In this document: positions 1 through 64,000 of the stretch, piece by piece
Layout of the letters: the number at the start of each line of letters is the position of its first letter
Numbering within the stretch: the first letter of the stretch is position 1
Assembly (NCBI GenBank): GCA_965235115.1
Contig: OZ249436.1
Coordinates: 29,948,001-30,012,000 of the forward strand
Reading direction: 5' to 3'
From: Laetmonice hystrix
Lineage: Eukaryota
Length of the DNA stretch: 64,000 nt
Made by a program: the position numbers and the translations under genes
The notes under the pieces: generated by a model
What the model was told of the DNA's origin: nothing
Database searches by the model: none
Seen by the model: only the letters and a program-made list of their open reading frames with translations

Positions 1-403
1 GGTCACAATGCGGAGTGCCCGCTATTGTGGCGTTTTGAGAAACATTAAATAGATAAATAGATAAATACATTAAAAAAACATTAAATGAAAAAGAACGGAA
101 CTAAGCCAAACTGGCCGTATAGGGTTGACCTGTAGCTCATCTGTAAATATCACTGGCGATTGCTCGTACACTCTAAAAACAGATTGGTTGAATTAACCAA
201 TATTGGTTGAAATGTGTCCAACTAATGTTTTTGGTGAATCTTACCCTCACAAAGGTGTATTACCCCAAACCTTTGACTTGAGTTTGTTGTCCAGGGTGAA
301 TTATATCTAAAATCAGTCGTTTTCTAACTCAGTTTTACTTAGAATATGAGTGGTAAGGTGAAATACAGCAAAAGTGTCCCTCCGTTACCGCTTGGCCTGT
401 CCC

Positions 404-2310
404 TATATCCTACTTGACCGTCAGGAAATTAGTTCACCAGGCAGTGCGCTTGGGTATGCATGGCGGTGTATTCACAGGCTTTTCGTTTATGTTAATTGAA
501 AGTCCAAGATAGCACACCTTCTTCATATTACAATCTCATGTTATTTAAAAAAGTGCAATTGTAACTTAGAGGTTGGGTTTCAGGGAAATGTTTTCTATGT
601 TTCTCTTCTGCGTTCATGCACATATGAACACCCAGAATGAATTATATAAAGAACTGATCTATGTCGCATTATTACTGATTTTGTAAAAATGATGTTCTAT
701 TGGTTAAGAACAAAGCTTGAACAGTCAGGTAGATGGCGCAGTCCAACCAACAAAAAATGTGACATAGATCGTTTTTCCCGTGTTCTCTTATATATTTCTA
801 GTTGCTCCAAAATTTGCGTTAAAGTATTAGAGAAACGCTGAGAAAATCGCATGTCTCTGTGGACCCCTCCCCCTCCCCCACGTCATTGCTGTAATATATA
901 ATAGGCCGATCGCTAAGAGCATATTTATTATATATTAGCTTGTGAAGCGTGGATACACGAACATTGAGGCAATTGAACCATCGGAAGGGATGCTGGAAAC
1001 TGCCAGAAACAAGAAGATTTACCGTAAACATACTCTCGGTGCATTCGGAGCCACAAACCCATCTATTGGTGACCGTAAGTATGCGCACCATCAGCAGTCT
1101 TCATGTTCGGCATCTAACAAATCTCCCACTGTATCCTGATGACCAATTCAACCAACTTAAACCAATATATTAACCAAAAATTTGTTTAAATTGATCAACG
1201 TATTTGAAATAATAATCTAACAAATATGGATTGGTAAAAAAAACTACCAGAACTAGATTATTTTAACCAAGATCTCGGTCGGACACATAATCTACCATCT
1301 AGATTGGTTAAATTTATCCATTATCCTGGTCATTTTAACCAATCTGTTTAGAGGGTATCGTTTATCATAACCAGAGGTCTGATTTCTGCCGATTTTAAAA
1401 CAAATGTCTTTCAGGTTCCTACGATACGGTGGTCTCTTCGGGCGTGTTCATGGAAGGCCACCTTCCATGCAAGGCTCTGCGAGAGATGGCTCGAATTACT
1501 AAACCAGGTTTGTCGTGCGTTTTTCTTTTAAAGGATGGTTCCTTTAGATGATGCATACATGTATTAATATATGTGTAAAGTTTGCGAATGATAATGATAT
1601 ACATGTAGGCCGTTTTGACAAAAATGTTCATGGTCTACAAACGGGAAGTTATTCATTAAAAATGTTTAGAAACGAAATTCTGTTATCTTAGTTGATCTCC
1701 GGAACACCTTAACGTCCTGCGTATGGGCCTGACGTCTAACTGCGTGTCTTTATGGAATAAAGACATCGACTTCTTTTCTAAATAAAAATTATTGAAATGA
1801 AAACGAAATATTTTGCCGTTTTGACAAAAATGTTCATGGTCTACAAACGGAAAGTTATTCATTAAAAAATGTTTCATTTCTAAATAAAAATTATTGAAAT
1901 GAAAACAGATGAAGTATAATCATGAGCACAAATATTCGTTCTTCCAGGCGGTCTGATTGTGATTGTCTTTCGCGAAAACGTTCTGGAGCAGGTGGAAGAA
2001 TACCGCGACCGCCTGGAACCGATGATGAAAGAAATGCAAGCGGAGGGAGTTTGGGAACTCTTGGAAAGATCTGTGAAACCCATGTACTTTTTGGACATGA
2101 ATGGCGTCCTATATGTCTTTAAAGTTAACGGGGAAAACAACTAATTAAGAATAAGATTGAATATTTTAACCAGCGGCCGGTTTCGCCATTATGGCACTAC
2201 TTGATGTACTATAGTTTCTGTTAGAAGATGGGAAGCAGCGGTATCAATTTCGAATGAATTGTTCAGATTTCTAAAATGATGTTATGTATGTAATACAGTA
2301 AACTTAGAGA
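404..2310 (+). repeat. Segmental duplication, partner at ~17709-19945
   Basis: Near-identical introns, exons and 3' UTR shared by methyltransferase copies A and B. Confidence 0.9.
939..2144 (+). CDS. METTL27: METTL27/WBSCR27-like class I SAM-dependent methyltransferase, copy A (last three exons only)
   Basis: Exons 939-1074, 1415-1507 and 1948-2144 have GT-AG boundaries and join in frame: LVKRGYTNIEAIEPSEGML.../SYDTVVSSGVFMEGHLP...ITKP/GGLIVIVFRE...stop. Upstream exons are not in the window. Family assigned by motif recognition. Confidence 0.8.
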
Positions 2311-2808
2311 TACAAATGCAAAATTGATTGATACCCGTAGGGGAGGTATATGTAAAATATCTCCCCCTATATGTAAAAAAGAATTACCGACGAATATAAA
2401 ATTGAGAAATTAACAGCTGGTTCAGGCGGCCATAAAAATACATTTAATAAAACTTTCTTGGGTTCACTGCTATCACACTTGTTTTTACAGATAATAGACA
2501 ATAATTCAATGAAATGTAAAAATTACTGGACTATGCCTATAATAGGAAAAGGTACATGAATGCTAAGGGACCGTCCATGATTATCAACATTTTCTAAAGA
2601 ATGCAGAGAGTACGATTTTAACCCCCTTCCCTCCCAAAGAACACTTAAAAAATGTTGAAAACCTGCAGGCTGACGGGAAAATAAAAATTTAAAAGGTTAC
2701 AGGTAGAACAAAGTTTGCCAGATTGGTGAGGGTGTGGCGGTATTGGCGAAAGTTAACATTAGTGAAATGCCCTGCTGGCCTATAGGCCGAACTAGGTCTT
2801 GGCTGAAC

Positions 2809-2842
2809 CAACGAGACTAGACAGGTCTGTCTAGTCTCGTTG
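2809..2842. mobile_element. 34-bp palindrome with 7-bp TSD (P/Galileo-like footprint or micro-MITE)
   Basis: GCTGAAC|CAACGAGACTAGACAGG-TCTGTCTAGTCTCGTTG|GCTGAAC. Confidence 0.8.
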
Positions 2843-3409
2843 GCTGAACTTTATAACCTTAGATCGGCTAACGCTTAAAGGAAATATGGCACGGGGGTAT
2901 CGACCGAAATCTTCAGTTTTCTGCTTACCTTCTCACCACTGACGTACTTTATGGCACTGATTGTTTTTCATATTGATTCTCCCTAATGTGGAAAAATGAA
3001 TAAAACTAGCTATAGCTTCAGTGTCCGCAAAGTGCGGTGAATCCGCCATCTAAGTAAATAACAAATAAATAAATAAACAAATAAATAAATAAGTAAATAA
3101 CAAATCTATAAAATGATAGTGGGACTATAATGGCACATCCGCTGATCGTGTGAAAAGGGTGCAAAACACAGCCGGCTGCAAATCCCGGGGTCTCGGAACC
3201 TAAGTGTGTCATTTTCAGTGACTGAATTAAGAATTGGCGATTTCTTTTTACAAAATACCAGCCAAAGCTATAAACAGGTAGGGGACCTTTGGGGCATATT
3301 GGAGAACCGCAATGCAGACATATTTTTGCTGAAACACGACGTATTATTTGAAATTCGTGACATATTACCTTTAAACCATCTCCCAATTAACAGACATGCC
3401 ATGTTTCAC

Positions 3410-3438
3410 CAACGAGACTAGACTAGTCTCGATCGTTG
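3410..3438. mobile_element. 29-bp sister palindrome with 7-bp TSD
   Basis: GTTTCAC|CAACGAGACTAGACTAGTCTCGATCGTTG|GTTTCAC. Confidence 0.75.
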
Positions 3439-3714
3439 GTTTCACGTATTGAGCGTGAGATTTTGACCAATCCCCCCTCCCACTCGGCACACCTCAACTG
3501 ACTGACGTCATGTCTCGGCTGTAGGCTAGCTACGACGAATAGGTCGCCATGTTGGGGTGGGGTGGGGGTGGGGGTGGCTAGGTCGGGATCACTGGCCCGG
3601 ATGTAGACAACCGCAAACTGAAAGTCCTATACGGTGACGCCGTGCCGAAAATGGAACACTTTCCACTTAATTAGCCTGTGTCGGAATTTACAGAGTTAGA
3701 TCTGGTTTGCTCGC

Positions 3715-3910
3715 AGGTGAAGGAGAGACTGCTTTGCCTCTCCGGTAAAATATCGAGTAGGAAAGGTAAGTTGGGAAATTAGATTAGAACTATGTGCCTG
3801 TGCGTAGGGGGGAAATTCGACTATTAATTTAGCTGCTCATCGCTACATCCGCGATGCCGCTTTACGACTTTGCGCAAATCCTGGAGAAATGACCGCTTCA
3901 TACATCCGAG
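3715..3910 (+). repeat. Dispersed repeat, second copy at ~45903-46091
   Basis: Shared collinear blocks CAGGTGAAG, CTATGTGCCTGTGCGTAGGGG, CGCGATGCCGCTT, TTTGCGCAAAT and GCTTCATACATCCGAG. Confidence 0.75.
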
Positions 3911-4441
3911 GCCAGCTTCGCCTCCGGATATGACCTAGAAACAGCCAATCAGAAGCAGCGGTGTGCCGAGTGGACCGGACCAGCCAGCAAAGATACAGCC
4001 TTGATCATCACGCCCTCTGTTGGCAGAGAGACGGCGTCCCAGTCTGGCAAAGATGCAACTCATGCTGTCTCCTCGATAGATGGCGTTCCTGTTTGCCAGC
4101 AGCACTGTGTGCGGCCCTGGTGTGCGGCCGTGTCGGCTGTGACTGAGTCAGTGAGTGTTGACTGTGTGTTGTGTTGAGTGTGGCCGACACAAAGACGAAT
4201 GGAGGCATAAGCCATTTCCGAGTTGTGCATGTTTCTCTCTGTTTTGATTTTAACTGCCGCGACTTTCCCTTGTATTGGTTATCGGACAGTTTTCAAACTT
4301 GTGCAAAAGGCAAACAATCCTCATGCACCGGCTGCCATTACGCTGTAGGGATTGGTCAGCGCGCATTGTGCCCCCATGCCTGCTTACTCATTATTCATTC
4401 GCGCCGCATCACAAACTCCCACAAATCTGTCCATTACTGTG

Positions 4442-5212
4442 CAGACCTGCCAAGTCCCCCGGATTCACCGGGGGACTCCCGGTTTTTAACATGATCCCCG
4501 TCCCCCCGGTATGTAACACTTTTCTCACGGTAAATTGAAAACTCATGTATGTACACAAATGTACACAAAACACAAGAAAAAAGATAGATAAATATGTTCG
4601 GACAATTTTATGCAAAACTGACTTATGCCACGTTCTGAAAATATATAAATATTATTAAATGTAATTTCATCATCAGGGACTTCATAAGCAATATTATGCT
4701 TCCTATCCCTAATGTATTTCAACGAGGTTAATGCATCTGTATGCTTTCTTTTCATAGAAATAAACTTGATTGATTGATTGATTGATTAAGTTTAAAATAT
4801 AAAGAAAAAATAATTTTGAGTATGTTTTTAAGTAGCATAGGCCCCTATATGCAACGCAGAACACTAAAAAAAAGGCTAGATAGTAAAGAAACAACATAAA
4901 GCAGCTGATGTCTTAGGACAGTTGCCAGTTTAAAATATAAATAACAACTAGTTTTGAGTGTTTTTATTTTAAATTGATTAAACAGATGGTATGCAAGTTG
5001 TGTAGTCATGTTTAGAATGTAGTGGCTCCATACTAACGTTTCTTCCCCACTCATAGGTCTACATCAGCTTCATAATGTAATCTCCAGTTTTTTCCCCAAA
5101 ATCTCCAGGTTTTCCTCCCAAAATCTCCAGGCTTTCCTCACAATTTCCAGGTTTTTGGACATCAACTTTTAAAAATCTCCCCGTTTATTCTCTCTGTAGG
5201 TTGGCAGGTCTG
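4442..5212. mobile_element. Non-autonomous hAT-like element
   Basis: 12-bp TIR CAGACCTGCCAA...TTGGCAGGTCTG with subterminal ATCTCCAG repeats. No TSD visible. Confidence 0.6.
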
Positions 5213-5832
5213 TAAATTACGCCCGAGGTGAAAATCCGAACCCAACTGGCGGACTTTCCCGAGGGTTCCCGAATGCCGACTTGCGACTATAGCGGATTTC
5301 CCTTGGCAACGTAGTTCCGAATATTAGAGGTACGTTAAATGTTACAGATACCATACAGGACGGCCAACAGATATCATACTGGACGGCCGACGGCAAAAAC
5401 AGGGTTAAACGTATAGGGGCCCGATTTTGCCCGTAAAAAGTCAGGTGTGGCAGAAGGGTAGTGGAAAACAAAGGGGGAAGCGAGAGGTGACTAGGGCCGG
5501 TCTACATAAAGCGGTATGATGACAAACTTGGCTTTCAATCTAACTTACATGTTTAATACACGTTCACAGTTTCATTCAGTATAGTAGGCGTCCTTGTACA
5601 TGTGGTTTCATGTAAACGTTACCAACAGAAAAACCGAACCAGTGAAGGTGTTCCCGCCCCCTGCACAATTTGTCGAGCACCAGCACCGCTGCACTCTTCT
5701 GGTGGGAAGGGAAACTACCAACGATGATTCTAGTGACTATCGCTAGGTGGCAGCAGTGAATGGCTGATGACACAACGGCCCCGTCATTCGCGGCAGGTGA
5801 CCATTTTCGCGGTTTTTACAAAAGGCACATTG

Positions 5833-8516
5833 TTATCCCATCCCCCCCCCTCCCCGAAGGGGGAAATGGGATTTTGAAATCACTTGGTTTCGTCTACACT
5901 ACACGGTTATCTATGGAGGTATCCTCATGAAACTTGCAGGGAACATTGATCATCCACTAAAATGATCAGCCATTGACTAATTACGTCATATGACGTCACG
6001 TCAATGACTTATGACGTATTAAAGTTTCTCAAAGGAGGGCTCATTTCTTGAATTTCTGGAAAAGTAGGAGCAATCTCCATGATAGTTCCTAATTAGGCAC
6101 CTAGGCATTAATCGTCATGCACCTGAATTTGACCTCTGACCTTTGAGATTTGTGAGATCTAGGTCAAAGATGTTAAACAGCTTAAATTGCATCTCCTCCC
6201 TTGATATTTGACAATATGTAGGCAAAGTGTGTCTGAAGAGTCTCATAAGGTGGCTCTTTATGGGGACGTTTAGAAATCAAGAATTTGACTGATCTTAAGA
6301 GAGTCACGTGACTTTGAAATTTGGCACTTTTGGCACTTTTTGCTAAAATTGCTTCAACGAGATAGGAATCATATATATTTGGTCACTAGATGTGTGCTCC
6401 TATTGAAGATTGGTCACTTTGCATAATTTTTTGCATAATTTACCAATATCTTTTCATTTATGATGAAATATGTAATCTGACGTTGACAGGCTACAATCTT
6501 GAAACGTGTGTATGATAGCCATCTACAAATATAACAGTTACAAAGTGTATAGAGTCAGGTATACCACTGATCGTTTAGTTTTTTTCTTGGAAAGGTAATA
6601 TGGACAGAATTGTAAGTTTTAATCGGTATAGTCTTCACAATAAAATGTTTGTCACTCGGGACCGTCGGCTCTCTGTGTATACAGACCACCGGCTGTGAAT
6701 AGCCGCCCGGGGTCGGCAGCGTTACGTAACTACTGATAAGGTCGGGGTCGGGTGACTCCCCCATTCCTCACAGTCAGGGTGGGTTGGTGGACCCTTGCTG
6801 GGAACAGACTTAATTGAATAGCTGGGCCTTTGTCTTTATAACTGTAGGTGTAACTGTCTAAGACATTATATATTTCTTGAATCTCATATTGGAAGAGTAT
6901 ATTATATTCTTGAATCTTATATTGGGGGAGAGCAGAATAAAATATCATGTTAAGCGGTCTTCTTGAAGTTACAAGAGAACTCTTGGCCAGCTCTGCCCTT
7001 GGTTGAGTGAGCCAGAAGGTTGGTGTGGATGGTTCCACGGTTGGCTGAATCACAGGACAGTCAAATTAAAGTAGAGAAAAATGTAGGTAAGCACTTAGGC
7101 CTTAATCACCATTTACCTGAATTTGACCTCTGACCTTTGATCTTTTGGAGATCTAGGTCAAAGCTGGAAAACAGCTTAAATTGCATCTCCTCCCTTGATA
7201 TTTGTCAATATGTAGCCAAAGTGTATCTGAAAAGTCTCATAAGGTGGCTGGCTCTTTATGGGGGCGTTTAGAAATAAGGAATTTGACTTATATTAAGAGA
7301 GTCACGTGACTTTAAAATTTGTCACTTTTGACATTTTTGGCTGAAATTGCTTCAGTCAGATAGAAATCGTGTATTTGTTCACCCGATTTGTGCTGCTATA
7401 AACGATTGGTAACTTTCCATAGATTTTTTAATAAATTTATCAATAGACAATAATTTTGTATTGATGATGAAATATGTAATTTGATTTTGATGGGCTCTAT
7501 CTTGAAATAGTTTTAAGATAGCCATATGCAAATACAACAATAATTGTTGTAATTATTGTAAAGTGTATAGATTCATGTATCCCGCTGATTGTTTAGTTCT
7601 TTTGGGGGAAAGGTAATCTGGCCAGAATTGTAACTTTTACTTTTAATAGGTATAGTCTTCACAATAGTTTTGCACTCTGACCAACGAGTATAGAATAAAG
7701 TATACTCGTTGCTCTGACGGAACTTGGCATCTCTGAATACACAGATCTCTTACTGTGACGCGGCCGCCTGGGGTCGGCAGAGTTACGTAAGGGCTGGTGA
7801 TAAGGGCCCGCTGGTCGGTCCTGACTACTCCCCCCTTCCTCCCAGTCAGGGTGGGGGTTGGAGAAATATGTGTATTCCAAACTGACATTACTGAATTAGC
7901 TGTGCCTCTAAACTGTAGGTGTAACTGTCTAATAATACATGTTTTTGGATATTCCTCCTTTCCTCCCAGTCAGGTTAGGGTTGGAGGAATATGTGTATTC
8001 AGAACTGACATAACTGAATTAACTCTGGTTTTTAACTGTAGGTGTAACTGTCTAACGTATATGTTTTTGAATCTTACATGGGAGGAGAGCTGAATAAAAT
8101 AATACTTTGATTGTTGGCTGTGGAATTAAGGTGACATGCCAAACTTTTGGTCAGTTGCACTTTGTTTCAGCCTGAGTCAAAAGTCTGGTGTGGATGACAT
8201 TCACACCTATTGGCCTTGTGTGACACTGACCTGGCAGGGCGCTTTTTGATATCAGTGTCAATTGTTCATGATGCCGACAACAGGTTTAAGGACTATATTA
8301 TTTCATAATTGTCAAAGGGGTACTTTGTAAATATCCATGTAAATGAAAATAACCTCCAGAGGTAATGTCGGCACGGCAGTGTCAAGTATACCTGTGGAAC
8401 AGTTGGCGGAATCCCAGAACAGTCAAATTAAAGGAGAGAAAAATGTAGGTAATGATAGAAAACCATTGGGGAAATAGGATCCTACCTGTATTGCTTGGCA
8501 ATCAGAGTTTCTAGTT
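5833..8516 (+). mobile_element. Helentron/DINE-1-like non-autonomous element with ~1-kb internal duplication
   Basis: The 5' end is an imperfect palindrome ATCCCAT..CCCCGAAGGGGGAAATGGGAT. The 3' end has subTIR GGGGAAATAGGAT, hairpin ATTGCTTGGCAAT and CTAGTT. Segment ~6090-7089 is repeated at ~7090-8451. Confidence 0.7.
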
Positions 8517-9171
8517 TAAGCCTGTATTTACAAATCACAAATTATTCAGTAACAATGAATAGTAGTCAAGGTGACCTATTTCAACTTGAAGGTTCTACTT
8601 GTGTACTTATATTCTTGGATGAAGCTGGTCAAGACTGACCTCAAATTTTTTTTTCAAGGGCAAAAATACCTGGTGGTTCGCTTAATCTGATGCTGTAATA
8701 AAAACAGAACCGCCTATAATTGTAGGCCTATGTATACATAGGCGGTTCAGTTTTTATGATGATGATGCCAAAAGGCGAAAGGGTCATTTATGTGTACTGT
8801 TACAAGCGTCAATTGCGTTTATAATAGCATGTTATGAAGTGACCCACTTAGTGGTCTGGGACCATGCCCTGTTTTTGCTATAAGGAATCTAGTTGTTTTG
8901 CGAACCGGGCGGTTCGGTTTATATAACCACAACTGCCACAACTAAGTCTAGGGGTTCGCTTTACTTAAAATCTGGTAGAGCGAACCCCTAAACTTATAAC
9001 TGAACATTTTTGAATTGGCTCGATTAATCTGATATCCGGGTTGGCTTTATCTAAATGCCAAAAGAAGTAACACCATCATAAAAACCAACAGTAGGCCTAT
9101 TTCAGCTATTTCAGGGCAAGAACAAGGTAACTAACTCAGTTGGGGAAATCCATTGGGTTATAATGATGAAA

Positions 9172-9361
9172 TAATAGGAGGAAACCCGGCATCGGGGCGA
9201 TCCCCTACTCTTATGGATAGATTCCAAGGGATATTTAACGTGCCCTTCCACATCCAGTCGGCAGCACTGTTATGCAGGAAAGTACGGCGCGTCCGCGGCT
9301 CGAACCCAGAATCTTTGGATCAAAAGTCCCGTGCTCTAACGACTGCGCCACCCCGGACCCC
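9172..9361 (-). mobile_element. tRNA-derived SINE with Deu/Nin-like core
   Basis: The minus strand reads GGGGTCCGGGGTGGCGCAGTCGTTAG (A box), GGGTTCGAGCC (B box), then GGCACGTTAAA..CCC..TAAGAGTAGGGG..CCCCGATG, which resembles the Deu/Nin SINE core. Confidence 0.7.
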
Positions 9362-9548
9362 TATCTTGCTTCCCAAAGAACCATATAATTATGGCTCTTT
9401 GGAACCATCGACAGTTCTTTCAAGACCCTGTAAGAACCCATTTCCCGGTAACGGTTCTATATGGAACCATCATCATTTCTAAAGAACCCTCTCTCCTGAA
9501 AGGGTTCTGTATATTGAACCTCCACATTGGTGAACCATGGTCTACCCG

Positions 9549-12506
9549 AGCAGTGTGAAGTTAGGATCTGGTACACGGTACACGGTACACGATTCGCCAA
9601 GTCAGGATCTTATTCAGGAAATAGGATCCGATTTGAACCTACGGGGCAGAGGGACTAATGAATGGTCCCCATGGACTCTTCTCCCCATGGACTATCCATG
9701 ACTAGGAGGAAGTTCTCCTACAATTGTTTTCAGGGGTCACGCTGGGTCACCAAACTTAGATATATGAGAATTTCCCGGAAAATGTCACGTCTCGGTCCAC
9801 TAAGGGTCCCCTACGGGGCAGGGGGACTAATGAATGGTCCCCAGGGACTCTTCTCCTCATGGACTATCCGTGACTAGGAGGAAGTTCTCCTACAATTGTT
9901 TTCAGGGGTCACGCCGGGTCACCAAACTTAGATATATGAGAATTTCCCGAAAAATGTCACGTCTCGGTCCACTGAGGGTTCCCTACGGGGCAGGGGGACT
10001 AATGAATGGTCCCCATGGACTCTTCTCCTCATGGACTATCCGTGACTAGGAGGAAGTTCTCCTACAATTGTTTTCAGGGGTCACGCTGGGTCACCAAACT
10101 CCAATGATATATGGGAATTCCAGGAAAATTGTCACATCTCGGTCCACTGAGGGTCCCCTACGGGGCAGGGGGACTAATGAATGGTCCCCGTGGACTCTTC
10201 TCCTCATGGACTATCCGTGACTAGGAGGAAGTTCTCCTACAATTGTTTTCAGGGGTAACGCTGGGTCACCAAACTCCAATCATATATGAGAATTTCAGGA
10301 AAATTGTCACATCTCGGTCCACTGAGGGTCCCCTACGGGGCAGGGGGACTAATGAATGGTCTCCAGCGACTCTTCTCCTCATGGACTATCCGTGACTAGG
10401 AGGAAGTTCTCCTACATTTGTTTTCAGGGGTCACGCTGGGTCACCAAACTCCAATCATATATGAGAATTTCAGGAAAATTGTCCCATCTCGGTCCACTGA
10501 GGGTCCCCTACGGGGCAGGGGGACTAATGAGTGGTCCCCAGGTACTCTTCTCCTCATGGACTATCCGTGACTAGGAGGAAGTTCTCCAACAATTGCTTTC
10601 AGGGGTCACGCTGGGTCACCAAACTCCAATCATATATGAGAATTTCAGGAAAATTGTCACATCTCGGTCCACTGAGGGTCCCCTACGGGGCAGGGGGACT
10701 AATGAATGGTCCCCAGGGACTCTTCTCCTCATGGACTATCCATGACTAGGAGGAAGTTCTCCTACAACTGGTTTCAGGGATCACGGCGGCTATTGATGTT
10801 TTCCCTAAATTGTCTTCAATAGAGTTCTTGGCTCCCCCCTCATTCACCCCGTCCGGCACGGCGCGGCCGGGCCGCCTTAGTGGAATATATATATACCTAC
10901 CCCCCCCCCCCCGATCATCCCCGCCGGACACACGGACCGGCCTCAGTTGTAGGAGAACTTCTTCCTAGTCATGGAGAGTCCATGAGGAGAAGATTCCCTG
11001 GGGACCATTCATTATTCCCCCTGCCCCGTAGGGGACCCTCAGTGGACCGAGACGTGACATTTTCCGGGAAATTCTCATATATCTAAGTTTGGTGACCCAG
11101 CGTGACCCCTGAAAACAATTGTAGGAGAACTTCCTCCTAGTCACGGATAGTCCATGAGGAGAAGAGTCCACGGGGACCATTCATTAGTCCCCCTGCCCCG
11201 TAGGGGACCCTCAGTGGACCGAGATGTGACAATTTTCCTGAAATTTTCATATATGATTGGAGTTTGGTGACCCAGCGTGACCCCTGAAAACAATTGTAGG
11301 AGAACTTCCTCCTAGTCACGGATAGTCCATGAGGAGAAGAGTTCCTGGGGACCATTCATTATTCCCCCTGCCCCGTAGGGGACCCTCAGTGGACCGAGAC
11401 GTGACATTTTCCGGGAAATTCTCATATATCTAAGTTTGGTGACCCAGCGTTACCCCTGAAAACAATTGTAGGAGGACTTCCTCCTAGTCACGGATAGTCC
11501 ATGAGGAGAAGAGTCTATGGGGACCATTCATTAGTCCCCCTGCCCCGTAGGGGACCCTCAGTGGACCGAGACGTGACATTTTACGGGAAATTCTCATATA
11601 TCTAAGTTTGGTGACCCAGCGTGACCCCTGAAAACAATTGTAGGAGAACTTCCTCCTAGTCACGGATAGTCCATGAGGAGAAGAGTCCATGGGGACCATT
11701 CATTAGTCCCCCTGCCCCGTAGGGGACCCTCAGTGGACCGAGATGTGACAATTTTCCTGAAATTCTCATATATCATTGGAGTTTGGTGACCCAGCGTGAC
11801 CCCTGAAAACAATTGTAGGAGAACTTCCTCCTAGTCACGGATAGTCCATGAGGAGAAGAGTCTATGGGGACCATTCATTAGTCCCCCTGCCCCGTAGGGG
11901 ACCCTCAGTGGACCGAGACGTGACATTTTACGGGAAATTCTCATATATCTAAGTTTGGTGACCCAGCGTGACCCCTGAAAACAATTGTAGGAGAACTTCC
12001 TCCTAGTCACGGATAGTCCATGAGGAGAAGAGTCCATGGGGACCATTCATTAGTCCCCCTGCCCCGTAGGGGACCCTCAGTGGACCGAGATGTGACAATT
12101 TTCCTGAAATTCTCATATATCATTGGAGTTTGGTGACCCAGCGTGACCCCTGAAAACAATTGTAGGAGAACTTCTTCCTAGTCACGGATAGTCCATGAGG
12201 AGAAGAGTCCCTGGGGACCATTAATTAGTCCCCCTGCCCCGTAGGGGACCCTCAGTGGACCGAGACGTGACATTTTCTGGGAAATTCTCATATATCTAGT
12301 TTTGGTGACCCAGCGTGACCCCTGAAAACAATTGTAGGAGAACTTCCTCCTAGTCATGGATAGTCCATAGGGAGAAGAGTCCATGGGGACCATTCATTAG
12401 TCCCTCTGCCCCGTAGGTTCGAATCGGATCCTATTTCCTGAATAAGATCCTGACTTGGCGAATCGTGTACCGTGTACCGTGTACCAGATCCTAACTTCAC
12501 ACTGCT
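9549..12506. mobile_element. Foldback-type element made of inverted 172/175-bp tandem arrays
   Basis: About 90 bp of unique outer inverted repeat (AGCAGTGTGAAGTTAGGATCT(GGTACAC)3...). Left arm 9549-10770 has ~6.7 units, spacer 10771-10943, right arm 10944-12506 has ~8.7 inverted units. Confidence 0.92.
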
Positions 12507-12997
12507 GTAGAAGCAGGACAAACGATGTTTAAGAATGTATAATCAACATGTACAAGACTGAAATATGTTTCGTTAGGGTCTTCAGTTCTCTTTCATTGTC
12601 AAGTTGTGGCAGGTGTATGATAATAATTCTGAAAGGATCCTGCGTAGTGTATTCAATATTCAGACATGCAATGTCCCCTTTTTAAATAAGAATTAAATGT
12701 GCCCCGATCCGGGCTCTGAGCAAGGAGAAATATTTGCAAGCAACATCCGATAATTTACAGAAAACAAACTTATTTAGCAAGTTGAATACTTTCCAATAAC
12801 GTAAGCCGAAATGACCAGGCTACAAGGTTATGAATGGGAACAACAGTGGTAAAATTAATAACATTATAGGCATTCAAAAGAGTTCGATGGGACGATAGGA
12901 TATGTCAAAGCGCCACGAGAATTTCAATCGTCCCTACCCACATGTTTCGTGAATTATTGCAGCTGTCAGTCCTGCGCAAATGCGATGCGACGGGCTT

Positions 12998-13093
12998 TAT
13001 AAGGGCGGGCACTTCCATCATCTTTTACACGACAGCAGGTCCAACATTAGCTCGGACAGATCAAGCGGATCGTCTCACTTTAAACAAGTAAGT
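12998..13093 (+). promoter_or_regulatory. Putative TATA promoter and non-coding first exon of methyltransferase copy B
   Basis: TATAAG near 12998 followed by GGGCGGG, a strong donor CAA|GTAAGT at 13088, and an acceptor-like GCAG ending at 17295, 12 nt before the ATG at 17308. Inferred only. Confidence 0.45.
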
Positions 13094-13409
13094 GCAAGGT
13101 TAGCGTGCCGATCTATTCGTCAGAAAATGTTTGTTTTCACATCAGTAGGAAAGGCCTATGTTAAAGAGGGGGATATGAGTAGCGGGTAACGAGAATTGAA
13201 AAAAGGTGTACAAATCCTGCAACCCATTCACTTCTATGTTAAATTTTCGACGTCGTTATTTCCGACTCTTTAATAAAACGGGCCCATTGTCCTTAGTTAC
13301 CATTATGTAGGCCTACATTAATTGGACTAATTTAGAGAAGGGTTTCTACGTCATAATGTAAAGAATAAATTTTGCAGGGCAAGCTGTTTCTTTGCGCGAT
13401 TAGAGATTA

Positions 13410-13745
13410 CCCAGCTAACAAATTGAGGTCAATTTTACGTGAAATTCACCCGAAAATATTGACCGTTAATAATAATTATTAGGGGAAATTTTGGACTCAA
13501 TGTTCACGTAAATATTGACGTTAATATTGACCTCGCGATCAATATTCACGTCAATATTTACGTGAATATTAACCTCAATATCGCGTAATATTGAGGTTAA
13601 TATCGGCGTCAATTTTAAGGGATGTTTGACGTTATTTTTGATTGCTCAATTAAGGTTAATATTGACGTAAATATATTGAGGTCAAACAATTGTAGTTGAT
13701 TTTGATGTTCACATTGACGTGATATTGACGTGAAAATGGACGTTA
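13410..13745. repeat. MITE-like remnant rich in ATTGACG/CGTCAAT motifs
   Basis: Starts CCCAGCTAACA and has dense short repeats on both strands. Right terminus not found. Confidence 0.5.
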
Positions 13746-13943
13746 ATTATGATAAGCGAGAAATAAATATCTGGCTTTTTAGTTTAGATTTATATGGCCT
13801 GATGATTTCAAACAGGTCCATTTGAGGAAAATTCAAACGTCTGCAACCTAAGAGGCTAGTCCGCATGATAATGTCTACTGCTTTCACAGAGGAGTTAATA
13901 ATTAGGTTCTCTAGAGTTCAAAGATAGTGTTTCCATGAGCAAT

Positions 13944-14186
13944 CAGGGGCGGATCCAGGATTTTCGTTTGGGGGGGGGGGGGGGGGCGCCGGGACGAAGT
14001 CAGAAAGTGGTGGGTGGTCCTGAACTGCTGATAACTAAATCATGTTTTATACAAACTTCAATGTTCATAAATCTCCAGGTTTACTGTTAGACCTTACTTT
14101 ACTGCTAGAAAGGGGTGGCTGGGTTCATTTGGGCCTAAGTTATACTATACTTGTCCAAAATTTAGGCCCCCCTAGATCCGCCTCTG
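13944..14186. mobile_element. CAG-ended MITE with 5-bp TSD (hAT5-like)
   Basis: GCAAT|CAGGGGCGGATCCAGG...CCTAGATCCGCCTCTG|GCAAT. Confidence 0.8.
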
Positions 14187-15941
14187 GCAATGTCAACAAC
14201 TCCCCCTTCATTAGGCCCCTGTTTGACTGTGTTATTGTTAATTTATGCCGACGGTTTCATTAGCCTATCACGGGTATTATGACACTTCGGGGTATAGACA
14301 CAGAATAGGGCAGGTGAGAGTCATCACGTGATCACTGTGCTGGTTATCCAGTAACCAATCGGGGGGGGGGGGGTAGTCTAACAACCCAGCGAGGGTGTAG
14401 CCCCCCAACCCAAACTTACGTACCAGATCTCGCCCCCTCAGAAAGTCCTGGCTCGTCCCCCCTTAGACACCCTGAGTATGAACTGGAAAATGTTTGCAGA
14501 GCCAAGACAGTTTTTTTGAGAATTCCGGACACACCTTATCCAGACCAAAGATTTATGCCAACGTCATAAACTGCCCGAGTTTTATTCATTCTATTTTATT
14601 TATTTATATATTTTTGTCTGTTGGGAGTTGATAGTAGCAAGGAGTATCAATCACTAAATGTCTTGCTATCCTGTAATGTAGCTAACTGTGGTCTTAAGTT
14701 GTTGTTTTTTTATTGGATCCACAACAATCGCCTTGGTTGGCGTTCTTCCTTGTGTGGGAAAAGGAAGTCGTACAATACATTTATAACTGATAACTTAGAT
14801 GCTTTTTACACTCTAGACTTCCAGGAACAGAACAACAACAGTGCTTATACAACAAAAATATGAAATTATATATATACTTCTGGGTATTTTTACCTCATTC
14901 CACGTACTTTAACATAATATATTTACAAAACAATGCATAATGTGAGAATAAATGAATAGTTGGGTAAGCGATTACTAATCGGACAAGAGTATGTGTTACG
15001 CGTTACATGATGAAGATGGGATTATAGGATTTGGGTTATGGCTCTTTTAAATGTCTGTGGGCAGCGTATACGTTGCACGTCAGCATTGAGCATGTCCCAC
15101 AATTTCAGACCGCGTTGTGTGGGCATACCTTTTTTTATGCATTATTGTTAGAAATTGCCGTTTCATTCTATCGGTTAGGTAATCAATTCTATTTAGCGTG
15201 TGCAAATCAGAGACTGGAAGTTCTCGACCTAACTCGTAGGCAGAGGCGTAGTACTCGGTTTTGGATGACGGTGCCAACACAATTGGCACCGTCATGTAGA
15301 AAAGAACAGTATAGATTGGAAGAATGGTTTGTTTGTAAACTGCCAGGCACGCCTCATTTGTAATGACTTCCGTAACTTACCTAATTTAAAGATTCTATTG
15401 TATCACCCATGGTAATCCTCAATTCATCAGGATTACCGAACTTGTTTAGTGAGCCAAACCACGCGACCATTGTTTTCTTTTTGTTTACGGTTAGACCATT
15501 TGCGATTGACCAGTGGTATAATCGGTTAACGTCTTCTTGCAGACGGGCCTTGGTGGCAGCCGGTGTCTCGGCACTTACGTATAACATTAAATCGTCTGCA
15601 AACATGAGGCATTGACAATGTTTAAATAACTGGGTTATTTCGTTAATAAACAAGATAAACAGAAGTGGTCCAAGTGTTGATCCTTGTGGAACACCGAATT
15701 TAACATTTTGGGGCGTTGACTTCTCGTTAGTAGCCATGCAGTGTACTTTGTTTCCGGTCGCTAAGATAGCTGGTGAGCCATATAGTGGGACAGAAACGCT
15801 ATCAAAAGCCTTTTGGAAGTCTATGAATACTGCAGCCGTAATCAACACCTGGTCCCTTGCAGTGTAGTGGTCATTAGTAGCTCTAAAAACAGCATCACTA
15901 GTACCACGCCCTCTGCGAAAACCAAACTGCGATTGTGATAG

Positions 15942-16109
15942 CAGGCGCGGATCCAGGATTTTTTGCAGGGGGGGTTCAGAAGATGCGAGCCACCGGGGGA
16001 AATGGTCTGAGGCCCTTCCCCGATAACATTACAAAAACCTAAATTGGTCCCGAGCAGGGGGGGGGGGGGGGTCCGGACCCCCTGGACCCCCCTTCTGGAT
16101 CCGCGCCTG
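15942..16109. mobile_element. CAG-ended MITE inserted in the LINE
   Basis: GATAG|CAGGCGCGGATCCAG...CTGGATCCGCGCCTG|GATAA. Confidence 0.8.
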
Positions 16110-16962
16110 GATAATGGGTTATTTTCATCAAGAAATGTAGATAGGTAACGGTGTGCAATTTTTTTTGCCTGTATTTTGCCTGGTCATGGTAGGAGTGTGA
16201 TTGGGCGCCAGTTGTTGACCTTTCTAAGATCACCCTGCTTCGGTATCGGGATCACCGTACCCGTGCGCCATTGACTTGGGAAGATACCCATGTCCAAGGA
16301 ATTCCTAAAAAGTGTCACTAATCTGTGGGTTAATAGTTCAAAGGCGTCTTTTAGTACCTTAGAGTTTATACCTTCGATTCCGGACGACCACATTTAAGTC
16401 TCTGACCAGTTTTTCAACAGCCCGGTCATTTATGAGCTCAGCGCTGCTGATTTTTGGTTTTGGTGTGGGCACATCACAGTGGTTTGGAAGTATGTGTGTA
16501 TTAGTGTCCCTGAGATTTTGACAGAGACTTTCCCCAATGGTTGCAAAGAAGTCATTAAGATAGTTAGCAATATCGCATGGTGGTATTTCAGATCCCGTAT
16601 TTTCGTCCACGAGACTAATAGCTGTATTTGTTTTCGCCGGGTTTAGCAATTTATTTGCCTCCCTCCAGAATTTTCTAGGCTCGGATCGAGCCTCCTCTCG
16701 TTTGTTTTTTATCCAATCTGACTTGGCAAGGCGCAACATGCGTTGAATTTTCCGCCGTAGGTCTTTAGCTTTAATCCACTCATCCCTATTATTGGTTATA
16801 ATCGATATAGTTTAATATAATCTTTCCCGTCAGCTATTAACTCGAGTATATCATTGGTTATCCATTCGTCCGTGTGATTTTTAACTCTTCGTGACCGATA
16901 CGGGCAGGTCTTATCAAGGTAATTTTGGATATGATTTATCATGACTGACCACTGTAGTTCAG

Positions 16963-17121
16963 GGGCCCGTCTCACTAAAGGCTGGTTAATAACCAGATCG
17001 TTAAGTTAACATAGGAGTGAATGGAAGGCTGCTGGTTACTGAAACCAGCAGCCTTCCATGCATTCACTCATATGTTAACTTAACGATCTGGTTAATAACC
17101 AGCCTTTAATGAGACGGGCCC
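16963..17121. mobile_element. Palindromic Harbinger-like MITE inserted in the LINE
   Basis: GGGCCCGTCTCA...TGAGACGGGCCC forms a nearly full-length hairpin, flanked by CAG/CGG. Confidence 0.75.
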
Positions 17122-17307
17122 CGGGGTTTTTAGTAGCGTCAAAAGCTGACCAGTCACGATGGATTAGATGGTCCCAGAGGTCGTATTTTTGTAGTAGTTC
17201 TTGCAAGACCTTCCACGAAAGGCCATGCAGTCTCTTTTGACTCTTTGCTAAGTTCACTTTTGATATGTATACGAATACTCTATATTATGCCGCAGAAACT
17301 ACAGAAA

Positions 17308-19786
17308 ATGGCTAACGTGGACAAGTTGGATGAAGTGGCCTTCAAAAGAAACAGAGGGGCCCAGAACCCAAAGCAATCCTTTCCCGAACGAATGCAGTAT
17401 TACGACACTTGGGCATCTGAGGAGACATACGACATCGTACGCATGTTTAGGAGCCTACATAATTAGAGTAATTCAAAATTAATTTAGTTCTGAAACCACA
17501 CATTTTATCAAGTGTAAATAGAATATTATATTTAAAATTCTGTTTCTAGCATCTCGGGCCCACTAACTATCATGGACCGACACTCTGTGCAGCTGCTATT
17601 GAACATTATATGCCCACAACGAAGGAAATGCATATCCTTGACATAGGAGCGGGCACTGGACGCGTGGGAACAGAAGTACGTAAAGCCATAGAATATTCAC
17701 CAAACCAATATAGCCTACTTGACGGTCCGAAAATTAGTTCACCAGGCAGTGTGCCTGGGTATCTATGCATGGCGGTGTTGATTCACAGGCTTTTCGTTAA
17801 TGTTAGTTGAAAGTCCAAGATAGCACACATTCTTCATATTACAATCTCATGTTATTTAAAAAAGTGCAATTGTAACTTAGAGGTTGGGTTTCAGGGAAAT
17901 GTTCTCTATGTTTCTCTTCTGCGTTCATGCACATATGAACACCCAGAATTATATAAAGAACCGATCTATGTCACATTATTACTGATTTTGTAAAAATGAT
18001 GTTCTATTGGTTAAGAATAAAGCTTGAACAGTCAGGTAGATGGCGCAGTCCAACCAACAAAAAATGTGACATAGATCGTTTTTCCCGTGTTCTCTTATAT
18101 ATTTCTAGTTGTTCCAAAATTTGGGTTAAAGTATTACAGAAATGCAGAGAAAATCGCATGTCTCTGATCCCCCTCACCCTCCCCCCACGTCATTGCTGTA
18201 ATATCCAATAGGCCGATCGCTAAGAGCATATTTATTATATATTAGCTTGTGAAGCGTGGATACACGAACATCGAGGCAATTGAACCATCGGAAGGGATGC
18301 TGGAAACTGCCAGAAACAAGAAGGTTTACCGTAAACATACTCTCGGTGCATTCGAAGCCACAAACCCATCTATAGGTGACCGTAAGTATGCGCACCATTA
18401 GCAGTCTTAAAGGGAAAATGTGAGTGTTCAAAGCGCCACCTAGTGAGTTGCGTTGGTGCCACTGGGGAAATGTGAGTATTTAAAGCGCCGCGTAGTGAGC
18501 TTTAAAAAAAAAAATGTTTGGCTTATTTATGCAGTCAACTAGTTTGATGTGGAAATCAGTAGTATTTTTTAAACCATGAACCAAACTGTGTGCCAGAACC
18601 TGTCTACTCCATTGAATACTATAGTTAAGACCCGTGTTTTACCAAGGCACTGACTGTTTGGCAGGCTCTAACTTTTTTTTTAATTAGGTGACCCCCAATT
18701 TTTTTTGTTTTAAACTATTAGTGGTCGCTTTTTAACTATTAGTGAAAATGTCTGAAAAATTCCGTTTTCCCCATTGAAACCTTCATAGTAAAGACCCATT
18801 TTTACGGAGGCCTGTATAAAAGAAAATCTAATTCGGTGAGATATGATTTTTTTGTTTCATTGTACTCCCTGGGACAAAGGCTATCCCCCATAAAAATATT
18901 TTGAAAATTCCAGTGGTCGATTCAAACACTCACATTTCCCTTTAAGGTCATGTTCGGCACCTATCAAATCTCCCACCATATTTTGGTGAAAAACTAGGCT
19001 ACCCAAACTAGTTTATTTTAACCAAGATGTCGGTCGGACATATCTACCATCTAGATTGGTTAAATTTAACCATTATCCTGGTCATTTTAACCAATCTGTT
19101 TCGAGGGTATGTTTTATCATAGAACGTACAGTTCTATGGTTTTATCATAACCAGAAGTCTGATTTCTGCCGATTATATGTCTCTCAGGTTCCTACGATGC
19201 GCTGGTCTGTTCGGGCGTTTTCCTGGAAGGTCACCTTCCATGCAAGGCTCTACGAGAGATGGCTCGAATTACTAAACCAGGTTTGTCGTGCGTTTTTCTT
19301 TTTAAGGATGGTTCCTTTAGATGATTCATGTATTAATATATGCATAAAGTTTGCGAATGATTATGATATACATGTAGACCGTTTTGACACCAATGTTCAT
19401 GGTCTACAAACGGGAAATTATTCATTAACAAATGTTTAGAAACTAAATTCTTTTATCTTAGTTGATCTCCGGAACACCTTGATGTCCTGCTTGTCTTCAT
19501 GGAATAAATAAAAATAATTTTCTAAATAAAAATTGTTGAAATGAAAACAGATGAAGTATAATCATGAGCACAAATATTCATTCTTCCAGGCGGTTTGATT
19601 GTGATTGTCTTTCGCGAAAACGTTCTGGAGCAGGTGGAAGAATACCGCGGCCGCCTGGAACCGATGATGAAAGAAATGCAAGCGGAGGGAGTTTGGGAAC
19701 TCTTGGAAAGATCTGTGAAACCCATGTACTTTTTGGACATGAATGGCGTCCTATATGTCTTTAAAGTTAACGAGGAAAACAACTAA
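17308..19786 (+). CDS. METTL27: METTL27/WBSCR27-like methyltransferase, copy B (complete, 226 aa)
   Basis: Exons 17308-17436, 17550-17675, 18246-18381, 19188-19280 and 19590-19786 total 681 nt, in frame, all GT-AG. Contains YDTWA..TYD, SAM motif I ILDIGAGTG, EPSEGML, EGHLP and KPGG. Confidence 0.85.
18411..18941. mobile_element. Kolobok-like MITE in an intron of copy B
   Basis: TTAA|AGGGAAAATGTGAGTGTT...AACACTCACATTTCCCT|TTAA; absent from copy A. Confidence 0.85.
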
Positions 19787-20679
19787 TTAAGAATAAGATT
19801 GGATATTTTAACCAGCGGCCGGTTTCGCCATATGGCACTACTTGATGATCTGTTAGAAAATGGGAAGCTGCTATCAATTTCAAATGAATCATTCTGATTT
19901 TTAAAATGATGTTATCATGTACGTAATACAGTAAACTTAGAGATATAATATAAATGCATAGATCGGTGAGGCCAACACCTGTTCAAACTTATTAATAGGC
20001 CTACATTATTATACAGTATGTAGCATGTGAACAAATACTGAAATGGAGACATGGAAACATCTGGAGGTACCGTACCAGAATGCAGGGGCGGGTCCATCTT
20101 GGAATGGTCTAACAAGGACCCGTGGACCCCCCGGCATGGATCCGCCCCTTGAAATGTAGAACTAGGCATGGAAACATCACAATGCCGTATTTGGCCAACG
20201 AGCAGGACGAACACAGTCTAAAATTGCTTGGGGGAGGCAGACCTAGACCTAGGTTCATAAAAGGGCACCTTGATCACGTAAGGGAAAATACTCACCTTTA
20301 AAAAGGGCACCTTCTCGTAGAAAGGGCACTTTTCACCATGATTAGCTACTGGGGGGCACCCCCCCCCCCCCCGCTAGGTAGGCCTCTCGCCCTGATGATC
20401 TCGACGCCTTTGTTGTGTAAATGGCTGTTTGTTCTTAGAGACAACGTTGGCCCATTATAGCATTGCTTCACCACCAGTGGGCCAACGCTGACCTTGACTG
20501 GCTCTACCAGACCCACTTACACAATATAGACCTGGGGACCAGGCTAACGCTGACCTTGGAGCTCATTTTCAGCCCACCGGCAGTGCCGACCAAAGACCTG
20601 TGGGCCCGAAACACGGACAAGTTTCCCTTGATAAGTCTTCTTTGATCGATGAGCCCCTGTTCCACCTATAGGTAGGCCT

Positions 20680-20847
20680 ATATATGTCCGACGGCTAGTT
20701 ATGTCCAATAAGAGATAATTATGTCCGCAAACATCAGCTAGATGTGTCCGGAGAAATTGATATGTCCGAATTACTGGACACATCTAGCTGTTATTTGCGG
20801 ACATATCAATTTCTCCGGACACATAACTAGCCGTTTGGACATATTTA
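20680..20847. repeat. Inverted-repeat MITE-like element
   Basis: ATATGTCCGACGGCTAGTTATGT...ACATAACTAGCCGTTTGGACATAT with internal TGTCCG/CGGACA repeats. Confidence 0.6.
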
Positions 20848-22146
20848 GCCGGAACAGCCCCGCCCCGTGTAGATCATAGGTCTACAGGTTTTCCTCGCCC
20901 ATTGCCAAGTTGAAGTTTCCTCGTTCCCTTGGCGTTACAAAGCTAGCACAACCAGCTTTCCAACGAGTGGGAATTGATGGAGAAATCGGAGCTCGGCGCC
21001 AAAGCGCTGGGATCCTTTATTTAGGAGAAACGAGGGTGTGCGTTGTAGGTATGAGATTAGTATAGGTAATGATATCTTATGGGATCTAGGACCCATGTCA
21101 TGAGCTCAGTAGGTATTGCCAAGGAAATGTAAACAATCGCTGTACTCCCGTTAACCTCTTAGTTCTTACCTCTCGCGCGGTCTGGGCCGGAAGTGACGAA
21201 GGAGACTTGGGAGACGATCCGGAGGGTATATGCTACACAACCAAGCAGAGTCGAGTTCTCTACCTTTGGAAGCATCGTATTTTGGACTATGTATTTCCAT
21301 ATAATGTAGCCTATTATCAGTTATGGTATATTACTATGGTATTGTTATGTTATGTTACATTATAATCAGTTACACGTTATATGGATTTATCATTTACCAT
21401 TATAATGTTTGTAGAGTCATCCATTGCCATGGGGTGATCGACGGTGATCGATATGAATAAAATGTAGCCTACAGCAAGCATTCCCGTTTTCCGAGTTTTG
21501 CCTGCATAAAACTTGTTACTTTTCCTTTCTACACGGGCACTTTTTTCTCGTCAATGAAGACTTGCCAATGAGAACTTGTTCGTACTACTGTAGAATAGGC
21601 GAAGTGTAGAATAAGTCTCCAGAGATGACGGCGGCGAATTTGGCAATTTTAGAGACGCTCAGACCTATCCCCTAAAACATTTCGTTTCGATGAAAGATGA
21701 AATTATAATTTTTTTTAAATACAACTGAGTATAGGCCTGATGTTTTTGGACTCAGGGGTTTAGTATTTCGAGTTTCAAATGTACAACAAAATGTCTGAAA
21801 GGCATACCCTGGTATACGTGTAATTTTTCTCCTGTGCGGCAGCCTTCTTAGCATATTGTACTCTCCAAATGCCTTCATGATGTCTGTATCTGAAGCGTTG
21901 TGCAGATGTTGCACGCCTGAAAAGAAAGCAAGCAACATTAACTAAACTTTCAACGGATAAATGCTTGACTTGTCGACTGTGATTTTCATTCCATTCAGCA
22001 TAATTATGTGTACTGTAATCTCCAAGTTATCAAACTGTTTCAATTTGTTTTTAAAATAGTTACAGAAATGCCACTTTAGATTTCCAGACACCAGGCCTAT
22101 ATTCTGATATTGCTAAAAGATAAACGAGATGTCACCTAATATTTAC

Positions 22147-22483
22147 CAGTGGGGGATCCAGGATTTTGATAAGGGGGGGCCCACCCAAAAAAGAATTTTA
22201 GCCTCGCTACGCTCGGCATGATTTTATTGCACTTATAACCATTTTGGGCCCCTTTTGATCTATTTCAATGCGCAATGGCCCAGAGTTATGTTGCTCCTGG
22301 ATGACTGAGGAGGCCCCTTTGGGCCCGATGTTACTATCACGTTTAATATAGGAGGCTTTTTTAAAAGAATTTTGTTGGAATACTGGTTTCATGGTCCGAA
22401 TAATACATCTTCTTAAAAAAAAGCGGGGAAAAGGAAAATTTAAGGGGGGGCCCGGGCCCCTTGCCCCCCTGGATCCCCCAGTG
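22147..22483. mobile_element. CAG-ended MITE with 5-bp TSD
   Basis: TTTAC|CAGTGGGGGATCCAGG...CCTGGATCCCCCAGTG|TTTAC. Confidence 0.8.
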
Positions 22484-23634
22484 TTTACCTAAATGTGACT
22501 GCAGTCTATCCAACGGTAACTTTTCCTCGCTTCATATTAAGTGCTGTCATTACCTGACATTAAATCCACCTGAAATAAGTTCCGATTTTAAATTTGTAAA
22601 TGGTTGTTACTCCCTCAAGTAACATCATCTTGATACGTGGATCGGTATTAAATAAAGAGTTTGAATTCAACCTGATCGTCGTCAACTTATAAAAGAAGTT
22701 TATAAACAATACAGCTGTTTTCCTGTGACGCCATCCTTCTTATTATCTTGATTAAGGTCAACCCTACTCCATGTGGTTCACCACCCTAACTTGTCATGCA
22801 TGTGTCTGGTCATGTTAATGAATTACATCTTTATATAGATCTATGAACTCTACCCTTGAGGCTGCATTCTTCGACACAAAATAACTATACCTTTCTCAAC
22901 GTCGGCAATGGTGGACTATACGGGCAAGATAAATCTGACGATGGCCCCAGAGGGGCGCACTCTATAGGGGGCGGGCGGGGGGACTTATTGCCCGAGTAGA
23001 GTAAACACATAAACACTTCACTTAAAGAAAACACCGATACAATGAATGTTATACTGGTGAAGATATTTCAATATCAATACATGAAAGTAGAATATCGATG
23101 CTTTTATAGGTAGCTTTTACCTCTGAGTGCCCATGCAAACTTATATTGCCAGGCACCCCCTCGCTCGACCTGCTCCATCTACGCCAGCACGACTTATGTC
23201 AGCTGCATGTGATGTCTGCATTATTTTGAGACCCATGGTCCATCCGCTCACCAAGATTTGTCGCGTTTTCTTATCCTTGCATTTTCCATGAGAAATAAAA
23301 AAAAAAGACTCGATAACTGCCCTTCCCTTGTATCTGCTTTAATTCACACTGCCCGAATTGTCCGACAAAGTGTTTTTTTTTCTGTTATGAATGTACAATA
23401 AATTATACTTTATTTAACTATGAAGTAATGAGATTTTTTAAAGTTGGATAATTAGAAAATATACGTACCAATCAGCTTCTGCATAATTATTATGGTCTGC
23501 CAACCTTTGAAGTGTCCACCAGGGATTCAGCATCTGAAAGTATAACGTTAGACTATTCCACAAAGAATTTTGAAAATATTTATCTGTAATGCACATGTTT
23601 AAATTTAATTCCACACTTAACAGATTAATCCTAC

Positions 23635-24009
23635 CAGGCCCGTAGCCAGCCTTCCAGGTGGGAGGGGGGGGGGGGGTCTGGACTTCGATGGGCGGAACAA
23701 GGTATGGTTGGGCAGTCTAGGACAGGGCCGTAGCTAGAAATTTCTGAGTTGGGGGGGGGCAGTCATGCGTGGATCCAGGAGAAGGCGAAGGCTCCAAGAC
23801 ATGAGCGGGGGGTCTGGGGGCCCTCCCCCAGAAAAAAATTGGAAATTACAGGGCCAAATAGAGTCTACGCGTTTTCCTGGCATCTGGGAAGTAAATCCAA
23901 GGTTTTCCAGAGCCTATATCCAGCACTAAAGGGTGGAACAAAATCTTAGGGATGGGCAACTGGGGGGGGGGGGGGGTCGTCCGACTCCCCCCCCCTGGCT
24001 ACGGGCCTG
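23635..24009. mobile_element. CAG-ended MITE with 5-bp TSD
   Basis: CCTAC|CAGGCCCGTAGCCAG...CTGGCTACGGGCCTG|CCTAC. Confidence 0.85.
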
Positions 24010-24768
24010 CCTACCTAAAAGGAATAATGCACTTGAACGGCCTAACCTTAATTAGCTGTGGTTGAAGACCTTAATTTGCACATTTGTAGATTCAGAAATA
24101 CCGTATAATTTACGTACCATAATCTATATCAATATGTTGGATCCTATATATTGATAAGAATAGCTCCCAACCATGTAGGCCTACTGTAGCCAGGGGCGGA
24201 TCCAGAATTTTTCTGTTAGGGAGGTAGGCAAAGTTGATTTTATCCAGAACTTGCCCCCCCCCCCCCCCCCCAGCTTAAAATTGAGCTGGGGGACAACAGC
24301 CAACATAATTTTTTATCTCGCGAAGTGTTAGATTGTTTAAGACTGAAGGCCTAGACACTTTAGTGTCTGGGGTACTTATGAGTAATAAAAAAACTTGAAA
24401 CTTGAAAACTTGGCGCCCCAGGCAAAGATGTGAGCTGGAAGCTACCCGGCTCTGACACGAGCGCCAGCGACCCCTAGCGAGAGGTCCGGGAACCAGCCTA
24501 CAGAGCCTTGATGCAACTGTCTCCTCGATAGATGGCGTGCCTGTGTACAAAACAGTCTGCGTGGCAGACGGGACCACTGAGAGAGGTGTGTCAGCATGTG
24601 ACCAGAATAGACGGCTCCGATTGGCGACTCTCTCGTCGGGAAGTCTGACCTCACTGAGCGAAGGACGGTCGACGGTGTTGTGTTGAAAGAAACCGAAGTC
24701 CATTTTTGGCCTAGAAATCTTGCCTAATTCACCGTTTTCATTCATCGGTCCTAGCTCAAACAGCAGCC

Positions 24769-27700
24769 ATGACGAGCACGGGTTCGAGTATCGATACAGA
24801 CTGTATGACCATGACACGGTTCCTGCTAGCCGAGCAACGAAGACACCCTCACGCCGAGGGAGATCTCACTCAGCTGATGAATGCCATTCTCACTGCCGTG
24901 AAAGCTATATCAAACGCCGTCCGCAAGGCAGGGATCGCCAGTCTGTAAGTGGAGGGGTTGGAAGGGGGGGGGGGATCCGCGACACACTTTTTAAGTTACA
25001 CACCTATCTGGTGTTTGTATAATGAAAGTTCAATCTTTATTGGGGTAAGTTTGATTGGTGGTGGGATTGTATCAAAGTAATAGTATCTAGAATCTAGAGC
25101 TGTTTTTGATTGATACTGATATTGATATACATAGTGATAGTCATAGTGATACAATAGTCAATATATATTTAGTATGATAATCCTCGTCTAGTATTGACTT
25201 TTTATTTAGATTGTATTGACAAATATACTAGTCTACTCTAGTATTGTTTATGCAAATTATGCAGGCCTTTTCCTTTGAAAAGGCCAGGCAAGCAAATATA
25301 TTATTAATGGCCTAAACTTCAATTTGAACCTCTAGCCTAGGCAAGCATATTTTTCTGACGACCTGCGGACTATTTTAATGCTTGCCAATCAGTCAACCAA
25401 TAAGGTTCATTGTTGTAAGCCAGCATATGGCTTTGACTTTGACGTCTCCGTACCTGGGGTGCGTTCCTCATCTATCGTTATCCCGTCGTGCATTAAAATC
25501 CCCATTGAAAATACATTGGAGTTAACGATACGACAAGCTAACGACATGATGAGGAACACCCCCCTGGTACTCAGTAATTAGTTCCCAATTATACCACAAG
25601 AGGCAGTCAGAAAGTCGAACGGACCTCTGCTTGTGAGAATAGGGTCACTCCAGAGGAAGTTGGCTAGGCGCCCAAAGTTTTAACTACCGTAATCTTATAG
25701 GTAGGCGCGCAGTCTTTTGCGCACCTTGGAACAATTTTAGGCAAGCTATGGAGCGCAAGTGCAAAAGGGTAAAAACATTGTGTCCTAATTAAGGGGCTAA
25801 AATTATTGTTTTTCATCAATTGCAGATATGGCATTACAGGCAGTAGTAACGTGCAAGGAGAAGAGGTCAAAAAGTTGGACATTCTTTCCAATGACCTGTT
25901 CATCAACATGTTGCGGTCATCGTACACAACCTGTCTCATGGTATCAGAGGAAAATGAAAATGTCATTGAGGTAGACACAGAAAAACAGGTAAATGTCAAC
26001 AAAAACAGGCAATGTCCGAAATTAATAAATTGTCAACTGGTCAAACATTGGTTTCTGCAGCTCTTGTGTTTTAAACTGGCACAGCTGATTTTTATTCTGA
26101 CAGTTAAAAAATGACGGGACTTTATCTTCCCCAAATCCTAGCTTGTTATTGTACAAGGTATTGGGTGTAGGCTAAGCTGAGCTAGATCTGGCCTACATGT
26201 AAGATATAGTTTCTGATTATCGCCTATCCCTCCAACTTCCAAGCCGTACTATAGCAGTTTTGGTACCCAGTACAGTACTCTAAAATATGATCTAATATAA
26301 GATACTAACCTGGGGTCCGTTCCAGTAACGAAAGACGTCTTTAGCAAAGACGTCTTTGCAGGGCCAGTGTTAAAGAATAGGAGGTTAGTGTAACACCCGT
26401 CGCCGCAAAGACCTCTTTGGGCTCATCGACCATTTCAAAGACGTCTTTTGGGCTTAGTGGAACACACCCCTGAAATTTAAGGATTCATGTGGGGGCCGTA
26501 GCCCTATGATGAGAATGATTACACACCATTTGTTATCAAATTCACGGTATGCAGCCGTCTCGATAAACCCTGGTGGCCAGCAGTTTTGCCTGCCCACTTC
26601 CCAATTTATTCCGTTGACCCCAGCGCAAATTTATTCTCTAGTTAGATATGTGTATTAAACCGTACATGTTAGGCATACAGTATTTACTTAAAATACGAAT
26701 AGGAAGTCAGTATAACATGTCATTTGGCATCTTAACTTTTGAACTTGGGTCAGATCAGGTCATTTCATTCAATACTTTATTGTTGGACCATACCTTAAAA
26801 ATCAAGTCAGGTAATAGAAACGAAGGGATCAAATATTATATTGAAAATATCTTTGATCAGTACCATATTGATTGTTGGGGGCTATGATTTCTATGAAGTC
26901 TTATTAAACTTATCGTACTGGGGAGAATTGCAATAGAATCATACTGCCAAGCGCGCCATTTTAGGCAATTTTTTTTTCACTGCATCCACAATTACTTATT
27001 TAATATGAAAATTTACATGTTGCTGTACCTTATTTTTATTTTGGTTGACCTTATTATTAAACATCTTTATTATTGCCATACCTCTGAAAACAAGAACACG
27101 TGTATTTACTGTCCCACCCGTAACGGTTTTAATATAAATTTCTTTATGATAAATAATAAGGCTCTATTTATTTTAAAGGTCCTAATTTGCTTCTTTAGTA
27201 CATGTGCATTTTTCTATGCAAATACGAATAAAATGGTGAATTACTTTTTCTGTAATTGTAAAATTTGTGTTACGGGTGGGACAAAATTTCCAAATTTAGC
27301 AAGTTCCGTTTTTTGTACAAATTTCTATGAAGTCTTATTAAACTTATCGTATTTGTACATTTCAGCTATACGTGTGTACACAGAATACCACTGCAAATCC
27401 ACTAATAGATTTGAGGGGGGGGGGAAATTCTAGGCAGTGATCTGCAATTTTTGGGGCACTTCACTTTTTTCTCTTTTTTTTTGCATAATCATGCATTGTG
27501 CCACACTGCAATGGTTGGTGGGGAAAGAAAGGATATCTTGACAAAGATTTTTATAGTGACTTAAAATGAGGAATATGGAGACATACTTTTCCGTACTTTT
27601 TCCATAAATGTTACAAAACTACTATACGTCAAGAAAGCTGCTTTTGAGGTATTACATGTAAACTTTCATAGACATGTACTTTGTGCCCAGTTCCTTACTA

Positions 27701-30700
27701 GGTGTAAACATAGAGATATCAACTCTTAAAATAGCCTAATCAATCGAAAGGCTATCTACCATGGTGTTTTTTTTTAAATGTAAGGGGTATTTTAAGTGTT
27801 GGTAATGGTATCATATAAGAAACAAATGGACTCGGCTCTACCAGTGTGCCTGTCTTATATCCCGTCTCAAATGGCATGGCCAACAACATGATATTTAGAC
27901 TTCGCTTTTCTCAGATGTATACATGCAAATGCTGGCTGACCAAACATATACACTTGAAGGCCACAATTGAGGTTATTCCCCAATGGTAACTTTTTTGGGG
28001 AGGGCCTGGTTCGGGTTAAGGTTAGGGATAGGATTATTGTATATATGTTTTTGGGAGGTGTAGGGCCTGGGGTTAGGGGTTTTAAGGATAAGTTCAGGGC
28101 TATGGATCACTAATTTTGACCAAATTTTGTGGGTGCCTGGTGCCTGAAGTTACTGATGTTAACAGGTTGGATAAAGTTACCAAAAAGTTGGTCAAATATT
28201 ATATCCAGGTAGTTAAGTAATGCAGACGTATCAGGCTCAGAGGAATTCATGTGTGTTATGACAGTTGTGTCTCTACCATGGCCTATATTACTTGTTATCC
28301 ACTGAACCAGTAACTGGATATATTATTTTGAAGATCCTATTTTACTGTTTCAACTTTCATCAAACAACTAAGAAAGACACAATTAAGATGAATTCTCAGC
28401 ATATTCTAGAGGACACTGATATATTTTTTAAAATCTCCCATGGGGAAAATATTGATACACAAAGTGATATCGACAAAATGCATTCAGCTGGCAGTAGGCC
28501 TACTTCAAATATTTCACGGTCATGATTTAGACGTGCCAACTCAGACTTGGTTTCAAACTCAGGAAGAAACTTTCCAGCCTGTTTCTCCCTCCAGGTGCCT
28601 GGAAGGTCAGTGAGGGTGGGTGGGGGCACTCGAGGCCGGAGCTATTATCTATACACGTATTGCCTCTGTGACCGGAGCTATTATCTATATTGCCTGTGTG
28701 ACCGGCTGAGTCAAATTGTTATTTTGGGAACAGCTATTCAGGCCGTTGATTGCACATAGTTTGAGACAGGTGGCGCCACCTGTTGTCCGTCCTCCCGGAG
28801 CATGCACTACCAACACCGCTGTGAGGGCCGACCTCCAACTAATAATTATTGAACGGCCCATACACCAAGTCCAACAGACCGTAACATTGTATACATAGGC
28901 GTCAGTCGGCAGGCCTACACAGTACTGCGCAAATCAACATGATGTTCAGTACTGGCAGACCCTCTGCTGGATGAAAAAGAAAGTGTTTTGAATGGGTGGA
29001 TAACTCGCCGACAGGGCACTGTTGGAGGTTAAGTGGGCAGAAACTCTAGAAGAGTCATAGATATTTATATAAATTACTGGTATAATATTGAAAGCCAGAT
29101 TTAAAAAAAAAAAGTGATTTATATTAACATAGATTTATTATTTCTGTTGTGCCAGGGCAAGGTAAGCAAGCATGGTGTGATTGTCTTATTTGATTAATTG
29201 TTGATTCCCTTCAATCGCTTCTGTATGCAGCAGAAGACATGACTGTGTTTTGTGATCTAGGCTGTTGATGATTGCTTCTGTCCACACTCCAGGACCCCTT
29301 TTGAACGCCCTATTAATTTTACTGATTGTGTATTTCAACGTTATTAATTTAATATATCTAGCAGATCCATGATGTAGTGACTGGGTCCAGTTCTTGTAGA
29401 CTTGAATTGATTTCAAATATTACAAATAGCCCAGATGAAGAACCGTCGGCCATTTTACCTACAACTGAAAATTCAAAACCATCTATATATTTCTCATACC
29501 TCTCATATTTCAAATACAGTAGATATATGATGTAGTGGTTGGGTCCAGGTCTAGTAGACTTGTTTAGAGGTGAAAACACCGCGGTAAACCGAATAGAAAT
29601 TTCCAGTTCATGACAGATTGGCTTAATACGACACCATTATCAGGAAGAATGTATAGGATCCATCGGTTTTTTTTAAATGTAGAGGTAAGAAACCATTCAA
29701 AAGTTTCTCTTGAGTCATTACACAGTCGCAGAACAGTAAGAAAAACAAATTTAAAAAGAAAATAATGGAAATAAGAAAAAGAGAAAAATATGGATTTTAA
29801 CGTAAGGTTGTACACCATCTTCAAATTTGTTACCTTTGAAAGTATAAAAGCCCCAGATGGTTATGCCCAGGATTTGTACCAGTTGTAGCCACCCTCTTCC
29901 ATGTTGAAGGTTAACACAGGTTAAATATTGAGGTATTGATTAAAATATTACACCAAACATTTGTAAACACTTTTCTTGGCTATGCAAAGTTGCTGTCCTT
30001 TGGGCTTAATCATAACTGATATGGTACAATAGAACATTTTTGTGAAACTATATTTGGAGCATATGATTTTGTTATTATCGTGTTAGCTCTTAGTAGCAGT
30101 ATTTTTGCACGTTAAAGGGTTTGTCTCATGTGGTGAATCGACCAGAATCTTTAGATTTACGCTAAGATCCATGCCATTGAGGAGTGACTGAAGGCTTGTA
30201 TTGATTCTGTTAGATGCTATGGGTAACTGAGTAGACAGCAGTGAAGGAAGTAGTAAAAATCTGGCATGGAGTTGAGGAAAACAATGAACACTGACTAGCT
30301 GACTTGTCACAAATCATTGGAACATAGGCATTATAATAACTGTATACATGGGGCCAGGTATCAAAAAGAGCCAGTTCTACAACTCCCTAGGCCTCAGAAG
30401 CTACGTCAGTCGTTTTCGATCCTATGAAAGATGATTTTGTGACTTTTATAAAAAAAAGATTTTGTTTACATACTACCAGTCAACTAGGATAGAACTATGT
30501 GAGCTATGGATGACATGGCAAGTCCACTTCAAACATATTTTTGGTGACATACTACGTTTCTTGAAATATATCTTGAAATTCGTTGAGACAACCCCTTTAA
30601 GAAACTGAGTGTTTGTGATGGCAATCTCTAGACCTGGATATAGATATAAATGTACTGTGGTAAAATGTTGCAAGTTTTGCCCACTCCACGGTTTCTCTGT

Positions 30701-33435
30701 GTGTCCATAGACTAACTGCCATGACTTCGGACAGTGGTGAGCCAATCCTACCATGAAATACTAAAACCTTCCCCCTCTAGCGTGGTATTAATATTTTCAC
30801 AGTTGAGGAGATATCTCAGCGGGAAACATGCAAAGCGCAGAAAAATGGACATGGATATTCCTAAACAGGTATTTACCATCAGGGGTAATAGTTTTGCGGA
30901 ATTCTTTCTCTTTTTTTTTTTTACAGAAATTCGTTATTTGCATGGAAGACTGGTAGAAAACAGATAGCTTTATTTTTTGTCGATTGTTCACTGGGTACCT
31001 ACTCTTGTGCTGTACAAATACAATAAGCCTTCTGGTGGGACCTGCAGTCAGCAAAACTTGCAACTTTTGTCACTTATTGTGTTCAGTACTACTAATCCTA
31101 ACCCAAGAGTGAACCTGTCTTTGGAGTGTACTTTTTGTCAGTGTGCTGTCTGCTGTGGATTAGAGTAGACTTTGCTACATGTGTGGTGTACACATTTATG
31201 TAATAAGAATTAGACTCGAATAATACACAAAAAATTGTTAAAAGCAGCTCCATGCCGAAATATGTGAAGGCAACCGGACGCTTAGTAAACAAGGCATTCC
31301 ATAGCTACAAGCGTTTCAACCTTGCCGCTTCAATCATCACTGTGCACTCGTCCTTTTTAGGTCATAGAAGTATAAATAGACCAATAGGATAATACGCAGA
31401 AGTTGACCCTTGCTTACAAAGAACAAAATTCTCTGGTTGGCCTCCCATGGCCTTCCAGTTGGGACTGTGTCACAGATGAACAACTTTCATTCATAGTACC
31501 TATGTGTGACTGCTTGGAGATTATTGTATTAGTGACTTTGCAAAATGTATTTAGAAATGAAATGACGAAAACAGGTATAAATACATAATCTGTCTTCAGT
31601 ATATTTCTCCTTCGCTGTGACGGACTGGTAACTTATTTTCAAAACTCCAGTAGCCTTTAATAGACTTTAATAATATAGTTCTAAGTAATGTTCACATTTA
31701 AGCAACTTCCTATTCCTATAATAATACCAGCACTATTCAAGAAATTTCTTTTTAAAAGAAAAGGGGTTATACTGGTTTACTCCATTTTTAAATGGTCCTT
31801 TCAGGGCAAGTACATTGTCTGCTTTGACCCCCTTGATGGCTCTTCCAACATTGACTGTCTTGTATCTATTGGAACCATCTTCGCTATCTACAGAAAGGTA
31901 CGTTCTTCAAGTGGCCATGATAATTCAAGTGAAAATATACTAATTCTGTTGTTATAACAAGATAAATTACTTATCCTACACTTAAGTTATTATTCGCTGT
32001 TTAATGCAGAGAACGACAATTGGTACAGTTCTAGTTAACCTGACTCTGTAAAATATAACTTTGACAACGTTCTTATGCATACCCCAGTACATGTAAAATG
32101 TGGGAAATATGTTAATTTTGGAGAGTATTGTTGCAGACCACGCAAGGACCAGCTTCTGTGAAAGATGCGCTCCAGAAAGGTCGGGACATTGTGGCTGCTG
32201 GGTATGCTCTGTATGGTAGTGCAACCATGGTGGTATTGTCTACAGGGAATGGCGTCAACGGCTTTATGCTTGACCCGGTAATTTTGTTGTTGTCGGGTTT
32301 TTGTAAAAGTGGCTTGGCTGACATGAGGAGTGACAGAATAAATTGGGTGTATTCGAATCTGACTTGTAACAATAACATAATATCTAAAGAAGAAGATTAT
32401 ATTTAGGAATCATAGACACTATCACTTTATGTAGAGAGAATGCATTAATTACAGATAAACTGTGTGGTACATAATTGCATGTGTATAATTAGTGAACCTT
32501 AACATTTCTCCTTTTCCATCATTTTTGCAGGCAATTGGAGAATTTATTCTAACGGAGAGAAATATGAGGATTAAACCAAGAGGGAAGATCTATTCTATCA
32601 ATGAGGGCTATGCAAAGTTTTGGTTCGACCCAGTGAAGGAATATATTGAGAGTAAAAAGTACCCAAAGGTAAAACTGTTTGGCTAAGCTGCCCTTTCTAC
32701 CCTTATGTAGAATAAGAGAGCATTTTGATTATTTCAGCTTTTTTAGTTTAATTTCCTAAGTGCTTGGTGATATTCGTTTTGATATATTTCTATATATCGC
32801 TAATATTGGATGGCTAAAAATATTGTTTTCAGAGTGGTAAGCCTTATGGTGCACGATACATTGGATCTATGGTTGCTGATGTACACCGCACATTATGTTA
32901 TGGCGGCATATTTGGATACCCAGCAACAACTGAAACACCCAAGGGCAAGGTAATACCTTTGCACAAATGCTAGGGCGTCATAGCTAATAATTCCCCTAAA
33001 AATACGGACGTTTTATAACCCCCAACCTCAAAGCTGCCTCATTTTATACATTCCTAAAATATAAAACATAAAGGACTTCATTTATATCAGAAAATTAAGA
33101 AGAATGTGTTATGGTAACTTGTTTGTAATCATATCTAACATCTTCCTACAAAAATTAAAACTTTCCTTCAAAATGTACATAATGTAGCTTGTAGTGAAAG
33201 AAATATTATATGACGTATCCGTTTTTTGTTGTAACTGCAGCTGCGTCTGATGTACGAATGTAACCCGATGGCATACATCATAGAGCAGGCAGGCGGCCTG
33301 GCCACCACGGGAACCATGCCCATACTGGACATCCAGCCGGAATCAATCCACCAACGGTCACCAATCTTCCTCGGCTCACGTGAAGACGTCGAGGAGGTGG
33401 TCGCCTTACATCAGAAACACACCAACAATGTGTAG
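24769..33435 (+). CDS. FBP1: Fructose-1,6-bisphosphatase class I (340 aa, 7 exons)
   Basis: Exons 24769-24944, 25826-25988, 31805-31897, 32137-32277, 32531-32668, 32833-32949 and 33241-33435 total 1023 nt, in frame, GT-AG. Signature motifs [47 protein letters not shown] and GKLRLMYE. Confidence 0.97.
26313..26469. mobile_element. Harbinger-like MITE in FBP intron 2
   Basis: CTG|GGGTCCGTTCCAGTAA...TTAGTGGAACACACCC|CTG with internal AAAGACGTCTTT palindromes. Confidence 0.6.
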
Positions 33436-35172
33436 ATGGACTTACGGATGCCATGTTGCTATAAGAAACGTACTCAGGCTGACCTATGCTTGAAAGACAC
33501 ACGTAATTACTCATTAGTAAGTATTAACATGGTCGTACAATATGCGCTTTGTATATTACAAAGTGTGTTTGTTAAAAATACGGAAGTTAGATCGGTAGAT
33601 CTTTTCTATGAACATTATCACGTTAACCTCAGATATCATAACCCAGGTGCAATGTTGATATTGTGGGAAATCGTATGACCCAAGGAATTTTCTTGTAAAT
33701 TTAAAGAATTTGATCATATTCGATGTAGAAAGGGTAAACACAGCACACGGAGATCTTCAAAGAGAGGTTACATCCACGACATTGGACTTTAATGAATTTC
33801 TCTATTGTAACTGGTATATTAGATATTATTTAGTTGCACTGATAATTTTGCAGTACTTAACGGATCGTGTAACTGATAGAGTGCGATTTCTAGTTATCTT
33901 TTTATACATACGTCAAAGGCTCCTCCCCATAAGGAGTCCACCAGGTAAAATTCAGGGCTCAGTTCGTCAAAGCCTAGGATCTTGATTAAGCTGAATGCTT
34001 CAGATTGGTTGGTCTAAGCCGACCAGCCAATCAGGAGTGTAAAGCTTCAGCTTAAGCAAAATCGTAAGTTTTTATGAACTGGGCCCAAGGAAAGCTACCA
34101 ATCTAGGCCCAGGGATCCGATGGTGCTCATATGTCACTAAACCAGGTCTGCTCAATCTGCAAACAGTGTAGGTAATGTACCTTAAGCCAGGTTCATACTA
34201 ACCAAATAATGCATGGAATTATTGGAAATTAGTATCGTCAAAATTGTATAAGATCTGGGCCCGGTTTTTTTAAAATTCTCAAGCAAACCCGGGGGGCTTG
34301 CTCAACTCTTTACTGAACTTGAGTAAAGTCATATTTCCAACCAATGCACAGGATAAAACAAGAAACAAAAAGGCTACATGAATACTACCGTTATTACTGC
34401 TGTACATGATAATTCTAGCTATGAATTGTCCGTATATAATTGTTCACCCAACATGTATGTTTTGGAATGGGCCGTATGACTATGTTCTGTTAAAGTTTTC
34501 GTTTGGAAGATCGTCTTTCACTAATTGAGGGGTCGTACAATTTGTGATAATTGCATAAGAATATCTAAATGGATAAAGTGCATCAGATAGAGTCATGTTA
34601 TCTGGACAGAGATGTTTTTATTTTTTAGAAGCTGTCTTGAGACCCTCAGGTTATCTGAAGGTCTTGCTTTACGATTTGCTCTGGTGCAGTCGTTCCGTGT
34701 GACGTTATAGATATTACTGCTGGTTGTGGTGACAGCTACAGGGTGGAGGAAAGAAAATAAATTGTGTCCGCCAAGACACTAAATACCGGGTACTAAGTTT
34801 ATTGACCTTTTTTGTTCGTATCGATCACCTTTTCATCAGAAAGGACTCCCAGGCCTAACCCAGAACGCGTAAACGTTGTCGAACGCCGTTGTGCTGCAGA
34901 AAGTTAGTTTGCTCGGCTGACACCAGGGGATGCTATGATGCTTCAGTCCACTGTTGCATGCGCGCGCGCCACCTTCCGTCTATTAGCTAATTTTAGCCCA
35001 AGCCAGTTTCTCATGCTCCTGGCAACACTGAACATGCAAATCGCAACATCTCGGGCTTTCCGTACGCGAAACACCTCGAATGTATTTCGGGCGCTGCCAT
35101 GTTGAAACTACTTCAAGTCACATGATTCGATGGAGACATTTGACCGGCGATTTAGTTAAAATGGACACTTAA

Positions 35173-35421
35173 AGGCAGGGTAAACACCCACGGCAAATAA
35201 GGTTTCGTAGACCAAATGAAACACCAGCATTTGCCTCAGGGCAATAAATGACAAAATTACATTATCTGAATGAAGTAATTAACGTGTAACTGCCCGATGT
35301 GTGACGCAACTGGTTCTGCTTGTCTGTTCAACACCTCGGACGTTTACAAACGTTGGGACTCCAAACATCGTGTAGACAAGGTCTGTAAGCAGAGTAACAC
35401 GTAATGTTACGCAATACGCCG
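35173..35421 (+). mobile_element. Kolobok-like element, truncated copy 1
   Basis: Starts TTAA|AGGCAGGG. About 155 bp are near-identical to 45043-45200, and the following segment is inverted relative to copy 2. Confidence 0.7.
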
Positions 35422-36119
35422 CGTATCATAAAAAGTGGTTCTTAATTAAAAATGGAAACTTATCTGTAAAGGGGGTTTTATAGAATTATAATCTTGAATT
35501 CTTACGAACCCAAGAAACTCCACCCCTTGAGGACACATTGCGTCAGCCCAAATTGTGTTGACCTACACTATAGCCAAAGTTGCTGTTGGAGTTGACGAGG
35601 CCCTTTTCCCTTGGTCACATTGGTCATTGAATAGCTTATTTTGTGCTCCAAAATGCATTGGATTGCAACAAATTACACCTTGAATTTCAAAATTTTCCGG
35701 GGGAGCATGGCCCCGGACCCCCCTAGGAGGCTTCGCGCCTTCGTGCCTTCGCCGCTCGTAGGCCTACATTCACGTCGGTGTCGCCCATGAACACGTTGAC
35801 CCCCCCCCCCCCCCCCCCCAACGGAAAAAGCTGGATCCGCCCCTGGGTCCTTATACCTCCCTGTACCTCCCCCGACATAGTTTCCAGTCGTACATAAAGT
35901 CTTAATGAAGGTGTCCCTACTGGCTGTTACGTACTGAATGAGTATTCACCGACTTTTTTGGTCTGAAGCGGGAGTTTGAACTTGTGAACATTATGGCGGC
36001 CATCGCTGGTCATGCAGCTGTCCCGCCCAAAACGAGGCTGGGTGCAGGGTCAGTCAGGGAGCAGTTATTATTTTCATACTGCATCAATGCGTGGCGATGT
36101 GTCTGTGAAAACTAACCGC

Positions 36120-36249
36120 TCCTCCCTCCCTCCCTCCCTCCCTCCCTCCCTCCCTCCCTCCCTCCCTCCCTCCCTCCCTCCCTCCCTCCCTCCCTCCCTC
36201 CCTCCCTCCCTCCCTCCCTCCCTCCCTCCCTCCCTCCCTCCCTCCCTCC
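36120..36249. repeat. (CCCT)n microsatellite
   Basis: Pure tetranucleotide run of ~130 bp. Confidence 0.95.
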
Positions 36250-36773
36250 GCCCAAAACGAGGCTGGGGGCAAGATGGCGACTCGCTTCATGTGAATGTGC
36301 CCGCTACATGAGTTGGATTTCAAATCCACGGTTTGACAGCAGGATTTATTGGAGTAGGCCCAAACTGTACCATAGGCATAGCTATACATATGGACATATA
36401 GGCTACGTATTTAATCATTGAGTGTAGACTCCTCTAATACGAGTTCACATCTGAGCGCTAGGTAACAAATAAAACGTGACGGACTGACGGGGACTGGGAA
36501 CCCCCGTTTTTACAAGGGATCTCTGCCCGTCCCAGAACTGACAAGTAGCCAACTGGGACGATGCTCTGTCTTTAGGCCAACAACTGACAGAACGTCATGA
36601 TCTTTCGTCTGGGTTTTTTCCTGACATTGAGTTGAGTGACCTTGCAAGCTCAATCAAGGCCATGATTTTCAATGGCCTGTAGAGTCTATAGGCCTATGTA
36701 GGGTCTATCTGCAAAACAGTTGAAGATAACGGCAATGAGATCGTTTATATTATTACTTTAGATGACTATCTAA

Positions 36774-37100
36774 GGCCGCCGCACACGACGAACATTTGTG
36801 CGCGAACATTTGTTCCTTTAAGGCCGCCGCACACGACGAACATATTCGCGAACATTTGTTCACGAACAAAAATCCGCTCAGACAATTATTGTTCGCGAAC
36901 AATTGTTCGTCGGTATTCGACATGCAGATGTTTAACACAAATTCGTGGTTTACCGCAGACGACGAACATTTGTTCGGAAATATTAAACATGTTGAATACC
37001 GACGAACAATTGTTCGTTCGGCGTTTTGATCACCGCACACGAGCGGATTTTTGTTCGGGAACAAATGTTTGCGCACAAATGTTCGTCGTGTGCGGCGGCC
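36774..37100. mobile_element. Harbinger-like MITE
   Basis: TAA|GGCCGCCGCACACGACGAACATTTGTGCGC...GCGCACAAATGTTCGTCGTGTGCGGCGGCC|TTA, with the terminal sequence repeated internally near 36820. Confidence 0.8.
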
Positions 37101-37312
37101 TTAAGATACGATACGAATGTAGGCCTACAGCTGAGTCTGAAATAAAGTTACTATAGGCCTACTATGTATTTGGAGCAATAATTCAAAGCGTATGGGATTT
37201 GGCTTCACAGCTGCTGCAGTCCAGATGGTTCAGGTTTTGTCAAGTGATAAAAACAGAAATCTGAATGATAGTGATGGTGACCTGACTTTAAGTTGATATA
37301 GAAATCGACATT

Positions 37313-39071
37313 TTTTAGCCCCCAAACCCATCGGGTTTTGGGGGCTTATGATTCACCCTCTGTCCGTCCGTCCGTCCGTCCGTCCGTCCGTGAACAGCGA
37401 TATCTCAGAAACGTGCGGAACAATCATTTTCATATTTGAACACAAGATCAGGTACCATCCTGGCATGATGCACGTTAAAGGATTTTTTGATACGATCCAA
37501 GATGGCCGCCTGGCAGCCATATTGGTGAAATACACATTTACAGCGATATCTCTATTAAAAGAATACCATTTTCATTCAAACTTGACACAAAGATATGGTG
37601 TTCTTCAAGTCCTTTAGTGCTACGATGCATTATGCAAAGAGAAGCTTATATTACAATTCACCATGATCAAGATTTTGAAGAGTGCGTCCAAGATGGCCGC
37701 TCGACAGCCATACACTATGGGGAGCGAATAGGAAGTCATATATGAGGAATCTTTTGACACCATTATATTTGACCTTGGGTTGACATTTCAAGGTCATTTG
37801 AGGTCAGGTGTTTATTAAGGATCACTATGTCAGAAATGGTGTTCTTCAAGTCCTTTAGTGCTACGATGCATTATGCAAAGGGAGACTTATATTACAATTC
37901 ACCATGATCAAGATTTTGAAGAGTGCGTCCAAGATGGCCGCTCGACAGCCATATTGGCAAAATAGACATATACAGGTATATCTCTGTTAAAAGAATACCA
38001 TTTTCATTCAAACTTGGCGCAACGATAGGGGTTCATGGGGCAAACATACACGTCATTTTGTTTTCAGTTTGGATCCAATATGGCCGATCGGCAGCCATGT
38101 TTGTGTTGTTGGCAATGTCATTAAACTTTAGTGGCGTATAACTTGACAATGGGGCGAGGTGTGGGTAAAGTTACTATGGGGAGCGAATAGGAAGTCATAT
38201 ATGAGGAATCTTTTGACACCATTATATTTGACCTTGGGTTGACATTTCAAGGTCATTTGAGGTCAGGTGTTATTTATAGATTAGGAAGTCATATAATTAT
38301 GAAGTTTCATTTAGTGCCATTTTCCATGACCGTGAGCGACCTTGAAAGGTCAATCAAGGTCATGCATTTTTTCAATAGCCTGGATCTTCAAAACAGTTGA
38401 GGATGCAGGTCAATGATATTTTTGACATCAGTCAAAATGGCCGTGTGGTGGCCATCTTGGATTTAAACACATTTGGAGCAATACCTCAGACAAAACGATC
38501 CTGATGTCTTTAAAATTTGGTGGAAAGAAAGTGCATGAGGGGCAATGTGTGTGCCAATACATTGCCAGATCAGAGCAAATATGGCGACTTGGCGGTCATA
38601 TTAATATACCCCCCCCCCCCCCAATAACACTGTTTTGGCTCATATCTCGAAAACGGTGCAATATAAGGCAATAGTTACTATTATTGACAGATAGGAAGTC
38701 ATATATGAAGTTTGATTTGGCGCCATTTTCCATGACCTTGAGCGACCTTGAAAGGTCATGCATATTTTAATGGCCTGTACCTCCAAACCAGTTGAAGATA
38801 ACAGCATCTAATCTTGCGTGAAACATTACATAATAACCAGGGACAGTCTATAGGGAGGACACAGGTCAAACATATCATTAAAAATGGCTGCTTCGTGGCC
38901 ATCTTGGATATAAAGAAATTCGAAGCAATAACTCTGACATTTTCTGGATTTCGTTCTTGCTGACAGAAAGCATGAGGGGTAACAAGCGTGCCAAAAGTAC
39001 ACATAGTTCCTGGACCCACAGAAAATTTGTTCCTACTCAGTTGGGGGCTGTGACTCCGACGGGGTCTAGTT
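37313..39071 (+). mobile_element. Helentron/DINE-1-like non-autonomous element
   Basis: The 5' end has a T run, palindrome AGCCCCCAAACCC..GGGTTTTGGGGGCT and (GTCC)n. Internal direct repeats follow. The 3' end has TTGGGGGCT, hairpin GACTCCGACGGGGTC and TAGTT. Confidence 0.8.
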
Positions 39072-39732
39072 GGTGCGTATACGGACCAAATTTAAATATC
39101 ACCTTTAGATTACCTATATTTCTTGACAGCCTTTCATTACATAGGACACAAAAAGACCATGGGTCGCAATTACTTTTTTCCTTCCTTTTTGTGGAAGTAT
39201 ATGTATCGATTAATCGAAATATTGAAAAGGTGGCGAGGTCGATGCATGGAAGAAACCGAAGGTGCGGTGTCTGACTGTGCATACTCTAGGACAAACTTCT
39301 CGTGTACGCTAACGTGTACCCCCACTCTGAAAAACAACCACAGAATAATGCCAGGTGATGACGCTTCCTTCACAGTCCGAATTTGGCGTAGATTTTTTTT
39401 AAAATTCAGTAGCTTTGCGGCGTGGCATAAAATTGACAATACATGTAGATGGTTGGGTCTGGGTGTGACAACAAAGACTAGAAGAGGCAGCTAGAATAAC
39501 AGACGAGCCAGTGGGGTTCCCATTTCCTTTTATTGCTACGATTCGGACTTCACATCACGAGTCATCTCGAACCCAACTTCACAGATGTTCCAGGCCCTCT
39601 GTATACATTAGACGTGCACATGTGGGGGTTCATCCAAACATAGGCCTATACATTAGCCTACGTGCGAACATCACGTTCATCCAGACATATACATTACGTG
39701 CGAACATCACGCCGGTCTAATTTATTCTTCAA

Positions 39733-42700
39733 TTATTCTTCCTTCTTCGTAACCTCAAATACGAAAATGACCCCGTTGTTCGCAAAAGAGTAGCGGGGTG
39801 TGACGGTTTTCTCTACAGTCTTCCAGAGTCCCTGCTCCTCTATCGCCTTCATGCGCGGTTCTAGGCGTCCACGGTATTCGACTACCTCCTCTAGATACTT
39901 CTCACGCATTACTATCACTACAAGTCCACCTTTAAATGTAGAGAATAAGTAGGGCGTGAAATGTGTGTGCTGGTAGAAAAAAAGGCAGTACAAAATGTAT
40001 AGGCATACTACTAGAGCATGTCAACTAACAAAGAGTTGTAAAGTGCTATAATTATACAGCTATTATATATAATAGTTGTCATGCAGAATCTGTCAGCCAC
40101 AGGACAAGGAAAACGTAATATGTGCTATTTGTGTAACAATTATATAATTAACTAGAGCTTACCTGATTTAACGACTCGTACCATCTCGTCTAATGCTGAA
40201 CACGGTATATGGCCCTCGCCCATGCCACCGCTGATTGCCAAAAGGTCGTACGAACCTAAGGACAGACGCCTCACATTTAGAACAATTTCAGTAGCTCTAT
40301 AGAGCCCCAACATTTGCAGAGAGGAGCACGAAATGAATTGCTACCAAGCTAAAGGTTGTATGAACTAAAGCTCACACTATCAACAATTAATTATTTCGCT
40401 CTCGACATTTGGGGTTCTCCACCATTAACAATTCACCGATGTTTTATGACCGAAAGATGGTCCAGTCTGAAGTAAATTGACAAAGTAGCTTAGTGAAATG
40501 ACTAACTAGTATAAATTGAACAACTATGGCTTACTCAAATGTGGCCGTAAGTTGAGGCAATCAATCAAAATGACGAAATTATTCAAAAGAAATTTTCAGT
40601 GTGTATTCACTGAAGCACCATGCGTAATTGAAGGGAAACTGGCATCTGCATTGTGTTTTTCAGACAAGGGGAATTACATAGGTCCAACCTTTTAGCTCAG
40701 ATTTGGGCAACCGCCACGAGTTCAGAAGACCCCCAGATAATATAGCTACGCAGGAACTGACAAAATGCTATACGAAGAACTTACTTGAAGTGAGACATGT
40801 GTCCTTCTGAGGGAATAGTTCAAGAATGTAATTCCGGTAAATGCCTTTCTTTTTCGCTACCTGTAGCATGCCCTCTGCTGGTTCCAGGCCATCTGTAGTC
40901 GTGTAACCCCTCTCCTTCAACTTAATTCAAAGAAAACTTCCATAATTATAATCCTATCGTAATCAATTTAATGTGTAGGCCTATATATTTCAAAAACTAT
41001 GCATTATAATTCAATAAAATTTCTCCTAACATCACTTCATGATTTGATTTTGATGTTTGATTTTGATATTGATCCCGTGGCGCTAAAAACAAAAATCATT
41101 GTCTAAAAGTGCAATGCCGGAATTAAGTCAAATATCATGCAGCTGCCAGGTGTCCAATTTGACACCCGTTTGATGCACCGCATTGTGCCTTGGGTAAACA
41201 AAAATTCAATATTTAGTTTTTGCATGTTTTACAATGTGTATAATGTTGTGGACCACTAGATATAATAAATTATGTGCTATCCCTAGTACTTCTAAAGAAA
41301 ACCAGATGTTTAATGTGCCAAACCCTACAGAGAAACTGCAACATTAGGATGATATGACTGTAACCAGAAGTTGAAGGGAAATCGTATCATTATAAAGTTT
41401 AGCAACACGTTCAGAACGTTGCGTATTTTCCAATGTTGGGAAGATATTTCCCGATCAGAGATCAGGAAGTGCATTGGCTCATGGAAAAAGAGACTGAGAC
41501 CAGTATGAAGTGAAAACGGGGGACCGATTGACCACCTCCTCTAGTGTGAGGCCAGGGACTCAGGGTGCGACTACAACTCACTTTAGCCCGGCATTGCGCT
41601 TTTGTACAGTGATTTTTGTTTTTAGAACCACAGAAATAATTGCGTTGTAACATTAACAACTAATAAGCAACATCATGAAGTGGTATTAAGAAAAATTTCA
41701 TTCAATTATAATAATAATTACTCTACCCGATAGGGGTAGTAAGGAGAAAACGATCTATGAATATTAAAGACTGATATTCGAGCTCGGCAATGTTTGGCTT
41801 TCCGGTCGGGGATTTCTAGGTCAGGTCAGGGGTCACTCAAACGGCAGTACCCAACCTGTGGCAGAGATTAAATGAAGGGAACGATCTCTGTCAGGAGAGT
41901 GGGAGCGATGGGAAGCGGCTGCCATTACCTGAGCCGTTTCAGTCCAAAACAAACCTGACGCGCATGCGCGCGGTGTTTAGGTATCTTTAGGTGCCTTCAG
42001 TGGGCAAGGCCGTTGAGACAAAGGAGCAGTGAACATTGTCTGAATCCCGTTGAAAATAGCTGTTTGTACGTCTCTACGGTAGTGCCAATAGCTTTTAATG
42101 TAACTAAACTATCTAGAAACAATCTCTGTGGAAAAGCCACTTGTGTTGATTTGGATATAACGACTGCCTTTAAGTTCAGAAATCCGGTAAACTTTGAAAC
42201 ACACCTTTTCTCCCAAGAAGCCGGTGCCAGCGGCAACATCCAGAATGCTCATATCTTTTTGATCAGGTCTGTGTTTCATGATGACGTCTGCACAGATTTC
42301 TGGACCACGATAGTTCTGTGGGCCGAGATCCTAAAATTGAAAGGAGAAAAACGTTAAGAAGAACAGACAGGACAATGTATAATATCATAAGGGCGTAAAC
42401 GGAAAGCGGGCGGGGGAGAATATAGGCTCGGGTCGCTGTCATCTGGCGATGAGGACAGCATGGGCCTGGAGAATGTTTTACAAAATCAAAAGGTCTAAAT
42501 TGTAAAACAACGCCAAATCTCCAATCAGCATGCATGTATATACCTTCCATATACATTTGTATTAGATATATACATATATCTATGATAAATGATGATGATA
42601 ACTATACATGTATAGGCCTATGTAATACTGTAAACCCTCATAGATGATAACTATTGATGTAATGTAGGCCTATATAATTTAGCTCATAGCCTTGCCCGCT

Positions 42701-44165
42701 GATAAAGAGGCTGCCGCGCGGGCAGCGGTGGAGACAAAACACTGATAGAGGCCATCCTTCCACTGAGAACTCCTAACAGCAAGGCCCGTAACTCACAACT
42801 GTACGAACCTTCTCAAATTCACCGATAACGATGCTCGCAAAGAACCCCCGGAAACCGAAAAAGAAAAGTCTAATAATAACAGCGGCGTCGGCTTCGCTAG
42901 CGGAATGCATGACGTGCGCACTATGAAATTATAATTGAAGTCATCAAGCCTATAGCTGAGTTCAGGTCTAGAGCGGGGAAAGTGCGGTTTGTGTGTGCGT
43001 GCGGGTGTGGGTGGGGGTGGTGGGCAAGATAAATACATAATATTGAAGCCCCATGAAATGGAAGAATTTGACAGTAATTTGGGCCAATTAATCTTCTTTG
43101 CATATTGGCCTATAATACGGCCTTGGCTAGAACATGATAGCGTTTTGTTTTATCATTTGTGTTTTAATAATATCAACAGAATTATGGAATCTGTTTGATG
43201 TCTTTGTACAACTATGATTTATATACCGTGGTAAACAACATGAAATTGCAGAATAATATATATGACAATCATTGAACATGAGCTGCAGAAAGATAACGGT
43301 CACGTTTTCAAATTTCACAAAATTCTTGCTAAAACAGCTGTGGAGAAAATCATTCAATTAATCTGTTTTTACCAACCAGACAAAAGACATTATAAGTTGC
43401 ACAATGAGGAAAGCTGAAATCAGTTGTTTGCCGCCGTTTTACCATAACGCAATTATTAGCTTGTTTGTGTAGCCGCCATATAGGCACCACCAATATCACT
43501 GAAAACAATTCTTTACATTTAGAAGTGTATTAGCAATTATTTTGTCTGAGTAATACTGGTAGGCCTACAATCAAATCATGCAGAGCGTAGCGAGGGTAAC
43601 ATTTTGTAGATGGGCTTCCCCTGGATCCCCCACTGCCAGGCGAGTATATGGCATTCAGTTGGTTGCACAACTTAGAACTCTTTGGTCTCACCTGACTTGG
43701 TGGGAGGATCGGGTGATGAATCATAAAAAAAGTCATTTCATCCTCTCGCTGTTGTGGTACATTCACACCACAGAAGCTACGCTACAAATCGACAGCTGCA
43801 CAAACTTTTATGATTTTCTTATGAAATTTAACAAACTTGAGAATGGAAACATTAATGTCATGCCAATTTAATGAATAGACCTATTTACATAAAATCCCAT
43901 TAAAAGTAATCTTTTGGCATACAGTCAAAACTTGCTATATAGGCATGATAATGGTGAAATGAAGATCGACTTTATCTTAGTGTCCTTGCACTGAACGGCC
44001 TCCATTTCTATATATCAGCCTACTTACCACATCATATGTGCCCTTTTCAGCCCATTTTGTGTAGTACTCAAGCACATCTTCAGTTGCAATTCCCGGTTTG
44101 TGCGCACCGTAGTTGACTTCGTATGCCGTCTCGTCAATATGTTCTACCGAGTTTTGTGAAGCCAT
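39733..44165 (-). CDS. METTL27: METTL27/WBSCR27-like methyltransferase, copy C (complete, 229 aa)
   Basis: Exons 44165-44028, 42330-42205, 40920-40785, 40255-40163 and 39929-39733 total 690 nt. Exons 2-5 (126/136/93/197 nt) match copy B in size. Contains YTKWA..TYD, ILDVAAGTG, EPAEGML, GEGHIP and KSGG. Confidence 0.85.
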
Positions 44166-44694
44166 GTTTCAGTGTGTCTTCCAACCCGCTGCAATAATAA
44201 GGGCGAAATGACCAGAAACAGAGCGACACCGTCCTAACTCGTCCGACTGGCATCCGCAGCCGTTGTGGGAAATGCGAAACGCGATGATTCGGTTTATAGG
44301 ACTCTGTGCACCGAACGTTGCTGCGCAACCGCAGAGTCAAGTTGATATACCTAAGCCGTGAAGTCCTAACAATCAATGTACAACTCGGTATATTTCGGCC
44401 AGGAACTTGTTGAATCTCGTACAAACGTCGTCAATAGGGGTATTATAAAACACAAGAGAATGACATTCCGGCACCAATAAAGTAAACGTAAACAGGTGCA
44501 AAGCAAAGAGGGGTCAGATTAACGGGATATGAGCCACATTACCTATTATAACACCTCGCGGGGTTGAGGCGGCTTTAGGGGCAGGTACACCTATACTGAG
44601 CTATTGTTTCGGTTGAGTATCACCCTGCTCAAACAGGAAATTAATGGCCTATACCCCCGTAATCTAAATCTTAGTTTGTGACGTCACTCGCTGA

Positions 44695-45029
44695 AGGTGC
44701 CTTTCCACTGACGCGGTTTTGCCGGCCGGCTATAGCATGCACGGCTGCATGCGAAAAAATCGAACGAGTAATATCCAATGGTATAGCATTTCCATTGGCG
44801 CGTTTAGCCGGCGGGCTGCTAGCCCGGCCAGCTAGAGAATCGAGCAGGGTTCGATTTTTTTACGACCAGCGCGGCTCAGCCGCGAGGGAATTCCATGAAA
44901 ATGACGTCATCCCTAGGATATCCCATATTTCGTTCACTTTTTGGCCGTTTCTCTTTTCATGACTGCAATATTTCACGGCACACCTGTAGGCTAGCCGGCC
45001 GGATAAACCGCGTCAGTGGAAAGGCGGCC
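44695..45029. mobile_element. Harbinger-like MITE
   Basis: GCCTTTCCACTGACGCGGTTT...AAACCGCGTCAGTGGAAAGGC with TGA on both flanks. Confidence 0.75.
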
Positions 45030-45243
45030 TGACGGTATTTAAAGGGAGGGAAAACCCACACGGCAAATAAGGTTTCGTAGACCAAATGAAACACCAGCAT
45101 TTACCTCAGGGCAATAAATGCCACAATTACGTTGTCTGAATGAAGTAATTAACGTGTAACTGCCCGATGTGTGACGCCGCTGGTTCTGCTTGTGTGTTCA
45201 TCACAGCCAAATGCTGCACACCACGGCATATTGCGTAACATTA

Positions 45244-45477
45244 AAGGCCTTGTCCACTGAGCTTGCGGCCGTGCGATTTTCCTTGCGACGCCCATGCGAT
45301 TTTGATATCACCCTTTTATTTTACTATAATTTTGAGATTAAAGGATGGAACCCATTTCCTGAAACGGAGAAGGCCAGCCAGGAAAGATTTCAGAGTGAAA
45401 TTCCACCATTAAATCAAAAATCGCATGACCGTCGCAAGGGGAATCGCACGGCCGCAAGCTTAGTGGACAAGGCGCTT
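45244..45477. mobile_element. Harbinger-like MITE
   Basis: TIR of ~45 bp: GCCTTGTCCACTGAGCTTGCGGCCGTGCGATT... / ...AATCGCACGGCCGCAAGCTTAGTGGACAAGGC. Confidence 0.8.
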
Positions 45478-45485
45478 TTCGTGTA

Positions 45486-45778
45486 AAGCTGTGTACACAT
45501 GTAGCGTTTTTGCGGCAACGGCAACGATAATGCGGCAATGCGGCAGCGGCCAAAAAAATCGCCAAAATGAAATCCAGTGAATGTGTACACATGCGTACGG
45601 TAACGGCAATACGACTATCCGACTATCTACCAGGCAAATAGTCGGGTAGTCGTATTGCCGTTACCGTACGCATGTGTACACATTCACTGAGTTTCATTTT
45701 GGCGATTTTTTTGGCCGCTGCCGCATTGCCGCATTATCGTTGCCGTTGCCGCAAAAACGCTACATGTGTTCACAGCTT
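45486..45778. mobile_element. Near-perfect 293-bp palindromic MITE
   Basis: TA|AAGCTGTGTACACATGTAG...CTACATGTGTTCACAGCTT|TA; the arms pair almost to the centre near 45632. Confidence 0.88.
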
Positions 45779-47197
45779 TACTCGGCTCACAGACCTTGTC
45801 TGCACGATGTTTGGTGTCCCAACGTTTGTAAACGTTCGAGGTGTTGAACCACCGTCTCCCTAGGAGAAATTGACACTTCACGCCCCACCACCGTTTCCCT
45901 CCCAGGTGAAGAAGAGACCTTTGGCTCCACGATAGAAAATTCGAGAAGGATAGTTATGCTGAGAAATTATATTTGAACTAGGCCTATGTGCCTGTGCGTA
46001 GGGGTCGACTATTTACTCTGTGTTCATGCGCGATGCCGCTTCACTGGGGTTTGCGCAAATTCTGGGAAAATGGCGGCTTCATACATCCGAGTGCTGTGCC
46101 TACCAGACGCATCCGCTATAACAGATAGTTTGGTTCCCTACCCCTAGGTGGCTAAGCGCAAATAGGGCTAGGTACAATCGGAACACCGAGCCCTTTACGA
46201 TGTAGAGAGACTCGGATACCAATCAGAGGTCGCCATATTGGGTCAGATGGGGTCAGCGCACTGTTGGCTTAGGTAAACTGAAGTTTTGGTGTATGATGTG
46301 TGCTGCCACCTTACGGCTGCTCAACTCACTGTTGGAAATCTCCTGTAACAAGGAAAGTAAAAGGGAAAGCTCTGTGTGCGTTTTCCGGTTTCAAGAAAGG
46401 ACGAAGGATCGTTGTTCTTTTTGCTCGTTCACAATCCTCCTCAATCCACCATCAAAATGAGTTCTTCAACCTCTACACGCACTACTTTCGTACCGTCGCA
46501 TGTAAACGACACGCATGCTGGCCGAGTTCGATTGCACTACCCTAGGGTCGAGTAGGTACATTTACGTCATCATCATGTGATCACTTCCCTATCATCTGCG
46601 CATGTCGAGTAAGAGTTCGAAACGAACGCAACATGCTTGTTTAAACATGGCGAACGCTGGCGGGCCATTCAACATGCCAAACTGGCAGATGATCCTAGGG
46701 TCGCATTTCGCAAGTTACACAATAAAATAGAATAAAAACAAATCACATCACTTTATTTTCTCTGCAAAATAAATCAACCCCACAGGCCGATCCATGCAGA
46801 CCATCAGGCAAATTTGATTTTGTAGACTGCTCTGCTATCTGTTACATTTACACCAAATGGCATTCCTAATTATTTCCATTGAGGTAAACTCATTATCCCA
46901 ACGTTTTTCACACATGAAATATATACGAAACATAGGGCCTATATAGCCTGGGATTTAGGGGGGGGGGGGCTCCAGCCAATGCCAGATGTTTCGTAAACAA
47001 GATGTTTTATTAAGATGTTTCATAAATGAGGTTTCGTAAACAAGTTGGGTAGCTACAAAACAGCTTCATATTGTCAGTCCTGAGCCTGAGAGTTAGAAAA
47101 CTTGGACATATTGGACATTTCCATCTACTGGGTGTATTAATTAGGCCTACTTACAATTTATTAGTTATGAAAGTCGATAGGCCTATAGGCCTATTAC

Positions 47198-47345
47198 CAG
47201 GCCCATACCGGGGGGGCAGGGGTTCCGGCCCCCCTCCATGATACTTCAATGGAATTCCTTAGAATCGGTGCGAATAAACCGGCCTACACTTACATTTGCC
47301 CCCCTTAGGAACCCCTCGCATAGGCCAATCCTGGGTACGGGCCTG
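47198..47345. mobile_element. CAG-ended MITE with degenerate 5-bp TSD
   Basis: ATTAC|CAGGCCCATACC...GGTACGGGCCTG|ATTAG. Confidence 0.7.
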
Positions 47346-47934
47346 ATTAGGCCCTACAGTCGCCTATTTGTTCGCTTTTACTCCGACGCGCTCCAAGCTT
47401 TTCTTGCCTGGAACCTTCTCACTGCCGTGACCGACCGGCTCAGTGGTAGGGTGTTGCCGGGCTCCGAAGGCCGAGAACGCCGGCAACACCGTCACTGGAT
47501 CCCTGCCTACTTCCCTGGCATAGGCCTATAACAAGACGCACATTTTATCGCTTATAATGCGCCGAATCATTATATCCTACACAACATGTAAACATTGCCC
47601 TTACATGTTCTTCGTGGCCATTTTGTCACGTGGTTTGTCAGACTCAACCCTCGTGTCGGCCAGGGTTGAGTCGGACCGGGTAAATGGGTCACATTCAGGC
47701 CCGTAGCCAGGGGGTGTTCGGGGTGTTCGAACGAACCACCCCCCTGGACCCATGGTCCCCCCTGACAGGGGATCTGGTCCCCCCTGACAGTGATCAGATG
47801 GGGTTATCATGGGTCCAGCTCGTGTCTGCAGGGTGTCCACCTGACCAACCCCCCCCCCCCCCCCGACCCATGGTCCCCTCTGAATTCTGAATTCAAAAAT
47901 TTTCTGGGGTGTCACTGCACATGTTATTGATCTA

Positions 47935-48557
47935 CACTGTAAAAAATAGCTGCGTATTTTTACAGTTAATTTCACTGGCGTCCCAGCTGCCATTTATAAT
48001 AGGCTGTGGCTATTCGCAGAGCAGCTGTGCAAATAAGGGACGTGACCATGCTTATTTGCACAGCGGCAAATAGACTATTAATTCAAATAGACCTAATCCT
48101 AAACTTACCTTAACCCTAACCGAGGGGCGTACAGGTACAGGTTGGAAATTCACGAATTGCAAACACCCTATTTGAATTGGAGTGAGTCGGCAAAGTGAGC
48201 TGCTGTGCAAATAAGAATGGCCATGCCTCTTATTCGCACAGCCGCTCGATTTGGTCACGTGATTAGAATGACGCTCTGTCGTTGGTTTCATTGGTTTGTT
48301 TGCTCTGCAAATAAGCATGGTCACGTCCCTTATTTGCACAGCTGCTCTGCGAATAGCCAGTGCCTTTATGATAACTCTAGCCTAATTAAACAGGCAACAT
48401 ACGTAAATTTGACAGAAACATTTGTAATTTTATGGCATTTTTATTTGTAAGTGTAAAGATTACTGCGTTATTTTACAGATAACTCTACTGTAAAATAAAT
48501 TTATACCAAATAAAGCTGTAAATTTTGTCTGTTATTCTACAAATATTTTTTACAGTG
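47935..48557. mobile_element. CACTG-ended (CACTA/EnSpm-like) MITE with 2-bp TSD
   Basis: TA|CACTGTAAAAAATA...TATTTTTTACAGTG|TA. Confidence 0.8.
48002..48364. mobile_element. Nested MULE-like MITE with 9-bp TSD
   Basis: TTTATAATA|GGCTGTGGCTATTCGCAGAGCAGC...GCTGCTCTGCGAATAGCCAGTGCC|TTTATGATA, with a TIR of ~58 bp. Confidence 0.8.
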
Positions 48558-51187
48558 TAGCTATAGGCCGAAATGCTTTGAGAAACTTCACAATTTAGAT
48601 CTCCAGATGACGGGAAGTAGCAGGAGAGTTGCCTTCTAAAATCAAAAATTTTCTGGGGGAGGACCCCCAGAGCCCGGCGCATGTTTGCGCATCTTTACTT
48701 CCCCTATATCGTGCAGTGCTGATCCACTGAACTGCTCCCGTCCCCACTCCGGCCCGCCGATGCCGGGCTTCCTGCATGTCGGTCCCCCTTTGGTCCGCCA
48801 ACGAACCATCCCCTCTGGATAGCTGGCTATACGGACCTGCATATGACGCCACGCGGCTCGCTATACCCTTGGGTTTTTTCAGGGGGCGGGGGGGGGGGTT
48901 ATCCACGTTCGCAGCGCCATCTAGGTCGTGCGATAATAGAGAATTAACCAAAACAATGCGGCCGAGACGACTCAAAGTAAAATCGAGTGCTTTGACAAAA
49001 ATGCTGTCTATACGTTAAAACGTAATCAATTTGCCAAATTCGAGTTAGAGTCGCTTACACAGTAGTATCTTCTTTCTAATTATATCAGATTTGCGAACTT
49101 TTGTGCTCTAAAAATATATATTTAACCAATTCATCGGACGTCGTCCGCCATTCTGCCATGACTGATAAATTGCTAAAAAAATGGTTAACTTTAGACGCTG
49201 ACCATACGTTAACTAGACGAGCGTTAAAAAATCAGTTACCACCGTTAGAAAGCTCATCATTTTTTGTATCTAATTCTTCAACCCCGCTCGCAAGCGCTCC
49301 AAGATTTCTGTGTCATTAGAGCACTTTTCTGATATAGTCTGTCTTGGCCACTGGTATCGGAAAGACGGCCAGGGATGTCCGGCTATACACGTCGAGTCGC
49401 GGCAAGCACAGACCATGCCCCCGGGCTCGAGTCGCTGTCAGTGTCAGCCGACAATAAACTCGTAATTTTTCATACACTGCGCTCGGAATCGTTATTAAAC
49501 TTACCACCCACAAAGGCTCAAATATGTTTTAAAGCTATAGGAGCATGTTTCTTAATACCTCAGACTGACAAAATTTTCAAAAAACGAGTGAAGGCTTGAT
49601 CCTGTCCAACGCGTGAACACGGCTGCAGGCCGTTCTGCTCGAGTCCGGCTTGGTACTGGCACGCTCGGTCTCTGCGATCGCTATTATGTTTGGTCGTATA
49701 GAGGGCGCTGCGAACGCTGCAATAGCCCTATGCACATATCAACAGGGCCGTAGTTAGAAATGTCTGAGTGTGGGGGCAGTCAGGGGCGAATCCAGGAAAT
49801 AGAATTTGGTAAAGGGGATGTCCCCCATGGGTGCGAGCGCCGAAGGCGCGAAGCCATGAAGGGGGGTCTGGGGGCCCTCCTCCAGAAAAAATTTAAATTA
49901 CAGTGCCAAATACGCGATATAGACCAGCCTTTAGGGCTATAATAGGCCTAGACAATTGGACATTTAGATTTTAAATATCTTTCGTAAAAACAAAAAAGGG
50001 CACTTGAGGGGGAGAGAAAAGGGGTGCACTGCTTAAAGTGAAATGAGTTCCATAAATTTGCATGGCCGGGGTGGATCCAGAGCTGCTTCTTGACCATGCA
50101 CTGATATTGAAACTGGTTTCCAATACCAGTGGTTCCAACGTTTAAGAATGTGAAATGCAGCAGCAAAGCCACTGTAGGCACGAACTGTTTGTAGGGTGGT
50201 CCGGGGGCATGCTCCCCTCGGCAGGAATTTTTTTTAAACTAGCAGTGAAATGGTGCATTCTGGGGGCATTTTGGCCATGTTTCAGAAATCTGAGAGCTAT
50301 TACTGAGGCACAGTATAGGCCTACAAGGAATCTCTTTAGATTTTTAGATTGGGAAGTAACCCCCCCCCCCCTCCCGGGTGGTTCTCGCCCCTTCTGAGAT
50401 ATCAGTGCGTTCTGCCCCTGGTCACGTCATATTGAATATGGGCGTGCTAGGGGGGTCTGCATCTGGGGTCCGGGACATGTTCCCCCAGAAAAAAATGAAA
50501 AATTGGAGGCCTAACAACCATACATCTGGGGTATTTTTCAATTGGCAGGGCATATTTGTGCCCCCTCCCCCAACTGAAATATCGGTCCCACGCCCCTGGG
50601 CAGACCTTTTTATCTTGACTAGGCGGACCTTGGCTGGCTCTGCGGGTAGGTTACGAGTAACCCAAGTAACCCCCCCCCCCCCCCCCAGCCTACGGGCCTG
50701 CACTCGGACCGGTCGGATCGACTCCAGAGTTCCAAACGAACTCTGCCAGCCATGTCCCTCAAAAACAGCACGCAGAGTCTCCAGTTGTTTATCCTTCCGT
50801 GGCCTCGGAGTCTCAACCTCAGTCCTCACTGTAAAATACCGTATAGACTCTACGCCTACCTACCGAAAGATTAGTTTATCCTGGCCGCGAATATTATGGA
50901 CTGTCTACCGGCCCCTCCTCTGCCTGAGCCGACGCTGCACCCCGGCAGGATGGGGCCAGCCCGGGCTGCCTCCAGGGGCGGGCTGCAGCCCACGGCACGG
51001 CCCACAGCCGCGCCCGGGTTCCCAGTGCCTAACCTGCCGTCACCCATTCGGGAACCCTCGGGAAAGTCCGCCACCTTCCGGTGGGTTCGGATTTTCACCT
51101 CGGGCCGACTTCGATTGGGAACTCGAGGGTCGAGTAGCATTCGAGTAGGTGTTGCAGGGGCTGTGACGTCATCTAACACACTGGATA

Positions 51188-51644
51188 GTCGATTTGCCCT
51201 CTAAATGAGGGCGGCGCCATACCTTCCAGTGAGGGGAACCCCCTCTGAGGTGGGGTTTAACACATTCTGGCAAAGGCAAGATGTCAACACGCCAGCGGTA
51301 GCTTCACAAAACCTGACGAGAAGCAAGTCTTCAGGAAGGTAAGGTTTATGATTTGCGGTGCCATTGCGTAAGCGAGGATCCCTAGAACCATCCAACGTGT
51401 AGAATACATTTCCCTTCGACTGTCGCAGTAGAGAGCGCAAGATTTTACACTGTAAAAAGTTAGTGTTCAGAGTTTTGCCCACGTTGAACGCAACACTGCA
51501 GTGCAAAATCTTATGCTCTCTACTGCGACAGTGGAAGGGAAATGATAGACGTTAGCTGATTCTTAAAATCTTGCCTCTGCCAGAATACGTTACAAACCAC
51601 TTCCCTCACTGGAAGGCGTCTCCTCATCTCGAGGGCAAATCGAC
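51188..51644. repeat. Diverged palindromic element
   Basis: Nested complementary blocks GTCGATTTGCCCTC/GAGGGCAAATCGAC, CCTTCCAGTGAGGG/CCCTCACTGGAAGG and CTGTCGCAGTAGAGAGC/GCTCTCTACTGCGACAG. Confidence 0.75.
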
Positions 51645-53112
51645 TTACCACCGTGCAGTCGAGTTGTGCCTTTTCCGAGGTTAGCGATCCCCGTTACGTC
51701 ATACCTGACCTAGTTAGCGACTCGCGTTCAACCCTCGGTGTGCCAAGGGTCGAACTCGAGCTAGTCCTCACTGTAAAATACCGTATAGACTCTACGCCTA
51801 CCTACCGAAAGATTAGTTTATCCTGGCCGCGAATATTATGGACTGTCTACCGGCCCCTCCTCTGCCTGAGCCGACGCTGCACCCCGGCAGGATGGGGCCA
51901 GCCCGGGCTGCCTCCAGGGGCGGGCTGCAGCCCACGGTTAGCGATCCCCGTTACGTCATACCTGACCTAGTTAGCGACTCGCGTTCAACCCTCGGTGTGC
52001 CAAGGGTCGAACTCGAGCTAGTCCTCACTGTAAAATACCGTATGCTAGCTCGAGTAACCCTACTCGGGTTACTCGAGCTAGCATGGCGGCCACAAACTCT
52101 GTGCTCGGCCAAGACAGCAGTGACAGTGGGCTTGAAGGGTAACAGTTAGAGAGGAGCAGTGCATGCTCTGCAACCAGAGATTTACACCTTTGCTGAAACT
52201 GCGTATTTGGTGGCCTTAAGGCCACGGTAGGCTACTGGCATGACTGAGACCAATTGGCAATTGCTCTTGAAGTGATGATCAAGACAAACCTTTCCATATT
52301 TAATTCTAACATTTTCCGGCCATAAAATATAATTTTGCATTTTACTTGGCCTACCTACTAGCCTACCAACCCTATTTTTAATGCATTCACCCCCCTCCCC
52401 AAATATTGAAGTCGCTAAAGCGATCATTTTGCCTGAAAATCGTGTGGACTATGGCAAGGGTGTAGCCGGGGGGGCGGGGGTTCTGGGTTGCCCGCCCCCC
52501 CCCCCAAAAAAAATAGCTAATTAATAATGCAATAGATCTAAATACTAATATTCTGGGTTGGACCCCCCCCCCCCCGCCATTTCAGTTGGACCCCCCCCCC
52601 CCCCCATCAGGGGTCTTTTGGGGGGGTCTGGCAGCCCTAAAGCAGCAGAAAATTTGTCTGGCAAAGTCATTTTTGTATGTAACAGGATGCTCCTGAAAAC
52701 CTGATATGATGTTTTTGTGGTACCTGCAATGTTTGAACCAGACATTTTTTTGCACCCCTTTTGGGGTTCCCGGGGGTCTTATGCAGCAGGGGGTCCCCGG
52801 CAGACGTCAATATCTTAATAGGTATGGTAGTTCCCAAGATGACCCCATACTCAGATATTGGTACCGTGTTCGTTTGAACAAAATGCTCTGGGCTGCCGGT
52901 CTATAGCGCCGGGTGGCCGTCACCATGCACCCGCCCCCGTCAAAGACTTAGCATAAATTAGGCTAGGTTTTCTTTGCCAAGGTCCTGACAACTAAATAAC
53001 ACCTAGGCCTAATTAATTGATAAAAACATTGTATCAGCGCCTGACCACCACCATCTTTTGTCTGAGCATGGTCAGTATGGTGGGCCGGGCCATCAGCTGT
53101 AGGGCCGCCCGG

Positions 53113-53195
53113 CAGTCGGCTCTACCTCGACAGATGGACAGAATCATGTGAAAATCCGAACCCAGCTGGCGGACTTTCCCGAGGGTTCCCGAATG
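53113..53195. mobile_element. 83-bp mini-element with 10-bp TSD
   Basis: GGCCGCCCGG|CAGTCGG...CCGAATG|GGCCGCCCGG. Confidence 0.65.
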
Positions 53196-53269
53196 GGCCG
53201 CCCGGGTGGCTCCCGGCACTGCCACTGAGCTGTCGAGAAGTGGCCGGGTCATTTTATTCGATTGATCTA

Positions 53270-53872
53270 GGGGAAGGTGGGGTAAAATGGCCTATGCGGG
53301 TCATATGGCCCACCCCATTATCTGAGTTGTTAGCTGCTGCCATCTAGCGTTGACTATATGTACTGTTGGTCTATGTGATGTACGTCTTGGAACAAGCCAT
53401 GCAGACGACGTCAGTTCATCCAGTGCCCGACAGATGTTCGAAGTCAAAAAGTGACGTCTTTGACCTAAGTATGGCAGACTAGATGTCATCACTTGTAATC
53501 AAGACAGCCTGGAGTGATTGTACCGATTGATAAGTCAGTTAGTGAACTAATTATAGGATAAAAGAAACTCTCTCATGCGTACCTCTTGTATGACATTGAC
53601 AGAACATGTGAGTTGGCAGGTGGGGCAATATTAATTTTACCCCATATAGGTGGGCCATTTTGTACAACCCATTGGACAAAATGGCCCACTTTGGCAAAAT
53701 ATTTCTTGGCAGATTTTCCTGGAAATGGCTTGTAGGATTCATGTTCACTTCATCTATGTTGCTGCTGGTAAGGTCATGTTTCAATTGCATATAGTCAGCT
53801 CCTCTTCGTAGTGCATTAACTTATGTAAAAATCACCCTGAAGCTTAAGGTGGCCATTTTACCCCACCTTCCC
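53270..53872. mobile_element. Tc1/mariner/pogo-like MITE with TA TSD
   Basis: TA|GGGGAAGGTGGGGTAAAATGGCC...GGCCATTTTACCCCACCTTCCC|TA. The empty site is preserved in the opposite palindrome arm near 54276-54290. Confidence 0.88.
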
Positions 53873-54494
53873 TATGTTTGGTCAAAGTTGTTAACGTAAC
53901 AACAACTTTATAATGATATTTGGTCTATATGAGTTTACTAACACCATTAATAGAGGCTCTAACCACTATAGGCCTATAAGGGACTCAATTCTGCCGGCAT
54001 CTCACTAGATCTACCTGTGCCACATTCGGAAAACCTCGGCCCAACTTCCGGTCGCTTCGCTGTAGTTGTGCTCGGACACCCATCGACGCATTGATATACA
54101 TGGATTCCATGTATCGCCCCAGTGCGCAACGGCACAAGACTGGCACAGGTAGTGAGATGCCGGCAGAAATTGAGTCCCTTATATATATAGTGGTTAGAGC
54201 CTCTAATAATGGTGTTAGTAAACTCATATAGACCAGATATCATTATAAAGTTGTTGTTACGTTAACAACTTTGACCAAACATAGATCAATCGAATAAAAT
54301 GACCCGGCCACTTCGCGACAGCTCTGCAGTGCCGCACGGGTGGCTCCCGGCGGGGACAGCTAGGGCGGCCCGGCGGTCCGCGGGCTCCGAGTCGCCCTGG
54401 CTCATAATATTGAACCACTTTGAGTATGGATTTGCCGTATTATTTGCCTTGATTTGACTGGATTCAACACACGAGTGTTCAACATAACGCTTAA

Positions 54495-54834
54495 AGGTGC
54501 TATTCGCCTCGCTCAGAATGGCATTTCTCCTATCATACATTGTGCACATAGTACTGGGAAAAGTTTCTACCGATACCATTGGCCTGATAAACCTTCTAGT
54601 AGTTTGTGTGCAGCATTTGAAACCTATCTCGGTGCGCACCGAGATACAGCCATTTCCTATGGTGGGGCGTGTCAGGGTCTCCACAGGCCTTCTGAGAGAG
54701 CCCCATTTGTGCCGTTATCCATGAAAAATTTTGATTTCCTTTGTTTTGAATCTATTTCCATGATAGGTGGGATCACATAAACGTCAACAAAGTTAAAAAT
54801 AAAAAAATTGAACTTTTTTCCACGAATAGCACCT
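54495..54834. mobile_element. Kolobok-like MITE
   Basis: TTAA|AGGTGCTATTCG...CGAATAGCACCT|TTAA. Confidence 0.82.
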
Positions 54835-55283
54835 TTAACATGAGAGTCAAGTCGTCAAAATGAACCGTCACAATCCCGTAAAATCAAAGAAGTCAAAGTT
54901 CAAACCGTCACAGAAAACCGGGTGTGACGATTCAACGGTGGCGTGTAGGCCACCTTGATTCGATCCTCTTATCGCACGGATCATACATGCTAAATAAGGA
55001 AGAGTCCACGTTTTCATGGCCAATGTCATTGTCAAGAAAGGCTACAATCCGTGACAAATTCGGTTTCAGTTTTTTGCCAACTAACGAAGAAAGCCGTCTA
55101 TTGACAGCACCACAGCCCAGACACTGGCGAGTGGCCGCCATTGTTGTTTACATGGGACACTACGACAATAGTGCGCTGACCCCATCTGACCCAATATGGC
55201 GACCTCCGATTGGTATCCGAGTCTCTCTACATCGTAAAGGGCTCGGTGTTCCGAATGCAGTAGACATGCTAAGAGCTCAAAAA

Positions 55284-58200
55284 GGGGTGAACACTGCATT
55301 TTATAGTGCAAATGTCTGACTTGGCATGATTGGTCCTTAGGGCAAAAGGAAACAAAATATCCAAAGAGACAAGTTGTCTCTATGCATAGAGGCCCCTAAT
55401 TTGAATAAATTATGCTAATTAGCACCCGACGGAAGTCGATTTCTAACTTTTGAACCAATTCACTTAGAAATACGTGTGATAGGTGGATTTTAACTAATTT
55501 GGGGGTCAGAAATCCATCTGCAGGGTTATTTTGACATTTGGCGGCCATTTTCACCCTCAAATCCAAGATGGCCGCCAGCAACCATCTGAAATCTAGCCTA
55601 AAGGTACTTCATAATTTAAACTAATTGAGGACATACTTGTGTTATGCATGGATTTTCATTTGTGGGGGTTGGGAAACTCATTTCTGTCATTTCTTTGCAA
55701 TAAGAGTCCATGTTGAAGGTAAAATCCAAGATGGCTGCTCTTGGGTTAGCCTATAGGGCCTATTAGAAAACATGATTGGCCTAGGCCTATATCAAACGCA
55801 TGAAAATTGAATATAGTCCGGCAGCCAAAGGGTTGAACCTGGAAATGTGGTATAACTTTTATTTTTTGATGGATTTAAGGTGCCAAGGTCGTCCTGAGTG
55901 AGAATCCGCCTGATGCCAGCTTGGCACCCTTGACCATTTTTTCTAATTTGCATAAATCCAATATGGCCGCCATCTTACCCATGGCGATCCACTTTTGGCA
56001 TTATCTCCACCCGTAAATTGACATTTTTCATTATATAATATTTTTCCTAGGAGGTTCTGGGACAGAGGGATCGGTTACAAGAAAGAAAAGAATGATTGAC
56101 CGCGCCCTCATTTGCATAAATTAAATATGGCCGCCATCTTAACACGAATTTGAGCTATTCTGGCTATATCTCAACGTCAAAATGGAATTTTACTCTTTAT
56201 AAAGTACTGTTCAGGGGATAAATGACGTACACAATCTTTTTGCAGTGATACATATTCGAATTGGTCCACCCCTCATTTGCATAAATCCAATATGGCCGCC
56301 ATCTTACCCATGGCGATTCACTTTTGGAATTGTCTCCAACTGTAAATTGACTTTTTTCATTATGTAAATTATTTTTTAGGAGGTTCTGGGAATCGGTTAC
56401 TAGAAGAAAAAGAGTGATTGGCTCGCTCCCTCATTTGCATAAATTAAATATAGCCGCCATGTTGGCCAGAACTCTGGCTATTCTGGCTAAATCTTCAGTG
56501 AGTTTACTCTTTAAAAAAGCTCATTTGCAATATGTAGTCTATTTCTTGTGGCAAGAAAGTGAAGTGGCAAGCAATCTATGTTGATATTGTTACCAATGAG
56601 GGCTCCCTTAGCCTACATGTTTTGACTGAACTTAAACTGAAACAAACACTAGAGTGAGGGCCCCCCACAGGTATTGACTGCCCTTGGGCTGGAGCAAACA
56701 CTACAGTGAGGGCTGCCTCTATGTATTGACTGCCCTTCGGCTGGAGCAAGCAGTACAGTGAACGCTCCCTACATGTATTGAGTGGCGTCATACTCGAGCA
56801 AACACTACTCTACATGGATTGACTGAGTTTAGACTGGAGCAAACACTAGAGTGATGGCTCCCTACATGTATTGACTGCGCTTGGGCTGGAGCAAACGCTA
56901 CAGTGAGGACTTCCTACATGTATTGACTGGCCTTATACTCGAGCAAACACTACAGTGAGGGCTCCCAACTGTCTGGCCTTTTGCGCTCACTGTTAGTCTT
57001 TGCTCGAGTATAAGGCCAGTCAGTACATGTGGTGACCCCTCACTGTAGTGTTTGTACGAGTATAAGGCCAGACGGTACATGTTGGGAGCCCTCACTGTAG
57101 TGTTTGCTCCAGGCCTAGGGCAGTCAATACATGTAGGGAGCCCTCACTGTAGTGTTTGCTCCAGTCTAAGGCCAGCCAATACATGTAGAGAGTATAAGGC
57201 CAGTCAGTCGATGTGGTGACCTTTCACTGTAGTGTTTGCTCGAGTATAAGGCCAGACGGTCCATGTTGGGAGCCCACACTGTAGTGTTTGTTCGAGTATG
57301 ACGCCACTCACCAGTAATCTTAGGGCCTGGGTTCGATTCCTGTAGAGGACTATACAACTTTTCTCTTTAGGGACATTGTCAAAGTAATTGGGTTACCCCT
57401 GATGCCCGTGCATTTCAAAAGAAAAATACATGTAGTGAACCCTCACTGTACGGTTTGCTGCAGCCCATGGCCAGTCATTACATGGAGGGAACCCTCCCTG
57501 TAGTGTTTGCTCGAGTATAAGGCCAGTCAGTACATGTTGTGACCCCTCATTGTAGTGTTTGCTCGAGTATAAGTTGCCCTCACTTTAGTGTTTGCTTCAG
57601 TCTAACCTCAGTCAAAACATGTAGCGAGCCCTCACTGTACTGTTTCCCCCAGCGCTAAGTCAGTCTTTATATGGAGGGAGCTCTCACTGTAGTATTTGCT
57701 CCAGCCCAAGCGCAGTCAATACATGTAGGGAGCCATCAGTGTAGTGTTTGCTCCAGCCTAAGACCAGCCAATACATGTAGAGAGCCCTCACTGCACATGT
57801 AGTGTTTGCTTCAGTCTAAGCTCAGTCAATCCATGTACAGAGCCCTCACTGTACTGTTTGCTCGAGTGTAAGGCCAGACGGTACATGTTGGGAGCTCTCA
57901 CTGTACTGTTTGCTCCAGTCTAAGGCCAGCCAATACATGTAGAGAGCCCTCACTGCACATGTAGTGTTTGCTTCAGTCTAAGCTCAGTCAATCCATGTAC
58001 AGAGCCCTCACTGTACTGTTTGCTCGAGTGTAAGGCCAGACAGTCCATGTTGGGGGCCCTCACTGTAGTGTTTGCTCGAGTATAAGGCCAGACAGTCCAT
58101 GTTGGGGGCCCTCACTGTAGTGTTTGCTCGAGTATGACGCCGCTCACTACATGTAGTGAACCCTCACTGTATGGTTTGCTGCAGCCAATGGCCAGTCATT

Positions 58201-59161
58201 ACATGGAGGGAACCGTCCCTGTAGTGTTTGCTCGAGTATAAGATCAGTCAGTGGATGAGCCCTCACTGTAGTGTTTGCTCGAGTATAAGGCCAGGCAGTA
58301 CATGTTGGGAGCCCTCACTGTAGTGTTTGTTTCAGTCTAAGCTCAGTCAAAACATGTAGGGAGCCCTCACTGGCAACAATACCAACAGAGATTGCTTACC
58401 ACTTCACTTTCTTGCCACAAGAAATAGACTACATGTTGCAAATGAGCTTTTTTAATGAGTAAAACTCATTTTGACGTGAAGACATAGCCAGAATAGCTCG
58501 AGTTCTGGCTAACATGGCGCTATATTTAATTTATGCAAATGAGGGAGCGAGCCAATCACTCTTCTTCTTCTAGGAACCGATTCCCAGAACCTCTTAAAAA
58601 TAATTTACATAATGAAAAAAGTCAATTTGCAGTTGGAGATAATGCCAAAAGTGACTTACAATGGGTAAGATGGCGGCCATATTGGATTTATGCAAATGAG
58701 GGGTGGACCAATCACTCTCTTTTTTCTTGTACCTTGTCCTAGAACCTCCTAAGAAAAAAATTATACGCTGAAAAAAAGTCAATTTACGGGTGGAGATAAT
58801 GCCAAAAGTGAATCGCCATGGGTAAGAACCATGTACATGTACCGTAAGCTAGATTTCAGATGGTTGCTGGAGGCCATCTTGGATTTGAGGATCAAAATGG
58901 CCGCCAAATGTCAAAATAACCCTGCAGATGGATTTCTGACCCCCAAATTAGTTGAAATCCACCTATCACACGTATTTCTAAGTGAATTGGTTCAAAAGTT
59001 AGAAATCTACTTCCGTCGGGTGCTAATTAACATAATTTATGCAAATTAGGGGCCTCTATGCATAGAGACAACTTGTCTCTTTGGATATTTTTTTTCCTTT
59101 TGCCCTAAGGACCAATCATGCCAACTTAGACATTTGCACTATAAAATGCAGTGTTCACCCC
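55284..59161. mobile_element. 3.9-kb foldback-type element with inverted ~52-bp minisatellite core
   Basis: Arms 55284-55600/58845-59161 and ~56263-56590/58375-58710 are reverse complements. The ~52-bp units switch orientation near 56983. Confidence 0.88.
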
Positions 59162-59455
59162 CTTACCATGTCTACTGGGGCGATACATGGAATCCATGTA
59201 AATGGGGTGCACCTTGACGCCGCGTTTTCCGCATGGCGGCAGCACTGTGCAAGCGGTTCTGATGGAGACATTTTAGCATAGAATTAGATAGGCTGATATC
59301 TGCTAATCTGTGGCTGGTTGCCATACCGACATTTGTTCTAAAGAGGTATGACAATTTTTAGACTTCTTTCATTCACTTTAGTCCATATGAGTTAATATTA
59401 TTACGTCTCCCCCCAGCTGGGGGAGACGTTTTGTTTTGCACGCTGTTTCTGACCG

Positions 59456-59530
<75 letters not shown>

Positions 59531-60508
59531 TTATTTTCTTCTTTTTGGAATAACTCGGCCACTGTTAGAGAGGGAGTTATCAAATTTGAAATGGCCCGAC
59601 AGAACCTTCTGAAAAATCTTTGTTTTTACTTATAGTGCCATTTGACCTTTGACCTCTTCTGTGGCACGAATGTGCCAACTTGTGCTGTGATCACGATAAC
59701 GCGAGAAAAATAGCCTGAATCGATCCAAAATTGGTATGTCGGCCTTCTTTCATCCGGGGCTTGGACAAGTTCGAAAACCAGTTTGGTTGACCCAGAACTT
59801 TCAAGATGGCGGCTGATCTAAAAAAAAATGGCACGTGCCATTTTTTTGCCAAAGCCATAACTCGGAAAATACTGGCTGGAATAACATCAAATTTGGTCAG
59901 CAGGGTCATCTATGTGCCAAATTTAGATTTCCCGGAGGACACGTTCCTGTGACCCCAGATGACCTCTGTGTGACCTTCAACATTTTCGAAGTGGTTGGGC
60001 GCTTACTTGACGTCAGCTCAAAAACTACCGGGGCTAGAAAGTCCTAATTTGGGGAAAAGACAACTGTGGATATTTTCTCGGGATTTTGCTATTTTTAGCA
60101 CTTCATGACCTTTGACCTCAGTACCGTGCCAACCTTAGAGAAACCTTTTATATATCCCAAACCCCTGACCGTATCTTTATGAAACTTGGTGGAGAAGAAT
60201 CTCCAGGTCTTTGCCTCCAACCGCTACATTAAGTGTTTTTCTCTACAGTTAATAGTTTCCGACTTATGCGGCTTACACAGCGCGTAAACAACTTGTTTCT
60301 GATTGGCTGTATGCTAATGAGTATCCAGAACTAGCGTGGGAAAAAAATTCGCCAGCGGGCCCACTCCCAGTCACTGGCCTGTGCGCCTGTTCTCAGCCGT
60401 TGTCCCTGGCAACCCCCTCCAATCCCCAGTCAGGCGTCCTTCTCAGCCGTGGTAACTCCCCCCCCCCCCCCCCCCCAAACCCCTCGGGCCGGCCGCCCGT
60501 CCCCCACC

Positions 60509-60746
60509 TATGGAATACCGGCGACGACATGCGAGATGCGAGACAGTGTGTTTGGGTTAGGGTAAAGGTTAGGCCTACGGTTAGTGTTAGTTTTCACTTT
60601 AGCCCCAAAATTATTGTTAAATAGGCACTAATTGAGCAGTGGATCGTGATGTCGGTGTCAATAAGAAACATTCTATGTGCTAAATTGACACTGTTCGGTT
60701 CCATGTCGCTTCTCGCATCTCGCATGTCGTCGCCGGTATTTCCATA
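60509..60746. mobile_element. TATGG-ended MITE with 7-bp TSD
   Basis: CCCCACC|TATGGAATACCGGCGACGACATGCGAGATGCGAGA...TCTCGCATCTCGCATGTCGTCGCCGGTATTTCCATA|CCCCACC. Confidence 0.8.
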
Positions 60747-60885
60747 CCCCACCACCGCAGATCCCACAACTGAGTTACATAACACTTCCACGCTCCACCA
60801 ACAACCACCAACTCCTTTACCACAGCCAGCACATCGCACACACACACACACACACACCCCTATCCACATACATACATACCTTATC

Positions 60886-61900
60886 GTCATCGGTATTTTC
60901 AGCTAGCAGTAACTTGGCAATAGAGCCAGATAGGCCCATAGTTACTATTGAAGACAGATAGGAGTCATATATGGCCTTTAAAATGACACCATTTTTAATT
61001 AGGTCACGTGACCCTACGTGACTCTATGACGTCATCAGTATTTCCAATTAGCAGTAACTTGGAAATAGAGCCAGATAGGCCCATAGTTACTATTGAAGAC
61101 AGATAGGAAGTCATTATGGCCTTTAAAATGACACAATTTTTAATTAGGTCACGTGACCCTACGTGACTCTATGACATCATCGGTATTTTCAATTAGCAAT
61201 AACTTGGAAACAGAGCCAGATAGGCCCATAGTTACTATTGTAGACAGATAGGAAGTCATATATGGCCTTTAAAATGACACCATTTTTAATTAGGTCACGT
61301 GACCCTACGTGACTCTATGACGTCATCAGTATTTTCAATTAGCAGTAACTTGGAAATAGAGCCAGATAGGCCCATAGTTACTATTGAAGACAGATAGGAA
61401 GTCATTATGGCCTTTAAAATGACACAATTTTTAATTAGGTCACGTGACCCTACGTGACTCTATGACATCATCGGTATTTTCAATTAGCAATAACTTGGAA
61501 ACAGAGCCAGATAGGCCCATAGTTACTATTGTAGACATATAGGAAGTCATATATGGCCTTTCAAATGACACCATTTTTAATTAGGTCACGTGACCATATA
61601 TGGCTGTATGACGTCATCAGTGTTTTCAGCTGGCAGTAACTTGGAAAAAGAGCCAGATAGGCCCATACGTACTAGTGAAGACCCATAGGAAGTCATATAG
61701 GGCCTTTCAAATGACACCATTTTTAGTTAGGTCACGTGACCCTACGTTGCCCTATGACGTCATTGGTATTTTAAGATGGCTGTAACTTAGAAACAGAGCC
61801 AGATGGGTCCATGGTTCCTATTAAACTCATATGGAAAATCATATATGAGTTTTCAATTTACGTCAATTTAAATGCTGTCAGGTGACCCCATCTGGCTTAA
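60886..61900. repeat. Tandem array, 145/146-bp unit, ~7 copies
   Basis: The AACTT anchor recurs at 60911, 61056, 61201, 61347, 61492, 61638 and 61784. Confidence 0.92.
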
Positions 61901-61904
61901 TGAC

Positions 61905-62850
61905 CCTTTTTAGGTAATTTTCAACCAAAGATCAGTGATATCTCGAAAACGGTTAAAGATATCAATGTCTGGGTTTCACCTTTGGGTTTAGCATAAAAAA
62001 CTTGACCCATCCTCAGCGATTTTGAAAAATCCAAGATGGCGGCCAAGTTGACCTAATTTCCAATTTCAGCACCATTGGATTGGGTAATAGGTCCACTATC
62101 TCTGACACCGAGATGGCTCCCCTAAATTCGATAGTTTCCATCTTATGGCCCCTCAAAGTTGGCCCTTTTAGGTTATTTTCAACCAAACATCAGTGATACC
62201 TCGAAAACGGTTAAAGATATCAATGTCTGGTTTTGACCATTGGGTTTGGGATAAAAACCTTGAGCCATTTTCCCTGAATTTGAAAAATCCATGATGGCGG
62301 CCAAGTTGACCTAATTTCCGATTTTAACACCATTGGATTGGGTAATAGGTCAGCTGTCTCTGACACCGAGATGGCTCCCCTAAAATCAATAGTTTCCAAG
62401 TTATGGCTCTTCAAAGTTGGCCCTTTTAGGTCATTTTCAACCAAAAATCAGTGATATCTCTAAAACGGTTAAAGATATCAACGTCTGGTTTTCACTATTG
62501 GGGTTAGGATGGAAAACTTGACCCATTTAAACTGAATTTGAAAAATCCAAGATGGCGGCCAAGTTGACCTAATTTCCGATTTTAAAACCATTGGATTGGG
62601 TAATGGGTCAGCTGTCTCTGACACCGAGATGGCTCCCCTAAAATCAATAGTTTCCAAATTATGGCTCTTCAAAGTTGGCCCTTTTAGGTCATTTTCAACC
62701 CAAAATCAGTGATATCTCTAAAACGGTTAAAGATATCAACGTCTGGTTTTCACCATTGGGGTTAGGATGGAAAACTTGACCCATTTGAACAGAATTTGAA
62801 AAATCCAAGATGGCGGCCAAGTTGACCTAATTACCGATTTTAACACCATT
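61905..62850. repeat. Tandem array, 258-bp unit, ~3.7 copies
   Basis: GGTTAAAGATATCAA recurs at 61951, 62209, 62467 and 62725. Confidence 0.92.
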
Positions 62851-63322
62851 GACTGGTGAATGGGATACCTGTGCCCTGGGCACCTCGCAACTAGTTAATC
62901 TTTTCTTTCGCACAGAAAATCTGCCATAGCTATATCATTGCTTTTGCAACACACTACTTTCATACTAATTAGTCCTCTCTCAAAAATTATATGATGTCAT
63001 TACTTTAAAAAAGGGGAGACGTCCTGTTCGGACTGAACAATTTCTAGTTTAGTAATGAGGTCATTAGGTCATCCGAGAGCACATTAGCATTTCGTCGTCC
63101 TATCTAAGCTTGTGCTAATGTGCTCCAGCAAGGACTGACGTGCCGGTGCTGCCGCCTTGCGGATTTGACTGGAAATCCCCACTGCGCATGCGTCTAATGT
63201 ACCCCATTAATACGTCGAGGGGTGTCCGAGTCCAGTTCCCGAAAGGAAAGTAAACCGGAAATGGCTCGGTCGTTCCGATTGGGGTTAGGTACATTCGGGA
63301 TTCCCTCGGCCATATCTTCGAA

Positions 63323-63778
63323 TAGCCTGGTCCCCGGTGCCTACCATACGCATCCGCTATGTTAGGCCCGGTGATGGCTAACAGAAAGCTGTAAAACGGA
63401 AGTGGTTATCTCCAAGCACTTCCGCCTCGGAGCTAATCACTTCCGCCTCCGGTCCGTTTGTCAGCGTTAACAGAGTGATTGACTTCTGCTTGGAGCGTTG
63501 CCGGGAGTGGCCAACATGCATGTGCGTATGCAGACCGTAGCAGGTATGGGAACTGATGACGCTATGCTTACATCCAGAAAAGCGAGGACATTTAACACTT
63601 GTATTGTATTGACGATTTCGTTGATTGACGAAAATATCTGTATCTTGTTGGAGAAATACGGAAGGTACGGAACTACCTCGTTTGAGGCCAATGTTTTCGA
63701 TGGACCAATCACAACGCTTGCTTCGATTGGCCATCACCAGGCTCTATATACGTAGTGTTTAGACCGGGCACCAGGCTA
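63323..63778. mobile_element. Academ(H)-like non-autonomous element with 9-bp TSD
   Basis: ATCTTCGAA|TAGCCTGGTCCCCGGT...ACCGGGCACCAGGCTA|ATCTTCGAA. Confidence 0.78.
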
Positions 63779-64000
63779 ATCTTCGAATAGCCTCGGGTGA
63801 AATAGGCGCCATTTTGAGCATTGCATCGCGGGTACATTTAGCTGGGACTCTCGCCAGCATGGCAGTGCTTGCAGTATTTTGTCTGCATCAGGCATGGAAG
63901 CAACTAATATAGGCCTACAATGCTTTCCCCAAAGTCAGTGGGCAATATTACGATAGTATCATGTTCATGATACAACTTAAATTACAAGTAGTCCTACCAT

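Follow-up and report, generated by a model that had tools for sequence, protein, structure and literature searches.

Four very short elements with CA..TG inverted tips, each enclosed by a 7-bp direct repeat, are probably excision footprints of a P-superfamily transposon of the 7-bp-duplicating kind, a reading to which we attach a probability of about 0.75. They lie in the window, i.e., the whole 64-kb stretch of DNA that was analysed, which is repeat-rich animal DNA. The preliminary description had taken the first two for scars of a P-superfamily element using 17-nt chemistry outside flies; the insertion, the 7-bp duplication, the common tips and the differing centres stand as observations, while we infer the parent, the P-type enzyme and the 17-nt cut from geometry. 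The elements work like the scar found at a P donor site, their membership of the P superfamily being putative. The four elements, E1 to E4, with their target copies and empty sites, are as follows.

2802..2808, forward strand: left target copy of E1, GCTGAAC; the empty form skips 41 bp, i.e., 34+7
2809..2842, no strand assigned: E1, 34 bp, 17-nt tips head to head; absent in contigs of runs X2 and X3
2843..2849, forward strand: right target copy of E1, GCTGAAC
3403..3409, forward strand: left duplication copy of E2, GTTTCAC
3410..3438, no strand assigned: E2, 29 bp, of the E1 family; left tip of 14 nt, right tip interrupted
3439..3445, forward strand: right duplication copy of E2, GTTTCAC
7675..7718, no strand assigned: E3 with its repeats; 30-bp element at 7682-7711, perfect 7-bp CTCTGAC
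6655..6662, forward strand: empty paralogous site of E3, approximate, the paralogues being ~80% alike
19111..19145, no strand assigned: E4 with its repeats; 21-bp element at 19118-19138, 7-bp GTTTTAT
1359..1365, forward strand: empty paralogous site of E4, the paralogue being 28 bp (21+7) shorter

As first described, E1 measures exactly 34 bp, with a perfect copy of GCTGAAC on either side; the 17+17-nt arms are identical at 16/17 positions, the sole difference being G vs A at position 17, and, like a related copy outside the window (L004), it folds into a 15-bp hairpin (z about -7.6). E2 does occupy 29 bp between perfect GTTTCAC repeats but does not form a clean short palindrome: its left arm agrees with E1 over 14 nt, whereas in the right arm the agreement is interrupted after 6 nt. 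The sequence can be taken as 14+11 nt with 4 inserted nt, or as a 14-nt stretch followed by a fold-back copy and 6 nt. The targets of E1 and E2 both fit GYTNNAC, which bears out the motif originally suggested. E3 has its first 7 nt in common with E1 and represents a related family; its stem of 11 bp is short and its centre asymmetric, as would be expected if the cut fell beyond a short TIR. E4 carries CA..TG but otherwise a tip unlike that of E1, and it is a less certain member of the set because its boundary is ambiguous, the direct repeat continuing 4 nt into the element.

Several other sites in the window were noted and left uncounted, namely a weak hairpin with the first six letters of the family and no 7-bp repeat (5719-5746), possibly a decayed copy, and a 29-bp CA..TG sequence with a 5-bp inverted end and perfect 7-bp repeats (39672-39700), which is near chance at 0.087 per window. 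The short palindromes at 5230-5258 and 51062-51096 are flanked by 7-bp repeats that are near-perfect, and are members of a different small repeat family, which recurs at 53148-53195. The four elements are confined to the initial 19.2 kb, the other 45 kb having none, and E1 to E3 fall inside 4.9 kb; under uniform placement this clustering gives p values of 0.017 and 0.054, the 0.017 being that of E1 to E3 in a test chosen post hoc, and local hopping as its cause is only a suggestion.

Chance is a poor source for these elements. A scan of the window, set to CA-starting sequences 14-60 bp long in which both the TIR (6 bp or more) and the 7-bp repeat are perfect, found four, where 0.007 were expected per window from 300 block-wise first-order Markov resamples. 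With the element boundaries fixed, only a repeat length of 7, among lengths from 4 to 9, fits, and it does so in 4/4 elements. For three of the four, a form of the site is known that is short by exactly the element plus 7 bp, and E1, E3 and E4 are therefore insertions with true 7-bp target duplications. For E1, contigs from two of three public runs (X2 and X3) skip the 41 bp; their depth is low (52 and 116), 10 letters fit on either side, and the intervening letters are unread. This contig comparison covers 2300-4700 only, and the three runs represent one sample. The E3 paralogue lacks 37 bp (30+7) between conserved anchors, and E4 sits in a duplicated segment of which the other copy lacks the element and one repeat. 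The paralogous pairs that supply these empty sites are 404-2315 with 17709-19948 (~82-94%) for E4 and 6094-6897 with 7088-8087 (~70-79%) for E3. No empty form of E2 was seen in the contigs of the three public runs. A 159-letter contig over E2 (3349-3493), found in all three, is 14 letters longer than the window at a position that is not given; if these letters lie inside E2, a second, 43-bp form occurs at the site. The flanks of E1 and E2, at 2867-3400 and 3840-4000, are very high-copy repeats, with a summed contig depth >100,000 in most bins vs ~50-130 for single contigs.

Chance hairpins or assembly artefacts could be invoked nonetheless, since the same outer 11+11 nt as in the related copies described below also turn up in gene-dense, prokaryote-like DNA (loci L002/L007, L005, L008 and L015). 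These loci are without 7-bp repeats, and the empty forms rule out chance and artefact for E1, E3 and E4, so that this explanation is hardly credible. Templated insertion during ordinary break repair, i.e., local duplication and fold-back with no transposon involved, would account for direct repeats that overrun the expected limits, by 4 nt into the element for E4 and by 3 nt upstream for E1 and for L001. It is plausible for E4 alone and very improbable for the set: E1, E2, E3 and six copies outside the window have a 7-nt tip in common amid unrelated flanks, which local templating cannot yield, and the duplication is 7 bp throughout.

These outside copies come from a metagenome scan with a pattern in which the outer 11+11 nt were fixed and 0-30 nt allowed between them, i.e., 22-52 bp in all, longer parents being invisible to it. 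It returned 10 loci, 6/10 of them in one assembly, JAAUYI01, where they measure 33, 33, 34, 32, 34 and 32 bp and lie in DNA lacking any ORF of 150 aa; BLASTN gave no match between these loci and the window. Among the five copies with both flanks, perfect 7-bp repeats surround three, with one match of 6/7 and one of 5/7. The six have six different centres, a variation that is partly built in by the fixed outer 11+11 nt, and all can be aligned to one perfect 34-mer, L004; in these alignments, 1-2 nt are lost from the centre in 4/6 copies, and in three of these the loss touches or adjoins the 17|18 junction. The remaining metagenome hairpins (L002/L007, L005 and L008) were left out of the family for want of a 7-bp repeat and for their 77-91% ORF cover; they amount to four loci with three distinct sequences, of 30, 31 and 33 bp, in gene-dense DNA. 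Prokaryote genomes provided one 41-bp hairpin without duplication, likewise outside the family.

Taken together, the ten elements from two organisms all begin and end with CA..TG inverted tips (10/10, CA having been required by both scan and search), and all are at most 34 bp long, 7/10 of them at 32-34 bp, in a search that stopped at 52 bp. None of the JAAUYI01 copies exceeds 34 bp (0/6), for which p is about 0.005 under a uniform length distribution, a generous null; the length argument is weakened by the hairpins without duplication, 3/4 distinct ones being also of 30-33 bp. In a viral control with a looser 7+7 pattern, run on 120 loci of which one was removed as a duplicate or edge, 0/119 distinct hits reach a 6/7 flank match and 30% exceed 34 bp. 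The targets of nine elements, taken on both strands together, give GTYNRAC, with G in 11/18 and T in 13/18 at positions 1-2, a small sample.

The geometry resembles that of a system described in flies. In the available text of a review, the Drosophila P transposase cuts one strand at the 3' end and the other 17 bp inside, a cut qualified there as unusual and atypically long (PMC7776569), and P donor ends are reported to bear 17-nt non-complementary 3' overhangs (PMC5466332). Both the 17-nt P cut and the 17+17 donor joins on which the preliminary description relied are thus in print for Drosophila P in these sources (PMC7776569, PMC5466332). By our hand count of Table 1 in PMC5466332, the arrangement target+17+17+target makes up 3/34 fly junctions, many others being shorter, and 5/34 exceed 34 nt through templated insertions, up to 44 nt. 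Since fly junctions reach that length, a strict ceiling at 34 bp is too sharp a test, even if nothing above 34 bp came out of a search open to 52 bp.

On the model of P, a scar of this kind would arise in four steps: (i) insertion at a GTYNRAC-like site with duplication of 7 bp, which is the step observed here; (ii) the inserted DNA being, presumably, a longer element bounded by inverted CA..TG ends; (iii) cleavage of one strand at the tip and of the other 17 nt inside, as for Drosophila P, which would put a 17-nt 3' transposon tail on each flank; and (iv) filling and ligation of the tails, probably by end joining. A lossless join would then give 34 bp (E1 and L004), trimming 30-33 bp, and templated synthesis a rearranged centre such as that of E2. 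The scars would be inert and would record the arrival and departure of the element.

The putative parent was sought in the window and in viral contigs. No longer element with these ends occurs within the 64 kb, and the parent ends met only lone matches in the viral contigs (four and three), with no partner end in the locus. Long CA..TG candidates with 7- or 8-bp repeats in the window came down to array-internal matches and two weak pairs; the pair 14778-23393, whose ends agree at 10/12 positions and no further, was rejected as chance. No THAP or P transposase was found by Pfam in 150 of the 226 window ORFs of 68 aa or more, the others being 21 ORFs that belong to tandem arrays and, of the remainder, the 55 shortest. 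Other recognisable features of the window are the following.

24715-32403, forward strand: spliced fructose-1,6-bisphosphatase gene, four exons by Pfam
15384-16028, reverse strand: reverse-transcriptase fragment (RVT_1, E 1.5e-26)
9549-12506: foldback-type element; its two inverted arms, ~97% alike, consist of 172-175-nt tandem units, ends starting CAGTGTG
55281-59164: second foldback-like element, 52-nt tandem arrays enclosed by inverted arms of 320 nt

The first exon of the fructose-1,6-bisphosphatase gene (59 aa) has its best named matches in annelids (83% and 81%), insects being at 69-73%; on this one exon and no tree, the host is not a fly and is probably an annelid.

The foldback elements listed above lend some substance to the idea that the scars are what is left of longer inverted-repeat elements, moved by a transposase of P type or not, after hairpin-slippage deletion or aborted gap repair had removed the interior, in which case no particular cut depth would be implied. 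Lengths do vary, E2, E3 and E4 being of 29, 30 and 21 bp, and no parent is at hand to fix the position of a cut. This origin is nonetheless quite improbable, 6/6 outside copies falling at 32-34 bp where 22-52 bp were allowed, which the uniform-length null given above makes rare.

The alternative of a self-mobile micro-MITE, i.e., a 34-bp palindrome moved by a 7-bp-duplicating transposase, the centre of which later decays by hairpin or cruciform loop mutation, draws on partly the same facts. It would dispense with the parent that neither the window nor the viral contigs provided, the alignment of the six outside copies to L004 speaks for it, and the hairpins of E1 and L004 are such that central changes could postdate insertion. 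We consider it unlikely. The swarm of copies with an identical centre that the preliminary description had associated with such an element does not appear, as no two of the ten elements have a centre in common (0 identical pairs), and two families with different arms both have a maximum of exactly 34 bp. With respect to MITE criteria in general, inverted ends and target duplication are present, and many near-identical copies of one size are absent (10 elements, two organisms). In its other form, the same idea has the 34-bp palindromes themselves mobile, bare 17-nt tips reinserting at GTYNRAC by means of a P-type or other transposase; this too is unlikely, though the lack of a parent in the sequence covered and the one 34-mer matched by all six outside copies speak for it. 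Such 34-mers would have to move by some way that avoids the standard paired-end cut, by which they would be split into single strands, and would be far shorter than any mobile DNA element known to us. For a P-type enzyme, the available text of PMC7776569 leads one to expect that the 17-nt cut would divide a 34-mer into two single strands, and it gives binding sites inside the 31-bp TIRs as a requirement of Drosophila P, sites that are absent from the 34-mer (PMC7776569).

Excision footprints, in turn, should carry a trace of the distance at which the enzyme cuts. The arm of the outside family diverges from that of E1 at position 12, with 2/6 identical letters in an ungapped alignment; once two letters are removed from the E1 arm, the two are identical at 15/15 positions, and both still end 17 nt from the tip. 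Both families ending there despite a 2-nt indel fits a cut measured from the tip, unlike an inherited 34-mer. Such a ruler would be suggestive only, the comparison being one pair and random tails aligning equally well by one indel of 1-3 nt 7% of the time. No report of a 17-nt staggered cut by an enzyme other than the fly P transposase was found in the literature covered and, to our knowledge, no other superfamily cuts as deep as P.

If these elements are footprints, the length of a scar would give the cut depth of P-superfamily enzymes directly from genome sequence, in the present case for a lineage that duplicates 7 bp, in what is probably an annelid and in a second genome that is eukaryote-like. 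Each scar would be a natural germ-line repair junction and an excision missed by repeat annotation, and whether P chemistry is conserved across the superfamily could be tested in any assembly by scanning for the motif. In the literature covered, which is incomplete, we found neither this tip sequence nor any account of P-type scars of 30-34 bp occurring naturally in assembled genomes.

Relative to known systems, the elements recall MITEs, as defined in the available text of PMC3698922, in being short and non-coding with inverted ends and a target duplication, and are unlike them in that members of a MITE family are uniform in size and sequence, whereas the scars have differing centres and no interior (PMC3698922). 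P-like elements are known in many taxa according to these partial sources (PMC7776569, PMC3698922). Among them, zebrafish Pdre2 / THAP9 offers a non-fly P-type element with CA..TG ends and, for Pdre2, a short, 13-bp TIR; unlike the present elements, Pdre2 has an 8-bp duplication and flanking deletions after excision, and the text covered gives no 17-nt retention for it (PMC10983969). Galileo and 1360/Hoppel come closer in the accessible text of three articles, with a 7-bp duplication and a palindromic target GT...AC (PMC4168063, PMC2775673, PMC3698922), the duplication being given for 1360 and Galileo in PMC3698922 and the Galileo target as GTANTAC in PMC4168063; the consensus here, GTYNRAC over nine sites, is close to that of Galileo but differs from it, and any link to Galileo or 1360 is tentative. 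Within the available text of PMC4168063, PMC2775673 and PMC3698922, no Galileo or 1360 footprint or cut depth is reported, the word "footprint" occurring 0 times in the first two. As both chemistry and scar are already known from laboratory flies, the finding is an extension and not a new system. Fly P differs in its tip sequence and in duplicating 8 bp, and in the sources available its junctions come from laboratory induction in rad51 mutants, whereas the scars in the window are natural and sit in a probable annelid, their putative cut depth being read from length only. For the rest, the elements resemble the fly P donor sites described there in keeping both target copies, with CA..TG tips head to head and 17+17 nt where the join is lossless, and in the occurrence of shorter joins and templated insertions alongside.
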